From an uncultured Gammaproteobacteria bacterium (GTDB lineage Bacteria > Patescibacteriota > Microgenomatia > UM-FILTER-40-11): a stretch of 42,923 nt of DNA. Location of the stretch: the NCBI GenBank assembly GCA_964452885.1, contig CAYVNK010000001.1:1-42923 (forward strand), given 5' to 3'. The notes beneath the pieces are model-generated. The model saw nothing but the letters and a program-made list of their open reading frames with translations, had not been told where the DNA came from and did no database searches. Below are positions 1 to 42,923 of the stretch, in pieces. Each line of letters begins with the position of its first letter. Positions within the stretch are counted from its first letter, which is position 1. A program made the position numbers and the translations under genes.

Positions 1-1
1 G

Positions 2-852
2 ACCGGCAAAACCACTTTAATTGCTATCTTGAGGCAAGAATTGGCTAAAGAAAATAAAAATCTTCATGTTGCTTTTTGTTCATATACCGGCCGGGCGGCT
101 CAGGTTTTGCGCAACAAGCTTTTGGAAGAAAATGCTCTTTTGAAGCGGATTTAATTGTCGTTGATGAGGCCTCGATGTTTGACCTTTATATTTGGCAGGA
201 TTTACTTTCTTATCGGGTTCCCATTATTGCGGTTGGTGATCATGGATAGCTGCCGCCAATCAGGGAAAATTTTAATTTAATGCAGGACCCAGATTTAAAA
301 CTGGAAGAAATTCACCGCCAGGCAAAAGAAAACCCGATTATAGGACTTTCGATTATGGCTAGAGAAAACGGGCAAATACCAATAGCCAGTTACGGTAAAA
401 ACATTAAGAAACTCTCTTTCAACGACCCTCAATCGCAGGAATTAATTGAAGAACTTTTAAAAAATTATAATGAAAACACTTTAGTTTTGTGCGGCTATAA
501 CCGGACCAGAATAAAAATTAACAATTTTATCAGAAATCATTTTGGTTTTGAGGGAAATGAGCCACGGCTCGGTGACCGGGTGATTTGTTTGCGCAATAAC
601 CATGTCAAAAGTATTTTTAACGGTATGTTGGGAACGGTTCTGGAAATTAAGGAAAAGAATGAAGAATTTTATTTGGCCCAAATCAAAATGGACGGAGAAG
701 AAGAAATTTATCAAGGGCTGATTTATAAAGCGCAATTTGGAGCGTCGGAGCCGATAAATTTTACTAAAGAAAGATACCGGCTGAAAACTCATGATATTTT
801 TGATTTTGGCTACGCTTTAACGGTTCACAAAGCCCAGGGTAGCCAAGCGAAA
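2..852 (+). pseudogene. Degraded RecD/PIF1-like SF1 helicase (P-loop NTPase plus UvrD_C-like end), 5' part off-window
   Basis: The frame starting at nt 2 reads TGKTTLIAIL (P-loop) and stops at TAA 152-154. Similarity resumes in another frame at 145 (ADLIVVDEASMF, DEASM at 163-177). It then hits an in-frame TAG at 247-249 inside AVGDHG*LPPI (the GDxxQLPP motif, Gln codon replaced). It continues as track ORF 280..942 up to YALTVHKAQGSQ (811-846), after which helicase similarity is lost. Confidence 0.7.
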
Positions 853-942
853 GATGAATGGCAAAGATGGCTTTACAATAGCTTGATTTCGCTTCGCTCA
901 ATTAACTGTTTTGCCCGCCCGCCAACGCTTGAACTTCCTTGA

Positions 943-1014
943 GATCGCGGTGGGAATTGCACCCACGCATGAGTGTTTTGCAGACACTTGCCTTACTACT
1001 TGGCTACGCGATCA
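943..1014 (-). tRNA. tRNA-Cys (anticodon GCA)
   Basis: The hand-folded reverse complement is GATCGCG-TA-GCCAAGTAGTAAGGC-A-AGTGT-CTGCAAA-ACACT-CATGC-GTGGG-TGCAATT-CCCAC-CGCGATC-T. The 7-bp acceptor and the 5-bp anticodon and T stems pair perfectly. The loop is CU-GCA-AA, and the discriminator is U73 as expected for tRNA-Cys. Total length is 72 nt and no CCA is encoded. The T-loop reads TGC instead of the canonical TTC. Confidence 0.75.
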
Positions 1015-1152
1015 CGTTGGCGAAAGCGGACGGGCAGACAGCTGCGTTACCTCTTCACCACTAGGCCAATGTCAAAATTTTACCATAGTTAGCTTTCGAA
1101 AGCGATAAATTTCCTCTTTCTTTTGAGGCCTTTAGTAAGTAAAATATGAAGA

Positions 1153-1815
1153 ATGAACTTTATCAAAGCTATTGAACTATTTCTTTTGGGCTTAACCACT
1201 AAAGTTCCCGTCTTAGTTTTTGTTGCAGTCGGTTCTTTAGTTGAGGAAATCATAGCACCGATGCCCTCACCTCTGATTGGGATGAGTGCCGGCACTATTG
1301 CTCAAGTTCAGGGCAGAAATTTCACTTATCTTTTATTGATTGCTTTGGTCGCCGCTGTTTTTAAAACTTTAGGTTGCTGGTTTTTCTATTTTTTGGGCGA
1401 CAAAGCGGAAGATTTAGTTACCCTCCGTTTTGGTAAATTTTTAGGCTTAAACCATAAAGAAGTAGAAAACATAGGCAAGTTTTTTAACGGCACTTCCAAA
1501 GACGAAATTATTTTGACCTTAATTCGGGCTTTTCCGATTATGCCGACGATCCCGATTTCTTTGGCCTGCGGATTTATCAAAATGAATTTAAAATCTTACC
1601 TGGGCGCCACTTTAGCGGGAACATATTTAAGAAGCTTGATGTTTCTCTATGTCGGTTACTCAGGCTTGACCTTTTTGAAATCGATGGTCGGGGGAATAAA
1701 CAGCGCCGAATCTTTAATGAACATTGTCATCGGAGTCGTTATTCTGGGATTTTTGGCTTTTATCTATTACCAGCGCGGTAAGGGTGGTCTCCATAAGTGG
1801 CTTAAGAAAAAATAG
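1153..1815 (+). CDS. DedA/VTT (SNARE-associated) family membrane protein
   Basis: 220-aa polytopic membrane ORF. The stretch FYFLGDKAEDLV...FPIMPTIPISLACGFIKMN is typical of DedA/TVP38 proteins. Confidence 0.65.
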   Translation: MNFIKAIELFLLGLTTKVPVLVFVAVGSLVEEIIAPMPSPLIGMSAGTIAQVQGRNFTYLLLIALVAAVFKTLGCWFFYFLGDKAEDLVTLRFGKFLGLNHKEVENIGKFFNGTSKDEIILTLIRAFPIMPTIPISLACGFIKMNLKSYLGATLAGTYLRSLMFLYVGYSGLTFLKSMVGGINSAESLMNIVIGVVILGFLAFIYYQRGKGGLHKWLKKK

Positions 1816-1860
1816 TTTTTTCCCTTGTCATTTAATACTTTTGGTGTTATATTCTTCTTA

Positions 1861-2724
1861 ATGTTTAAGAAACTTTTTCTTGGTTTGCTAATTCTTAGCA
1901 GTAACTTATTGTTGGCTGGTTGTTCCTTAAAGAAAACTCCGGCCGCCTTACAAATCGATGCTACTCCGGTAGCCAATGTCTTTGTTGACGGAAAACTTCT
2001 AGGTAAAACCCCTTATCAAGGAAGCGATTGGAAAGCGGGTGAAGTTGCCGTCAAATTGATTCCCGATTCAGCCACCACTCCTCTGGCTTCTTGGGAAGGG
2101 AGGGTTCAACTGACTTCGGGGGTTTTGACACTGATTAATAGAGAATTTGCGGTTACGGAGAATGAATCCGCCGTACAGATTTTAAACCTGGAAAAAATAA
2201 AAGACAAAAAGGCAAGCAGTCTTTCGGTGGTTTCCGACCCGGATGTCAGTTTAATCACCATTGACGGGGAAGCTAAGGGCTTTACACCACTTTTAATTGA
2301 CCAGATTGGTATTGGCGATCATCAAATTACTATTGCCAAAGAAGGCTATGTGGAAAAAACCGTCAAAGCCAAAACTATTGCCGGATTTAAACTCATGGTT
2401 AACGTTAAATTGGCCCAAAAGCCGGGCAGTCAAATAGCCACGGCCTCGGGAACACCGATGCCTACCTCCAAAGCCAGCAAAGTTACTCCGACGACCAGTC
2501 CACGGGTAACTTCCCTTCCCGGGCAAAAACAAGTTTTGATTAAAGATACTCCCACTAGTTGGTTAAGAGTAAGAATGGAACCGAGCACCACTGCCACTGA
2601 AGCTGCTAAGGTCAATCCCGGGGAAAAATTCCCGTTTTTGGATGAGGAGTCAGGTTGGTTGAAAATCGAATACGAGCCGGGAAAAGAAGGTTGGATTTCC
2701 GGTCAATACGCCACCAAGATTTAA
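1861..2724 (+). CDS. Lipoprotein with PEGA domains and a C-terminal SH3b-like domain
   Basis: ATG at 1861 gives MFKKLFLGLLILSSNLLLAGC with an LAGC lipobox; the track ORF starts at an upstream TTG at 1825. There are two PEGA-like repeats (VFVDGKLLGKTPY; ITIDGEAKGFTPL...ITIAKEGY). The C-terminus LRVRMEPS...GWLKIEYEPGKEGWISGQY is SH3b-like. Confidence 0.65.
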   Translation: MFKKLFLGLLILSSNLLLAGCSLKKTPAALQIDATPVANVFVDGKLLGKTPYQGSDWKAGEVAVKLIPDSATTPLASWEGRVQLTSGVLTLINREFAVTENESAVQILNLEKIKDKKASSLSVVSDPDVSLITIDGEAKGFTPLLIDQIGIGDHQITIAKEGYVEKTVKAKTIAGFKLMVNVKLAQKPGSQIATASGTPMPTSKASKVTPTTSPRVTSLPGQKQVLIKDTPTSWLRVRMEPSTTATEAAKVNPGEKFPFLDEESGWLKIEYEPGKEGWISGQYATKI

Positions 2725-3656
2725 TCGCCAATTCCATAAATTACCCAGACCACCAAAAAGCCCCACAAAAGAACCGTTCCCAATAAAGGCTTATCGGAAA
2801 GAAGCACCTTTTCGGGCGATTCCGCCTTGGCCCCCTGATAAATAATACTCATATAGCGCATGATGCCATAAATAACGACAGGGATGGTAATCATTAGCCA
2901 TTTGTTGCTGCCGGAGAAAGTAAGGGGCAGAAAGTTGGCGGTTAAAAGCGGTCCGAAAACCATCGGGGGTGACTGCAGGAAAGTGAAGAAAGCCCAGGAA
3001 AGCCAGGTAGAGGCGGCAAAAGCTGATAAGTAGTTATCTAAAAGATCGGGCGGATATTGAATTAAAGTTTTCCGATGGATCGGAACCACCTCTTTGTCTA
3101 AAATTGCCAACTCTGCTCTTCTTTTTCCCACCGCCATAAATAAAGCGATGGAAATAACGCATAACAAGAACCAGATTGAGATATGGTAGTTAAGAATAAT
3201 GGCGCCGGCGTAAATCCGCAGGATAAAACTGGCGGCGATGGAAAACACGTCGAAAATAATCAGATTTTTAAGGAAAAATGAGTAGATGATTTGCAAGACC
3301 AAATAAATAAAACAATTAAGAAAAAAGAAAAACGAAAGATGAAAAGCCAAATAAAGGCTGACAAAAGCTCCGGCCAGAACAAAAAAGACTGCCAGAGGAA
3401 TCGGCAGTTTGCCGGAAGCAATCGGCCGCAACCTTTTGAAAGGATGCAACTGATCGCGAGAAAAATCGACAATATCGTTGAAGAAATAGACCGAAGAGGT
3501 AAGTAAACAAAATATGGCAATCGCCCAGACAGTGACGAGCAAACTGGGGAGGTGAAAGAGCCTGCCGGAAAAAATCAAAGCTGCGGCTAAACTTAAGTTT
3601 TTTAACCACTGTCTTGGTCGCGCCGTTTTAAGGAGATTGATAAATAGTTCAACCAC
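2721..3656 (-). CDS. UbiA-family prenyltransferase resembling decaprenyl-phosphate phosphoribosyltransferase (Rv3806c-like)
   Basis: N-terminal ARPRQWLKNL, then NDIVDFSRDQLHPFKRLRPIASG. This matches the NDxxDxxxD...HPxKRxRPIAxG signature as I recall it for this subfamily. The protein is a polytopic membrane protein. Confidence 0.7.
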   Translation of the reverse strand: MVELFINLLKTARPRQWLKNLSLAAALIFSGRLFHLPSLLVTVWAIAIFCLLTSSVYFFNDIVDFSRDQLHPFKRLRPIASGKLPIPLAVFFVLAGAFVSLYLAFHLSFFFFLNCFIYLVLQIIYSFFLKNLIIFDVFSIAASFILRIYAGAIILNYHISIWFLLCVISIALFMAVGKRRAELAILDKEVVPIHRKTLIQYPPDLLDNYLSAFAASTWLSWAFFTFLQSPPMVFGPLLTANFLPLTFSGSNKWLMITIPVVIYGIMRYMSIIYQGAKAESPEKVLLSDKPLLGTVLLWGFLVVWVIYGIGD

Positions 3657-4681
3657 AAAATTCCTGCCAAAAATAAAATAATTAACATGAACATTGTATA
3701 GAATTTTGCTTCACTATTCAAATTTAACGCCAGAATTCCCAAAGCGGCGGTAATTAGCCAGTAAAAAATAGCAATACGTCTTTTTCCCCAGCCTAAAGCC
3801 AGTAGCCGGTGATGAAGATGTTCCCTTCCTCCCCAAAAAGGCGCTCGGCCGGCAAGAATTCTTTTGACCACTAAATATAAAGCGTCGATTAAGGGAATGG
3901 CCAGAACGAGCATGAGGGTCGCGATTTTAGCAGTAGAAAGAATGGAAAGAACCGCCAGCAAGAACCCGGCCATGGTTTTTCCGCCATAGCCAGGCATAAT
4001 TTTTTGCGGGTAGAAATTCCAAACCAGAAAACCCAAATAAGCCCCTCCGGTGATCATTGCCAAAACAATTACTGGCCACTGGGTAATATCGGCGGAAAAT
4101 TTTAAGGAAAGGCCGGCAATGGTCATGGCGGCGATAACTACCACCCCGGGAAGTTGGCCTTCTACTCCGCCGGACCAGCCGACAAAATTCATTGTCCAAG
4201 CGATCCACAAAATCGCTAAAATATCGGCCAGCAGCCAGATACAATGAGGGCCGAGAAAATTAAAACATATTTTCGGTAAGTCAAGGCGGATAATCCCGCC
4301 GAAGGGATTGTTGACAAAAGCAATACCGATGCCGGCACCGATGACGATGGCAGCCGCCAGGAAATTACTGAGTAAACGGATGAGGGGATGAATCTTTTCC
4401 TCAAACTTGTCATCCAGAAGGCCGACGATTAAAGCGACTAAAGCTCCCGCCAAAATTCCTCTTAAATGTTTATCTAAAGGCAAAAAGAAAAGGCTGGTTA
4501 ATAAACCTAAAAAAATGGGAATGCCACCGCCGCGGGGAACCGGATAAGTATGGACCACTTTAGCTTGTTTATGTTTGGCAGGATCATCTAAAATCCGCCA
4601 TTTTTTCATTAAAAGAATCACTAAAGGGGTAGTTAAAAAAGAAACCGCGGCAGAAAGCAAAAACGGCCAGTAAACAGTCAT
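3602..4681 (-). CDS. Glycosyltransferase family 4 polyprenyl-phosphate sugar-1-phosphate transferase (MraY/WecA superfamily)
   Basis: 359-aa, roughly 10-TM protein with LDDKFE and other motifs of the MraY/WecA family. Its 3' end overlaps the downstream UbiA gene by 55 nt, which may allow translational coupling. Confidence 0.65.
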   Translation of the reverse strand: MTVYWPFLLSAAVSFLTTPLVILLMKKWRILDDPAKHKQAKVVHTYPVPRGGGIPIFLGLLTSLFFLPLDKHLRGILAGALVALIVGLLDDKFEEKIHPLIRLLSNFLAAAIVIGAGIGIAFVNNPFGGIIRLDLPKICFNFLGPHCIWLLADILAILWIAWTMNFVGWSGGVEGQLPGVVVIAAMTIAGLSLKFSADITQWPVIVLAMITGGAYLGFLVWNFYPQKIMPGYGGKTMAGFLLAVLSILSTAKIATLMLVLAIPLIDALYLVVKRILAGRAPFWGGREHLHHRLLALGWGKRRIAIFYWLITAALGILALNLNSEAKFYTMFMLIILFLAGILWLNYLSISLKRRDQDSG

Positions 4682-4682
4682 T

Positions 4683-5030
4683 TTAGGTAATTAGAAAAAT
4701 AATTCTTAAAAGGGTAATGGTGCCTAAAACCGAAAAGAGTAACGCAAAACTCTCTATAACGATAGGCAAAAAAGTTTCTTTTTTTTTGAAAAGTAATTTC
4801 CCGAGCTGCCAGTTAATTAAAAAAATGAGCAACGACAAAGCGGGAATTGAAAACAGCCACTCTCTTCCCGCCAGTTGTTCTTCGCCCCAGGGCCGGCTGT
4901 AAAAAAGGGGCACTTTTTCCGGCAGTAAATTTCTTTTCCAGAAAAGAGCGACGCCGTCAGCAATAAGCGAGGCAATATTTATCCGGTTAAGCAGGTTAAT
5001 AATTTTTTGTGGTTTTTCTTCTTCTCCCAT
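4683..5030 (-). CDS. Small hypothetical membrane protein
   Basis: 115-aa ORF packed tightly between two envelope genes on the same strand, with hydrophobic segments. No family recognised. Confidence 0.45.
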   Translation of the reverse strand: MGEEEKPQKIINLLNRINIASLIADGVALFWKRNLLPEKVPLFYSRPWGEEQLAGREWLFSIPALSLLIFLINWQLGKLLFKKKETFLPIVIESFALLFSVLGTITLLRIIFLIT

Positions 5031-6527
5031 TCAGATTCCTCTTTTAAGATAAACCGTGAAGTTATTCATACTTTTCATTTCCAGGTAATTATTTTGAATA
5101 AAAATTACCAGAGAAGGCAGACGTTTTATTTTTTCGTCCACAATAATCAGTTTTGGTTTATTCGCTTCAAGTTTAGTCAGGGTTTTTTCTTCCCGGTGCA
5201 GGTCCAGAATGTGGTAGGCGACCAAATAAGGGGTGGCGGGCAAACGGCGGGAAAGAGCATAAATTGACGGCTCATCCGCCCAAATAAAGATTTTTTCGTT
5301 TGGCAAAGAACTGGTATCGATAATTTGCCCCAGCCGATAAAGGGCGGGGACGTTTTTACCGAAATAGGAGAAATAGTCATTTTTCGTTTTTTGCCCTAAG
5401 GCGAATTGAGCGAAGTTTTGGTAGTAGGAAATCGTGGGATAATACCAGAAGCGGTAACGGTAAAGGGTTAATCCCAGTAAAAGAAAAAAGGAAGCGGCGA
5501 TAAGGGTGATTGTTTTCTTCTTTTCCAGGAAAATTAAACCGGCCAAAAGGGTTAAGGGCGGGATGATCTGAACCAGATAATGGGGGTAAGGCCGGCCGGA
5601 TAAAGTGGCCCCAAAAAGAGAGAAAAGTAACCAGATGAAAACAAAAAGGGCGGCCGGGAGCAGTTTTTTTCTTAGAATCCAGAAAAGGAATAGCAGGGAT
5701 AAGATTATCGTTCCTTTGATGGCCAAATCCGTCTTGAGAAGGGCAATTAAGGAAAAGACGTGCGAACCGGTTTTCCAGGAAGAAAGATAACCAAAAGTCT
5801 GAACAATGGCGGAGTTTAAAAATAGGCCTAAAATTCCCTTTAACCAAAAAAAGAGGCAGGTGAAGACAAAAGGGAGGAGATAACCCAAGACCAGGAGAAT
5901 TTCCTTCCGGCCGATTTTAATAATTTTCCCTCCGGTGAAGAAAAGAAGAAAAACCATTAAGGCCAGAAAATCAAAAAGGGCAGGTAGTTTTAAGAGAAAG
6001 CCCAAGCCCAAAAGCAGACCGGCAAGAAAATAAAGGAAGGGCTTTTCTTTTTGATTTGAGAAAACCAAAAACAGTCCCAGAACGGTAGGCAAGAGGATAA
6101 AAATTTCGGCGTTGGCAATATTGCCTTCCAAAAGCCGGAGGGTGGTTAAGGCGGCAAAAATTACCGTGACTGCTTTAGCCGGTATTTCCTTTCCGGAAAG
6201 CAATTTTTGACTCATTTGGTAGAAAAAGTAGATTGAGGCCAAGACCGAAGAGAGGAGCAGGAAGCGGAACCAAAAAATGGTGCCATTGACCGCGGCCGGC
6301 AGGAGATAGAAAAGCGGCGGCTTATTATCAAAAACATCACGATATAATAAAAATCCTTTTCTTAGAGCCAGACCAATGGTTAAATAGATTCCTTCATCGC
6401 CGTACCAATACGGCTCAAACAAGGAAGGCAGACGGAAAAGCAAAGTTACGAAAAGAACCAGAAGAATAAACCGATTTTGACGGAGAAAATGTTTCATCTC
6501 TCTAATTTTAGATTTAAAAGACGCCAT
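5031..6527 (-). CDS. GT-C fold (GT39/ArnT/PMT_2-like) lipid-carrier-dependent glycosyltransferase
   Basis: 498-aa polytopic protein. The N-terminal loop EPYWYGDEGIYLTIG is typical of ArnT/PMT-like enzymes. Confidence 0.65.
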   Translation of the reverse strand: MASFKSKIREMKHFLRQNRFILLVLFVTLLFRLPSLFEPYWYGDEGIYLTIGLALRKGFLLYRDVFDNKPPLFYLLPAAVNGTIFWFRFLLLSSVLASIYFFYQMSQKLLSGKEIPAKAVTVIFAALTTLRLLEGNIANAEIFILLPTVLGLFLVFSNQKEKPFLYFLAGLLLGLGFLLKLPALFDFLALMVFLLFFTGGKIIKIGRKEILLVLGYLLPFVFTCLFFWLKGILGLFLNSAIVQTFGYLSSWKTGSHVFSLIALLKTDLAIKGTIILSLLFLFWILRKKLLPAALFVFIWLLFSLFGATLSGRPYPHYLVQIIPPLTLLAGLIFLEKKKTITLIAASFFLLLGLTLYRYRFWYYPTISYYQNFAQFALGQKTKNDYFSYFGKNVPALYRLGQIIDTSSLPNEKIFIWADEPSIYALSRRLPATPYLVAYHILDLHREEKTLTKLEANKPKLIIVDEKIKRLPSLVIFIQNNYLEMKSMNNFTVYLKRGI

Positions 6528-6535
6528 TGTAAATC

Positions 6536-8017
6536 TTAAACCTTTTCCGTTACCCGGTATTCAAGATATTTGCCCAGCATCAGCCGGGTATGGGCATCCA
6601 GGCCGGGCAGGGCAGTAAAAATAAAACCTACCACCGGCATCAGTAAAAATTCCAACGGAATCAGCCAGGCCCTAATTTTAGGCACGTCTTTCGGCCGCGG
6701 CGGTCTTTGGTGAAAATCAACGTAAAGAATAACCGCCAAAGAAATTAAACATAAGGTCAGGATTAAGGAAGAAGTCTTGGGTAAATTAAAGCCCAAAGAA
6801 GTCCGGGCAAAATTTTTATTAAGGAGAGTCGGAATGTTAATGCCAATAGTGATAATAAACCAGTTGACTGGCCAGAGAAAGTGATCTTCAATTAAACGGA
6901 TGGTGCGGATGGTTTTGTTCCAAAAAGGAATATCTTTGGAGAGAAAATATTTCTTGATGACATAAGGATCGTCGGAAACACCCCAAGCCCAGCGCTTGAA
7001 CTGTTCGTACTGGTTTTTTAAGGTTTTCCAAAAACCGGTTGATTCGGCGGCGTCGGCTGAAATCGGCAGATAAATCGGTTCCACCTCCACCTTGCCCTGG
7101 GTTAAGAAAAAAGCCTTAAAAAACATGTGCCAGTCTTCGGGGATAACGTCTGGGTCCCAAAAATTGACTTTTTCGAGTAGGCGGTAAGAAAGGGAGTAGT
7201 TTTGCTGGCTGATTAGCCGGTCAGTTCTCGCCAGAACCGCCATGTTCCAAATGGTGCCGAAGGTATTGGCCACGCGGGAAAGGGCCGGCAGCCGCCAGAA
7301 GTTATTGTAAAAAACCACGGCCGGTTGCCAGAAGCGTTCGTAACGGTGGGGGTTATCCAAAAAATTATAGGCCAGATTGGCAAAATGATTGGGGTGAAAA
7401 ACATGATCGGCATCGCAAGAAGTGACCGTACAATAATTGGGATCGATTTTTTGCCGGTCTAAAAGTTCCTTTTTAGCAAAAAGAATTGCCGCTCTGGCAT
7501 TGGAGTGTTTGCCAGCGGTTTCCCCGGGAACCAAAGTATGTTCGGAGACCAAAAAGTGGGCGAATTTCATCTTAAATTTTTTCTTTAATTCTTCCGCTTT
7601 TTTCTGCCAACCTATTTCTCTTTTTTCAAAACCCAAAATCACACTGATTTGCTCCTTGGGTATGGTTTGCTCGGTAATACTCTGCAAAGTCCGTTCGACA
7701 ATATAAACCGGTTCTTTGTAGGTACAGACAATAATCAGATGATGGGCTTTCTGCCAGTCCGGAAAAAACTTAAGCTCCCCCAGCCAGTCCATTTTTTTAG
7801 AGGCTTCAATTCTGAAATGGGCGATTAGGGCAAAAACGGCAAAAGTGATTGATTTGTAAAACCAGAAAATATTAAAAAGGAGAACAAAATAGGCCACCGC
7901 TATCGGGGCGGCAAAAGCGCCCCAAATAGGGAAAAGAATCAAGTTCCAGGAAACAAAACCCGGCAGTATTTCCAAAAGTCTTTGGATAAAATGTGCTTTT
8001 TTGTTGGTTGTCGGCAT
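6536..8017 (-). CDS. Membrane-embedded GT2 glycosyltransferase, probably processive (QxxRW type)
   Basis: IIVCTYKEP..., TSCDADH (DxD-like) and YEQFKRWAWG (QxxRW), flanked by TM segments on both sides. Confidence 0.65.
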   Translation of the reverse strand: MPTTNKKAHFIQRLLEILPGFVSWNLILFPIWGAFAAPIAVAYFVLLFNIFWFYKSITFAVFALIAHFRIEASKKMDWLGELKFFPDWQKAHHLIIVCTYKEPVYIVERTLQSITEQTIPKEQISVILGFEKREIGWQKKAEELKKKFKMKFAHFLVSEHTLVPGETAGKHSNARAAILFAKKELLDRQKIDPNYCTVTSCDADHVFHPNHFANLAYNFLDNPHRYERFWQPAVVFYNNFWRLPALSRVANTFGTIWNMAVLARTDRLISQQNYSLSYRLLEKVNFWDPDVIPEDWHMFFKAFFLTQGKVEVEPIYLPISADAAESTGFWKTLKNQYEQFKRWAWGVSDDPYVIKKYFLSKDIPFWNKTIRTIRLIEDHFLWPVNWFIITIGINIPTLLNKNFARTSLGFNLPKTSSLILTLCLISLAVILYVDFHQRPPRPKDVPKIRAWLIPLEFLLMPVVGFIFTALPGLDAHTRLMLGKYLEYRVTEKV

Positions 8018-8024
8018 ATTTTTT

Positions 8025-9419
8025 TTAAATACGTGGGAAAAGGGCGGAACCGGCTTTGATTTTCGGTCCAGAAAATTGGGTTAGGATTTTTTCGGCAGTT
8101 TTTGGTAAGAAAGGCTGTAAGTCAAAAGCAATTTGCCTGATATTTTTAACCGACTCTTTTAAGAATTGACTTAGTTTTTCTTCCGTAAGCTCCCAGGGTT
8201 TATTTTCGCTGATTCTTTTGTTTTCTTCGGTAATTTTTTCCCAAATAATTGTCAAGGCCTTGTTTAATGCAAAAGTTTTGATTTTTTCCGCCACTTTCGG
8301 ACTAAAGGAGAGCTTTTCTCCTAAACTAAATTCTAAATTCTCTTTTTCGCAAAGCTTGCTGATTCTGGCGACCAAATTCCCCAGACCGTTGGCTAAATCA
8401 GCATTATAGGTTTCCTTAATTTTGTCCAAATTAATATCACCGTCAGTATCAATTGATTTTGTTTTTAAAAGGTAAAATCTAAGACCATCAGCACCAAATT
8501 GTTTTATTAAATCTTCAGTTGGAATAATATTCCCCAGTGATTTGGAAATTTTTTGTCCGTTTAAAGAAAGAAACCCATTGACCAGGATTGTTTTTGGTAA
8601 TTCATATCCGGCTGATTTAAGCATTGCTGGCCAAAGTATGGCATGGAAGCGGGCATTGTCCTTGCCAAGAATATGAATATCTGCCGGCCAAAAACCGCCC
8701 GGATCGCCAGTTAAGTAATTAATTAAAGCGTCAAACCAAACATAAATAGTTTGTCCGGGATCGTTGGGAACGGGGATGCCCCATTTGATTCTTTGTCTCG
8801 AGATAGGAATATCTTCCAGTCCCTGGTCAATAAAAGAAAGCATTTCTTTTCTTCGTCCTTCCGGCCAAACAAATTCGGAATGTTCGTTAAGATAATCTTT
8901 TAAAAACTGAGAATATTTGGAAAGTTTGAAAAAATAATTCTTTTCTTTGATTGTTTTGGGGTCTTTATTGGGATGATAAGGGCATTTGCCATCTATTAAA
9001 TCGGATTTATGGATAAATCCTTCGCAACCCTCGCAATAAATTCCGTCGTATTCGCCAAGATAAATATCACCATTTTTTTCGACTTTTTCCCAAAATTTCA
9101 GACAAAATTTAACATGGTCTTTATCGGTGGTACGAATAAATCGGTTAAAAGAAACTTCCAGAGATTCCTGTGCTTTTTTATCCGCCAAGGTAATTTGGTC
9201 CACGAAATCTTTTTCTTTACCCCCAAACCCGGCTTTGATGGCCGCCTCTTCTACTTTTCCTCCATGTTCATCTGTCCCGGTGAGAAAAAACACTTTTTCT
9301 CCCAAAAGACGATGATATCTTGCCAAAGCATCGGCAATAGTCTTTTGGTAAAGATGGCCAATATGAATAACCTCGTCGGTATAGTCAATGGCAGTAGTAA
9401 TGTAAAACTTCTTGTCCAT
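8025..9419 (-). CDS. metG: Methionyl-tRNA synthetase (short form)
   Basis: HIGH motif (VIHIGHLY), KMSKS variant (QKISKSLGN), a CxxC...C zinc knuckle region (CEGCEGF...GKCPYH), 464 aa. Confidence 0.9.
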   Translation of the reverse strand: MDKKFYITTAIDYTDEVIHIGHLYQKTIADALARYHRLLGEKVFFLTGTDEHGGKVEEAAIKAGFGGKEKDFVDQITLADKKAQESLEVSFNRFIRTTDKDHVKFCLKFWEKVEKNGDIYLGEYDGIYCEGCEGFIHKSDLIDGKCPYHPNKDPKTIKEKNYFFKLSKYSQFLKDYLNEHSEFVWPEGRRKEMLSFIDQGLEDIPISRQRIKWGIPVPNDPGQTIYVWFDALINYLTGDPGGFWPADIHILGKDNARFHAILWPAMLKSAGYELPKTILVNGFLSLNGQKISKSLGNIIPTEDLIKQFGADGLRFYLLKTKSIDTDGDINLDKIKETYNADLANGLGNLVARISKLCEKENLEFSLGEKLSFSPKVAEKIKTFALNKALTIIWEKITEENKRISENKPWELTEEKLSQFLKESVKNIRQIAFDLQPFLPKTAEKILTQFSGPKIKAGSALFPRI

Positions 9420-9466
9420 AGGTGAATTTTAGCTTAAATGAGCTTGGAAAGCAAAGAAAAAATATA

Positions 9467-9850
9467 TTAGAGATTGGTCTTGCGGCGGGAAAAGTATATC
9501 TCAAAAACCAATAGAATTAAAAAAAGAAAAACTAAGGTTAACCAATTGGTTAGTTTAATGAGATGTAAAAACAAAACCCCGTCTAAAAAAATAGTCAAAA
9601 GAAAACCCCTACGGGTATTACCCAGGAGCAAAGCAAGAGTAAGAGTAAGAGCAAGGGTAAGAGTAAGAAAGAACAAAATAATGTTAGAGTAAATTTGAAA
9701 TTTGGAATTTGAAATTTGAAATGTGGCTATTTTATCAGGTGAAAGCTTAGAGACAATCAAGATGAGTCCAAGCCATAAAATGAGATTAAGGATAAAAGTA
9801 GGCAGAAAATTCCTTCGGCGGCTGGGAATCATAAATTTATTGTAGCTCAT
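9467..9850 (-). CDS. Hypothetical small membrane protein containing two tandem-repeat tracts
   Basis: 127-aa hydrophobic ORF. FQISNSKFQIY and LTLALTLTLALLL are encoded by the heptamer and hexamer arrays listed separately. Confidence 0.4.
   Translation of the reverse strand: MSYNKFMIPSRRRNFLPTFILNLILWLGLILIVSKLSPDKIATFQISNSKFQIYSNIILFFLTLTLALTLTLALLLGNTRRGFLLTIFLDGVLFLHLIKLTNWLTLVFLFLILLVFEIYFSRRKTNL
9633..9668. repeat. Hexanucleotide tandem array (GYAAGR x6)
   Basis: gcaaga gtaaga gtaaga gcaagg gtaaga gtaaga. It encodes (L-T/A)n on the minus strand and belongs to the same unit family as the array at 35293..35328. Confidence 0.9.
9691..9725. repeat. Heptanucleotide tandem array (AAATTTG x5)
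   Basis: aaatttg aaatttg gaatttg aaatttg aaatgtg, lying inside the 9467..9850 CDS. Confidence 0.9.
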
Positions 9851-9868
9851 CCGTGCTAAAATAAAACT

Positions 9869-10801
9869 ATGGGAAGCTATTTAATCATGGCGGTTTTGGT
9901 TATCGGTTTTGCCACGATGATCTTTGTCATTAATAAAAAACTTTCCGGCAGTAAACAGGACGAAACTATTGTTTCTTGGCTGAAGACAATGCAAAATTCT
10001 CTTGATACCAGACTCGATAGTGCCACTCAACTTATGGGGCAGATTAGGCAGGACGCAGGGCGATTTGCCGAGCTGTCACTTTCCATGAAGAACCTTCAGG
10101 ATTATTTAAAAAGTCCGAAACTTAGAGGCAATATCGGCGAAGAAGTTTTGAAAGATTTAATTTCCCAGATGTTTCCGAAAAATTCTTTTTTTCTGCAGTA
10201 TGCCTTTAAATCGGGGGATAAAGTAGATGCGGCGATTAAAACCGAGGCCGGTATTCTACCGATTGATTCAAAGTTCCCGGCGGAAAATTTTCAAAAAATG
10301 ATGGCTTCGGAAAATGAGGCCGAGAAAGAAAACGCGAGAAAAGATTTTACCAGAGATGTTAAAAAACACATTACTGATATTTCCCAAAAATATATTTTAC
10401 CGGAAGAGGGGACCATGGATTTTGCCTTAATGTATATTCCTTCCGAGCCGGTTTATTACGAATTGGTTAATGATATGGAAATAACCGAATTTGCCAGAAA
10501 AAACCGGGTTTATCCGGTTTCTCCCAATACTTTGTATGCCAATTTGCAGGTGATTTTGCTTTCTTTTCAAGGAAAAGACATTGAATTAAAATCGCACCAA
10601 TTATTTGCCGTTTTGCGGGGAATTCAGAAAGATTACGGAAAACTGGGGGAAAGGCTGAGCCTTTTAAACAAACATTTGACCAATGCTTACAACCAGATGT
10701 CCAGCGTGGGAACGGAATATACCCTGATGGGGCAAAAATTATCCTCAACCCAAAATTTAGAAGGAGGAGAAGAAATTAAAAGAATATCCAGCAAAGACTG
10801 A
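9869..10801 (+). CDS. rmuC: DNA recombination protein RmuC
   Basis: N-terminal TM segment and coiled coil, then LPIDSKFP...FALMYIPSEPVYYE...VYPVSPNTLYANL, typical of the RmuC family. Confidence 0.8.
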   Translation: MGSYLIMAVLVIGFATMIFVINKKLSGSKQDETIVSWLKTMQNSLDTRLDSATQLMGQIRQDAGRFAELSLSMKNLQDYLKSPKLRGNIGEEVLKDLISQMFPKNSFFLQYAFKSGDKVDAAIKTEAGILPIDSKFPAENFQKMMASENEAEKENARKDFTRDVKKHITDISQKYILPEEGTMDFALMYIPSEPVYYELVNDMEITEFARKNRVYPVSPNTLYANLQVILLSFQGKDIELKSHQLFAVLRGIQKDYGKLGERLSLLNKHLTNAYNQMSSVGTEYTLMGQKLSSTQNLEGGEEIKRISSKD

Positions 10802-10804
10802 CTG

Positions 10805-11584
10805 ATGAAAATTACCGCCCTAACTTACAATTTTATTGGGATTCCCCTTTTTTCCCAAAGATATTCCCAACGTCTTAATGTTTTTATTAAAGAACTGGCT
10901 AAACTACAGCCGGAGATTATTTGCCTTCAGGAAATTTGGCTTGATTCGGCCAAAAAAAAAATTATTAATGGTTTAAAAGGTTTAGATTATAGTTTTTATT
11001 ATCCTTCCCTGATAATCCGTTTTTGCGGACTTTTAATCGGAGTAAAAGGAAAAATAACCAAGAAGGGATACGTGGCAACCAATCCGATTATTGCCGGCTT
11101 TGACCGGTCAATTTTAGAATATCTTGGTTCCAAAGGTTATGCTTTTGTCGAGTTTGAACTGGGGAAAAAGAAAATTTGCATTTTTAATGTTCATTTAAGT
11201 CCTGACATGGGAAAGAAATTTCCTAAAGAGAGACCTTACTTTGAAGTCCAAGTGAAAGCAGTCTCTTTGTTGGCAAGAGATATTGATCTTTTGCGAGAAG
11301 AAAAAATCATGGTTTTGGGGGATTTTAATTTTGAAGAAAATAGCCCTTTGAATCAATATTTAATTAAAACCGGGAGAGTTAAAGAAGTCTTTTCGCATAA
11401 TTTTAAAACTTCTTTTGGCGGTTTGGTAGGATTTCCGATTGTCACCGATGAACCGGATCACATTTTTGTTAAAAATATTTCGGGAAAGGAAATCTTAAGA
11501 ACGGAAATAGTTTGGGATAAACCAATTGAAGGAATTGGCACTCTTTCTGACCACGCTGGGATTTTAGCGGAAATAAATATTTAA
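10805..11584 (+). CDS. Endonuclease/exonuclease/phosphatase (EEP) family protein
   Basis: ICLQEIW near the N-terminus, VLGDFNF, and a C-terminal SDHAGI catalytic His motif. Confidence 0.7.
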   Translation: MKITALTYNFIGIPLFSQRYSQRLNVFIKELAKLQPEIICLQEIWLDSAKKKIINGLKGLDYSFYYPSLIIRFCGLLIGVKGKITKKGYVATNPIIAGFDRSILEYLGSKGYAFVEFELGKKKICIFNVHLSPDMGKKFPKERPYFEVQVKAVSLLARDIDLLREEKIMVLGDFNFEENSPLNQYLIKTGRVKEVFSHNFKTSFGGLVGFPIVTDEPDHIFVKNISGKEILRTEIVWDKPIEGIGTLSDHAGILAEINI

Positions 11585-11588
11585 AAAA

Positions 11589-12305
11589 ATGAGTGACCTG
11601 GATAATTTAAGAAAAGATTTAAGAAATTTTCAAAGACCCGGGAAGGCAAAGCTTTTACAAAGATTTTTTAAAACAGGAAAGGGAGAATACGGAGAAGGGG
11701 ATATTTTTTTAGGATTAATGACGGACAAGACCCGTAGTATCGCCAAAAAATATTTATCTTTAGATTTTAGTTTTATCAGTCAACTTCTTGCCTCGAAAAT
11801 TCATGAAGAAAGAGTAGTGGCAGTAATAATTTTAACTTCTCGGTTTAGAAAAGCGGATTTAGTCGGTAAAAAAGAAATTTACGATTTTTATTTTGAAAAT
11901 ATTTCCGGTATTAATAACTGGGATTTGGTTGACAGTTCAGCGCCGTTAATTGTCGGCGGATACCTTTATTTATCAAAAGAATCGCGAGATATACTTTACA
12001 AAATGGCCAGATCAAATAGTCTCTGGAAGAAGAGAATCGGCATTATGGCCACTTTTTATTTTGTCCAGGAAAAGGATTTTTCCGACGCCTTAAAAATCGC
12101 GGAAATACTGGTTAACGACAAGGAAGATTTAATTCAAAAAGCAGTCGGTTGGATGTTGCGGGAAATCGGGAACCGTGATCAAAAAATCGAGGAAGATTTT
12201 TTAAAGAAATATTTTAAAACGATGCCAAGAACCATGCTGCGATACGCAATCGAAAAATTTCCGGAAGAAAAAAGGAAAAGTTATTTAAACGGAAAAATTT
12301 GTTAA
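11589..12305 (+). CDS. DNA alkylation repair protein (AlkD-like HEAT-repeat glycosylase family)
   Basis: RFFKTGKGEYGEGDIFLGL..., NNWDLVD..., WMLREIG are signature stretches of the DNA_alkylation family. Confidence 0.75.
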   Translation: MSDLDNLRKDLRNFQRPGKAKLLQRFFKTGKGEYGEGDIFLGLMTDKTRSIAKKYLSLDFSFISQLLASKIHEERVVAVIILTSRFRKADLVGKKEIYDFYFENISGINNWDLVDSSAPLIVGGYLYLSKESRDILYKMARSNSLWKKRIGIMATFYFVQEKDFSDALKIAEILVNDKEDLIQKAVGWMLREIGNRDQKIEEDFLKKYFKTMPRTMLRYAIEKFPEEKRKSYLNGKIC

Positions 12306-13537
12306 ATCAATTTATAACCCTGGTTCTTAACGGTTTTGACCCGGCTTTCTATCTTTAATAAAACCAATTTTTTTCTTAATCTTTTAATTAACTGATCCAA
12401 AGTCCATTCGTTTACTTTCTCCGCTTTTTCCGGCCAAACAAAATTAATGATCTCTTCCCGCAGGATAATTTCACCCTCCCTGTCTTTCAGTATTTGGAAT
12501 AATTTTTTTTCTTTTAGGGTTAATTCCTGTCCGGTAGATTTTGTAAACTCTTTTTGTTTTTCAACAAAATCCTTAAAAAGGGGGTTAAAAATCTCTCCCT
12601 TACTGTCAACCAATCCGATTTGATAGAGAAAACTTTCTTGAGGAATTTTTTTATTTAACAAAGCTTCTTTTTCTTCAAGAGCCAGATAGTCCCAAAGCTC
12701 CAGATTTTGTTGCCAAATTTCCGGATCTTTTTTAAATAAATCATCGATATTTTTTAAGGAGTATTTATTATTTTCTAGAATTTGCAAAATCAGTAAACAA
12801 TATTGAGCATGTCCGCCGGAGTATTCAAAAGCAATTGTTTTAATTTTTTCCGAAAGCTTAACTTTTCTTGATCTTTCAAATTCTCCGATCACCGCCAGTA
12901 AGTCAACGAAAGTGCCGGGTTTTAAAAAGTATTTTTGTGAAAAAACTTCTAAATTTCCACCCCTGAGTGCGTCCGGGAATAGAAATTCCAAAGGTCGATT
13001 TAAGGTAAAGAAAAAATTTATTTTTTGTTTAGCGATATCTTTTAAAGATTGAAGATGGGCAAAAAATAAATAGGAAAATATCGAAAAAACCCGGTCAAAC
13101 CGGTTAAAAAGTAAAAAGACCAGAAAATCATTGCTGCAAAGTAGTCTAATTGCCCTTTTGGTATTGTCGGAAAAAGTGAAAGCGTCATTTGTTCGACCGG
13201 CGGATTAATAAAGATCATTTATTTCTTTACTGTTGGCTTGGTCGCTTACTCTTTTTAAAATAAGCTGCCAAAAATCCTTTTCTGTGAAATTAAACATATC
13301 GTTTAAATCAATTTCCAGTAAAAGAATTTTTTGGGATTTTAATTTCTTTTCCAAAAGTTCCGGATGAGTCAAAATATAACGTAAAACTCTGGCCAAACCG
13401 ACTCGGGGTAAACCAATCAGGGATAAAGGCTGAAACGAAGACAAAAAGCCGATGATTTTTGATATTTCCGATTTTCGGAAATCAGAGGAATATAAAGATT
13501 CATAAATAAGTGATTTCTGCATAATATCATTTGTCAT
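12302..13537 (-). pseudogene. ATPase-like N-domain plus OmpR/PhoB-type winged-helix regulator, interrupted by one in-frame TAA
   Basis: Track ORFs 13205..13537 and 12302..12991 are in the same frame. I translated 12992-13204 by hand and found no other stop, so a single TAA (13205-13207) splits a ~411-codon frame. The C-terminus LREEIINFVWPEKAEKVNEWTLDQLIKRLRKKL...VKNQGYKLI is a trans_reg_C winged helix. The N-terminal LIGLPRVGLARVL looks like a degenerate P-loop. Confidence 0.65.
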
Positions 13538-13791
13538 TTTATCATATTTTTGTCAGATTATTGTCAAGCAAAGTTATTTCCCGTCCCTAAAATAGAGATT
13601 GTTATTAATTTATTTAATTCAATGTTATTAAAACAAAAAGGAAAAAAGAATAAAAGGAAAATAAAAACCTGTGACTCCAGTAAAAAAACTGATTTGGATT
13701 CACAGGAAACATGGAAAATAATTGATTCACTTTGCTTTTGCGCAAGATAACTTAGTTTATTAATCAAATATTAATTAAATGAAAGGAATAA

Positions 13792-14550
13792 ATGATTGAA
13801 TCAAAAGAAAGGGTACCATTGATGTCAGAAGAAGAAATATTACTGAGAAACGGTCAAGAGTTTGAACAAGTAAAGCGAATTTTGGGTGAGGCAGAAAATT
13901 ATGGGGTCGATGTAAGCAAGTTAAAATATAGAGTTCGAACAAGCTTTGACGGCGGGGATGGTCCCGATGATATTTTTGGCGGCTTTTTTAGTGAACATGA
14001 TAATGTAATGCAAAAAATCCGTAGAAGCGCCAGAGCAGCAGTATTGGTTGCTAACGGAGCAGATGCCGCTGCCGCAGGACTTTGGACTTGGGATCATCAG
14101 GCCCAAAAAGAAAATTCTGAAATTATAGGAAACAGTAATTTCTTTGTTATTTGGAAAAACTTATTCGGTAAAACAGTCGCTTTGGGGGATAGCCAATATT
14201 TAATTAATAATCCCGTAATTGAAAAATTTAATTCTCTTTGCCGAACTCACAGAGGGTGGATGAGTATAGAATGTTGGAATCTGGGATGTTCGGGACTGTA
14301 TCTTGATAAAAATTTTCCACGTCATAAAGATGTTTGGCCGGAAAATTTAACCTTTTTATTCTCCGACGAAGTAGAACAACTAAAAACTAAGGGCAGTCTG
14401 GTGACTTATTATTATCATTCAATATACCAAGAAGCGGCAGAAGCATATTTTATGTACGGAGATGTTGATGGTGGAGAGATTTTGTTAAGTAGCGATGACA
14501 AAAGGAATCCAATTCTTCTTTATAAGATACGGGCGACATTAATGGATTAA
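13792..14550 (+). CDS. Hypothetical protein, no family recognised
   Basis: 252-aa ORF with a plausible RBS (aaaggaataaATG). It has a locally GC-richer, Gly/Asp/Ala-rich stretch (DGGDGPDDIFGGFF...ANGADAAAAGLWTW). No motif I can name. Confidence 0.5.
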   Translation: MIESKERVPLMSEEEILLRNGQEFEQVKRILGEAENYGVDVSKLKYRVRTSFDGGDGPDDIFGGFFSEHDNVMQKIRRSARAAVLVANGADAAAAGLWTWDHQAQKENSEIIGNSNFFVIWKNLFGKTVALGDSQYLINNPVIEKFNSLCRTHRGWMSIECWNLGCSGLYLDKNFPRHKDVWPENLTFLFSDEVEQLKTKGSLVTYYYHSIYQEAAEAYFMYGDVDGGEILLSSDDKRNPILLYKIRATLMD

Positions 14551-14561
14551 GCTTACTGATG

Positions 14562-14603
14562 TATAAGCAAAGCTTCAATCGCTTCGCGATATAAGCAAAG
14601 CTT
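14562..14603. repeat. 14-nt direct repeat pair flanking a small palindrome
   Basis: tataagcaaagctt occurs at 14562-14575 and again at 14590-14603. Between the copies lies atcgc-ttc-gcgat (a 5-bp stem). Confidence 0.85.
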
Positions 14604-14610
14604 GAAAAAG

Positions 14611-14635
14611 CACTCTGGGTTTTCAGCCCAGAGTG
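14611..14635 (+). terminator. Hairpin downstream of 13792..14550 (possible terminator)
   Basis: cactctggg-ttttcag-cccagagtg, a perfect 9-bp stem. The trailing sequence tcttataatt is only weakly U-rich. Confidence 0.4.
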
Positions 14636-14638
14636 TCT

Positions 14639-14710
14639 TATAATTCGCTCATGGCTGAGGAAAAGGTTTTAAACAAAGAGCAAGTTGAAGCAGTTGAACA
14701 TGGAGAGGAA
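14639..14710 (+). pseudogene. Ghost copy of the helicase-nuclease promoter -10 box and first ~20 codons
   Basis: The ghost reads tataat-tcgctc-ATG...MAEEKVLNKEQVEAVEHGEE. The real start at 15030 reads tataat-tagccc-ATG...MSNSSDKILNSEQVEAIEHGEG. Many of the differences are synonymous third-position changes. Similarity ends where the DUF3175 gene's stop (14711-14713) begins. Confidence 0.8.
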
Positions 14711-14998
14711 CTAATTTTTGGCTGGTTTCCTAAACAGATTCCTTAATTCAATTTTTGCCTGCTGGAGAATTGCCTTGCGGTTGACGGGTAAATTTTTCCC
14801 GGCGCGATTAATGTAAAAATTGAGCATGCTCATGGCAGATTGAAAAGGGGAAGCCTTTCGTCGCAGGGAATTTTCGGCCGACACTTTTAAGGAAACAGCA
14901 ATTTTTTCAGGGTCATTCCAGGCAAATACTCCTTCTTCTAGGTCAAGGGCGATACTGTGTTTGGTTACCTCGCCGGACCAGTTTTTCTTTTTTGGCAT
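14711..14998 (-). CDS. DUF3175 domain protein
   Basis: TKHSIALDLEEGVFAWNDPEKIA-SLK-SAE...RRKASPFQSAMSMLNFYINRAGKNLP matches the DUF3175 family pattern as I recall it. Confidence 0.65.
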   Translation of the reverse strand: MPKKKNWSGEVTKHSIALDLEEGVFAWNDPEKIAVSLKVSAENSLRRKASPFQSAMSMLNFYINRAGKNLPVNRKAILQQAKIELRNLFRKPAKN

Positions 14999-15029
14999 TG
15001 GGGATTTAGGTCGATTTTAACACATGCAG

Positions 15030-15035
15030 TATAAT
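15030..15035 (+). promoter_or_regulatory. -10 box (TATAAT) 6 nt upstream of the helicase ATG, suggesting a leaderless transcript
   Basis: TATAAT at 15030-15035, then tagccc, then ATG at 15042. No Shine-Dalgarno sequence is possible in that spacing. Confidence 0.45.
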
Positions 15036-15041
15036 TAGCCC

Positions 15042-18000
15042 ATGTCTAATTCTTCGGATAAAATTCTTAATTCCGAGCAAGTTGAGGCAATTGAACACGG
15101 AGAGGGGCCGCTTTTGATTATTGCCGGAGCAGGAACTGGTAAGACAACCGTGGTTACCGAAAGAATTAAATATTTAATTACTAAAAGAGAGATTTCTCCT
15201 TCGGAAATTTTGGCCCTGACTTTTACGGAAAAAGCTTCTTTGGAAATGCAGGAGCGGGTGGATGTCGCTTTGCCTTTGGGCTATGCCAATATGTGGATTT
15301 CCACTTTTCATACTTTCGGCGATCGGATTTTGCGCAATGAGGTGGTCAATGTCGGCTTGGACCCACAGTATCATTTAATGACTCAGGCAGAAAGTATTCA
15401 ATTTTTGCGCAAAAACCTTTTTGAATTTGATTTAAATTATTTTCGGCCGCTTGGCAACCCCAATAAATTTGTCGAGGGGATGCTTAAGCATTTCAGTCGG
15501 CTTAAAGACGAAGACGTATCGCCCAATGAATATTTTCATTGGGTTCAAGGTCAAAGATCAAAAATCAAAAATCAAAATGATGAGATTGAAACTGAAGCAG
15601 AAGACGAGGTGAAAAAATACGAAGAATTGGCCAAAGCTTTTAAGGTTTATGAAGAGTTGAAAGTAAAAGAAGGGCTGATGGATTTTGAGGATTTAATTGG
15701 CCACGTTTTAACGGTTTTTAGGAAAAGGCCGAGTATTCTTAAAACTTATCAAAAAAAGTTCAAATACGTTCTGGTGGACGAGTTTCAGGATACGAACTTC
15801 AGCCAGTATGAAATGATTAAACTGCTGTCGTCTCCACCCAAGAGTAATTTAACTGTCGTGGGGGACGATAACCAATGCTTGCCGGGTGAAACAGAAATTT
15901 CTCTTCTTGGGGGCAAAAAAAGAATTGATCAAATAAAAGTAGGTGATGTGATACTTACGGCGGTGGGGAAAGGTCACACCTCTGGATCTAAAGTTAGTCG
16001 GGTTTTTAAAAACAAAAAAAAGGCGAGATTGTTAACTTTTACTTTAGAAACGGGAGAGAAAATTACGGTTACAGATAATCATAAAGTGTTTTGTTTTATT
16101 CCTTCTAAAGAAAATAAGAAAGATTTTCATTTTGTTTACTTAATGAAACACCAAGATTACGGTTGGCGGTTGGGTGTAACCAATGATTTAGCCTCCAGGT
16201 TAAGATTGGAAGCCCACGCAGATGGTATTTTATCCATCGGGTCTTATAAAACTGATCAAGAGGCTCGGTATTACGAAGCACTTTTTTCTGCAAGATATGG
16301 ACTTCCGACAGTTCCTTTCAGCTCTCACCCCAAGCAAGCAATTACCGGGGATTATCTTAAAAAACCTTTTGTTGAATTAAAAACCAAGGAAAGGGTTAAG
16401 AAATTGGCGATTGATTTGGGAATTGAGATAAATTCTTTTGGTGTTACAAGAAATGGGGTAGTTAGGGGATCTAGCGATCGGGTAATAGTAAATTTTCAGA
16501 TGTGTTACCGAAATTATCGGAGTAAAACTCACAAAGAAGGGTTTGTTGGCAACCCCGCCATTAGTCATTTGGTTTACATAGAAACATCTTCACAAAAAAC
16601 AATTTCTATCTTAGAAAATGCCGGCCATAAGTTAGCCAAAGCCAAAAAAGGAAAGAGGTTTAGATATACAACTGCCAACATTGCGGAAGCGTGGCAAATG
16701 GCCGATAACCTAGTTATTTTAACCGGAGGAATTTTAAACAAAAAATTTTCCTTAGGAACAAAAAATTATCAACATAAGCCAGCAACTATTGTACCGGCGG
16801 GTAATGTTTGGCCGGGAAATTATTTCCCAGTATTGGAAGGGAAAAGAATAGTTTATAAAAAAATTATTGGCAGAACCGAAGAAGTAAAAGAACTAGTGGT
16901 GTATGATCTGGAAATTGAAAAAACTCACAATTTTATTGCCAATGGGATACCGGTTCACAATTCAATCTATAAATTTAGGGGCGCGGCCATTTCCAATATT
17001 CTGCAGTTTAAAAAAGATTATCCTGAGGCCAAGTGTGTGGTTTTAAACCAAAACTATCGTTCGACTCAAACGATTTTGGATGCTTCTTACAAACTGATTA
17101 AGAATAACGACCCGGACACTTTGGAAGCAAGCTTGGGTATCAGCAAAAAGTTGGAAAAAGTAAGAGAAGTGGAGGAAACACCGGTCGGATTTCTTTGGTC
17201 GGACCGGGTGGAAAACGAAGCCGAGGCAGTGGCCAAGAAAATTTTTGATCTTAAAAACGAGAACGATGCTTTATCCTGGAAAGATTTTGCCGTTTTGGTG
17301 CGTGCCAATAATCATGTCGATCCTTTTATCAAAGCCTTTGTCCGCCGGGGAGCTCCTTATCAATTTTTGGGGCCGGGGATACTTTTCCGCCAGCCAGAAG
17401 TTAAAGATTTAATCGCTTATCTTTCGGTTTTATCTAATTTTGAGGATTCGGTGGCCATGTATCGGCTTTTGGCCATGGATTTCTGGGGGATTTCCGGTCG
17501 GGATTTGGCTTTAATCATCAATTACGGTCGGAAAAATAATTTGTCTATTTTTGAAGCCGGTGAGAAAGTCTTAAAAGACGAATCGGTGGTCATTGCCGAT
17601 AAAACCAAAGAAACATTAAAAAAGTTGATGGAAATGATTTATCGGCATTTGAATTTGGTAAAAAAAGAAACTGCCGGCCAGATTCTTTATTTCTTTTTGG
17701 AAGACAGCGGGCTTTTAAAGCAGTTAACCAATTACAAAACGGCGGCGGACGAGAGAAAGGTGCAAAATATCGCCAAGTTTTTTGACAAACTGAAGACTTA
17801 TGAGGTTGAACACGAAGATGCTTCGGTTTATGCGGTGGTCGATTTTGTTAATCTTTCTTTGGAATTAGGGGAGTCGCCATTGGCGAGCGACTTGGATTGG
17901 TTTGGGAACGACGCGGTTAATATTTTAACGGTGCATTCGGCCAAAGGCCTGGAATTTCCCGTGGTTTTTTTGGTGAATTTGGTTGATCAGCGTTTTCCGA

Positions 18001-19097
18001 CGAATGAGCGGCGGGAGCAGATTCCTATTCCTGAAGAATTGATTAAAGAAGTTTTGCCGCAAGGAGACTTTCATTTGGAAGAAGAAAGACGGCTTTTTTA
18101 TGTGGGCATGACCAGAGCCAGAGACAGACTTTTTTTGACAGGAGCAAATTTTTACGGTGAGGGAAAAAGGGAAAAGAAAGTTTCGGTTTTTGTGAAAGAA
18201 GCGTTAGGCAATATCAAAAATCAAATATCAAATATCAAAAATAAGGAGAACCAATTGTCAATTTTTGATTTTAAACCAACAACTGAAGTTAAACTTCCAA
18301 CTTCCAGTTTCCAACTTCCAACTTCGGTTCCTATCTCCTATTTGTCCTATTCCCAAATTGAGACCTTTAATACCTGTCCTTTGCAATACAAATACCGTTA
18401 TCTTTTAAGAATTCCCACTCCGCCGTCGGCGGCCGCTTCTTTCGGTGAGACAATTCATGAAACAATGAAAGATTTTTATCAAAGAGCAATTGCGGGGCAA
18501 AAGCCCACCAAAGAAGATTTAGTGAAAATTCTTTCCGAAAATTGGAGCCCCTCGGGTTACCCGTCAAAAGCCCATGAAGAAAAATATAAAAAAGAAGGGG
18601 AGAAAATTTTGAGTGAATTTTTTGAAAAATCTTTTAATCCCAAAAATGTACCTTTGACCTTAGAGCAGGTTTTCAGCGTTAAAATCAGTCCGACTTTAAA
18701 AGTTGGCGGTAGGATTGACCGGATTGATCGCGTCAAACGCGATTCGGGTAGAGAAGAAATAGAAATTATTGATTACAAGACCGGCAAATCACCGACCAAA
18801 AAAGATGTCGAAGAAGATTTACAACTAACACTTTATGCTTTGGCGGCCACCGACGGCACTTTAACTTATATGGGCATTTTTAAAAAGACGCCCCAGCCGG
18901 AAGAAGTAAAAATTTCTTTTTATTTTTTTGATAATCAGGAAAAAATTTCCAGCTTTAGGAAAAAAGAAGATTTTCCAAAAATAAAAGAAGAGCTGATTAA
19001 AAAAGCGGAGGAGATAAGCCGGTCGACTTTTTCGCCGACTCCGGGCAAGCTTTGTGATTTTTGTGAGTTTAAATTAATCTGTGAAGCCTGGAGCTAA
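15042..19097 (+). CDS. UvrD/PcrA-type SF1 helicase fused to a C-terminal PD-(D/E)XK (Cas4/AddB-type, 4-Cys) nuclease; intein-containing precursor
   Basis: GAGTGKT (Walker A), VLVDEFQDTN (motif II), VGDDNQ|intein|SIYKFRGA (motif III), NYRST, and TVHSAKGLEFPVVFL...YVGMTRAR. The nuclease part has C-PLQYKYRY, GRIDRIDR, EIIDYKTGK, QLTLYALA and the terminal CDFCEFKLIC. The precursor is 1351 aa, which gives 989 aa after removal of the 362-aa intein. Confidence 0.9.
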   Translation: MSNSSDKILNSEQVEAIEHGEGPLLIIAGAGTGKTTVVTERIKYLITKREISPSEILALTFTEKASLEMQERVDVALPLGYANMWISTFHTFGDRILRNEVVNVGLDPQYHLMTQAESIQFLRKNLFEFDLNYFRPLGNPNKFVEGMLKHFSRLKDEDVSPNEYFHWVQGQRSKIKNQNDEIETEAEDEVKKYEELAKAFKVYEELKVKEGLMDFEDLIGHVLTVFRKRPSILKTYQKKFKYVLVDEFQDTNFSQYEMIKLLSSPPKSNLTVVGDDNQCLPGETEISLLGGKKRIDQIKVGDVILTAVGKGHTSGSKVSRVFKNKKKARLLTFTLETGEKITVTDNHKVFCFIPSKENKKDFHFVYLMKHQDYGWRLGVTNDLASRLRLEAHADGILSIGSYKTDQEARYYEALFSARYGLPTVPFSSHPKQAITGDYLKKPFVELKTKERVKKLAIDLGIEINSFGVTRNGVVRGSSDRVIVNFQMCYRNYRSKTHKEGFVGNPAISHLVYIETSSQKTISILENAGHKLAKAKKGKRFRYTTANIAEAWQMADNLVILTGGILNKKFSLGTKNYQHKPATIVPAGNVWPGNYFPVLEGKRIVYKKIIGRTEEVKELVVYDLEIEKTHNFIANGIPVHNSIYKFRGAAISNILQFKKDYPEAKCVVLNQNYRSTQTILDASYKLIKNNDPDTLEASLGISKKLEKVREVEETPVGFLWSDRVENEAEAVAKKIFDLKNENDALSWKDFAVLVRANNHVDPFIKAFVRRGAPYQFLGPGILFRQPEVKDLIAYLSVLSNFEDSVAMYRLLAMDFWGISGRDLALIINYGRKNNLSIFEAGEKVLKDESVVIADKTKETLKKLMEMIYRHLNLVKKETAGQILYFFLEDSGLLKQLTNYKTAADERKVQNIAKFFDKLKTYEVEHEDASVYAVVDFVNLSLELGESPLASDLDWFGNDAVNILTVHSAKGLEFPVVFLVNLVDQRFPTNERREQIPIPEELIKEVLPQGDFHLEEERRLFYVGMTRARDRLFLTGANFYGEGKREKKVSVFVKEALGNIKNQISNIKNKENQLSIFDFKPTTEVKLPTSSFQLPTSVPISYLSYSQIETFNTCPLQYKYRYLLRIPTPPSAAASFGETIHETMKDFYQRAIAGQKPTKEDLVKILSENWSPSGYPSKAHEEKYKKEGEKILSEFFEKSFNPKNVPLTLEQVFSVKISPTLKVGGRIDRIDRVKRDSGREEIEIIDYKTGKSPTKKDVEEDLQLTLYALAATDGTLTYMGIFKKTPQPEEVKISFYFFDNQEKISSFRKKEDFPKIKEELIKKAEEISRSTFSPTPGKLCDFCEFKLICEAWS
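15550..15577. repeat. Heptanucleotide tandem array (ATCAAAA-type x4)
   Basis: gtcaaag atcaaaa atcaaaa atcaaaa, in frame in the helicase (RSKIKNQN). Confidence 0.9.
15876..16961 (+). mobile_element. Intein (362 aa) inserted in helicase motif III, with an endonuclease-size insert
   Basis: Block A is CLPGETEISLLGG, directly after VGDDNQ. Block B is ITVTDNH (TxxH). Blocks F/G are ELVVYDLEIEKTHNFIANGIPVHN, followed by the +1 Ser of SIYKFRGA. The extein junction restores the canonical DDxQSIYxFRGA motif. Confidence 0.9.
18213..18240. repeat. Heptanucleotide tandem array (ATCAAAW x4)
   Basis: atcaaaa atcaaat atcaaat atcaaaa. It encodes NIKNQISNIKN in the helicase-nuclease linker. Confidence 0.9.
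18294..18328. repeat. Heptanucleotide tandem array (CTTCCAA x5)
   Basis: cttccaa cttccag tttccaa cttccaa cttcggt. It encodes LPTSSFQLPTS in the same linker. Confidence 0.9.
19050..19097 (+). repeat. R1: functional 3' terminus of the helicase-nuclease (LCDFCEFKLICEAWS*)
   Basis: ctt tgt gat ttt tgt gag ttt aaa tta atc tgt gaa gcc tgg agc taa. This is the first of four copies. Confidence 0.9.
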
Positions 19098-19626
19098 ATG
19101 ATTATTGCGGTCGGTTCTAAAAATCCAACTAAGGTCAATGTGGTTAAAAAAGTTTTTACTAAAGGTTTTGGAAATTGTACTGTTATAGGTGTCAAGGTGC
19201 CTTCAGGTGTATCAGATATGCCAATGTGTTTTGATGAGTCATTCAAGGGAGCAAAAAACAGAGCTAAAAACGCTATTAAAAAAAATAAAAAAGGCTGATT
19301 TTGCCGTTGGTTTGGAAGGTGGGTTTGAGGAAACAAAAGAAGGAACTTTTTTGTGCGGTTATGCGGCAGTTATAGATAAAAAAGAAAATTTTGGAATTGG
19401 CGGGAGTTCGAGAGTTTTGGTTCCTGAAAGAATAGTGGCAGAAGTTAAAAAAGGAAAAGAACTAGGTGAGGTAATGGATAAGCTTAGGGGACAAAAAAAT
19501 ACAAAACAACATGATGGAGCAGTTGGCTATTTTACCAGAAATTTGATTCCTAGAACTAAATGGTTTGAAACAACACTTATTTGTGCCCTATCCCATTTTA
19601 TGAAAAAAGAGTTGTACAAAGAATGA
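19098..19626 (+). pseudogene. YjjX/DUF84-like non-canonical purine NTP phosphatase, frameshifted in an A-rich run
   Basis: 19098..19298 reads MIIAVGSKNPTKV...PSGVSDMP...GAKNRAKNAIKK and then stops. The +1 frame (track ORF 19189..19626) continues KKADFAVGLEGG...DGAVGYFT, completing the family pattern. The shift lies within attaaaaaaaataaaaaaggctga (~19275-19298). The ATG abuts the helicase stop (taaATG). Confidence 0.7.
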
Positions 19627-19634
19627 GTTTTTAA

Positions 19635-19676
19635 CTTTGTGAGTTTTGTGAATTTAAGTTACTCTGTGAGGCATAG
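19635..19676 (+). repeat. R2: diverged ghost of the helicase 3' terminus (LCEFCEFKLLCEA*)
   Basis: ctt tgt gag ttt tgt gaa ttt aag tta ctc tgt gag gca tag. There are 7 differences from R1 over the 39 nt from the first Cys codon, 4 of them synonymous, and Trp has become TAG. Confidence 0.85.
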
Positions 19677-19698
19677 ATTTAAAATGTAATGTGACCTA

Positions 19699-19726
19699 TT
19701 GACTTTAATTATAGGTATGTTATAAC
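19699..19726 (+). promoter_or_regulatory. Putative sigma70-type promoter of the orphan two-gene cassette
   Basis: TTGACT (19699-19704), a 16-nt spacer, then TATAAC (19721-19726). The ATG lies 34 nt downstream at 19761. Confidence 0.4.
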
Positions 19727-19760
19727 TTGCATTAATAAGAAGATAATTTTTTAAATAAAA

Positions 19761-20081
19761 ATGGTTGAGAGAACTCTTTCTAAAACTACAGAAACTTCAG
19801 GAGAGATTGGTATTAATAGCAGATTGATAAGGATATCTTTCCAAGATTCACGGCCTGTAGAATATTGTCAATATAGTCCTTCGCAAACTGAAATTCTACT
19901 TGAACAAATTACCACATCGTTCGGAACAGAATTGGGAGAAGCTTATTTGAATCCAGACAATGGCACGAAATTGGTTAGACTTTCCAGGCCGGTTGTTTTA
20001 CAAATAGAAGCACAAGAGAAAGAAGTTTACTTGCGAGGCAATACACAAGATTTTCTCCGTTTTGTCGGGATCAAGGAGTAA
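19761..20081 (+). CDS. Hypothetical protein (106 aa), cassette B gene 1
   Basis: Clean ORF behind its own promoter-like element. No recognisable motif. Confidence 0.45.
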   Translation: MVERTLSKTTETSGEIGINSRLIRISFQDSRPVEYCQYSPSQTEILLEQITTSFGTELGEAYLNPDNGTKLVRLSRPVVLQIEAQEKEVYLRGNTQDFLRFVGIKE

Positions 20082-20143
20082 TTGAAAAAATTTTTGAAGA
20101 AAACAATTCTCGAGTAAGAGGTAAAAACCCCGAGCGGACTTTA

Positions 20144-20650
20144 ATGAAGATAGCAGAAAGAATCAAATCAGAAAATGGAGGCGTCTGGTCCACAGTCAAG
20201 GAAGTGACCGACCCACGTTTTATTCCAGATATTCCACTCGCACGATGGCGAAAAGAGTTTTACTTTGCTGTGTATAAGTTGGACGGAAATGAAAGTGTAC
20301 CGGAAGATGTTCTTCCGTTTACAATTCACGAAGAAACAGAATTTGAGGGAAAATTACCAGATGTTCACATTACTTTTAAGAGAGAACCGTTGTTTATGAG
20401 TGGTATTGGATTTGGATTAGTAAGGACAGATTTACAACGACCCGACAGCTTTTGGTTTAGTTTTTCTAGAACTAGCTACGAACACGCAGTAGCTACTTCA
20501 TCCGCTCGCGGTTTGCACCCCTCAAGTATATTAAAGGAAAATCCGAAATTGGGGATAAGGGGCGATGTCTCTCCAACCGAACCAAGAGAAAGGGTAATGG
20601 CTTTCATTCAGGCGTATTTAAGAAAAATGTGTGTAGGTACAACCCTTTAG
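20144..20650 (+). CDS. Hypothetical protein (168 aa), cassette B gene 2
   Basis: Clean ORF 62 nt downstream of gene 1 on the same strand. It looks less AT-rich by eye than its surroundings. No recognisable motif. Confidence 0.45.
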   Translation: MKIAERIKSENGGVWSTVKEVTDPRFIPDIPLARWRKEFYFAVYKLDGNESVPEDVLPFTIHEETEFEGKLPDVHITFKREPLFMSGIGFGLVRTDLQRPDSFWFSFSRTSYEHAVATSSARGLHPSSILKENPKLGIRGDVSPTEPRERVMAFIQAYLRKMCVGTTL

Positions 20651-20687
20651 GGTTTGTTAAACCACTTGAAACTTATTACATAAACAG

Positions 20688-20732
20688 TGCGATTTTTGTA
20701 AATTTAAATTACTCGGGGAAGCGTGGATCTAA
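20688..20732 (+). repeat. R3: diverged ghost of the helicase 3' terminus (CDFCKFKLLGEAWI*)
   Basis: tgc gat ttt tgt aaa ttt aaa tta ctc ggg gaa gcg tgg atc taa. There are 8 differences from R1 over 45 nt and the third Cys is lost. It shares the tta-ctc codons with R2. Confidence 0.8.
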
Positions 20733-20739
20733 CCAGTTA

Positions 20740-20768
20740 TTGACAAAATTCTGAATTTCTGATATTCT
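20740..20768 (+). promoter_or_regulatory. Putative promoter of vapBC (leaderless geometry)
   Basis: TTGACA (20740-20745), a 17-nt spacer, then TATTCT (20763-20768), then gaaaat, then ATG at 20775. Confidence 0.5.
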
Positions 20769-20774
20769 GAAAAT

Positions 20775-21050
20775 ATGAACGGAGATTATATTTCAACTAC
20801 TGTAATTCGTCAAAGAGGACAATTAACACTTCCTAAAAAACTAAGAACTGAAAATAGTTGGCTTGCTGAAGGGATGGTGGTTGCTGTTTTGTCTTCTGTA
20901 CAAAAAGAAGTGAAGATTATTCCTTATAAAGAATCTTCCAAAAAGACCGACTGGAAAGACATTTGGGAGAAAATAAAACTTTCTAGAACTTTTTTGGGTC
21001 AAAGAGGAAATTTATCTCAATTTGTTGTTGAAGACCGATCTGCACATTAA
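20775..21050 (+). CDS. vapB: AbrB/SpoVT-MazE-type antitoxin (VapB-like)
   Basis: IRQRGQLTLPKKLR... looped-hinge-helix motif, 91 aa, immediately upstream of a PIN gene. Confidence 0.75.
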   Translation: MNGDYISTTVIRQRGQLTLPKKLRTENSWLAEGMVVAVLSSVQKEVKIIPYKESSKKTDWKDIWEKIKLSRTFLGQRGNLSQFVVEDRSAH

Positions 21051-21057
21051 TATATGT

Positions 21058-21486
21058 ATGGCAAAAATTAAAAAATTGATTATAGATTCTTCGGTTGGAG
21101 TTAAATGGCTTAACGGCCAAGATGAAAAATATTTGGATCAGGCGGATAAAATTCTCCAAGATTGTGAGAAAATGAAGGTTGCTTTATATGCTCCGGAATT
21201 GGCCAAGTATGAAATTGGCAATGCTATTCGTTATAAGGGATTGGATGAATCTTTTGCTAAAATTTGTTTATCTACCTTGTATTCCTTGCCGATTACTTTT
21301 GTTTCTCTAGAAGAAAAAGATGCCCTTGAAACTTTGGTAATTGCCCAAAAAGAAAACATAACTTATTATGATGCTGTTTTTGTAAATTTGGCCGAGAAAA
21401 TCGGAGGCATCCTAGTAACTGATAATCCTAAACATCAAAGTAAAATAAAAGGGATAAAAGTTGTTAGCTTGAAAAATTATCAATAG
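21058..21486 (+). CDS. vapC: PIN-domain toxin (VapC-like)
   Basis: The ATG at 21058 gives MAKIKKLIIDSSVGVKWL (first acidic residue). Later come PELAKYEIGNA, YYDAVFVNLAE and VTDN. The track ORF start at 21022 overlaps vapB and is less likely. Confidence 0.75.
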   Translation: MAKIKKLIIDSSVGVKWLNGQDEKYLDQADKILQDCEKMKVALYAPELAKYEIGNAIRYKGLDESFAKICLSTLYSLPITFVSLEEKDALETLVIAQKENITYYDAVFVNLAEKIGGILVTDNPKHQSKIKGIKVVSLKNYQ

Positions 21487-21494
21487 CCAGGTAC

Positions 21495-21539
21495 TGCGAC
21501 TTTTGTGAGTTTAAATTAATTTGTGAAGCCTGGAGCTAA
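21495..21539 (+). repeat. R4: near-identical ghost of the helicase 3' terminus (CDFCEFKLICEAWS*)
   Basis: tgc gac ttt tgt gag ttt aaa tta att tgt gaa gcc tgg agc taa. It has 3 of 45 differences from R1, all synonymous third positions. Its TAA (21537-21539) overlaps the stop (21536-21538, minus strand) of the convergent FemAB gene. Confidence 0.9.
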
Positions 21540-22375
21540 AGGATATTTAGAGGAGATTTAAAGGATGATAGAGGTAAGGGAAATTCGATTTCTTTTCCTC
21601 TAAATCCCTCCTTAAAGTGAGTAAAACCAAGCCAGGAACGGTTTTTCGGAAAACGCTCGTCATAAATGCCTTCAAAATCAAAGTTTTCGCACCCTTTCTT
21701 TTTGGCCAACTTAATTGCTTCCCAAACAATCAAAGTTGGAGCGAGTAATTTTTTCCCTTTCTCAGTCGTCGCCGCTTGCCAGTAGTAAGCGGTTTTATCG
21801 CAAAACAGTAACAAGACGCCGGCCACAATTTTTTTCTCATATTCTGCCACTAAAATAATGGCTTTTTCTTTAAATGCGTCACAAGTTAGTTTAATTTCTT
21901 TTCTGGTACTAAAGGGCAAAATAAACTTTTTTAACAAATACTCTTTTTTAAGCTGATAAAAATCCTCGTAAGAACCCTCTTTAATTAAAAGATTATTTTT
22001 TTCGGCGATTCTGATATCCCGCCTTTTGTTTTTGGAAAACGAATCGAAAATTTCCTGTTCTGAACATTTAATGTCTTTGATGAGCGTTTTGGTGGGAATA
22101 AAGGGAGATTTAAGAGGACGGTAATCAGAGGGATAGCTGTTAACTGTTAGCTTATAATCGCTTGTAGGTTCAATAATGACCCGAAAGGCGTGATATTTCT
22201 TGGCAAGTTTTTCAATTTCGGAAAATGGAATTGGGAATTGGATTCTTTGAATTTTGATTAAAGTACCCAGTAAGGGAATTTTTCTGATAAAAACTTGTTC
22301 CCCGCCAAGTTTTTCTATTTGCCAGCCAAGACTTTTTAAATACTCCCCATATTCTAAAGATTGTCTTAAATCCAT
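21536..22375 (-). CDS. FemAB-family peptidoglycan interpeptide-bridge aminoacyltransferase
   Basis: AYYWQAATTEKGKKLLAPTLIVWEAIKLAKKKGCENFDFEGI...GFTHFKEGF is typical of the FemAB / lipid II peptidyltransferase family. Confidence 0.75.
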   Translation of the reverse strand: MDLRQSLEYGEYLKSLGWQIEKLGGEQVFIRKIPLLGTLIKIQRIQFPIPFSEIEKLAKKYHAFRVIIEPTSDYKLTVNSYPSDYRPLKSPFIPTKTLIKDIKCSEQEIFDSFSKNKRRDIRIAEKNNLLIKEGSYEDFYQLKKEYLLKKFILPFSTRKEIKLTCDAFKEKAIILVAEYEKKIVAGVLLLFCDKTAYYWQAATTEKGKKLLAPTLIVWEAIKLAKKKGCENFDFEGIYDERFPKNRSWLGFTHFKEGFRGKEIEFPLPLSSFKSPLNIL

Positions 22376-22379
22376 ATTT

Positions 22380-23384
22380 TTAAAACTTACTTTTTAAGTG
22401 AAGAAATTTCCAGCGGAGAGAATCACTGATTTTATAGAGTTGATAAAGGCCAGGATTAATCACTAAATCGTAAGTACCCAAAAATTCTGTCAATTTTGGC
22501 GAAAAGCCTTCTTTAAATTTATGAAAGCCAAAGTAGGGATTATCTGGCGAGGGATTGGGTCCAATATCGCCCCATAAATCAAAGCTAGTACAACCCATCT
22601 TCTTGCCGAAGCGGATTGCCTCCCACATCAGTAAAGTAGGTGCCATCAGTTCGCGGTTTTCGCGGGTTGAGGCGCCGTAAGGATAGTAAAGCGTTTTGTT
22701 AAAAACAAAAAGCAAGAAAGCAGAAAGAGTTTTACCTTCGTGCGCGGCCGTTAATAAATGAGAAATGCCGGCATCTTTTAAAATTTCCCATTGTTTCTGG
22801 TGATATTTTTCATTATGGGCGTAAAAGCCCTGACGTTTGGTTGTCTCAAATAGTAGTTTCAGGTATTCGACAAAGGCCTTCTCGGAATTATCTTCCCGAA
22901 CCGAAACGCCGTGTTTTTCTGCCAAATGAATGTTATAACGTGTTTTTGGTTTGAAACTTTTTAAAAGTTCTTCCTCGATTTTTGTAAGATCAATGACTGA
23001 GGTATATTTTGTAAATAGGGGCTTACCTTTTATTAGCCCTAATGTTTCGGATTTCGAATTTCGGATTTCGGATTTTTCTGTATTTGGTTCGATTTTAATA
23101 AAAATGGCTTTTTTTTCTTGACCGATTTCCTTTAACTTGTTGATTACTTCTTTACTGGGCAGGGAACTTTTAGGTAAATAGCCAATAGAAAAAGGTAAAT
23201 GGGGAATTTGGTGAAAAGTAATTTGAAAAACTTGCATTAGTTTTGCTTTTTGGAAAATTCCCAGTCTAACCACGGCTACTCCCTGGTCTTTTCTGAATTC
23301 TCCCCACTGCCAAGATTGCAAAGGGTGAGTTGCCAGTTCGTTATAGTTTTCGGGCTGCTCTTTTAGTATTTTAATTTCTTCCAT
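22380..23384 (-). CDS. FemAB-family peptidoglycan interpeptide-bridge aminoacyltransferase (paralogue)
   Basis: HPLQSWQWGEF..., LYYPYGASTRENRELMAPTLLMWEAIRFGKKMGCTSFDLWG...GFHKFKEGF. Confidence 0.8.
   Translation of the reverse strand: MEEIKILKEQPENYNELATHPLQSWQWGEFRKDQGVAVVRLGIFQKAKLMQVFQITFHQIPHLPFSIGYLPKSSLPSKEVINKLKEIGQEKKAIFIKIEPNTEKSEIRNSKSETLGLIKGKPLFTKYTSVIDLTKIEEELLKSFKPKTRYNIHLAEKHGVSVREDNSEKAFVEYLKLLFETTKRQGFYAHNEKYHQKQWEILKDAGISHLLTAAHEGKTLSAFLLFVFNKTLYYPYGASTRENRELMAPTLLMWEAIRFGKKMGCTSFDLWGDIGPNPSPDNPYFGFHKFKEGFSPKLTEFLGTYDLVINPGLYQLYKISDSLRWKFLHLKSKF
23045..23072. repeat. Heptanucleotide tandem array (TTTCGGA x4)
   Basis: tttcgga tttcgaa tttcgga tttcgga. It encodes SEIRNSKSE on the minus strand inside the FemAB paralogue. 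Confidence 0.9.
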
Positions 23385-23633
23385 TTTGTATGTTATACCC
23401 AGTTGGGTTCAAACTATATTAAAATCCTTGCAAATTCCCATTAATTTAGTTTATTATAACTTTAGATGGCCAGGAAAGCGAAGCGTCATTCGGCAAAAGC
23501 GCCGAAATGGCCGATTGTTAATTTTACTAAGTTCAAGTTTAAGCCGGAGTTTTCTCCTTTCTGCCGGTTGCTTCTTTTTTGGGAATTTGTTCTTTGCGGC
23601 CTTTGTGTTTTCGGAGCGGCAGTTTTGCTTTTA

Positions 23634-25454
23634 TTAAAACTCGTTAATCGTCTCTAGAAGATCTTCGGGAATATCTTCTATAAAACGCGAGATTTGATTA
23701 GCGGATCTTTGACCGAAAAAAAGTCTTTTTCTGGCATGGGTCAAAAAAATCTTTTCTTTTGCCCGTGTAATGCCGACGTAACAAAGTCTCCTTTCTTCTT
23801 CCAACTCGTTTTTATCCAGCAAGGAACGAGAATGAGGGAAAAGACCCTCTTCCATGCCGACGATAAAAACAATCGGAAATTCCAACCCCTTAGAGGCGTG
23901 CAAAGTCATTAAAGTTATCGCTTCTTTTTTTTCAAGAGTTGGTTTATCGGGAAGCGATTCTTGGTCGACTAGGGAAACATTTTCCAAAAAATCGGTCAGG
24001 TTAGGAAATTCCGTAGCCACCGAACGAAGTTCTTTAATATTTTCCAAACGGGATAAATCTTCTTCAACTTCAGGATCATAAAGAGATAAATAATCAGCCG
24101 CTTTTAAACTGCCGTCAAAAAGAACAATGGTATCAATTTTACTTAAATCATTGTTAGCGGACAAACTAATCTCTTTCCTCCAAACTAAGAATTTTTCCAA
24201 ACGGTTTTTCCCGATTTTTTCAATTCTTTTTCGGGAAATGGAGTCCTTGGGATTGGCGAGTAATCGCAGGTAGGCAAGGACATCTTTTATTTCCTTTCTT
24301 TGGTAAAAACCGGTCCCGCCGACCAGTCTGTAAGGAATCCCGGCGTGCAGGAAAAATTCTTCTAAAACCCTGGATTGAGCATTAGTCCGGTAAAGAATGG
24401 CAAAATCAGAAAGAGAATGTTTATCTAAAAGAGAACTAATTTTATTAACCACAAATTCCGCTTCTTTAAGTTCGCTGTCCGCTTCAAAAAGACCGACCTT
24501 TTCTCCTTTTTTATTTTTCGTCCAAAGTTTGAGAATCGGGTGAGTGGTATTGTGACTGATAATAAAATAGGCAACATCTAAAATTGCCTGGGTTGACCGG
24601 TAATTTTGTTCCAAATTTATAATTTTTAAATTAGAAAAATCACTTTTTAAGTTTACTAAATTTCGGAAGTTAGCCCCACGGAAACCGTAAATGCTTTGGG
24701 AAGAATCTCCTACTACAGTTAAATTGTGAAATCTTTGAGCCAGTATTTTAGTCAACACATATTGAGCGTGGTTGATGTCCTGATATTCGTCCACCAAAAG
24801 ATATTGGAATTTATTTTGATATTTTCCGAGAACTTCAGGAAATTTTTTAAAAAGGTTAACAACTTTAAAAATCAAGTCATCAAAATCAACCGCAGAACTG
24901 TTGTTCAAAAATCTTTGATAATCTAAATAAATTTCCGCCACATTTTTTTGCCAAGGACCGCGAGTATAATTTAGATATTCCAATTCCGAGATAAGTTCAT
25001 TTTTAGCCTGAGAAATGGTAGCCAAAACCGAAGACGGCTTATAATCTTTTAAAGAGAATTTTAGTTTATTGATAACCTCTTTTATGGCTTCCTGTTGGTC
25101 GCCTTCGTCATAAATTACATAGTTTGGCGGAATACCCAGCAAGTTACCTTCCTGACGTAAGATTTTCGCGCAGAAAGAATGAAAAGTACCGGCATACGGA
25201 GGTGGTAGGTTATGGGGATTAGGGGTTAGTAATTTTAAAATGCGGGATTTCATTTCCCCGGCGGCTTTATTAGTAAAGGTCAGAAGAAGAATATTTTCCG
25301 GTAAAATTTCTCTTTTTAAGATTAAGTAGGCGGCCCGATGAGTTAAAGCCCTGGTTTTGCCACTGCCGGCGCCGGCAAGAATTAAAAGCGGACCGCTTCC
25401 AAAAGTAACGGCTTCTTGTTGAGGGGGATTCAAATCTGCTAAAATATCATTCAT
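23634..25454 (-). CDS. pcrA: ATP-dependent DNA helicase PcrA/UvrD (intein-free)
   Basis: The likely start is MNDILADLNPPQQEAV...ILAGAGSGKT (ATG at 25454-25452). Further motifs are LLVDEYQDIN, VGDSSQSIYGFRGA, NYRST, TLHASKGLEFPIVFIVG and YVGITRAK. The upstream part of track ORF 23634..25694 has no helicase similarity and overlaps the divergent LCP gene. Confidence 0.85.
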   Translation of the reverse strand: MNDILADLNPPQQEAVTFGSGPLLILAGAGSGKTRALTHRAAYLILKREILPENILLLTFTNKAAGEMKSRILKLLTPNPHNLPPPYAGTFHSFCAKILRQEGNLLGIPPNYVIYDEGDQQEAIKEVINKLKFSLKDYKPSSVLATISQAKNELISELEYLNYTRGPWQKNVAEIYLDYQRFLNNSSAVDFDDLIFKVVNLFKKFPEVLGKYQNKFQYLLVDEYQDINHAQYVLTKILAQRFHNLTVVGDSSQSIYGFRGANFRNLVNLKSDFSNLKIINLEQNYRSTQAILDVAYFIISHNTTHPILKLWTKNKKGEKVGLFEADSELKEAEFVVNKISSLLDKHSLSDFAILYRTNAQSRVLEEFFLHAGIPYRLVGGTGFYQRKEIKDVLAYLRLLANPKDSISRKRIEKIGKNRLEKFLVWRKEISLSANNDLSKIDTIVLFDGSLKAADYLSLYDPEVEEDLSRLENIKELRSVATEFPNLTDFLENVSLVDQESLPDKPTLEKKEAITLMTLHASKGLEFPIVFIVGMEEGLFPHSRSLLDKNELEEERRLCYVGITRAKEKIFLTHARKRLFFGQRSANQISRFIEDIPEDLLETINEF

Positions 25455-26388
25455 GGTTAAAAAAAGACCTCTTCTTTTTCTGGCCTGCTTTTTGATTTTA
25501 CTATTTTTTTTGGGTTTTGGGATTGGCAGATTAATAAAAGAGACGTACTTTAGAGGAATTAAAAACCAGAATGGAGTCACAAATTTTCTTTTGGTTGGTA
25601 TCAGGGGATTTGAAACAAACGGCGCCGATTTGACCGATACAATGATTTTTGTTTCCTTAAGTAAAAATACCGGGGTATCTTCGGTCATTACCATTCCCCG
25701 TGATCTTTGGATTAATTCGCTTCAGGCAAAAATCAACAGCGCATATCATTATGGGGGATTTGATTTGGCAAAAAAGACTGTTGGTGAAGTTTTAGGTCAG
25801 GAAATTAATTATATGGTGGTCATTAATTTTGAAAGTTTTGGCAAAGTAATTGATCTTTTGGGAGGAATAGAAATAGATGTAAAAACAGCTTTTGATGATT
25901 TTAAATATCCGATTGCCGGTAAGGAAAATGATTTGTGTGATGGTGATAAAGAATTGAAATGCCGGTATGAACATCTTCATTTTGACGCCGGTAAACAGAT
26001 AATGTCAGGAACAGTAGTTCTTAAATTTGTTCGCAGCCGCAATGCCGTAGGAGAAGAAGGTACTGATTTTGCCCGTTCGGTCAGACAACAACGGGTAATA
26101 ATCGGAATTAAACAAAAAATCCTAAGCAAAGAATTTTATTTTAATCCAGTAAGGGTGGTTGGGCTTTGGAATACCTTCATGGAATATTTAACCATTGATA
26201 TTAATCGGTATGAATATGGTAATTTGGCTTTGCTTTTGAAAAGAATTAATTGGAACGAAATAAAATCTACATCTTTTGATAATCTTTTGATTAACCCTAA
26301 AATGCATTATTCCAAACAGTGGGTTTTATTGCCTAAAGACGGTACGGGAGAGGAAATTAAAAAATTTGTAGCCGATTTCCTAAGGTAA
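25453..26388 (+). CDS. LytR-CpsA-Psr (LCP) family glycopolymer phosphotransferase
   Basis: N-terminal TM anchor, then NFLLVGIRG...DLTDTMIFVSL...SVITIPRDLWI...VVINFESFGKVIDLLGGIEIDV...VRSR. Confidence 0.8.
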   Translation: MVKKRPLLFLACFLILLFFLGFGIGRLIKETYFRGIKNQNGVTNFLLVGIRGFETNGADLTDTMIFVSLSKNTGVSSVITIPRDLWINSLQAKINSAYHYGGFDLAKKTVGEVLGQEINYMVVINFESFGKVIDLLGGIEIDVKTAFDDFKYPIAGKENDLCDGDKELKCRYEHLHFDAGKQIMSGTVVLKFVRSRNAVGEEGTDFARSVRQQRVIIGIKQKILSKEFYFNPVRVVGLWNTFMEYLTIDINRYEYGNLALLLKRINWNEIKSTSFDNLLINPKMHYSKQWVLLPKDGTGEEIKKFVADFLR

Positions 26389-28563
26389 CTCAAAAATTTT
26401 TGTTTGCCCGCTTTCAAAGACTAGTTTTCCCAGTGAAGAAATTTTTGCCAAGTTTAGATTTGGATATTTTTCCTTTTCCATTTTCCCAACCACAATATAT
26501 TTTACTTGATATTTTTTAAGCAAATCTTTGGTCAGGCTTAAATCTTTTGATTCGTAAATTGTCTGGACTTCACCGGCTCTTTTTCTCGGTTCGTCATAAC
26601 CTCCCCGCCAAAGCCATTCGTGCCCCAGCCAGCCTTCAATCGTCGGCAGTCCGGTAGCCATAGAAATTCTTTCATAATCCGTATAACTGTCGCCGACTGC
26701 CTCTAAAACCACCGGCTGATTTTTAACATTTTTTTGCAGCCATAGAACGGCAGCATAATCGCCGGGATAAGAAGTCTTTAAGAAATTAAGTCCATAAAGC
26801 CCTTTATAATTTTTAGAATTTAATTCTCCATAGTAGCCTTTAATAGAGTAGAAAGGATAAACCATTAAAAGAAGAAAAACAAACGAGTAAATTACCATGG
26901 TGATTTTTTTAAGAAGGATATTTTTTAAGGAAGAAAGAACTCGGGCGATAATATAGCCGATAATCACCGAGAACATAATGAAAGATTGGTAAGTCAATTT
27001 AAACATCGTGTTGGCGCGATGATAAGAAGGGATGTAAATGTCTTTGACATAAATAATTTCCGGAATAATGATTAAAATAGTGGCCGTTAAAAAAAGTATC
27101 AAAACAAAAAAATCGGCAATGGAACAATTTTCCGTTAATGAACGAAAATTTAGTTTTATTTCTTTAGATTTAAACCAAGAAAGAAACTTTTTTCCAAAAA
27201 GAAAAATCAAAAAAGACAGTCCAAGAAACCAAGGGATTCCCCAAAGAATTAATAGTTGATAAAACAAAGAATGAGCGCGGACAAAACCAATTCCTTGAAC
27301 AATCGGTTGAAAAGAAAGTTGAAAAGGAAGGAATAAAAGAATTGAAACAAGAATAATAACGATTCCTAACAAAACCGCCCTGTCGAATGTTTTCCAAGAA
27401 AAAGAAAATCGTTCCCAGAAAGAAATAAGAAGAGTAAAACCTAAAACCAAAAGATAAATCGGAAAATCCCATTGATTGGTCATAAACATTACCGCCAGAG
27501 TGAGGGATAAACCCAGGACAATTAGATAAAAATCAGGGCTTAATATTTTTTTTGACTTCTCCTTTAAATATAGAAAAAGATTTAAAGTAAGCATCAGGAA
27601 AAGTAAAACAAAAGGAATGTCGGAAACATGACCGTGAAGATCCGAAACGATAAAAGAATAAGAAGGAAATTCATGAATAGTTTTATCTTCAACACTGGGA
27701 CAATAGCCGATGTAGCGGGTGGCGTTGGGGTACCAGTAGAAAAAAGAGCCGTCGCAGTAGGGCTTTTTTAAAATTCCCATTTTGAAGTTATAAAAAGCGG
27801 GATGAAGATTAGCTCCTAAAGAAATTAGTAAGGCGGAAATAAGACCACCAAGAATTATTAATTTTAAATCCTTCGGCAAGCTCAGGACAAGTTTTTTGTC
27901 AGTAAATAGGGAAATTTTTTCTTTAATAAAAAGAAAAATTAAATTTCCCGTTAAAGAAAAAGTCAGAGAAAAAGTAAAAGCAAAGAGTGTTGCTATCATC
28001 AGATTGTAGGTAATGGCGGAGTCAATATTTGAAAGTTTAGTTAAAAAAGCAGTGACCAAGTGGCCGAAATAATAGTAATTTATTGATTTTCCCGCAAACC
28101 ACATATCTGCCGGAGGGAAATACCTGCTTCTTAAAATTGAATTGACAAAGCCAAAGTCCATGAATTTTTCTAAGCCCTGGATATTGGGTTGAAAACCGCG
28201 GACAAAAGACCAGGCAATAAGGGCAAGTAAAAACAAAAGCTCTTCAAAAATAAAAATACCGACCTTGGGAGAAAAACGAGAACGAAAAGAAGAAATTATT
28301 TTTTTTGGTCCAAAAATCAGTAAGTTAATTACCAAACTTATCGCCAGAACAATAAAAATAGTTATTTGGGTAAAGGGTAAAATTTTTAAAGAGCCAAGAA
28401 GCCAGACCAAATAGGAGGAAAAAAGAAGACCGATGACTTTTGAAAAAAGATACCCCCGGTCAAAAAAATTGGCAAAGATTTTTTTGGTTAGAGGAAGAAA
28501 TATTAGACCAATTAAAAAAATAACTGACCACCAGGTAAGGATTTGACCCAAATCGGAAATCAT
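26380..28563 (-). CDS. DUF2298 (YYY-motif) large integral membrane protein
   Basis: 727-aa polytopic protein with FAGKSINYYYFGHLV (the YYY signature). A soluble C-terminal domain ends ...KYIVVGKMEKEKYPN. Confidence 0.7.
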   Translation of the reverse strand: MISDLGQILTWWSVIFLIGLIFLPLTKKIFANFFDRGYLFSKVIGLLFSSYLVWLLGSLKILPFTQITIFIVLAISLVINLLIFGPKKIISSFRSRFSPKVGIFIFEELLFLLALIAWSFVRGFQPNIQGLEKFMDFGFVNSILRSRYFPPADMWFAGKSINYYYFGHLVTAFLTKLSNIDSAITYNLMIATLFAFTFSLTFSLTGNLIFLFIKEKISLFTDKKLVLSLPKDLKLIILGGLISALLISLGANLHPAFYNFKMGILKKPYCDGSFFYWYPNATRYIGYCPSVEDKTIHEFPSYSFIVSDLHGHVSDIPFVLLFLMLTLNLFLYLKEKSKKILSPDFYLIVLGLSLTLAVMFMTNQWDFPIYLLVLGFTLLISFWERFSFSWKTFDRAVLLGIVIILVSILLFLPFQLSFQPIVQGIGFVRAHSLFYQLLILWGIPWFLGLSFLIFLFGKKFLSWFKSKEIKLNFRSLTENCSIADFFVLILFLTATILIIIPEIIYVKDIYIPSYHRANTMFKLTYQSFIMFSVIIGYIIARVLSSLKNILLKKITMVIYSFVFLLLMVYPFYSIKGYYGELNSKNYKGLYGLNFLKTSYPGDYAAVLWLQKNVKNQPVVLEAVGDSYTDYERISMATGLPTIEGWLGHEWLWRGGYDEPRKRAGEVQTIYESKDLSLTKDLLKKYQVKYIVVGKMEKEKYPNLNLAKISSLGKLVFESGQTKIFELP

Positions 28564-28638
28564 GGTTGTATTTTAGAAAACCCAATAAGGTAATGCAATG
28601 CTTTGCGCAATCCCTTAGGGCGGGGTATAATTTGTCAG

Positions 28639-29160
28639 ATGCGGAAAACAAAAATTGCTTTTGATTTGGATGGAGTAATTATTGACAAACCGCCCTTAGT
28701 GCCGAAATCATTAATCGAAAGGTTGTTTAGGGGGAATAATGATAAAAAACTTCATTATCGATTCCCCAAAAGCAAATTAGAGCAGTTTGTCAGAAAAGTT
28801 TCTCATTTTTATTTATTTAGGCCGCCGATTAAGCAAAACATAGAATTAGTTAGAGAAATCTCGCATAATTCTGGTTATGAAATTTATTTTGTCTCCAGCA
28901 GATATTCTTTTTTGAAAAAGGAAACAGATCTTTGGCTAGAAAAAAGAGATTTGAAAAATGTGGCCAAAGATATTTTTTTGAATCTGAATGATGAACAACC
29001 CCATTTGTTTAAAGAAAAAATATTAAATGAGTTAAAACCGGATATTTTTATTGATGATGACGAAACTATTGTTAGATATTTACGTCAAAATATTTCTTCA
29101 ACCAAAATAATTCATTACCTGCCGGGAGCAATCTTGGGGGAGTTATTGGACATTGGATAA
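28639..29160 (+). CDS. HAD-superfamily hydrolase (nucleotidase-like)
   Basis: MRKTKIAFDLDGVI (DxDG motif I) and a late IFIDDD motif. TATAAT at 28626-28631 lies 7 nt upstream of this ATG. The track ORF start at 28603 is a TTG. Confidence 0.55.
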   Translation: MRKTKIAFDLDGVIIDKPPLVPKSLIERLFRGNNDKKLHYRFPKSKLEQFVRKVSHFYLFRPPIKQNIELVREISHNSGYEIYFVSSRYSFLKKETDLWLEKRDLKNVAKDIFLNLNDEQPHLFKEKILNELKPDIFIDDDETIVRYLRQNISSTKIIHYLPGAILGELLDIG

Positions 29161-29169
29161 AATATCCGG

Positions 29170-30303
29170 GTGAAAATTTTAATTGGTATTTCCTATTATT
29201 TTCCTAATATTTCCGGTGTCACTATCTATGCTAAAAGATTGGCCGAAGGACTGGTCAAAAGAGGGCATGAAGTTACAGTCCTGACTTCGCGGTACGATCA
29301 ATCTTTGCCGCAAAAAGAAATAATTAATGGCGTTTTGGTCTTTAGAAGCAAAGTTTTATTAAAAATTGGTAAAGGAATTTTAATGCCTTTGCTTCCTTTA
29401 CAAATATTTAAGTTGGTCAAAGGTTGTGAAATTATCAATTGTCATCTTCCTCAGTTTGAATCTTTTGTCTTTGCTATTATCGGAAAACTGATTGGTAAAA
29501 GAGTCATTCTGACTCACCATACCGATCTTTCCGGTTGGCCGGGATTCTTTAATCGAATTGCTGAGGGTAGTGTTTGGGGAGGGCAATTAATTGCCGGAAT
29601 GTTGGCCGACAAAATTGTTCCTTACACCAAAGACTATGCCGACCACTCTTGGTATTTACGACTATTTCGTCGAAAATTAACCTATATTCTACCGCCAATT
29701 ATTGCCGGCAGACCAGATAAAAATCTGGCAAAAAAATGGCAAAAAGAGTTGAATAATCCTCAATATATCATTGGTTTTGCCGGAAGAATTGCTAGGCAAA
29801 AAGGAATTCCCTACTTACTGCGAGCGATTCCATTTTTAGAAAAGGAATTTGCCTCATTTAAAATTGTTTTTGCCGGACCTTATAAAAAAGTCATTGGCGA
29901 AAATTATTTTTTGGAAATTGAGAATTTGGTAAATAAATATAAAGAAAGGCTCTTTTTTTTAGGTGATATTTCGGAAGAAAAAATGGCCACTTTTTATTCG
30001 ATTTGTGATGTTTTGGTTTTACCCAGTGATGATCGGTTGGAATCATTTGGCTTAGTACAGGCCGAATCCATGCTGCAAGGTTGCCCGGTCGTCGCGACCG
30101 ACCTGCCAGGGGCAAGAATGCCTATAAAACTAACAGGAATGGGACTGGTGGTGCCGGCAAAAAACAGCCAGTTATTAGCGGAAGCAATAGTTAAGATAAC
30201 TAAAAAGAGAAACTTTTTTGTTCAAACAAAAAATAAAGCAAAAAAAATTTTTGATTGTCAAAAAACAATAGAGGAATATGAAAGATTATTTAATCAAAGT
30301 TGA
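29170..30303 (+). CDS. GT-B fold glycosyltransferase (CAZy GT4 / group 1)
   Basis: ISGVTIYAKRLAEGLVKRGHEVTVLT and ESFGLVQAESMLQGCPVVATDLPG (EX7E region). GTG start. Confidence 0.8.
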   Translation: MKILIGISYYFPNISGVTIYAKRLAEGLVKRGHEVTVLTSRYDQSLPQKEIINGVLVFRSKVLLKIGKGILMPLLPLQIFKLVKGCEIINCHLPQFESFVFAIIGKLIGKRVILTHHTDLSGWPGFFNRIAEGSVWGGQLIAGMLADKIVPYTKDYADHSWYLRLFRRKLTYILPPIIAGRPDKNLAKKWQKELNNPQYIIGFAGRIARQKGIPYLLRAIPFLEKEFASFKIVFAGPYKKVIGENYFLEIENLVNKYKERLFFLGDISEEKMATFYSICDVLVLPSDDRLESFGLVQAESMLQGCPVVATDLPGARMPIKLTGMGLVVPAKNSQLLAEAIVKITKKRNFFVQTKNKAKKIFDCQKTIEEYERLFNQS

Positions 30304-31105
30304 CAACATTTTACCCAGAGAGCCGGATCCAGCTTTTGCCCGAAGAGCGAGAATAATTTTTGCAAACCTTGATATTAACGGTAATGAAAAAATTCTGGAA
30401 ATTGGTTGCGGCCGGGGGTTTTATTTGAAGACATTAAAAGAAGTCTGGCCCAAATTAGAAGTTACCGGAATTGATCTTAATTTGGAATATCTCAAAAAAG
30501 CCGAAGAATTTGTTGGTGAATTAAAAGTTAACTTAAGAGTAGCCGACGCGACAAAGCTCCCGTTTGAAGATAAGACTTTTGACCGGATTATTGCCACGGA
30601 AATTTTGGAACATATTCCCGATGACCAAAAGGCCATTGCCGAAATATATCGGGTTTTAAAACCGGGCGGGATGGTGATGATTACCGTCCCTAATATAAAT
30701 TATCCTTTTTTATGGGATCCATTGAATTGGACTTTGGAAAGGTTTTTTAGGACCCATATTCCTTCAAATGTTTGGTGGTTGGCCGGAATTTGGGCGGACC
30801 ACGTCAGACTTTATGACGAGAGGGAATTGAAAAATAAAATAGAGAAGAAGAGATTTAAGATAGAAAAAATTTGGCATTCTACTCGTTATTGCTTTCCTTT
30901 TTGTCACTTTATTTTATATGGGATTGGAAAAAATTTAGTCGAGAAGGGTTTATTTAAAAATTATAACCGTTTTATTTTTCAAAATAACCCAAGTTTAATG
31001 AAGAAAATATTACTTTTTCCTATCAGATGGATTGATTCTAAAAATATAAATATCAATGATCAAAATTGTTCATCGGTAAATTTAATTTTTAAAGCAAAGA
31101 AATGA
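30278..31105 (+). CDS. Class I SAM-dependent methyltransferase
   Basis: ILEIGCGRGFY (motif I), ADATKLPFEDKTFDRII and VLKPGGMVMI. It overlaps the upstream GT gene by 26 nt. Confidence 0.8.
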   Translation: MKDYLIKVDNILPREPDPAFARRARIIFANLDINGNEKILEIGCGRGFYLKTLKEVWPKLEVTGIDLNLEYLKKAEEFVGELKVNLRVADATKLPFEDKTFDRIIATEILEHIPDDQKAIAEIYRVLKPGGMVMITVPNINYPFLWDPLNWTLERFFRTHIPSNVWWLAGIWADHVRLYDERELKNKIEKKRFKIEKIWHSTRYCFPFCHFILYGIGKNLVEKGLFKNYNRFIFQNNPSLMKKILLFPIRWIDSKNININDQNCSSVNLIFKAKK

Positions 31106-31108
31106 TTT

Positions 31109-32616
31109 ATGAAACAGATATTAAAAAATATTATTAAAAAAATTGATTTATTATTTTGGGCAATTTTTATTTTTTCCTGTTTACCCAGGTTTCTTTTTTT
31201 GGATAAAATTCCCTTAAGGGTTGATGGAGATGCTTCGCGCTTTGCCTTGGATGGTTTAAGTGCGTGGCGGGAACATTGGTCTTTATTTTCAACCGGCTGG
31301 CAAGGGCACACATTTTTTTGTTTTATCTAATTGGTTTCTTTGTCAAAATTTTTAAAAATCAATTGCTTGGGTTAAGACTATTTTCCGTTGTTGGTGGGAA
31401 TCTGTCGGTAGTCGCTACATATCTTTTGGCCAAGAAACTTTTTGATAAAAAAGTCGCTTTTTGGGCAGCAGTTTTTTTGGCTGTTTGTCCGTTTCACTTG
31501 GTTTTTTCGCGGGTCGGGACGGAGGCAATTTGGACAAGTTTTTTTGCCCCCTTAGTTGCTTATTTGATACTTGAATCCTTCCTTTTTAGTATATTTTTGG
31601 CAGGTTTTCTTATTGGTTTTTCCCAGTATTTTTATCCGGGAGCGAGAATCTTGCCGATTATGGCTCTGTTTCAATTAATCATTTTAGTCCTGTATTCCAA
31701 ATTAAAGATTATTGAGGGATTAAAAAAAGTAGCAATAATCATCTTGGGGATAATTTTGGTATATTTTCCAATGATTAATCATTTTTATCATCACCCCGAT
31801 GAATATTCTGCTAGAGTTAATATTGTCGGAATATTTCAGTCAGGTTGGTTGGTTAAAGAAAGTGCCAAAAGGCCAATTGTAAATATTTTTTGGGAACAAA
31901 TTAAAAACAGTTTTCAGGTTTTTTGGTTACCAGTTAATTCAGGGTCGCGTTTTTGGTTTATTCGAACTCCTTATCTTGACTTTCTCCCCATCATATTTTT
32001 TAGTTTAGGAATAATTATCTTGCTCATTTCATTGAAGAAAATCTATCAACCGCTTTTTTTACTCGGTTTTTTTGTTTTAACAGTTTTTTTTGCTGGGGTT
32101 CTGACGATTGATTCACCGACACCAAGCCGCTATGTGATTATTTTCCCTTTCCTGGCAATTATAGTCGGTATTGGTCTTGAAAAAATGTTGAGTAAATTTA
32201 AAACTAAAATTGCCAAAATATTTTTTGGAATAATCCTTGTTTTATCATCGGGTTATTCTTACTGGCGTCATGAGACAATAGATACTTGGAAATATGATAC
32301 TAATACACAGATTGCGACTTTTGCAGGCCGGTATTTATCGCAAAAAACAGGTAATTATCAAATTTATTTTCTTGGAAATAATAATTTGTATTATAACGCC
32401 ATACCAACACTTCCTTTTTTAACTAAAAAAGAAGGTACTGATATTTTTAAGCCTATTGAAAAATATACAGGCATTAATGAAGGAAAAAGTTATTTTATTA
32501 TTCTTCCTGACAGAAAAGCCGATTTAGGATATTTGAGAAAAAATTATCCTTTAGGGAAATCCTCGGAATTTAAAAACCCTCTAGGAGATTTGCTTTTTTA
32601 TCTCTTTGAAAAATAG
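31109..32616 (+). pseudogene. GT-C (GT39/ArnT-like) glycosyltransferase split by a frameshift near a T-run
   Basis: 31109..31330 encodes the N-terminal TM segment and loop (LPRFLFLDKIPLRVDGDASRFAL...GWQGH). The other frame (track ORF 31264..32616) continues ...FLFYLIGFF...LFSVVGGNLSVVATYLLAKKLF...CPFHLVFSRVG. The frame switch lies around cacacatttttttgttt (~31305-31320). Confidence 0.65.
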
Positions 32617-34318
32617 TTACTTTGGGGTGGTCGTAGACAGTGAAAGCTTCTTCGGCATTATCGTCATTAAAACAAAATAAATGCCTGCCGCCGAAAGGCG
32701 GAAAACAGGGATAAGAAGTAAACTCGGCTACTTTTTCAAAACCCAGAGAACCATTAAAAAGTTTTTTATAATATTCTGCAGTTTGCGGATACATTTCCGG
32801 AACTTTAGAAATTGAACCATAGAGGCGATTGGAAGAAAGGATAATGTAATTTATTTTATTTAATTGCTGATTAATTTTTTCCCATTTTTGGGGCGAATCA
32901 AAATTATAAAGTTCCAGTATTTCTCCCCGGAACATTGATGAGTTTTGTTTAGGCAGTGACAGTGGTAGGGGGTCATCCCAATGTTCGTTTCCCAGAACCG
33001 AGGCGGCGGGAATGTTTTTGTAAATCCATTCGGAAGCGGAAGCACGGGTAATCGGGCGGGTGTAAATTGACATAAAAGAGAGAGAATAAATTAATAATAA
33101 GATCAAAATGCAAATATCAAATATCAAAAATAATTTTGGATATTTTCTATTTATTAAACTGAATATTTCAGATAAAAATTTTGCAGAGAGAATTGCCAGG
33201 AAAGGATAAATGGGTAAAAAGTAACGCATGGTTTTGGTAAATTGAAGGCCTTGATAGAAAAAAAGTCCCAGCACCCAAAGCAAAATTAAAAAAAGGCCAA
33301 AAGAGGAAAGCGACAAAGGAAAAATCTTTTTCTTGGTTATCAACCGGATCAAAGAAATTATGGCATAAGGAACGGCGGCTGCCGCAATTATCCCCAAAGG
33401 CAACCCCAGTCCCCAGAGAATAAGATTTTTTAAGGGAAAAATAATCGGTAAAGTTTTCTTCCATTGAATTCCGGGAGGAGACCAGGAATTGGGATCATTG
33501 TAAGATTTTAGCTCGGTAAGATTAGCGATAAATTGAGGATTAATTTTCAAACTTAAAAAATTACCGGTCGTAAAGGCTTGCGGTTGGGCTAGACGAAAAA
33601 CTAATAGAGAAGTAAGAATAAAGAAGAAAGAAGCAAGAATAAATAATAATACTTTTTTTTCTTTGAAAGATTTCACAAACATAAATAAAAAACCCAGTCC
33701 GATTATCGGAGCGAAATAAAGAGCAGAAATTTTACAGGCTATTGCCAGGCCAAAAGAGAGCCCCAATCGACTTGTATTTAGTATTAAGTATTTAGTATTA
33801 AGTATTTTTAGTAATAAATAAAAGGAAATAACGAGGAAAAAATTCAAAAAAGTGTCAACGGCAAAAAAATGAGAGAGCTGAATCGGCAAAACCATAATTG
33901 AATATAAAAAAGCGGACACTAAGCCGACTTTGTCGTTAAAAATTTTGGCCGCAATTTTGTAAATTAAAAAAACTACTCCTAAATCAAAAAGCGCGGAGAG
34001 GACACGGCCGACAAAGTGAATGTTGGAATAATCACGGTAATTAATAATTTCACCCATGATCTTTGTTAAATTCAACGGGAAAGTCCCGTAAACAAAAAAG
34101 CGGTAGCCTTTATTGTAGGGACTCATTGGAGAAACTTGAGGGTTAAGATAATCTTTAAAACTATTGGGTATTTTTATTGCCGTTTCCACCATGGTTAAAA
34201 ATCGTTCGTCGGGATGAAGATGCTGATTTTGGTCCCAATTAAGACCGTAAAGCCGAAGACCAGCGGCTAAAAAAAGAATTAAAATTAATATCTTTTTTTT
34301 AGTGAAAAAGTTCTTCAT
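32570..34318 (-). CDS. GT-C (GT39/PMT_2-like) lipid-carrier-dependent glycosyltransferase
   Basis: RLYGLNWDQNQHLHPDERFL in the N-terminal loop, about 12 TM segments, and a C-terminal soluble domain ending AEEAFTVYDHPKVTIF. Its 3' end overlaps the convergent 31109..32616 gene by 47 nt. Confidence 0.7.
   Translation of the reverse strand: MKNFFTKKKILILILFLAAGLRLYGLNWDQNQHLHPDERFLTMVETAIKIPNSFKDYLNPQVSPMSPYNKGYRFFVYGTFPLNLTKIMGEIINYRDYSNIHFVGRVLSALFDLGVVFLIYKIAAKIFNDKVGLVSAFLYSIMVLPIQLSHFFAVDTFLNFFLVISFYLLLKILNTKYLILNTSRLGLSFGLAIACKISALYFAPIIGLGFLFMFVKSFKEKKVLLFILASFFFILTSLLVFRLAQPQAFTTGNFLSLKINPQFIANLTELKSYNDPNSWSPPGIQWKKTLPIIFPLKNLILWGLGLPLGIIAAAAVPYAIISLIRLITKKKIFPLSLSSFGLFLILLWVLGLFFYQGLQFTKTMRYFLPIYPFLAILSAKFLSEIFSLINRKYPKLFLIFDICILILLLIYSLSFMSIYTRPITRASASEWIYKNIPAASVLGNEHWDDPLPLSLPKQNSSMFRGEILELYNFDSPQKWEKINQQLNKINYIILSSNRLYGSISKVPEMYPQTAEYYKKLFNGSLGFEKVAEFTSYPCFPPFGGRHLFCFNDDNAEEAFTVYDHPKVTIFQRDKKANLLEGF
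33102..33129. repeat. Heptanucleotide tandem array (ATCAAAW-type x4)
   Basis: atcaaaa tgcaaat atcaaat atcaaaa. The unit is the same as in the helicase arrays, but here it is antisense to the GT-C CDS (LIFDICILIL). Confidence 0.85.
33774..33808. repeat. Heptanucleotide tandem array (GTATTWA x5)
   Basis: gtattta gtattaa gtattta gtattaa gtatttt. It encodes ILNTKYLILNT on the minus strand. Confidence 0.9.
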
Positions 34319-35990
34319 ATTGTTTTTTGGTCAAAGGGGTACTCTTTTCGTAAATTCTAATAGTTGGGTGATCAAAAACGGTAAATGTCTCCTCGCCTTG
34401 CTCGTCGTTAATTTGAAATTGAGGGAAAGGATGAAAAACTTTCGTTTCTGTAAAACCCAATTTTCCAGAAAATAAAAGTTCGTAATATTTTGCCGTTTTG
34501 GGGAACTCACTTGCCAATTTTTGATGATTAGCAAAAATTCTTCTTGATGGGACAAAAATATAGTCTGATGTTTCTAAATAATTGAGAAGTTGATTAAAAA
34601 GTTCTTGATTTTCATCTAGATGATAAAAGTCGAAAGAGACAGGTGAAATATTTGGCCCGCCTTCGTCCCGCTCAGCGGGACTTCGGCGAGGTAAAGGAAT
34701 ATCAATTGCATTACCGGTTTCGGAAAGAACTTTGGCGCCGGAGGGAATATTTTTGCTTATCCATTCGGAAGCAGTGAAACGAATATCGGGCCGGAAATAA
34801 ATTGTAGAAAAAACAACTCCTGGTAAAACAAATAACACCAATGAGACCAATAAGACAAATTGGACAAATTTAGTAAATTTAATTAAAGATAAAATTTTTT
34901 GAAGAAAGAAGACGGCGAAGATGGGGAAGAAAGCAAAAATTGGGGCCATAAAACGGGTCCATTTGCAGAAAAGAAATGCCTGGAAAAGAAAATAAACCCC
35001 AAAAGAAAAAAGAATTATGAATATCGAATTACGAATTAAGGGAGAAAATTGTTTTTTATAACGCGGTAAAGATAAAGCTAGCGGTATTAAAATTATTCCT
35101 AGACCGCCTAAGATAAAAATTGGCCAACCAAGGGCGTAAGGAAAAATCTTTTGCAATTGAAAAAACACCGGCGCGGTATTGAAAAATTGGCGGGTATAGA
35201 AAACCGGAATAATTCCTCTGGCGATTTGAGTTTCGTAGGTAAGGATCCTTAGGGATTCCTTAAAATTTAGAAAAAGATATGGAGACGTTAAAAGAGTAAG
35301 AGTAAGAGTAAGAGTAAGAGAGATAATGAACTGCCAGAAAACCTTAATTTTATTTTTGGCGCGAAAGAGGGAGATAATAGTTGCTAAGAAAAAAGGAGCC
35401 AAAAAAATCAGGGCGGAAATTTTTGTACCTAAAGCTAATCCCAAGAAAACTCCCGACCAAAGAAAGTAAATAAATTTTGGTTTTTCCAGAATTTTTAAAG
35501 AGAAATATAAAATTGCCAAAAAGAAAAATGAAAGCAAAGCCTCTGTGGTGCCGAAATGCGAGATTTGAATCAAGCCGGGGGTGAAAGAGGCCAGTAGAGC
35601 GGTGATAAGCGATAAATAATGGGGAAAAAGAAAGCCTTTTGAAATTAGATAAACCAGATAAACCGTGCCAACTCCCGCTAATGCCGACCAAAATCTTAAG
35701 AAAAAAATTGCCTCGGAAGGGTTAATTTCTTTGAGAGTAATCCAGGGAACCAAGTGATAGAGTTTAGCAGAAAAAAAGGAAAGATATAAAGGTAGTTGCC
35801 CATAAGCATAAAATTCCGGATCTAATTTATTTTGCCAAGAAAGTCTGGTAACGGCCGAGGCCATGTTCCATTCATCTGGATGAAAGTAATAGGGAAGCCC
35901 CCAGGAGATGTTAATAAAACGCAGAAAAAAGGCCACCGCAAGAATGGCGAGCAAACCCCAGAAATAACGGTTAAATTTAGGTAATTTCAT
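34299..35990 (-). CDS. GT-C (GT39/PMT_2-like) glycosyltransferase, tandem paralogue of 32570..34318
   Basis: WGLPYYFHPDEWNMA in the N-terminal loop. TASEWISKNIP and GEETFTVFDHPTIRIY are collinear with SASEWIYKNIP and AEEAFTVYDHPKVTIF of the neighbour. Confidence 0.7.
   Translation of the reverse strand: MKLPKFNRYFWGLLAILAVAFFLRFINISWGLPYYFHPDEWNMASAVTRLSWQNKLDPEFYAYGQLPLYLSFFSAKLYHLVPWITLKEINPSEAIFFLRFWSALAGVGTVYLVYLISKGFLFPHYLSLITALLASFTPGLIQISHFGTTEALLSFFFLAILYFSLKILEKPKFIYFLWSGVFLGLALGTKISALIFLAPFFLATIISLFRAKNKIKVFWQFIISLTLTLTLTLLTSPYLFLNFKESLRILTYETQIARGIIPVFYTRQFFNTAPVFFQLQKIFPYALGWPIFILGGLGIILIPLALSLPRYKKQFSPLIRNSIFIILFSFGVYFLFQAFLFCKWTRFMAPIFAFFPIFAVFFLQKILSLIKFTKFVQFVLLVSLVLFVLPGVVFSTIYFRPDIRFTASEWISKNIPSGAKVLSETGNAIDIPLPRRSPAERDEGGPNISPVSFDFYHLDENQELFNQLLNYLETSDYIFVPSRRIFANHQKLASEFPKTAKYYELLFSGKLGFTETKVFHPFPQFQINDEQGEETFTVFDHPTIRIYEKSTPLTKKQYEELFH
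34658..34688. repeat. GC-rich imperfect palindrome inside an AT-rich CDS
   Basis: cgcc-ttc-gtcccgc-tca-gcgggac-ttc-ggcg. It has a perfect 7-bp inner stem and a 4-bp outer stem, and encodes SPAERDEGG on the minus strand. Confidence 0.85.
35293..35328. repeat. Hexanucleotide tandem array (AGAGTA x5 plus one variant)
   Basis: agagta x5 followed by agagag. It encodes LTLTLTLTLL on the minus strand in the GT-C paralogue. Confidence 0.9.
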
Positions 35991-37263
35991 CGGTCACTCT
36001 TTTTCCTAGGGAAACGGCGTAATTAATTCCTCGGTCTTCGGGATAAACGTGGTGCAGGGAAGCCCAATAAAAGCCTGAAAGAGAGGTTTTAATAGTGGGA
36101 GCATTTTGGGAATAGAAAAGAGACATCACCGGTTGGGAATAAGCAGCTTTGAAAAGTTCTGTATTTAAAAGATTTTTTTCAAAATTGTAATTTGAGTTAA
36201 TTCTTTTAAGATATGGCAAGAATTCCTCTAAAATTTGTTCACGCCCCATTTTGAAAAACCGGTGATTAACAGGATAATAGCCGCCAACATACAATACTGT
36301 TTGGTTACCATAATATTTTCTGTCAATAAAATTGGTGTGTTCGACGACGGCCACAAAAGGAAAATCTTTTTCATTGATGTTAAGCCAATAAGTATTTCCA
36401 GGAAGAAAATTTTGTTTTAAAGATAAAATGAGACTTAAACTTCCCAAGCTTTTAAGGGAGTCAAGATTTTTTTTCTCTTTTTCGGAAATGGCCGAAAATA
36501 TTTTTGAGAAGATTTCCGGAGAAACAGTAGCAATGACTTTATCAAAGTTTAATGGAAAATCTTGGTCTTTTAAAAAGACTAAAAATTCGTTTTTCTCATA
36601 CTTAACACCAATGACTTCTTTCTCCTTTAAAATTTTCCCTCTTAATGACTTTATTTTTTGTACCAAAGCATCAACTAGTATCTCGGTTCCTTTCTCAAAA
36701 TATCCCAGGGAAAAGCTTCTTTTTTTAATTCTCGTCCAGAACCAGGAAGCGGGAATTTTTTCGCTCAAAGCGCCAAATTTGCTGACAAAGAGAGATTGCC
36801 AAATTAAGCGGTAAACCTTCTCTCCCATGGTGTATTTAATAAATTTGGTCGCCGTAATTTCTTCGAGCAGCCGCCAGAAAGGATTGGCCTTAAGGAATAA
36901 GATGACTGCCCCCATCCTTGCTTTGTCGAAGAAATTTAATTTGGGAAAAAGAAAAATACTTTTCAGATTGTCAAAACGGAAAATTCTGCCGTCGATAAAA
37001 ACGGCGGTCGCCGGTTTTTTAAAAAACAGTTTATTTTTAATTCCTAACTCCTCAGACAACCGAAAAAGTTCTTTATCGGAGGCAAAAAAATGATGATAAA
37101 AGCGTTCCAACGGCCAATCCCAATCTTTTTTACTGAAAGAAGCGGTCAAGCCTCCCAAAACCTTTTCTTTTTCCAGAACGGTGACCCGGTGGCCTTTTTG
37201 CGCCAAAAAATAAGCCGCGGTTAAGCCGGTAATCCCTCCGCCGATAATTGCTATCTTTGCCAT
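35977..37263 (-). CDS. FAD/NAD(P)-binding oxidoreductase (amine-oxidase / PPOX-phytoene-desaturase-like)
   Basis: KIAIIGGGITGLTAAYFLAQKGHRVTVLEKEKVLGG is a Rossmann GxGxxG dinucleotide-binding motif. 428 aa, and it overlaps the downstream GT-C gene by 14 nt. Confidence 0.7.
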   Translation of the reverse strand: MAKIAIIGGGITGLTAAYFLAQKGHRVTVLEKEKVLGGLTASFSKKDWDWPLERFYHHFFASDKELFRLSEELGIKNKLFFKKPATAVFIDGRIFRFDNLKSIFLFPKLNFFDKARMGAVILFLKANPFWRLLEEITATKFIKYTMGEKVYRLIWQSLFVSKFGALSEKIPASWFWTRIKKRSFSLGYFEKGTEILVDALVQKIKSLRGKILKEKEVIGVKYEKNEFLVFLKDQDFPLNFDKVIATVSPEIFSKIFSAISEKEKKNLDSLKSLGSLSLILSLKQNFLPGNTYWLNINEKDFPFVAVVEHTNFIDRKYYGNQTVLYVGGYYPVNHRFFKMGREQILEEFLPYLKRINSNYNFEKNLLNTELFKAAYSQPVMSLFYSQNAPTIKTSLSGFYWASLHHVYPEDRGINYAVSLGKRVTDEIT

Positions 37264-37299
37264 TTAAGTATCTGTATTCTAATACATTGGGATCGGTTT

Positions 37300-38670
37300 T
37301 TAGAAGAGAATCAGGGTGATCCCGGTTACGAGAACGATTGCCCCCAAACCAAAAAAGAGTTTTGTCGGTAAAGAAATTCCAGTAGGGGGGATTTCCGGGA
37401 CACCGGTTGGGGTCAATGCGGTCCCGGTTTCGGTTACGGCGACCGTGGGAGTTTTAGTGGCTGTCGGTGGAGGGGTGACGGTAGCAGCGGGCGTTTTTAT
37501 CGTGGGAGCTAAAGTTACTTTTTGTCCCGAAGGGGTGGCGGTGAATGAAGGCAGGTCGCTTTCCCCGGCTGCCAACACCACGAAAGAACGGCTAATCGTC
37601 TTGAGCAAACCGTTTTTGTCGGTATAAGAAACGGTAATTTGGTGCTCTCCGGGGGAAAGGGCGAGATTGGGAGTCCAGTTCCACTGGCCCTGGCTGTCGG
37701 TGTTGGTCTCTGCGGAAATTTTTCCGTCGGACTGCACCTCAATCTTTAATTTTTGTCCCCGGGGACCCTTGCCAAAAAACTCCGGCGAGGAGCTGTTTAT
37801 CTGTTCGTGGTCTTTCGGAGAAGTAATCGTCAGGGTGTCGTTTTCCAAAGGGACAAAAGTCGGGGCGACAAATTGGGAAGAAGAACCGGTTTCTGCCGGC
37901 GGGAGGGTCGGAGAAACAGCAGGCATTTGGTTTAAGAAATTATAATTTTGACCAAGAACAATATTGGGGGTGGGATTATCGTACCCAGTGGTGAGTGTGG
38001 CGGCGGCACTTTCTTCTTCACCCTTAACCAAAATTTCCTCAATCTGTGTTTGTCTGTCATAGTGAGAAAAATCTGTCAAATCTGTAGTTCTGGCAGTCGC
38101 TAAAGGAATTATCCAGTTGCCGTTGCTGTCGGTAATAGCCGCTTGGGAAACGGTATTGGCTAGGGAAAGAAAGACAATTGCTCCCACGGCCGGTGAATTC
38201 TCTGTCGTTAGAATTTTTCCGCTGGCGATGTCGTTGTCGGCGGGAATCTTTTGACTGGCAGTAGAAATTTCAAACGGTTTCCCGGAATTGTCATAAGTTT
38301 TTCCTCCGGAGATCACCTTGAAAAAATATTTTGTTTGCGGCCTGAGGTTGTCGACATTAACAAAATGCAAAGACGAGGGAATAAGAACTTTTTTTCCCTG
38401 GTCGCGGAAATCTTTTCTTATTTGCGGGTCACCCGTGGCCTCGCTTACGGAAATTGCTCCGGTAGTTTTATTGTTGGTTGACCAGGTGACGGTGAAGGAA
38501 TTACTGCCGATGTTGCTGATTTTTACTTGTTGCGGGGAAGATTGGGGGGAAGCCTTGATACCGAAAGTCCGGGTTTGATTAATGAAGAAAACCCCTATTC
38601 CTAGGGCAGCGAGCAAAAGCGCTAAACCCAAAATGGCGGGAAGACGTCTGGGAAGAGAAATTTTTTTCAT
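37300..38670 (-). CDS. Secreted/anchored surface protein with FN3-like, CarboxypepD_reg-like and Ig-like domains and a Thr/Pro-rich stalk
   Basis: Signal/TM segment (LPAILGLALLLAALGIGVF), FN3-like ISNIGSNSFTVTWST, GKILTTENSPAVGAIVFL...TDSNGNWIIPL and an Ig-like SPGEHQITVSYTDKNG. A T/P-rich linker follows, then ...IPPTGISLPTKLFFGLGAIVLVTGITLILF at the C-terminus. Confidence 0.55.
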   Translation of the reverse strand: MKKISLPRRLPAILGLALLLAALGIGVFFINQTRTFGIKASPQSSPQQVKISNIGSNSFTVTWSTNNKTTGAISVSEATGDPQIRKDFRDQGKKVLIPSSLHFVNVDNLRPQTKYFFKVISGGKTYDNSGKPFEISTASQKIPADNDIASGKILTTENSPAVGAIVFLSLANTVSQAAITDSNGNWIIPLATARTTDLTDFSHYDRQTQIEEILVKGEEESAAATLTTGYDNPTPNIVLGQNYNFLNQMPAVSPTLPPAETGSSSQFVAPTFVPLENDTLTITSPKDHEQINSSSPEFFGKGPRGQKLKIEVQSDGKISAETNTDSQGQWNWTPNLALSPGEHQITVSYTDKNGLLKTISRSFVVLAAGESDLPSFTATPSGQKVTLAPTIKTPAATVTPPPTATKTPTVAVTETGTALTPTGVPEIPPTGISLPTKLFFGLGAIVLVTGITLILF

Positions 38671-38867
38671 CGCATTCTTCTTTGCTCAAGTTCATCAAGC
38701 AGTTTTTCATCCAGTTTCGGATCTAGAACCCTAGTTTCCTGAGGAGTTAAAATCGGCTTGGGTGTTTTTTGCAAAGCTCGGGAAACACTTAAATAAATGT
38801 ATAAAAAAGCCGTGGTTAAAGCGAGAACGGTGATAAGAAGGATTACCTGGGTTTGATTTTTTTTCAT
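38667..38867 (-). CDS. Small single-pass membrane protein in the pilus-like operon
   Basis: 66 aa with one TM segment (VILLITVLALTTAFLYIYL). Its start and stop overlap the neighbouring genes by 4 nt each. Confidence 0.45.
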   Translation of the reverse strand: MKKNQTQVILLITVLALTTAFLYIYLSVSRALQKTPKPILTPQETRVLDPKLDEKLLDELEQRRMR

Positions 38868-39511
38868 TTAACCTCCGCGATTTCGGCAAAAAAAGCATTG
38901 CCGGTGAATTGTAAAGAAAGTTCCCAAATTTCTGCCTTTTTAGATTGAGAAAAAGAAATTGATTCGACTTTAATTACTCTTCTGGAAGTTTCTATTCCCT
39001 TAAGAAATTCCTTCAAATTAGGATATTCTCCGGCTACTCCCAGAGAAATGCTTAACAGCGTCGAAGATAGATTTAGGTCTTTGTTGTCGGCGCTGATGGT
39101 CTTTTTGGCAAATACTTTTTCAAAATCCAAAGATCTTAATTCTACTCCGGAGGAGGAAGCCAAGCCTTCCAAAAAAACGGCAATCTGGGGAAATTCATTT
39201 TTTTTCGGAAGAACTTCATCCAAAAGAGGAAGCCGGTTAATATTTTTAGCGTAAACCTTTTGCGCGGCGACGAGCGCATTAATTTTTTGCTGCAGTTTTT
39301 GGCTGGCTTCGGTTTTGTCCTTAATTTCTTTAGTCAATTGGGCGATAGTAACCAGTGTCGGTTTGATAGCCGCCAAAGCAAAAAAGGTAACGGTTAGAAT
39401 CGTGAACGAAAGCCAACTGAAAGAGCGTATCGGCAGTCTTTGGCCCAACCTCCCCAAATTGGTAAAATACCGCCGGTAATGAAGAAATTCTTTTTTAGCT
39501 TCTGTGTCCAT
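38864..39511 (-). CDS. pilO: PilO-like type IV pilus assembly protein
   Basis: An N-terminal TM segment, then a coiled coil (TKEIKDKTEASQKLQQKINALVAAQ) and LPLLDEVLPKKNEFPQIAVFLEGLASSSGVEL. It is adjacent to the PilN-like gene. Confidence 0.55.
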   Translation of the reverse strand: MDTEAKKEFLHYRRYFTNLGRLGQRLPIRSFSWLSFTILTVTFFALAAIKPTLVTIAQLTKEIKDKTEASQKLQQKINALVAAQKVYAKNINRLPLLDEVLPKKNEFPQIAVFLEGLASSSGVELRSLDFEKVFAKKTISADNKDLNLSSTLLSISLGVAGEYPNLKEFLKGIETSRRVIKVESISFSQSKKAEIWELSLQFTGNAFFAEIAEVK

Positions 39512-39516
39512 ATATT

Positions 39517-40059
39517 TTATTTTTTAATCGCCGCGCTCACTTCAAAACTTATGCCCGGCAACCCCTCTTTTCTGGAGGAAATATTATTAAGTGATAAATT
39601 GTTGATTTTGGTGTATTTGGTTAAGTTTTGCCAGAAACTTTGTAGTCCGGTTTTAGAAAGTGAATATCCAACTAAAGTTAAATTATTTTTGTCAACAGAA
39701 AAGGAGGTTAGGGAAACATCTCCGGGAAGAAGATTACTGATTTCCGTAATAATAATAGAGGGTTTTAATTCTCCGACCATAAGTTTCCTAATTTCTTTCA
39801 TCTTGTCTTGAGTATTTCTAAAAGTTTCTTCAAAATCGACAGCAGAAGCGACAATTGCTTTTTTTTGCTTGATATCATCAAAAAGATTGGCTAGTTTGGT
39901 GTCCAGATAAAACCGTGACAAAAAAGCGCAGATGACGACTAGTTCGGTAAAAACCACAATCCAACGGCCGACGGAAATGGTCCACTGGAGAAATTTTCCG
40001 AGAGAGGAGTATTCCAGATTTTCCTGGGGAAGAAGATTAATTTTTCTTCTGGCCGGCAT
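39517..40059 (-). CDS. pilN: PilN-like type IV pilus assembly protein
   Basis: MPARRKINLLPQE is the canonical INLLP N-terminus. One TM segment follows, then a periplasmic domain. 180 aa. Confidence 0.6.
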   Translation of the reverse strand: MPARRKINLLPQENLEYSSLGKFLQWTISVGRWIVVFTELVVICAFLSRFYLDTKLANLFDDIKQKKAIVASAVDFEETFRNTQDKMKEIRKLMVGELKPSIIITEISNLLPGDVSLTSFSVDKNNLTLVGYSLSKTGLQSFWQNLTKYTKINNLSLNNISSRKEGLPGISFEVSAAIKK

Positions 40060-40078
40060 AAGACCAGTATATTAAAAT

Positions 40079-40351
40079 TCATTTGCCATTGTCAAAGTTG
40101 GAAGAAATCTTTGAAGTTTTTACAGAAATTTTTGCCAAAGTGCTTTTAATCCGCCCGGCCTTATTTTTGTGAATAATTCCTTTTTTGATCATTTTGTCCA
40201 CCAAAGAGGTTATTTTTCCCAAAGACGCTTTACCTCGGGATTTTTTAAAGTCGGCAATTTTTGTTCTTAGAAATTCTTTTTTGGTTTTGTTAGCCAGTGT
40301 CCTTTTTTTTGTTTGTCTTTGCGCTTTTTTGGCGTTTTTTAAAATAGGCAT
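40079..40351 (-). CDS. rpsT: 30S ribosomal protein S20
   Basis: MPILKNAKKAQRQTKKRTLANKTKK..., 90 aa and highly basic, matching the S20 pattern. Confidence 0.85.
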   Translation of the reverse strand: MPILKNAKKAQRQTKKRTLANKTKKEFLRTKIADFKKSRGKASLGKITSLVDKMIKKGIIHKNKAGRIKSTLAKISVKTSKISSNFDNGK

Positions 40352-40418
40352 ACCTCCACTATCTTACCAATTCCCTCTTTAAAAAGCAAGTTGCATTAAG
40401 TATACTGGTAAAGAATTT

Positions 40419-42101
40419 GTGCGTATGGTAAAAGTGAAAAATTTCTGGCAAAACAGCAAAGACATTTTTTTACGGCGGCAGTCGGGTATTCTTTCCGCGG
40501 CTTTGGTGATTGCGCTTACTTACGGAATTTCCATGATTTTGGGGATTTTCCGGGAAAGGCTATTAGTTTCCCGTTTTTTTTCCTGCTGCCGGGAAAATTT
40601 GGATGTTTATTATGCCGCTTTCCGCCTGCCGGACATGATTTTTCAGCTTGTGGTCATCGGCGCCTTATCGGCCGCTTTTATTCCGGTTTTTTCGGAAAAA
40701 CTGGCCAAAAATGTTAAAGAAGCCAACGAACTGGCTTCCTCGTTCATTAATTTATTACTGGGCTTTTTTCTGATTTTGGCAGTGGCCATTTTTATTGCCG
40801 CCAAGCCGATTTCGATTTTAATTACTGGCAATTTTACGCTCTCGCAAATAGATTTGATGACGCAAATGACAAGGTTGATGCTCTTGGCCCAAATTTTTTT
40901 TCTGCTTTCCAATTTTCTTTCCGCCATGATACAGTCGCACCAGCGTTTTTTATTACCTGCCCTTTCGCCAATTGTTTATAACCTAGGAATTATCGCTTCG
41001 GTTTTTTTCCTTTCCAAACCTTTGGGAATTTGGTCAGCCAGCGTCGGGGTTTTAATCGGCGCTTTTTTCCACCTCATTATTCAGATTCCTTTGGCGATAA
41101 AATTGGGTTTCCGTTACCGGCTGGTCTTAAATTGGGCTGATGCAGGGGTGAGAAAAATGGTTCGGTTGATGCTGCCGCGGACCATGGCCTTGGCCGCTTC
41201 CCAGGTGGAAGCCACCGTTTCCCTTTTTCTAGCCACTTCGCTTTCCACCGGCTCTTTGACGCTTTATTATCTGGCACAAAGACTGGCCGATTTGCCGGTA
41301 AGACTCGTAGGTACTTCCATTGGTCAGGCGGCCTTACCGCTCCTTTCCCTTCAGTTGGCGGAACAGAAAAACGAGGACTTTAAAAAAACTTTGGTTCAGT
41401 CATTATCCCAGATTCTTTATCTGTCCCTGCCGTTAACCGCCGTTTTTCTGGTTTTGCGGGTTCCTTTTGTCCGTTTTGCCTACGGGGCGAGAAGTTTCCC
41501 CTGGGAGGCAACGATTACGACTGGAAAAACACTGGCAGCCATCACCCTTTCTATTTTTCCCCAGTGCGCCATTCAACTCTTAATTCGGGGCTTTTATGCC
41601 CTGCACGATACAACCATTCCTTTTTTTGCCAGCGTGGTTTCGGTTATTATCAGTATCGTCTTAAGTTTATTTTTCATTTTTTCCCTGAACTTGGGGATTT
41701 TCGGTTTGGCTTTGGCTTTTTCGATTTCCAACCTCATTAATTTTTTGCTCTTGATTTTTCTTTTTCAGTTTAAAAAGGAGAAGTTTATCGGCCGGGGAGA
41801 ATTGCTAAGCTGGTTTAAAATGGCCTTTGCTTCGGTGATTGTTGCTTTGGTTACCTGGGGGTCAATGAGACTTTTGGATATTTTTGTTTTTGATACTTCC
41901 CGGGCGTTTCCGCTTCTTTTGTTAACGGTTATTTCCAGTCTGGTCGGAATACTCGTTTATTTCGGTCTTTCCAAACTATTTAAGCTTAAAGAACTGAAAA
42001 CGATTGTCGGCATCAGCCGCAAGATTTCCCAATGGCCAAAGTCACTCCTGCCGGTGAAAGAAATTATCGAACCGCCTCTCAATACGCCGAGTGGGGTTTA
42101 A
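40419..42101 (+). CDS. murJ: Lipid II flippase MurJ (MviN family)
   Basis: SRFFSCCRENLDVYYAAFRLPDMIFQLVVIGALSAAFIPVF is the typical MurJ N-terminus. The protein has about 14 TM segments and 560 aa. GTG start at 40419, with an alternative ATG at 40425. Confidence 0.85.
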   Translation: MRMVKVKNFWQNSKDIFLRRQSGILSAALVIALTYGISMILGIFRERLLVSRFFSCCRENLDVYYAAFRLPDMIFQLVVIGALSAAFIPVFSEKLAKNVKEANELASSFINLLLGFFLILAVAIFIAAKPISILITGNFTLSQIDLMTQMTRLMLLAQIFFLLSNFLSAMIQSHQRFLLPALSPIVYNLGIIASVFFLSKPLGIWSASVGVLIGAFFHLIIQIPLAIKLGFRYRLVLNWADAGVRKMVRLMLPRTMALAASQVEATVSLFLATSLSTGSLTLYYLAQRLADLPVRLVGTSIGQAALPLLSLQLAEQKNEDFKKTLVQSLSQILYLSLPLTAVFLVLRVPFVRFAYGARSFPWEATITTGKTLAAITLSIFPQCAIQLLIRGFYALHDTTIPFFASVVSVIISIVLSLFFIFSLNLGIFGLALAFSISNLINFLLLIFLFQFKKEKFIGRGELLSWFKMAFASVIVALVTWGSMRLLDIFVFDTSRAFPLLLLTVISSLVGILVYFGLSKLFKLKELKTIVGISRKISQWPKSLLPVKEIIEPPLNTPSGV

Positions 42102-42229
42102 ACAGCCTCAAAAAACAGAGTCTTGTCAGTCCAAAGTGATAATGTCCTCTTTAGACAATATAGAAATGGCCGCTTTTGGCAATCATAATAGCAAGGTTAA
42201 TAATTTAATCAACCTTGAAAGGATTGCCA

Positions 42230-42923
42230 ATGAAAGGACAATTAAATATGAGTATCAAAGAGGCAGACAGGATTACTATTTTGGATTCTCTTGTAAAAGG
42301 GAAAATCAAACAAAAGAAAGCAGCGGAATTAATGGGGCTTTCTGCCAGACAAACAAGAAGACTGAAAAAGAAATACCAAGCTTTAGGGCTAGCGGCGCTT
42401 ATCCATGGCAACCGGGGGAAAGAAAGCAACCATAAAATTAAAGAGGAGGAAATTGAAAAAGTGATGCAGATTGTTAAAAGTAAATATTATGATTTTGGTC
42501 CAACCCTGGCTTTTGAAAAACTAAGGGAGAAAAAAGAGATTACTTTCTCGGTGGAAAAATTAAGACAGGTTATGGTTGAGGAAGGACTCTGGAAAATTAA
42601 AAGGAAAAGAAGAACTAAAATTTATCAGGCAAGAGAAAGAAGAGAAGCTCTGGGAGAACTGGTTCAAATTGATGGTTCTCCTTTTGACTGGTTTGAAGGC
42701 AGAGCAGATAAAACAGGAAACATTACTGATTCCTGCTCTCTTTTGGTTTTCATTGATGACGCCACTGGAAAACTGCTAAATCTTTGGTTTGCTCCCTGCG
42801 AGTCCACCAGCGCCTACTTTGAGGCAAGCAAACTTTACTTGACCTCTTGGGGCAAACCATTGGCTCTTTATCTTGATAAACATGGAATCTTTAGAATCAA
42901 CACGACTAAGGGCGGAATCAGTG
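42230..42923 (+). mobile_element. IS transposase gene, 5' part (HTH plus DDE/integrase-core; resembles proteins labelled ISNCY family), running off the window
   Basis: An open frame from ATG 42230 to the window end is absent from the track because it has no stop. It reads MKGQLNMSIKEADRITILDSLVKGKIKQKKAAELMGLSARQTRRLKKKYQALGLAALIHGNRGKESNHKI...YYDFGPTLAFEKL...GLWKIKRKRRTKIYQARERREALGELVQIDGSPFDWFEGR...LLVFIDDATGKLL... Confidence 0.75.

Follow-up and report, generated by a model that had tools for sequence, protein, structure and literature searches.

A housekeeping helicase-nuclease gene of an uncultivated CPR bacterium is accompanied by displaced copies of its own ends, one at the 5′ side and three at the 3′ side, with unrelated accessory genes lying between the copies. 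In the 42,923-nt stretch of DNA analysed here (the window), gene-end repeats are confined to the ends of this helicase. The best explanation, to which we give a probability of roughly 60%, is homology-anchored additive recombination, or end displacement, at both ends of the gene. The features of the 5′ side and the gene itself are as follows.

13792–14550, plus strand: geneX, an ORFan of 252 aa without a Pfam family, the putative resident upstream flank
14551–14638: spacer, with two copies of TATAAGCAAAGCTT (14562–14575 and 14590–14603) and a strong hairpin at 14610–14636; missing from the related locus L181
14639–14710, plus strand: 5′ ghost, consisting of a helicase −10 box (14639–14644), an ATG at 14651 and the first 20 codons, and ending before Walker A
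14711–14998, minus strand: DUF3175 accessory gene, 95 aa (Pfam PF11373, E = 4.8e-40), whose stop codon abuts the ghost
15030–15107, plus strand: putative replacement promoter (−10 box 15030–15035) and functional helicase 5′ end of the MSNSSDKILNSEQ... type
15042–19097, plus strand: UvrD-type helicase fused to a PD-(D/E)XK nuclease, 1351 aa (Pfam UvrD-helicase, UvrD_C, PDDEXK_1, Intein_splicing)

The ghost is 72 bases long, and its layout of TATAAT-N6-ATG plus 20 codons is that of a truncated copy of the helicase start at 15030–15107, from which it is separated by the minus-strand DUF3175 gene. At the real start, TATAAT (15030–15035) precedes an ATG at 15042 and the peptide MSNSSDKILNSEQVEAIEHGEG; from its ATG at 14651 through 14710 the ghost encodes MAEEKVLNKEQVEAVEHGEE. 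The parallel between the two, drawn in an earlier note on this DNA, is borne out by the letters themselves and by a local alignment score of 30, compared with 8.7 ± 1.4 (maximum 17) for shuffles and 17 for the next-best match of the ghost elsewhere in the window. A DNA profile built solely from the 5′ ends of helicase orthologues matches 14635–14713 with E = 5e-14. Shuffles and profile together rule out chance similarity, and an assembly artefact is ruled out by the identical structure in at least five independent assemblies, whose ghosts carry no SNPs. The mini-ORF at 14651–14746, which would have spoken against the reading had it been a conserved independent gene, is not one.

The relatives place the ghost among the helicase starts of other genomes. 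It shares 88% identity with the real start of L099, a strong alignment of the kind that the earlier note had called for, and 83% with those of L009, L012 and L013, versus 75% with the real start of its own gene. The two N-termini are of two peptide types, both present in full-length orthologues; the real type is common to P0009, P0008 and P0005, and is unlike that of the ghost. The only homologue of geneX among 5.8 billion proteins, P0242 (81% identity), lies on L181, with TATAAT-N6-ATG immediately behind it and then an intact helicase start (MVGERVLNKEQKEAIEHGEGPLLIIAGAGTGK) running into Walker A. The ghost matches the L181 start at 57 of 72 positions (79%), near the 617 of 759 (81%) by which the geneX nucleotide sequences of the two loci agree, whereas the present start of the window gene matches it at just 69%. 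Because the ghost is closer to the starts of orthologues than to its own, and because its divergence from L181 is like that of geneX, it is on this sequence evidence best taken as the resident helicase start, displaced, rather than a local duplicate. L181 thus supplies the un-inserted state that had been predicted in a relative. The prediction that a hairpin would be followed there by the intact helicase stands in part only, since the hairpin-bearing 81 nt upstream of the ghost are missing from L181. The hairpin itself (−11.7 kcal/mol, z = −5.6) looks like a terminator on either strand, the minus strand having the better T-tract.

Repeats that are direct and close together would also result if the 5′ region of the helicase, and independently its 3′ region, had been duplicated in tandem on the spot, the copies then diverging while small genes were captured or rearranged into the space between them. 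Such local duplication is nevertheless very improbable: the ghost is nearer to orthologue starts than to its own, it diverges from L181 as much as the flanking gene does, and the intervening genes are missing from all relatives at the locus. Many differences between ghost and real start are also synonymous, with a bias by codon position, so that each copy evolved as coding sequence in a lineage of its own. The earlier statement that most of the differences are synonymous holds only modestly, as 13 nucleotides differ within the 16 aligned codons (7 at third positions), which makes 5 synonymous and 4 non-synonymous codon changes.

The likeness between ghost and real start stops at 14708, beside the DUF3175 stop codon (TAG, minus strand) at 14711–14713. 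The earlier note put the end exactly at that stop codon; the position agrees, but the last four DUF3175 residues (PAKN) extend past the usual C-terminus of the family, and therefore the true junction may fall within the annotated ORF, by as much as about 15 nt. The inserted segment, formerly estimated at about 330 bp, corresponds to a copy-to-copy spacing of 397 bp. The family assignment is secure (136 bits versus a gathering cutoff of 27, residues 7–91 of 95), and DUF3175 homologues of 80–90% identity are widespread in Microgenomates in other contexts. The suggestion that DUF3175 genes recur beside helicase fragments fails, with 0 cases in about 170 helicase loci and with the nearest homologues in unrelated contexts devoid of repeats. 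A donor arrangement with DUF3175 divergent from the helicase was not found in the same loci or in the nearest DUF3175 contexts.

The 3′ side carries three modules, each followed by a copy of the helicase end.

19098–19626, plus strand: module 1, an NTPase_I-T (DUF84) gene that a frameshift divides into two ORFs, both matching PF01931
19633–19684, plus strand: stub g1 (LCEFCEFKLLCEA, then stop), a decayed copy of the last 16 helicase codons (nhmmer E = 1e-9)
19761–20650, plus strand: module 2, two ORFs of 106 aa (ORF106) and 168 aa (ORF168) without a family match and with no homologue in other loci
20682–20737, plus strand: stub g2 (QCDFCKFKLLGEAWI, then stop; nhmmer E = 3e-10)
20775–21486, plus strand: module 3, a toxin-antitoxin (TA) pair of a 91-aa antitoxin and a 142-aa PIN toxin (Pfam PIN)
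21489–21540, plus strand: stub g3 (YCDFCEFKLICEAWS, then stop), frame intact (nhmmer E = 2.5e-14)

The array reads real end–NTPase, g1–ORF106/168, g2–TA, g3–FemAB. The end-replacement scar that had been claimed for this side is present, g1 (19635–19683) being 82% identical to the helicase (19050–19098) over 49 nt, and two further copies follow it. The ATG of the module 1 NTPase comes directly after the helicase stop codon, and its split is the same in all assemblies. An NTPase_I-T gene occurs near the helicase in just one of the approximately 170 loci, the distant L027 (about 0.8 kb downstream, 40–45% identity); this is the one hint of a donor arranged as DUF3175-helicase-NTPase, and such a donor was not found. 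DUF3175, ORF106 and ORF168 stand beside the helicase in none of these loci. Behind g2 lies a TTGACA-N17-TATTCT promoter (20740–20768), and the sequence after g2 is the TA promoter sequence also present in L013 and L009, where it stands behind the real helicase stop. Because stub and promoter match a real end and its promoter there, g2 was, as far as sequence can tell, once a functional helicase end. The TA module is also found behind the helicase in L013, L009/L014, L106 and L132, at 58–78% amino-acid identity. Recent horizontal transfer of the module is unsupported, since the TA identities do not exceed those of the helicase.

Stub g3 is 97.5% identical to the real helicase end over 40 nt and abuts the 3′ end of a convergent FemAB gene (21536–22375, minus strand), the place that the real helicase end takes in L099. 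L099 represents the empty 3′ site: its helicase 3′ end overlaps FemAB with no modules in between, and it shares the upstream Trans_reg/ORF110 synteny with the window. Retention of the stub as antisense of the FemAB C-terminus was considered; it fits L099 and L116, with overlaps of around 29 nt, but g3 in the window overlaps by the stop codons only. A plus-strand promoter within the 3′ stubs, which would explain their near-uniform length, was not detected by consensus scan.

The states of preservation raise the alternative of a single en-bloc replacement, in which the interior of a resident L099/L181-like helicase, between codon 21 and a point about 57 nt short of the stop, was swapped for a 6.8-kb donor segment (14711–21490) containing DUF3175, an intein-bearing helicase and a ready-made 3′ array. 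The ghost and g3 would then be the two stubs of one gene, and the trigger may have been a double-strand break, for instance by the intein homing endonuclease, followed by resection. The ghost and g3 are indeed the best-preserved stubs, with intact frames and with the terminal peptide types of P0010/L099 (MAEEKVLNKEQ... and ...YCDFCEFKLICEAWS); g1 and g2 are more decayed, as expected of older, carried-in stubs. The helicase abuts FemAB in L099 as g3 does, and the present helicase has an intein (362 aa, nt 15876–16961). We consider this replacement fairly unlikely all the same. The 51-nt end of g3 is too conserved for assignment to a lineage, with 42–45 of 51 positions matching many orthologues; TA-plus-stub occurs in four other lineages without a 5′ ghost; the stub-bearing loci L129, L009 and L116 have no inteins; and a donor with the full array is not known.

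Displaced ends recur at this helicase elsewhere in Microgenomates, 5′ stubs in L129 and L024, and 3′ stubs in L013, L009/L014, L106, L116 and L012. In L129 the 5′ stub (90% over 69 nt) accompanies a PIN/RHH toxin-antitoxin pair on the minus strand. The 5′ junctions differ, lying at helicase codon 20, about 28 and about 30. Two of these three, those of the window and L129, coincide with the stop codon of the inserted gene, which looks cassette-like. The independent 3′ stubs all start −42 to −57 from the stop codon, within 15 nt of one another; random illegitimate joins should scatter more widely, which speaks against end displacement, and the clustering hints at a preferred site.

Such regularity would suit site-specific integration, by small circular cassettes or by decayed integrative elements whose att site mimics the helicase terminus, with a recombinase (integrase or Xer-like) encoded elsewhere, the gene reconstituted and the displaced end left as attR or attL. 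Every module is flanked by direct repeats, the left boundaries of the 3′ stubs agree within 15 nt across independent modules, and packing is tight, a stub beginning 0–30 nt behind a stop codon. The window, L013, L009 and L106 share one junction of PIN stop and stub despite different downstream genes, and TA pairs are typical last survivors of decayed mobile elements. Against this, no gene for a recombinase, transposase, Xer-type enzyme or integrase turned up when every sizeable ORF of the 43 kb was scanned with Pfam. In loci with 10-kb flanks all stubs lie within 2.4 kb of the real end, so that large elements were not seen, and the 5′ junctions fall at different codons. In folding energy the stubs do not surpass shuffled versions (z = 0.05 to 1.0), and they have no attC-like, palindromic or hairpin character. 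The TA modules are as diverged as the helicase, and recent mobility is not indicated. Site-specific integration is therefore regarded as unlikely.

Other systems that produce repeats were examined and set aside. A diversity-generating (DGR) TR/VR pair is excluded by the lack of a reverse transcriptase in the window (Pfam) and by mismatches that affect all four bases rather than adenine specifically. An integron cassette array is not supported either, as there is no integrase and the stubs do not outdo shuffled sequence in folding. A search for known RNA families gave a single sub-threshold match, inside the helicase coding sequence. As to foreign origin, a GC discontinuity is absent, and identity levels are uninformative on xenology, with helicase segments and flanking genes all 50–89% identical to relatives.

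In the preferred reading, end displacement, the ghost would be the original promoter and first 20 codons, still in their native place downstream of geneX. A related Microgenomates bacterium would have donated DNA with a different helicase allele and its divergently transcribed upstream neighbour, DUF3175. One crossover would have been homologous, somewhere within the conserved helicase and now invisible; the other join would have been illegitimate, or have used very short homology, a few tens of nucleotides into the resident 5′ end. The incoming DNA would have measured at least 397 bp and probably reached into the helicase. The gene would now be served by the incoming promoter and 5′ end, with the resident 5′ end remaining as a stub too short for recombining out. 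At the 3′ end the same displacement would have occurred repeatedly, at least three times, each incoming end and its downstream neighbour shifting the previous end and neighbours further downstream. A module enclosed by two copies of a gene end could then spread further by ordinary recombination, with the distal copy as a homology arm. Three causes are suggested for the shortness of the stubs: joins may occur near the homology border, long direct repeats would be lost through recombination, and overlapping and abutting neighbour genes leave no intergenic room. Somewhat against the reading, the frames of g3 and of the L013 stub are intact despite an old TA module (58–78% amino-acid identity); these two stubs are either young, homogenised by gene conversion, or under selection. 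The DNA would presumably be taken up from outside. Competence of Shapirobacteria is plausible by analogy, from pilus genes (PilN/PilO genes are present in the window) and from the natural competence shown in a CPR lineage, Saccharibacteria (PMC10633639).

Displacement arrays are known from polymorphic-toxin loci, namely rhs, the cdiA-CT/cdiI orphans of CDI and the T6SS effector-immunity arrays of Vibrio cholerae (PMC5361080; Jackson et al. 2009, as cited therein). As proposed for the window, a new gene end and its neighbour are added beside the main gene, and the old end persists downstream as an orphan stub next to its former neighbour, so that an ordered array builds up. A dedicated recombinase is likewise lacking; a homologous anchor with an illegitimate join is proposed, with later spread by homologous recombination via the retained conserved fragment, and the sequential or C-terminal displacement is attributed to homology-facilitated illegitimate recombination (PMC5361080). 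The latter is described for natural transformation of Acinetobacter, Streptococcus pneumoniae and Pseudomonas stutzeri in work referenced by PMC5361080 and PMC3240628. In that process foreign DNA is anchored by homology on one side only, its other end is joined illegitimately near the homology border, and the outcome can be additive. For the helicase locus, relatives (closest helicase orthologue 75% identical, flanking genes 50–89%) are too distant to place the crossover or to read junction microhomology. The locus differs from the toxin arrays in several respects. The gene is a housekeeping helicase-nuclease, and its displaced ends are functionally equivalent alleles rather than alternative toxic tips. 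The cargo consists of unrelated accessory genes (TA pair, DUF3175, NTPase, unknown ORFs), the stubs are very short (42–85 nt), the 5′ end and promoter are displaced as well, and the host is an uncultivated CPR bacterium.

Some integrative elements reconstitute their target gene, among them phage 21 and e14, which insert at the 3′ end of icd, and the genomic islands found at tRNA 3′ ends. There too the replacement end differs mainly at synonymous sites, the original end stays behind on the far side as a pseudo-fragment, and tandem accretion can yield several repeats. In the window, however, there is no integrase, the inserts are 0.4–1 kb, and among the related loci the 5′ junctions vary. We know of no classic counterpart among target-reconstituting integrative elements in which the 5′ end is replaced together with its promoter. 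Integron arrays also consist of ordered, small, tightly packed modules each followed by a repeat, the newest probably by the "entry" site, but here intI and attI are absent, the repeats are copies of coding sequence without attC-type structure, and the modules have their own promoters.

The locus would be a sequence-level record of how accessory genes enter compact CPR genomes without visible mobile-element machinery, with a conserved core gene as the anchor. C-terminal displacement, known at toxin loci, would gain two extensions, one to a housekeeping gene of DNA repair and one to the 5′ end with its promoter. Short displaced gene ends could serve as datable scars, the order of stubs giving a relative chronology of acquisitions. 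In annotation, such stubs may account for orphan mini-ORFs and orphan promoters by conserved genes, and may mark insertion hot spots.

A bolder proposal, which we hold to be doubtful, makes portable recombination arms of the two ultra-conserved helicase termini (the N-terminus before Walker A and the CxxCx5C Fe-S motif at the C-terminus), which together would amount to a "landing pad" that resembles an integron but needs no integrase. Competent CPR bacteria might in this way swap modules such as TA pairs, DUF3175 and NTPases between diverged genomes, with stubs kept by selection or gene conversion as keeping the modules mobile, and the intein homing endonuclease might supply the breaks.

The helicase stubs are displacement scars of a known general kind, and the truncated copy at the 5′ end, the ghost, is the original helicase start rather than a duplicate. 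The elements at this end are:

14639–14710, 5′ ghost: TATAAT, six bases, ATG and 20 codons (MAEEKVLNKEQVEAVEHGEE)
14711–14998, minus strand, DUF3175 gene (Pfam E = 4.8e-40)
15030–15107, real promoter and helicase start, counterpart of the ghost
15042–19097, helicase, UvrD-type fused to a PD-(D/E)XK nuclease, 1351 aa, intein-interrupted
15876–16961, intein, 362 aa (CLPGE...VHN|S), interrupting helicase motif III

Local alignment of the ghost with the real start scores 30, against 8.7 ± 1.4 for shuffles and 17 for the best match elsewhere in the window, and a DNA profile made from orthologue 5′ ends alone matches the ghost with E = 5e-14. The resemblance described in an earlier note, in which TATAAT-N6-ATG and about 20 codons of the ghost parallel the real start, is thus borne out, also against the 5′ ends of orthologues. 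The differences had been called mostly synonymous, which holds in part: the 16 aligned codons contain 13 differences, 7 of them in the third position, and of the changed codons 5 are synonymous and 4 non-synonymous. Similarity had also been said to stop exactly at the DUF3175 stop codon. It does end at 14708, three bases short of that codon (14711), but the DUF3175 tail PAKN extends past the usual family end, and therefore the true junction may lie within the ORF, by as much as 15 nt. At least five independent assemblies share this arrangement unchanged, and the ghost is without SNPs.

The gene upstream of the ghost (13792–14550) is an ORFan; a search of 5.8 billion proteins gives it a single homologue, encoded on the 999-nt contig L181. 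There, TATAAT-N6-ATG and an intact helicase start are found 22 nt past the stop of the upstream gene, running into Walker A: MVGERVLNKEQKEAIEHGEGPLLIIAGAGTGK. This is the un-inserted state that the earlier note expected in relatives, and it supports the splicing-in of a segment, with the repeat spacing at 397 bp instead of the proposed size of about 330 bp. Against the functional start of L181, identity is 79% for the ghost but only 69% for the window's own functional start; the gene adjacent to the ghost shares 81% with its L181 homologue. Similarly, the ghost shares 88% with the functional start in the relative L099 and 83% with those of L009, L012 and L013, against 75% with that of its own gene. 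Two types of N-terminal peptide, MAEEK... and M(S/P)NSS... for the ghost and the real start, are each found in full-length orthologues. From these patterns and the L181 state it follows that ghost and flank were inherited together and that the functional start came from another lineage. A donor arrangement, with DUF3175 adjoining the helicase, was found nowhere among about 170 helicase loci and the nearest DUF3175 contexts, and the idea that the two genes are recurrent neighbours is not upheld. An 81-nt segment within 14551–14638 is missing from L181; this interval holds two TATAAGCAAAGCTT copies at a distance of 28 nt as well as a strong hairpin (z = −5.6), which may terminate DUF3175 transcripts crossing the ghost, since its T-tract is better on the minus strand.

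Scars at both termini had been proposed, and an orthologue-derived profile indeed finds three copies of the last 14–17 helicase codons downstream:

19633–19684, g1, after a frameshifted NTPase_I-T gene
20682–20737, g2, after two unknown ORFs
21489–21540, g3, after an antitoxin/PIN pair

The stub g3 adjoins the 3′ end of a convergent FemAB gene; L099 shows the empty site, its real helicase end overlapping FemAB without any intervening module. The promoter-bearing sequence 3′ of g2 (CAGTTATTGACAA...) is the same as that after the real stop in L013 and L009, where the toxin-antitoxin (TA) module comes first after the helicase, and thus g2 was formerly a functional helicase end. From these two matches, the array can be read as successive units, each a gene end plus its neighbours, with the newest adjoining the helicase. 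Such repeats are confined to helicase ends within the 43-kb window; its only other long direct repeats are tandem paralogous PMT_2 glycosyltransferase genes (32570–35990, 31264–32616). Directly 3′ of the helicase stop, the NTPase_I-T (DUF84) gene (19098–19626) is split into overlapping ORFs (19098–19298 and 19189–19626) by a frameshift within or close to a run of A residues, about 19276–19293. All assemblies share the split, and the gene is either a pseudogene or a case of programmed frameshifting. The PIN toxin ORF (window 21022–21486; L013 6626–7066) ends variably relative to the stub: in L013 it continues through part of the stub to a TGA located within the Cys codons, and in L106 the stub is in the same frame as PIN, after the PIN stop codon.

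Displacement recurs in the roughly 170 helicase loci surveyed in genomes and metagenomes. At the 5′ end, L129 has the order RmuC, ghost start, PIN/RHH toxin-antitoxin pair (minus strand) and real start; identity over 69 nt is 90%, and the PIN stop codon marks the junction, close to helicase codon 28. L024 keeps the promoter in its ghost, followed by two intervening genes, with the junction near codon 30. At the 3′ end, L013, L009/L014 and L106 carry stubs after the same TA module as the window, L116 carries one after a 302-aa gene, overlapping a FemAB-like 3′ end, and L012 has a weak one. In four distant Microgenomates, with no gene between, an intact-frame stub of the last 12–15 codons lies about 35 nt past the helicase stop behind a conserved GC-rich spacer (...CGAGCRRAGCGAGG...):

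L128, 10674–10747, spacer and stub
L115, 3897–3970, spacer and stub
L114, 10031–10105, spacer and stub
L121, about 1040–1090, spacer and stub

The 43-kb window has no gene for an integrase, transposase or reverse transcriptase, the stubs are no more structured than shuffled sequence, the 5′ junctions of the window, L129 and L024 fall at different helicase codons, and in every locus with 10-kb flanks the stubs lie within 2.4 kb of the real end; together these argue against a site-specific element or an integron. The pattern matches that of rhs, CDI and T6SS effector-immunity loci, whose "C-terminal" or "sequential" displacement has been explained by homology-facilitated illegitimate recombination and, subsequently, ordinary homologous recombination (PMC5361080). 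DNA of related bacteria would be taken up, probably by transformation, given the competence shown in Saccharibacteria (PMC10633639) and the PilN/PilO genes in the window (38864–40059). The incoming DNA would pair through the conserved helicase, and its non-homologous tail, with the donor's neighbouring gene, would be joined near the homology border, just inside the end of the resident gene. Short stubs would survive because longer direct repeats recombine out and because neighbours overlap or abut the helicase, so that a join outside the gene would have no intergenic space. The closest relatives are too distant to map the homologous crossover. The earlier observation and interpretation are thus supported and extended; new here are displacement in a housekeeping repair gene, at both termini of one gene, with the promoter included at the 5′ end, and recurring across CPR lineages.

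Several features leave room for other explanations. The 3′ stubs of independent modules all start within −42 to −57 of the stop codon, tighter than predicted for random joins; the reading frames of g3 and of the stub in L013 are still intact, though the TA module has diverged as much as the helicase; and in both the window and L129 the inserted gene's stop codon falls at the 5′ junction. These would suit a trans-acting recombinase with a preferred site of recombination, against which stand the varying codons of the 5′ junctions and the unstructured stubs. Alternatively, they would suit a single event in which one L099-like resident gene was replaced en bloc, with the 5′ ghost and g3 left over as its two stubs.

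The source of the window is a population of Candidatus Shapirobacteria (CPR/Microgenomates), and the same locus is found in many metagenome assemblies. Synteny in relatives is conserved upstream of the helicase (GT2, tRNA synthetase, RmuC) and downstream (two FemAB genes, a second UvrD, LytR), and the small genes flanking the helicase on both sides vary from genome to genome. The intein, which has no match to a homing-endonuclease family, is carried by some orthologues only (P0013, P0030, P0060, P0091, P0108). At 18051–18150, the Rfam family RF03531 ("C. difficile sRNA included into helicase gene") matches below threshold, with 54 bits where the gathering score is 65; the most likely cause is that helicase coding sequence is conserved here. 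On the minus strand, the Trans_reg_C gene (12302–12991) and ORF 13205–13537 form one 411-aa gene in the sister assemblies L002–L004; the region (12302–13537) has SNPs at 13170 and 13206, and the split is strain-level pseudogenisation or a polymorphic stop codon. In L171, a 47-nt promoter-like segment with CTAAACG heptad repeats occurs twice (4242–4288 and about 6100–6150); the copies, separated by 1.9 kb, each lie upstream of a different gene, in one case the helicase.

Follow-up and report, generated by a model that had tools for sequence, protein, structure and literature searches.

The window (the whole stretch of DNA analysed, 42,923 nucleotides) encodes, within helicase motif III of a UvrD-type helicase-nuclease, a class-1 intein whose insert is probably a divergent, GIY-YIG-like homing endonuclease. 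Intein endonucleases are usually of the LAGLIDADG type and rarely of the HNH type. The features referred to in the text are as follows, with residues numbered from the first Cys of the intein unless stated otherwise:

15042 to 19097, forward strand: host gene, an open reading frame for a 1351-residue precursor, a UvrD-type SF1 helicase with a fused C-terminal PD-(D/E)XK nuclease
15876 to 16961, forward strand: class-1 intein, 362 residues (C1 to N362), in frame in helicase motif III, flanked by precursor residues Q278 and S641
15876 to 16115, forward strand: N-terminal Hint lobe, residues 1-80, with block A (C1) and block B (T66-x-x-H69); TIGR01445 covers residues 1-72
16125 to 16319, forward strand: divergent GIY-YIG-like nuclease subdomain, residues 84-148, assigned from profile, hhalign, model, Foldseek and conservation
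16137-16139 (Y88), 16167-16169 (R98), 16173-16175 (G100), 16197-16199 (R108), 16209-16211 (E112) and 16275-16277 (E134), forward strand: conserved codons
16344 to 16421, forward strand: two-helix segment, residues ~157-182, with the family consensus DT......L..DL.I and model helices at 159-167 and 170-181
16452 to 16766, forward strand: C-terminal alpha/beta subdomain, residues ~193-297, with a basic K-K-G-x-R-x-R hairpin; secondary structure from models
16767 to 16961, forward strand: C-terminal Hint lobe, residues ~298-362, with blocks F and G (VVYDLEIEKTHNFIANGIPVHN); TIGR01443 covers residues 342-362
16962 to 16964, forward strand: Ser codon at +1, the C-extein nucleophile, adjoining the intein C-terminus
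23634 to 25694, reverse strand: paralogous PcrA/UvrD-type helicase with motif III uninterrupted (VVGDSSQSIYGFRGA), outside the element and used for comparison only

A class-1 intein in helicase motif III

Residues 279-640 of the precursor form the intein, which begins CLPGETEISL, continues through TVTDNH and ends in VVYDLEIEKTHNFIANGIPVHN immediately before Ser. Both halves of the splicing domain were recovered by profile searches. Pfam Intein_splicing matched the intein at E=2.8e-15 (56.9 bits against a cut-off of 35.8) and Hint at E=1.3e-7, while the NCBIfam models intein_Nterm (TIGR01445) and intein_Cterm (TIGR01443) scored 30.0 and 35.7 bits against cut-offs of 24.5 and 15.6, respectively. 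C1 and T66-D-N-H69 are present in blocks A and B, and blocks F and G close with the His-Asn pair followed by Ser. Over 109 inteins of the family C1, H69 and N362 were invariant, position 66 was Thr in 103 and Ser in 6, and H361 was found in 108. Among the family junctions examined the +1 residue was Ser or Cys, and Thr once. An AlphaFold (AF2) model of the whole intein (pLDDT 94, pTM 0.90) was matched by Foldseek to solved inteins via the Hint fold (E=1e-7 to 1e-3), with a TMt of 0.82 for the Mtu RecA mini-intein.

The host gene was matched by Pfam UvrD-helicase (4.6e-70), UvrD_C (1.7e-56) and PDDEXK_1 (1.6e-43), and its product after splicing would be 989 residues in length. Removal of the intein brings VGDDNQ and SIYKFRGA together and rebuilds SF1 helicase motif III, which was also found uninterrupted in the paralogue and in intein-less phage alleles. 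The motif-III intein proposed in an earlier, sequence-only reading was thus borne out by profile matches above threshold, by a Hint-fold model and by the rebuilt motif, and the segment from 15876 to 16961 is a class-1 intein predicted to splice itself out of the helicase-nuclease. Splicing activity is expected because the catalytic residues are intact and because the host helicase probably needs its motif III. The GC content of the intein is 0.370 and that of the exteins 0.399, a composition without a clear sign of recent arrival.

The reconstructed intein-less 60-bp site of the host gene reads AATTTAACTGTCGTGGGGGACGATAACCAA up to the junction and TCAATCTATAAATTTAGGGGCGCGGCCATT beyond it. That the corresponding site in the paralogous pcrA is intact, as had been noted earlier, was confirmed on the reverse strand. 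This site was weighed as an ectopic homing target and set aside, as it shares only 35 of 60 nucleotides with the reconstructed host site.

An insert without the usual intein nucleases

The in-frame insert between the Hint halves spans about 220 residues (intein residues ~80-300), which corrects the ~250 residues first estimated. Single-sequence scans of these residues against Pfam, NCBIfam and PHROGs at E<=10 yielded no LAGLIDADG, no HNH and no above-threshold match, and phmmer against the PDB with the single insert sequence gave nothing significant. Foldseek also returned no HNH match for the insert. The LAGLIDADG motif is absent, and Pfam LAGLIDADG/Hom_end profiles matched none of 61 scanned sequences (37 and 24 members). 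The earlier view that the insert shows no LAGLIDADG or HNH pattern was supported. In some actinophage inteins the nuclease is encoded in another frame or antisense (10.1101/2025.01.02.630785); such an arrangement was ruled out here because the longest open reading frame of this kind within the intein is at most 63 residues.

Residues 84-148, treated below, are followed by the two-helix segment, which gave weak IF2_N-type Pfam matches in two members only and may be a helix-turn-helix-like DNA-binding element. The C-terminal alpha/beta subdomain, modelled with a beta-beta-alpha-beta-alpha-beta pattern, is presumed to bind DNA. Its Pfam and PDB sequence matches were at noise level (ArsR winged helix, E=0.05), and Foldseek gave a weak likeness to LAGLIDADG half-domains and to the C-terminal domain of T4 MotA.

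Relationship of residues 84-148 to GIY-YIG nucleases

The motif FHFVYLMKHQDYGWRLGVTNDLASRLRLEAH...QEARYYEALFSARYG, on which the first GIY-YIG proposal had been based, was confirmed at intein residues 84-142, and comparisons by profile, Pfam, hhalign, topology and Foldseek led to the same superfamily in the same residue register. A phmmer search of the PDB with the single sequence had 1zg2 as its sole match (E=0.28), in register with the motif, and in a search with a family profile of the subdomain two UPF0213 proteins came first among the PDB sequences, 1zg2 at E=0.0086 and 1ywl at E=0.18. We take UPF0213 to be a GIY-YIG family, and E. coli YhbQ relatives do carry PF01541. With a profile of the whole insert the 1zg2 match was lost because of a subfamily indel. 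PF01541 was also the commonest Pfam match among the members, always below threshold and in 5 of 32 (best E=0.019), with MUG113 matched once and with no match for the window sequence itself.

The subdomain profile was aligned by hhalign with GIY-YIG profiles built from annotated T4 I-TevI, Seg and DenA, from E. coli UvrC, Cho and YhbQ, and from 120 mostly PF01541-annotated proteins. Scores against these profiles were 26.5-27.0 (P about 1e-4) over 54-59 columns, at a probability of 56-61% (19-38% with a broader query profile). None of 200 column shuffles reached the real score; they averaged 9-10 (SD 2, maximum 19), about 8 SD below it. The alignment with I-TevI paired Y88 with Y6, R98 with Y17, G100 with G19, R108 with R27 and E134 with E75.

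Two AF2 models, analysed by DSSP, gave the topology beta1 85-92, beta2 96-102, alpha1 105-111, beta3 117-124 and alpha2 127-141, which lends moderate support to a beta-beta-alpha-beta-alpha GIY-YIG fold. The insert had to be modelled separately for structural searches because Foldseek with the whole intein returned solely Hint matches. In BFVD the insert-only model matched phage proteins named as GIY-YIG nucleases, at least 14 of them, with probabilities up to 0.98-0.99 (E 8e-3 to 8e-2; for probabilities of 0.95-0.99, E 8e-3 to 6e-2), and none of its best 50 matches there was named LAGLIDADG; in the PDB the one GIY-YIG match was 1zg2 (E=0.096, probability 0.47). The sequence-only reading had named a confident match to another fold, with no GIY-YIG match beside it, as evidence against its proposal. 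The low-probability Foldseek matches of the C-terminal half to LAGLIDADG meganucleases bear on this only weakly. A relationship of residues 84-148 to the GIY-YIG nucleases by homology and fold is thus supported by the profiles and by the models.

Conservation of a putative, altered active site

GIY-YIG enzymes and the insert have in common the GIY Tyr, the YIG Gly, the helix-1 Arg and the helix-2 Glu. The first lies in F-V-Y88-L-M on beta1; it is Tyr in 109 of 109 inteins and was aligned with Y6 of I-TevI. The Gly of YIG is kept as the invariant G100, while its Tyr, aligned with I-TevI Y17, is replaced by the invariant R98. R108, present in 108 of the 109, lies 8 residues past the Gly as in I-TevI. 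Four residues further on, where GIY-YIG enzymes have His, Tyr or Lys (I-TevI H31), the insert has an invariant Glu, E112, an equivalence that rests on spacing because hhalign has a gap there. H114, which had earlier been taken for the motif His, is variable in the family. The putative metal-binding E134, the counterpart of I-TevI E75, was found in 108 of 109 members. The spacing in the window subfamily is thus Y-x9-R-x-G-x7-R-x3-E, compared with Y6-x10-Y17-x-G19-x7-R27-x3-H31 in I-TevI, and in half of the family 10-12 additional residues follow the YIG-equivalent strand, ahead of the R...E helix.

Past helix 2 there is no conserved Asn corresponding to the N90 motif of I-TevI, and the sequence reads Y141-G-[IL]-P144-T-x-x-F148; the Asn motif is dispensable in some GIY-YIG families, such as Slx1 (PMC1564403). 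Y88, R98, G100, R108, E112 and E134, the putative catalytic residues, were retained together in 108 of 109 family inteins, the sole exception being a truncated intein of 257 residues (L045). GIY-YIG nucleases cleave DNA in a metal-dependent manner and typically leave 2-nt 3' overhangs. The active site of the insert, although altered to Arg at the YIG Tyr and to Glu at the His31-equivalent position, is predicted still to cleave DNA, a prediction that the gene-conversion footprint in phage relatives (see below) supports indirectly.

Family distribution and a homing signature in phages

An exhaustive HMMER search of 1.84 billion representatives found at least 163 protein clusters with the same insert. 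A word-indexed homologue search with the insert or the family alignment returned no relatives; the index appears to miss the family, and this negative was disregarded because the exhaustive search had found the 163. The same insertion junction was seen in 69 metagenomic proteins and 39 genome loci, the genome-locus searches having used narrow patterns by which the family is undercounted. The hosts were always SF1 helicases (39 of 39 genome loci, 6 viral contigs and 41 GenBank phages), and the members came from Patescibacteria, other MAGs, jumbo-phage contigs and phi92-like E. coli phages.

In tblastn the window insert found no match among GenBank phages, and a viral family member was used as a bridge query. 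With the family HMM, the intein annotated in E. coli phage JohannJBalmer was recovered at E=1.8e-41. The UvrD/Rep helicase inteins of JohannJBalmer/Bas62 (MZ501084) and PaulScherrer belong to the same family as that of the window, occupy the same motif-III site and have the same six residues. The phage intein is, however, only a distant match to the window copy in a one-sequence phmmer comparison (E=5e-7, over the GIY-YIG-like part only); it falls in the subfamily with an extra loop before the R...E helix, and its +1 residue is Cys. The phi92-like phage records carry the label 'intein' without a nuclease type.

Among related phages 80 alleles lack the intein and about 37 carry it, the carriers including JohannJBalmer (bas62_0080), PaulScherrer and phi92, and the intein-less helicase site of phages EmilieFrey and alia reads ...GTAGTAGTGGTGGGTGACGAATATCAG before the junction and AGCATCTACCAGTTCCGTGG... 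after it. In one pair of phages with and without the intein, sequence identity is 98-100% over 6.6 kb outside the junction, where the two differ by a clean insertion of 1038 nt and by recoding, mostly synonymous, of about 27+50 nt. In one phage helicase a second intein with the same insert was found at another site. Presence and absence of the intein together with the recoded flank of ~80 nt is, from the phage sequences, a signature of homing or gene conversion, and it belongs to the phage relatives and not to the window copy, which we infer to be still active.

Proposed mechanism and alternative explanations

The insert would combine the divergent GIY-YIG-fold module (84-148) with the two-helix element and the basic alpha/beta domain, and would act as a homing endonuclease once splicing is complete or even earlier. 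The helical and alpha/beta parts, possibly with the Hint domain, would bind the uninterrupted motif-III coding sequence, which the GIY-YIG-like module would then cut. Y88 could serve as the general base, R98 and R108 would contact the scissile phosphate, and the metal would be held by E134, to which E112 may contribute. Recombinational repair off the intein-bearing allele would copy the intein in. These residue roles, and the DNA-binding role given to the C-terminal parts of the insert, are put forward as predictions.

The strongest competing explanation, which we nevertheless consider unlikely, is that the insert is derived from a GIY-YIG nuclease and no longer cuts, having been kept for DNA binding, for stabilisation or regulation of splicing or for some benefit to the host, and persisting by vertical descent and rare transfer. 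The two substituted catalytic positions and the missing Asn motif would agree with this, as would the correlation between intein and extein identity (r=0.72) and the lack of near-identical inteins in distant bacterial hosts, of which none was seen. At least 24 metagenome contigs carry the window protein in identical form, which is compatible with fixation as well as with activity. An inactive domain is, however, difficult to reconcile with active-site-like residues that are conserved as strictly as the splicing residues, and the only copy lacking the full set is truncated, as expected of a decaying nuclease. Furthermore, the polymorphism in the phages, with its short recoded tract between otherwise near-identical sequences, is what endonuclease-driven gene conversion classically leaves behind, and the occurrence of the same-insert intein at a second site of a phage helicase also speaks for mobility.

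A highly degenerate LAGLIDADG endonuclease with a superficial likeness to GIY-YIG appears very improbable. Meganucleases did head the PDB Foldseek list for the insert-only model (I-SmaMI, E=9.5e-3), I-CvuI and I-LtrI were matched locally over ~80 columns with probabilities of 0.72-0.77, and the beta-beta-alpha-beta-alpha-beta pattern of the C-terminal subdomain is in keeping with such an origin. The full-length Foldseek alignments, however, had probabilities of 0.08-0.3, an rmsd of 15-17 A and a TM of about 0.2, and LAGLIDADG inteins superposed on the whole-intein model via Hint only (TMq 0.26-0.29, rmsd >20 A). Neither the motif nor any Pfam LAGLIDADG or Hom_end match was found among the members scanned, and no such name appeared among the best 50 in BFVD. 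At most, the C-terminal DNA-binding subdomain could be LAGLIDADG-derived, which is compatible with a GIY-YIG module at 84-148. Least probable of all is a chance motif match in an unrelated novel fold of unknown function since, although every single database match lies below conventional significance, five independent comparisons agree on superfamily and residue register and no shuffled profile attained the hhalign score.

Relation to known systems and implications

A divergent GIY-YIG-like homing endonuclease, the reading that we prefer, can be compared with I-TevI, I-BmoI, the T4 Seg proteins, the UvrC/Cho N-domains, UPF0213/YhbQ, Slx1 and T4 EndoII, with which the insert would have in common a beta-beta-alpha-beta-alpha module of ~65-100 residues. 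Like the GIY-YIG homing enzymes it is bipartite, a catalytic module being followed by separate, presumed DNA-binding parts, and it is tied to a self-splicing element in phage and bacterial genes of DNA metabolism. In contrast to those enzymes, which are free-standing or located in group I introns, it is fused in frame within an intein and lacks DNA-binding domains of the NUMOD, Zn-finger or I-TevI type. It also departs from GIY-YIG proteins in its invariant Arg and Glu, in the lack of an evident Asn motif and in its sub-threshold PF01541 matches, and its compact intein model differs from the long flexible linker of the GIY-YIG homing enzymes.

With LAGLIDADG inteins (PI-SceI, PI-PfuI, PI-TkoII) and HNH inteins it shares several traits: an in-frame endonuclease insert interrupts the class-1 Hint domain where such inserts are usually found, the intein occupies a catalytic motif that is highly conserved in an enzyme of DNA metabolism, the distribution is sporadic, and decayed copies occur, such as that in L045. 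The nuclease module, however, would be of a different superfamily. GIY-YIG enzymes have been described in group I introns or as free-standing proteins, and not in inteins (PMC1564403, PMC2677866), and we found no report of an intein with an in-frame GIY-YIG-type nuclease in the searchable literature. Dassa et al. 2009 (PMC2677866) described fractured genes in which a free-standing GIY-YIG or Vsr-like endonuclease gene lies between the halves of a split intein, and suggested that inteins could gain new nuclease types by way of such genes. There the nuclease is a separate open reading frame and the intein is split, whereas the window encodes one continuous polypeptide.

More tentatively, the family may amount to an unrecognised class of bifunctional intein, with an in-frame, re-tooled GIY-YIG site (Tyr-Arg-Arg-Glu-Glu) and a novel DNA-binding domain, specialised on SF1 helicase motifs and homing today in phi92-like phages and candidate-phyla bacteria. 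Although the family is abundant in Patescibacteria and other uncultured lineages, it escapes current domain libraries, and therefore intein surveys probably score its members as having 'no recognised nuclease'. As cultured E. coli phages are among the members and have natural intein-minus sister strains, the hypothesis can be tested at the bench. A GIY-YIG variant with two changed catalytic positions would be of mechanistic interest, and the insert may be of use as a compact, monomeric scaffold for nucleases that are coupled to protein splicing. If the assignment is correct, GIY-YIG would join LAGLIDADG and HNH as intein-borne nuclease families, and the intein would represent the 'contiguous' end-point predicted by the fractured-gene model of Dassa et al. 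Inteins would thus have captured another nuclease superfamily, which would favour the view that the splicing domain came first and that nucleases invade later.

The intein and its host gene

The intein lies within a long helicase gene, of which three neighbours, assigned from precomputed Pfam matches on identical metagenome contigs, have no obvious tie to it.

14711..14998, minus strand, DUF3175 protein
15042..19097, plus strand, 1351-aa host protein with Pfam UvrD-helicase and UvrD_C and a C-terminal PD-(D/E)XK nuclease domain
15876..16961, plus strand, intein (host residues 279-640), C-LPGETEISL...TVTDNH...VVYDLEIEKTHNFIANGIPVHN, followed by Ser
19189..19626, plus strand, NTPase_I-T protein
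21022..21486, plus strand, PIN-domain protein (weak match)

Removal of the intein joins VGDDNQ to SIYKFRGA and rebuilds SF1 helicase motif III. In the host protein, Pfam Intein_splicing scored 56.9 bits against a cut-off of 35.8, Hint and both NCBIfam models (intein_Nterm and intein_Cterm) were likewise above their thresholds, and both intein ends were matched by solved mini-inteins among the PDB sequences. The motif-III intein proposed in an earlier sequence-only reading was thus confirmed, as was its statement that the insert between the two Hint halves shows no LAGLIDADG or HNH pattern: neither was matched in the ~220 insert residues, with nothing above threshold in Pfam, NCBIfam or PHROGs at E<=10. 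The uninterrupted site described in the paralogous, pcrA-like helicase was also found, as an intact VVGDSSQSIYGFRGA in the longest ORF at 23634..25694 (minus strand). The first ~80 residues of this ORF (MVMTEDTPVFLLKETKIIV...) are not helicase-like, and it overlaps a divergent ORF (25453..26388, plus strand) by ~240 nt; translation probably begins downstream of this, near 25454, the position assumed in that reading.

Out-of-frame nucleases are known in some actinophage inteins (10.1101/2025.01.02.630785), and one of this type was ruled out here because alternative-frame and antisense ORFs within the intein do not exceed 63 aa. The element is a class-1 intein at helicase motif III and would be bifunctional, with a putative nuclease module from an unexpected superfamily.

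The insert defines a conserved family

A word-indexed protein search returned zero relatives of the insert, but scanning 1.84 billion representative proteins exhaustively with HMMER recovered 163 at E<=1e-3, including 53 at E<=1e-10. Nearly all were UvrD/PcrA-type proteins of 900-1400 aa matched at residues ~330-600, and in 69 of the 163 the whole intein could be aligned, with junctions (arrows) of the form GDxxQ↓C...HN↓(S/C)IYxFRGA. The insert family is large and has been missed by current domain libraries. An alignment of 37 inteins (26-48% identity) showed the splicing residues C1, T66, H69, H361 and N362 to be invariant, together with Y88, M90, R98, G100, R108, E112, E134 and P144 of the insert. 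Y88, R98, G100, R108, E112 and E134 were kept in 108 of the 109 inteins collected from all sources, which argues that purifying selection acts on the insert as strongly as on the splicing residues. In about half of the family, an extra loop of 10-12 residues separates the YIG-equivalent strand from the R...E helix. The sole exception among the 109 was a shortened, 257-aa intein in an Actinomycetota MAG (L045, JAMCWL010000001.1), at the same site (ORF residues ~260-517), from which most of the insert has gone: Y88, R98 and G100 are present and the remainder is absent, as if the endonuclease domain were decaying.

Relationship to GIY-YIG nucleases

AlphaFold2, supplied with the family alignment, modelled the whole intein with pLDDT 94 and pTM 0.90 (pLDDT 89.8 for the insert alone), and the insert was resolved into the following parts.

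Intein residues 84-148, GIY-YIG-like subdomain: beta(85-92), beta(96-102), alpha(105-111), beta(117-124), alpha(127-141)
Intein residues 159-181, two helices
Intein residues about 193-297, alpha/beta domain with a basic K-K-G-x-R-x-R hairpin

A single-sequence phmmer search of 177,635 PDB sequences gave one match only, the UPF0213 protein 1zg2 (E=0.28), whose segment HFVYLMKHQDYGWRLGVTNDLASRLRLEAH aligned in register with the insert motif. With a 32-sequence profile 1zg2 rose to E=0.0086, followed by 1ywl, a second UPF0213 structure. We take UPF0213 to be a GIY-YIG family, as is backed by the presence of PF01541 in relatives of E. coli YhbQ. PF01541 was itself the commonest Pfam match among the members (5 of 32, all sub-threshold, best E=0.019), and MUG113, of the same clan, was matched once among the 32. 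Reference GIY-YIG profiles were built from annotated T4 I-TevI, I-TevII, SegA, SegB, SegC, SegF, SegG and DenA and E. coli UvrC, Cho and YhbQ, and enlarged by 120 proteins retrieved with those records, most carrying PF01541. Against these, hhalign scored the insert subdomain at 26.5-27.0 (P about 1e-4, probability 56-61%, 54-59 columns), compared with a mean of 9-10 (SD 2, maximum 19) for 200 column-shuffled controls and 11-12 for the reversed profile.

A Foldseek search of BFVD with the insert model placed three large viral proteins first (E=5e-10 to 5e-6), namely a helicase, an unnamed protein and an annotated methyltransferase, all of which probably carry the same insert. These were followed by at least 14 proteins named GIY-YIG, Seg-like, intron-associated endonuclease or T5orf172, with probabilities of up to 0.98-0.99 at modest E-values (8e-3 to 8e-2). 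The methyltransferase (A0A8S5TZY8, 782 aa, Myoviridae sp. ctCuC1, 'Adenine specific DNA methyltransferase') matched over 129 columns (E=5e-6, rmsd 3.4 A), which suggests that the module may also occur outside helicases, in inteins or fusions.

An assignment to LAGLIDADG was considered against the PDB, where the insert-only model found nothing at E<=1e-3 and its best Foldseek matches were LAGLIDADG meganucleases: I-SmaMI (E=9.5e-3) with probability 0.2 and rmsd about 16 A, and I-CvuI and I-LtrI as local matches of ~80 columns (probability 0.72-0.77), followed by 1zg2 (E=0.096, probability 0.47) and the T4 MotA C-terminal DNA-binding domain. The whole-intein model superposed on LAGLIDADG inteins through the Hint part only (TMq 0.26-0.29, rmsd >20 A), and no LAGLIDADG-named protein was among the BFVD top 50. 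The C-terminal subdomain of the insert had no match by Pfam or PDB profile search. Residues ~157-297 are probably a DNA-binding module, with a beta-sheet platform that may be similar to a MotA-type saddle or to half of a LAGLIDADG fold; such a C-terminal part is compatible with residues 84-148 being GIY-YIG-like. The GIY-YIG-like character first read from the sequence drew independent support from the PDB profile search, the sub-threshold PF01541 matches, hhalign with its shuffled controls and the BFVD search, and the nuclease module is supported as belonging to the GIY-YIG superfamily, as a divergent member, or as being closely derived from it.

Putative active-site correspondence

hhalign paired Y88, R98, G100, R108 and E134 with Y6, Y17, G19, R27 and E75 of I-TevI, and the spacing in the window's subfamily (Y-x9-R-x-G-x7-R-x3-E) mirrors Y6-x10-Y17-x-G19-x7-R27-x3-H31. 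In contrast to canonical GIY-YIG proteins, the intein family has an invariant arginine in place of the YIG tyrosine and, by spacing, an invariant glutamate in place of the His/Tyr/Lys at Arg+4. In GIY-YIG chemistry the first Tyr activates water, the Glu is the ligand of a single metal, and three residues touch the scissile phosphate, namely the second Tyr, the Arg and the His or Lys. An Arg at the YIG Tyr position could still contact phosphate, the extra Glu could supply an added metal ligand, and the insert most likely works like a GIY-YIG nuclease. H114, initially counted as the motif His, is not conserved. No Asn motif was evident in the insert, and this motif is missing from some GIY-YIG families (PMC1564403). 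Canonical GIY-YIG membership is nevertheless withheld, because two defining positions deviate and the curated model threshold was not reached.

UvrD inteins have been catalogued (16 in PMC4760082), with no discussion there of nuclease type, and Dunin-Horkawicz et al. state that GIY-YIG members occur 'not ... in inteins' (PMC1564403). Open-access full text yielded no account of an intein with an in-frame GIY-YIG domain, and an earlier description elsewhere is possible.

Distribution in bacteria

Surveying GTDB representative genomes with one narrow peptide pattern gave 39 loci, all in MAGs. Many were Patescibacteria (Saccharibacteria, Falkowbacteria, Curtissbacteria, Parcubacteria, Microgenomates, Buchananbacteria), the others being from Rokubacteria, uncultured Gammaproteobacteria, Omnitrophota, Margulisbacteria, Saganbacteria, Methylomirabilia and Actinomycetota. 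Wherever both junctions were readable, the element was at the same position in motif III, and most of the ORFs measured about 1300-1400 aa. JGI and ENA metagenomes include at least 24 contigs that encode a protein identical to the window's own. Intein and extein identity were correlated among bacterial copies (r=0.72), and pairs that depart from this trend do so in both directions, a pattern that would fit old, occasional transfer and is not evidence of recent homing by the window's copy. Compared with a Nevskiaceae gammaproteobacterial MAG (L024, DATLBE010000028.1), the window's extein flanks (gene 15042..19097) are 60% identical and the inteins only 48%, whereas the reverse holds for patescibacterial relatives (intein ~48-51%, extein ~40-42%); this contrast hints at transfer of the helicase gene or the intein between phyla.

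Phages and mobility

The intein was also found in six IMG/VR viral contigs, with lengths of up to 300 kb, again at helicase motif III. In one (L054, UViG_3300025150_000016), two inteins with the same insert type occupy a single helicase ORF (residues ~640-992 and ~1044-1403), the first at motif III (GDDKQ↓C...THN↓SIYEFRGA) and the second after motif IV (NYRS...LIKHN↓C...SHN↓SKQIP), so that the family occurs at more than one insertion site. tblastn with a viral family member as bridge found the insert in 41 GenBank phage records, mostly phi92-like or Justusliebigvirus E. coli phages. JohannJBalmer (Bas62) and PaulScherrer are annotated with an 'intein-containing UvrD / Rep family helicase precursor', the nuclease type being unnamed, and the Bas62 intein was matched by the family HMM at E=1.8e-41. 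The GenBank 'intein' feature of the phi92-like phage record MZ501084 (L055) takes in the +1 Cys codon and is one residue too long C-terminally.

A 600-nt spliced-extein query found the site uninterrupted in 80 phage records and carrying an insertion in about 37. As an allele pair we compared phage alia NC_052655 (L056, intein-minus) with Justusliebigvirus alia OZ035770 (L057, intein-plus), which are 98-100% identical over 6.6 kb except for a clean 1038-nt insertion and altered flanks (about 27 nt upstream and 50 nt downstream) bearing about 29 mostly synonymous differences, with +1 Ser changed to Cys. A short recoded tract that is restricted to the insertion point would be expected either after repair of a double-strand break with co-conversion or where cleavage-resistant sites are selected for. 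Both interpretations would imply an active site-specific nuclease within the family, which is open to test in cultured E. coli phages.

Follow-up and report, generated by a model that had tools for sequence, protein, structure and literature searches.

Displaced ends of a helicase–nuclease gene bound small cassettes at a variable junction in an uncultured Patescibacteria bacterium

In a 42.9-kb stretch of DNA from an uncultured CPR/Patescibacteria bacterium (the window), the 3′ end of a helicase–nuclease gene (about 15 last codons) is present in four direct copies, which bound three small cassettes. The first copy (R1) is the real gene end, and the others (R2–R4) are displaced ends, called ghosts here. 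We propose, with moderate confidence, that the junction between the helicase and a convergent femAB gene is a gene-turnover hotspot, where gene ends are displaced by general or illegitimate recombination and cassettes are lost by repeat-mediated deletion. On the best reading, this hotspot works without a dedicated recombinase at the locus. Loci and contigs compared with the window are given L-numbers.

Results

The helicase–nuclease gene (15042–19097, plus strand; 1351 aa) encodes a protein that combines a UvrD-type helicase with a fused PD-(D/E)XK nuclease domain, which bears a CxxCx5C motif at its C terminus; the gene has Pfam matches to UvrD-helicase (E = 4.6e-70), UvrD_C (1.7e-56), and PDDEXK_1 (1.6e-43). 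An intein (nt 15876–16961; Intein_splicing, 6e-15) lies inside the gene, and its limits were set by comparing the junctions DDNQ/C...HN/SIYKF with intein-less orthologues. On the right, the variable region is bordered by a conserved, convergent gene of the FemAB family (21536–22375, minus strand; Pfam FemAB, 3.5e-16), and the gene order helicase/femAB/femAB/PcrA-like helicase is kept in L003, L008, L010, and L013.

The preliminary description had reported that the helicase 3′ end recurs downstream. A repeat search bore this out, finding a single family that comprises four direct copies of 50 nt each, located at 19053, 19638, 20688, and 21495, the last three being 76, 76, and 92% identical to R1, respectively. 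A tblastn query made of the 28 C-terminal helicase residues returned only the three ghosts (E = 1e-8 to 7e-6). The 18-nt core TTTTGTGARTTTAARTTA is confined to these four sites within the window, and the copies match it with 0–1 mismatches. R1 (19050–19097; LCDFCEFKLICEAWS and stop), R2 (19635–19682; LCEFCEFKLLCEA, stop, Ile, stop), R3 (20685–20732; QCDFCKFKLLGEAWI and stop), and R4 (about 21487–21539; CDFCEFKLICEAWS and stop) all lie on the plus strand. They begin a few nucleotides 5′ of the first Cys codon, which corrects the initial description, and a CTT codon is common to R1 and R2. Of the 45 nt compared between R1 and R4, 3 differ, each at a third codon position and each synonymous (TGT/TGC, GAT/GAC, and ATC/ATT), the same as counted before; these two are the most alike pair of window copies, with 7–9 differences for the other pairs. 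Between R2 and R1, our own count on the aligned copies gives 7 differing positions, some synonymous and others not; 7 of 39, with 4 synonymous, had been reported earlier. R2 had also been ended at 19676; the TAG there is a TGG-to-TAG change inside the decayed ghost, which reaches 19682 and in which GCATAGATTTAA is a decayed GCATGGAGTTAA. In R3, the last Cys is changed to Gly. R4 begins right behind the vapC stop codon, a decayed CCAGGTAC in it matches CCGGGCAAGCTT, and its stop (21537–21539) overlaps the minus-strand femAB stop (21536–21538), in agreement with the earlier description.

Cassette A (19098–19626, plus strand; Pfam PF01931) holds an inosine/xanthosine triphosphatase (NTPase_I-T/YjjX) gene, whose start overlaps the helicase stop (TAAATG). 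The assignment to a YjjX-like NTPase with this start stands, but the gene is a frameshifted pseudogene: the Pfam match falls on two ORF pieces, and a +1 insertion near 19274–19283, relative to an intact orthologue (83% amino acid identity) directly after the real helicase end in L099, inactivates the gene. The frameshift is common to 10 assemblies. Cassette B (19761–20650, plus strand) consists of two orphan ORFs, B1 (19761–20081; 106 aa) and B2 (20144–20650; 168 aa), without a Pfam or NCBIfam match. The sole non-identical homologue of B2 among 5.8 billion proteins is P0002 (66% identity), found in the L097 array. The promoter-like element attributed to this cassette was read from the sequence (TTGACT-16-TATAAC; 19699–19726, plus strand) and was not flagged by a consensus promoter scan; L097 has TTGACT-17-TATAAT at the homologous position. 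Cassette C (20775–21486, plus strand; Pfam PIN, 9e-6) is a toxin–antitoxin pair, vapBC, composed of a 91-aa antitoxin-like ORF (20775–21050) and the PIN-domain VapC (21058–21486). The promoter claimed for it was recovered by the scan as a promoter-like site (TTGACA-17-TATTCT with a TG extension; 20740–20768, plus strand), which L001, L103, and L106 keep, whereas part of it is deleted in L025/L097 and in L104. Orthologous pairs occur in L001, L025, L097, L103, L104, and L106, and their position varies: vapBC adjoins the helicase in L001, L025, and L106 and is third in the window. Relatives thus carry vapBC right behind a real helicase end, with a ghost on its other side. Four lineages share the right junction of vapBC, at which GGCAAxCA-TGx directly follows the vapC stop. 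In L103, vapBC lies beside an unrelated upstream gene, yet remnants of both flanking ends are kept.

The preliminary description regarded the R4/femAB junction as the ancestral tail-to-tail arrangement and suggested looking among relatives for empty sites and for other cargo between repeated ends; both were found. The helicase stop overlaps or abuts convergent femAB in L003/L011, L007, L008, and L010. The two genes stand tail-to-tail there without anything in between, which supports the R4/femAB junction as the ancestral state. Cargo was surveyed in the helicase–femAB interval or, where the contig stops before femAB, directly behind the helicase end. It includes a DUF2284-like gene (L013), Nudix (L009), a glucosamine-6-P isomerase-like gene (L012), AbrB/PIN (L037), an NTPase gene and a 206-aa ORF (L099), and vapBC and a 243-aa ORF (L106). 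In more distant loci, RHH/PIN and AbrB/PIN pairs (L068), a 2-phosphosulpholactate phosphatase gene (L080), and a SET-domain gene with a PIN pair (L054) directly follow the end. The inserted genes of L009, L012, L013, and L037 are not accompanied by any ghost.

As the pairs found in relatives indicate, each gene end with its downstream gene corresponds to a real end and its neighbor elsewhere. R1 and the NTPase gene match the real end and intact NTPase gene of L099; R2 and cassette B match the real end and B in L097 (colinear over 19633–21491, 71% nucleotide identity); R3, the promoter, and vapBC match the real end and vapBC in L001, L025, and L106; and R4 with femAB is the arrangement at the empty sites. 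Moreover, the ghost of L054 shares 88% identity with the L058 real end but 74% with the real end of L054 itself (our own count), while the helicase 3′ regions of these two loci are only about 60% identical. These matches support the view that the ghosts behave like ends of diverged orthologous helicase genes and not like slippage products, as previously suggested.

L097 and L025 are two contigs of one strain with identical flanks. They differ only in cassette B (1064 bp, absent from L025) and inside the ends. In the chimeric single end of L025, the 5′ part corresponds to the L097 real end and the 3′ part to the L097 ghost, and the crossover lies inside a 17-nt identical stretch, TTTAAGTTAATCTGTGA. 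Because the L025 end combines the two flanking repeats of L097, this pair demonstrates cassette loss by recombination within the repeat, and the difference is most simply explained as a deletion. It is the only event caught directly, and there is no insertion event among the comparisons. The copies on either side of the proximal cassette of L097 are 6 differences apart, compared with 11 between the distal ghost and the real end (our own count).

Ghost ends are known from about 10 lineages of the helicase family, and related arrays occur in at least nine lineages besides that of the window. As a control set, 680 ORFs (≥150 aa), all from neighborhoods of this helicase in the tested loci, were searched for downstream ghosts of their own last 18 residues. 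Only the helicase had them (8 loci), apart from a single match that is a tandem femAB paralogue pair.

Neither an integrase nor a transposase or casposase was found in the 43-kb window, and the cassettes lack a recombinase. Inverted repeats, including terminal ones, are missing from the site, and attC-like hairpins are missing from both strands of all copies (z-scores −0.7 to +1.1), so that the reported lack of integrase, transposase, and hairpin holds across the whole window and all copies. The end motif was unmatched in viral contigs. No DNA core beyond the coding constraint is apparent because third codon positions vary freely between real ends. The 5′ boundaries of the ghosts are scattered, the outermost lying some 30 nt before the first Cys codon and the innermost within the last 15 nt: approximately −30 (L080), −24 and −9 (L068), −9 to −11 after vapBC, −3 (R2), and inside CxxC (L016/L017), with the L099 remnant comprising the last 15 nt only. 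This scatter does not fit one fixed crossover point, and neither does the position of the L097/L025 crossover interval, which is not within the L099 remnant. The proposed likeness to an integron or att array is accordingly not supported in the strict sense, given the scattered boundaries, the own promoter-like elements of B and C, and the missing DNA core. A role of the intein is likewise not supported: arrays follow intein-less helicases in L001, L016, L068, and L080, and the intein is dispensable.

Discussion

In integration hotspots, core genes flank a segment whose content is swapped by homologous recombination in the flanks. The segment between the helicase and femAB resembles these in being different in nearly every relative, empty states included. 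Flank-to-flank replacement is scarless, whereas here a fraction of the events leaves gene-end ghosts. In the mechanism that we propose, DNA of a relative would bring a helicase 3′ region together with its downstream gene and recombine with the resident locus. One crossover would have its anchor in the helicase gene, which is conserved, or in the end of this gene, and the other join, near the resident end, would be based on short homology or be illegitimate. The incoming end would then become the working gene end, and the old end and its old neighbor would be pushed distally, leaving a ghost; in the alternative direction, the fragment would be anchored at the femAB side. Repeated entry may build the array, presumably by means of general recombination enzymes acting on DNA taken up from relatives. 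Since each ghost repeats the real end in direct orientation, recombination between two copies removes the intervening cassette exactly, and the gene end left behind is chimeric but intact, as in the L097/L025 pair. Excision might also free circles that enter any orthologous end by a single crossover. The ghosts seen are short only (15–75 nt), and they may survive because longer repeats would be deleted quickly.

C-terminal displacement is described for Rhs/CdiA orphan modules and the T6SS effector–immunity arrays of Vibrio cholerae, for which homology-facilitated illegitimate recombination was proposed (Kirchberger et al. 2017, PMC5361080, which cites Jackson et al. 2009 and Poole et al. 2011). 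As in those arrays, displaced 3′ fragments are strung out behind a full-length gene, each still joined to the gene formerly downstream; the fragments match functional ends of other strains; there is no integrase; and the proposed event combines a homologous anchor in the conserved part with an illegitimate join. The anchor here is, however, a housekeeping DNA-repair helicase–nuclease and not a toxin, and the displaced piece is the conserved stretch of about 15 last codons with the Fe–S Cys motif, not a variable toxin domain. The protein is not diversified, the cargo (toxin–antitoxin pairs, NTPase, and orphan ORFs) is unrelated to the anchor gene, and precise loss mediated by the repeats is documented. 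Of the two mechanisms offered in the preliminary description, recombination anchored in the helicase gene fits better than serial site-specific insertion.

Several points weigh against this mechanism. Homology-facilitated illegitimate recombination is rare where measured (PMC5361080), and the ghosts expected from it would vary in length and lie at many genes, whereas those observed cluster within about 75 nt from one gene end. Simple serial proximal addition does not predict R1 and R4 as the closest pair, which would have to result from gene conversion or from a closely related donor. The vapBC right junction, alike in four lineages, could equally mean a defined attachment boundary.

We consider unlikely an integron- or IMEX-like system, in which a recombinase encoded elsewhere (e.g., of the Xer tyrosine type) uses the helicase end as attachment site and inserts and excises small circular cassettes, each with a replacement gene end. 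Such a system would account for small, tightly bounded cassettes flanked by direct repeats of about 45–55 nt, for the shared right junction and different array positions of vapBC, for the remnants of both ends in L103, and for the restriction to one gene among the 680 ORFs; the L097/L025 difference is also reciprocal in structure, as would be expected after site-specific excision. The element e14 and phage 21 integrate at the icd 3′ end and carry a copy of this end. SGI1 in trmE is another integrative element targeting the 3′ end of a protein gene, with a short end repeat (PMC6531882, PMC8409611). As with these elements, the direct repeats are a gene 3′ end, the gene is intact after insertion, R1 and R4 differ only synonymously, and relatives have empty sites. 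Those elements are larger and have their own integrase beside the att site, whereas the cassettes here are 0.5–1 kb without an integrase and form a tandem array with boundaries that are not fixed. Small tandem cassettes with toxin–antitoxin cargo and a recurring site of about 50 nt between them also recall integrons and attC clusters lacking an integrase, but there is no IntI or attC secondary structure, the recurring site is a coding gene end, and two of the three cassettes (B and C) have their own promoter-like elements. The window and cassettes encode no recombinase, the site has neither inverted-repeat or hairpin structure nor a nucleotide core beyond codon constraint across lineages, the ghost boundaries and the mapped crossover interval share no common point, and four loci carry inserted genes without a ghost, all of which speak against this system.

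A long target-site duplication is a very improbable origin. Here, breaks staggered by about 45–55 bp in the resident gene end would make both flanking copies derive from the resident gene, and the copies would later diverge. The cargo does begin right after the stop of the left copy, with the right copy right after the cargo, and the L097 copies around the proximal cassette are the closer ones (6 versus 11 differences). In the window, however, the outermost R1 and R4 are most similar, not adjacent pairs; the L054 ghost is nearer to the real end of another lineage than to its own; and transposase, casposase, and terminal inverted repeats are missing. To our knowledge, no enzyme makes duplications of such length except in CRISPR repeat duplication by Cas1–Cas2.

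An artefact is practically negligible: when metagenomes are assembled, strain variants may be collapsed or chained where repeats occur, and a degenerate 18-nt pattern with 3 mismatches allowed is expected 1.4 times in the window by chance, but the chimeric assembly of helicase ends from several strains, raised as a concern earlier, is excluded by 10 contigs from independent assemblies of different JGI/ENA samples that are 99.95–100% identical over 18501–22500 and by the arrays of the further lineages, and chance similarity of AT-rich DNA by the 0–1 mismatches and tblastn E-values of the copies.

With displacement of gene ends by general or illegitimate recombination as the preferred explanation, the ghosts at the helicase/femAB junction would record the order of events and create new substrates for recombination.

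Repeated helicase ends and cassettes in the window

A repeat search of the window showed that the final ~48 nt of a 1351-aa helicase ORF (15042–19097, plus strand) occur four times as direct repeats. In the encoded protein, a UvrD-type helicase is joined to a PD-(D/E)XK nuclease domain, with a CxxCx5C motif at the C terminus. The ORF is unbroken through the first copy (R1, 19050–19097), the real end of the gene. The three downstream copies on the same strand, here called ghost ends, are R2 (19635–19682), R3 (20685–20732), and R4 (~21487–21539). The copies form one repeat family (starts at 19053, 19638, 20688, and 21495; identities to the first copy of 76, 76, and 92%), and their 18-nt core is confined to these four places within the window. 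A tblastn search of the window with the last 28 helicase residues gave three extra places only (E = 1e-8 to 7e-6). As in the preliminary description, R1 and R4 differ by three changes, all synonymous and in third positions, and the stop codon of R4 overlaps that of the convergent FemAB-family gene. R2 had been described as ending short of 19682; it reaches that position, and its TAG is a Trp-to-stop change within the ghost.

Cassette A (19098–19626) encodes an NTPase_I-T/YjjX protein. The family named earlier is correct, but the gene is frameshifted by a +1 insertion in an A-run near 19274–19283 relative to the intact ortholog of the related contig L099 (83% amino acid identity); the gene could be a pseudogene that has become fixed, or the run could be a slippery site. 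Cassette B (19761–20650) contains two orphan ORFs, neither with a match in NCBIfam or Pfam, and its own promoter-like element, TTGACT-16-TATAAC (TTGACT-17-TATAAT in its counterpart on contig L097). Cassette C (20775–21486) lies behind the TTGACA-17-TATTCT site that had been read as its promoter, and consists of an antitoxin-like ORF and a VapC protein whose PIN domain scores above the Pfam cutoff (9e-6). The antitoxin-like ORF (91 aa, 7 nt upstream) has no match in Pfam or NCBIfam. The arrangement of a PIN toxin after a small antitoxin-like gene fits a VapBC module, and the pair is kept in six other loci. The vapBC promoter region TTGACAAAATTCTGAATTTCTGATATTCTGAAAAT (window 20738–20772; also in L001, L025, L097, L103, L104, and L106) is more conserved than the vapBC coding sequence. 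It includes three TTCTGA repeats, and may be the antitoxin operator.

Two further features of the helicase gene and its upstream side were observed. An intein (Hint/Intein_splicing, 15876–16961) lies in the helicase motif DDNQ/SIYKF; it is present at the same place in L002 and L106 and absent from L001, L003, L007, and L008, a patchy distribution that is independent of the cassette arrays. Four genes at 12305–14998 (a Trans_reg_C regulator, a 110-aa ORF, a 252-aa ORF, and DUF3175) are missing from L106, where a DNA-alkylation-repair gene directly adjoins the helicase. From this comparison, the 5′ side looks like a second variable spot.

Verification of the assembly

Look-up of the exact FemAB protein retrieved ten contigs from independent assemblies of different JGI and ENA samples. 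All ten carry the same array, with 99.95–100% identity over 18501–22500, and all ten have the frameshift in the NTPase gene. Because the ten independent assemblies agree, the array is not an artifact, and a chimeric assembly is excluded. In two of them (L091 and L093), a G>A change at 19091 converts TGG to TGA, so that the helicase ends in CEA, two residues early. The last two residues of the helicase are probably dispensable. The truncated tail is the same as that of ghost R2.

The helicase–femAB junction in relatives

A nuclease-domain scan of species-representative genomes and metagenome contigs yielded 86 loci (L001–L086). The nearer relatives keep the order helicase, then opposite-strand femAB, femAB, and PcrA-like helicase. 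The empty sites and alternative cargo that the preliminary description had proposed to look for were both found. In L003/L011, L007, L008, and L010, the junction is empty, with the helicase and femAB stop codons overlapping or abutting, and different cargo lies between repeated ends in, for example, L054, L068, L080, and L099. Elsewhere the junction holds, without a ghost, a single DUF2284-like gene (L013), a single Nudix gene (L009), a glucosamine-6-P isomerase-like gene (L012), or an AbrB/PIN pair (L037). Since it is empty or differently filled among relatives, the junction is a hotspot of gene turnover. In L001, ~110 nt past the ghost (5900–6010, minus strand), the terminal peptide SSKSPLTIL resembles the FemAB C terminus of the window, SFKSPLNIL. 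The match is weak (E = 7.6), a second and weaker copy adjoins it, and the peptide may be what is left of an earlier femAB junction.

Among the 68 loci with an identifiable real end, same-strand downstream ghosts were found in the window, L001, L016, L017, L025, L054, L068, and L080, and protein-guided look-ups added L097, L099 (a 15-nt remnant), L103, and L106/L107. Ghost arrays recur in about ten lineages, and their cargo is mostly toxin–antitoxin pairs. The vapBC pair of the window is present in four further lineages, L068 carries RHH/PIN and AbrB/PIN pairs, and L054 carries a PIN pair and a SET-domain gene; a 2-phosphosulpholactate phosphatase gene (L080) and orphan ORFs are also among the cargo. 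For a control set of 680 ORFs (150 aa or longer, all from loci around this helicase), the C-terminal 18 residues were searched against the 4 kb downstream of each ORF. Ghosts were found for the helicase only, and the sole other match was a tandem femAB paralog pair.

Several observations concern single loci. In the related species of L016 (3887–3966) and L017 (1040–1107), a ghost lies 34 to 36 nt past the real end with no gene between. A tandem duplication was rejected because the spacer does not recur past the ghost, and the ghost is probably the leftover of a cassette lost by imprecise deletion. L054 has two diverged paralogs (41% amino acid identity) of an uncharacterized ORF in one array, the first directly past the real end (2214–2546) and the second further along, after the last ghost (5027–5215); L058 has an ortholog 1.1 kb past its helicase gene. 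The Paceibacterota contig L102, fetched for its NTPase, has a bAvd and reverse-transcriptase pair (1586–2968) that resembles a diversity-generating retroelement, a few kilobases upstream of its own helicase-nuclease gene.

Linkage of ghosts to their neighbors

The ghosts had been interpreted as former ends of orthologous helicase genes, and comparison with the relatives agrees with this: each matches a real end with its neighbor elsewhere. In L097, the order is helicase, real end, cassette B, ghost, vapBC, and ghost, and the region is colinear with window 19633–21491 (71% nucleotide identity); R2 therefore represents the real end that once stood before cassette B. R3 runs straight into the vapBC promoter, as do the real helicase ends of L001, L025, and L106. 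In L099, the intact NTPase gene and a 206-aa ORF come after the real end, and all that is left of an old end is its five terminal codons, GAAGTGTGGAGTTAA, which overlap the femAB stop. R4 with femAB matches the empty sites of relatives. By manual count, the L054 ghost shares 88% identity with the L058 real end versus 74% with that of L054 itself, and the helicase 3′ regions of the two loci are ~60% identical. The matches of ghost–neighbor pairs to real ends in L097, L001/L025/L106, and L054/L058 thus support the former-end reading. L058 was considered as the reciprocal of L054 and dropped, since a search of L058 found no ghost upstream of the ORF they share. A phylogeny of the 45-nt ends did not resolve their origin, the sequences being too short.

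In four lineages, the next ghost follows directly after the vapC stop codon and starts 9 to 11 nt upstream of the first Cys codon; an altered stop codon in L106 lets vapC read through into the ghost. Ahead of vapBC, the tail of the end is of the AWN/AWI type in the window, L001, and L025/L097; behind vapBC, the ghosts of the window, L025, and L106 carry AWS. These tail types appear to follow the cassette rather than the genome, with the real end of L106 (AWS) and the decayed ghost of L001 as exceptions. The same vapBC family and promoter also occur away from the helicase, in L103 (180–990), between a left-end fragment (GCGTGG) and a decayed right ghost and with an unrelated upstream gene, and in L104 (4640–5440)/L105, in a different context with no recognizable ghost.

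A cassette difference within one strain

L097 and L025 represent one strain from different samples. Their helicase flanks show no difference before the tail of the end, and their vapBC flanks are identical save for two positions in the ghost head, but L025 is without the 1064-bp cassette B. Its single end combines the head of the L097 real end with the tail of the L097 ghost, and the exchange falls within a 17-nt stretch common to both copies, TTTAAGTTAATCTGTGA. The simplest reading of these sequences is a precise deletion of cassette B in L025 by recombination between the two repeats, because the order of B, ghost, and vapBC is shared with the far more distant lineage of the window. Alternatively, the cassette may have been inserted recently in L097.

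Recombination machinery and known systems

The preliminary description had listed integrases, transposases, and attC-like hairpins as absent, and domain search and folding bear this out. No tyrosine or serine recombinase domain was detected in ORFs of at least 90 aa across the 43-kb window, nor was any transposase or casposase. The window cassettes encode only the NTPase, the two orphan ORFs, and VapBC, and neither they nor the cassettes of L054, L068, L080, and L097 contain an integrase or transposase. Single-stranded DNA folds of the four copies with flanks (81 nt, both strands) gave z-scores of −0.67 to +1.09 versus shuffles, and thus no hairpin. An inverted-repeat search found no terminal inverted repeats, and neither it nor the folding revealed a dif-like dyad within the repeat.

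Integrons have intI adjoining the array, attC sites that fold as imperfect single-stranded hairpins, and mostly promoterless cassettes under a common promoter, whereas here the window has no integrase, the repeat copies do not fold, and cassettes B and C carry their own promoter-like sites. Elements of the SGI1/trmE and e14/icd type likewise leave direct repeats of the target gene 3′ end and restore the gene, but they encode an integrase next to the att site, which these cassettes lack. A viral or plasmid-borne attP was rejected, as a degenerate 35-nt end motif had 0 matches in viral contigs. Xer/dif modules (IMEX, pdif) have a dif-like site of 28 bp, with two partly palindromic 11-bp arms and a 6-bp spacer. 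Here there is none; a 9/11 match of one arm, made by eye to dif consensus sequences, has no second arm and was treated as chance. Transposons and casposons have a transposase or casposase and terminal inverted repeats, and neither is present here. C-terminal displacement arrays consist of a full-length gene followed by 3′ fragments with their former downstream neighbors, likewise the arrangement here, and their fragments match functional ends elsewhere, as the L054 ghost matches the L058 end. In polymorphic toxins, a variable toxin domain is displaced with its immunity gene; here, unlike in Rhs and T6SS loci, a housekeeping gene serves as the anchor, a conserved tail of 15 codons with the CxxCx5C motif is displaced, and the cargo is unrelated. 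For Rhs C-terminal displacement and T6SS effector–immunity displacement, a homologous anchor and an illegitimate join without an integrase have been proposed (PMC5361080).

Proposed mechanism

Here, we propose that the array arose by gene-end displacement, the reading toward which the evidence leans somewhat. The closest published models are Rhs C-terminal displacement and sequential T6SS effector–immunity displacement. New DNA would bring in a helicase 3′ region along with the gene downstream of that region, and the old end and its neighbor would be retained distally. Once present, the repeats would permit exact cassette loss, as suggested by L097/L025, and in principle also circle formation and re-entry. 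Stimulation by the intein endonuclease, suggested in the preliminary description, is rejected; arrays follow the intein-less helicases of L001, L016, L068, and L080, and the intein is therefore dispensable. Against gene-end displacement, no insertion was seen, ghosts cluster within 75 nt of the end in a way that only survivorship would explain, R1 and R4 are so alike that gene conversion or a donor closely related to the resident has to be assumed, and the specificity for the helicase comes from control ORFs of this neighborhood.

That specificity for one gene could also be explained by a site-specific recombinase acting in trans on the helicase end. The identical vapBC junction in four lineages and the L103 cassette, which keeps both flanking remnants in a foreign context, speak for such an enzyme, but both the enzyme and a site structure are missing and the ghost boundaries are scattered, which leaves it an improbable explanation. 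The 5′ limits lie at about −30 nt (L080), −24, −9, and −3, and inside the motif in L016/L017, and in L099 just the final 15 nt are kept. Integrase-borne elements of the SGI1/trmE and e14/icd type cross over at one set position in a conserved core. The one mapped crossover here, from a single pair, occupies the 17-nt interval, and the L099 remnant lies outside it; later trimming of the scattered boundaries is possible. Third codon positions are free to vary among real ends, indicating that a protein motif, not a DNA site, is conserved. A long target duplication at insertion is very unlikely, because no other pair of copies is as similar as R1 and R4 and some ghosts look like foreign ends.

A more speculative proposal, to which we give little credence, is that the repeated ends are more than scars and form the working parts of an integron-like gene-sharing cassette system, either recombinase-free or served by a recombinase in trans. 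A gene between two helicase-end copies would loop out as a circle. A relative that took up the circle would integrate it at its own orthologous helicase end, a site that constraint on the protein would keep recombination-competent across distant lineages. If so, Patescibacteria would have an integron-like platform in which the coding end of an Fe-S nuclease domain serves for attachment, and it would preferentially spread toxin–antitoxin modules.

Implications

Patescibacteria have tiny genomes with few recognizable mobile elements, and their gene gain and loss are poorly understood. In the full-text literature searched, neither this locus nor any gene-end ghost in Patescibacteria is described. 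Displacement itself is already known; what appears to be new, by analogy with the published arrays, is that such an array sits at a housekeeping gene and yields small cassettes in a row with no integrase. The 15 terminal codons of the helicase, found downstream of the gene itself, provide a search key for mapping such events, and circular intermediates, across metagenomes. The locus would be a readable record of gene gain and loss, in which each ghost marks one past event and names a former neighbor, and the L097/L025 pair would document precise loss through the repeats. Gene-end displacement, so far described for toxin loci, would also operate at a housekeeping gene, where it would build integron-like arrays, mainly of toxin–antitoxin modules, without an integrase at the locus.
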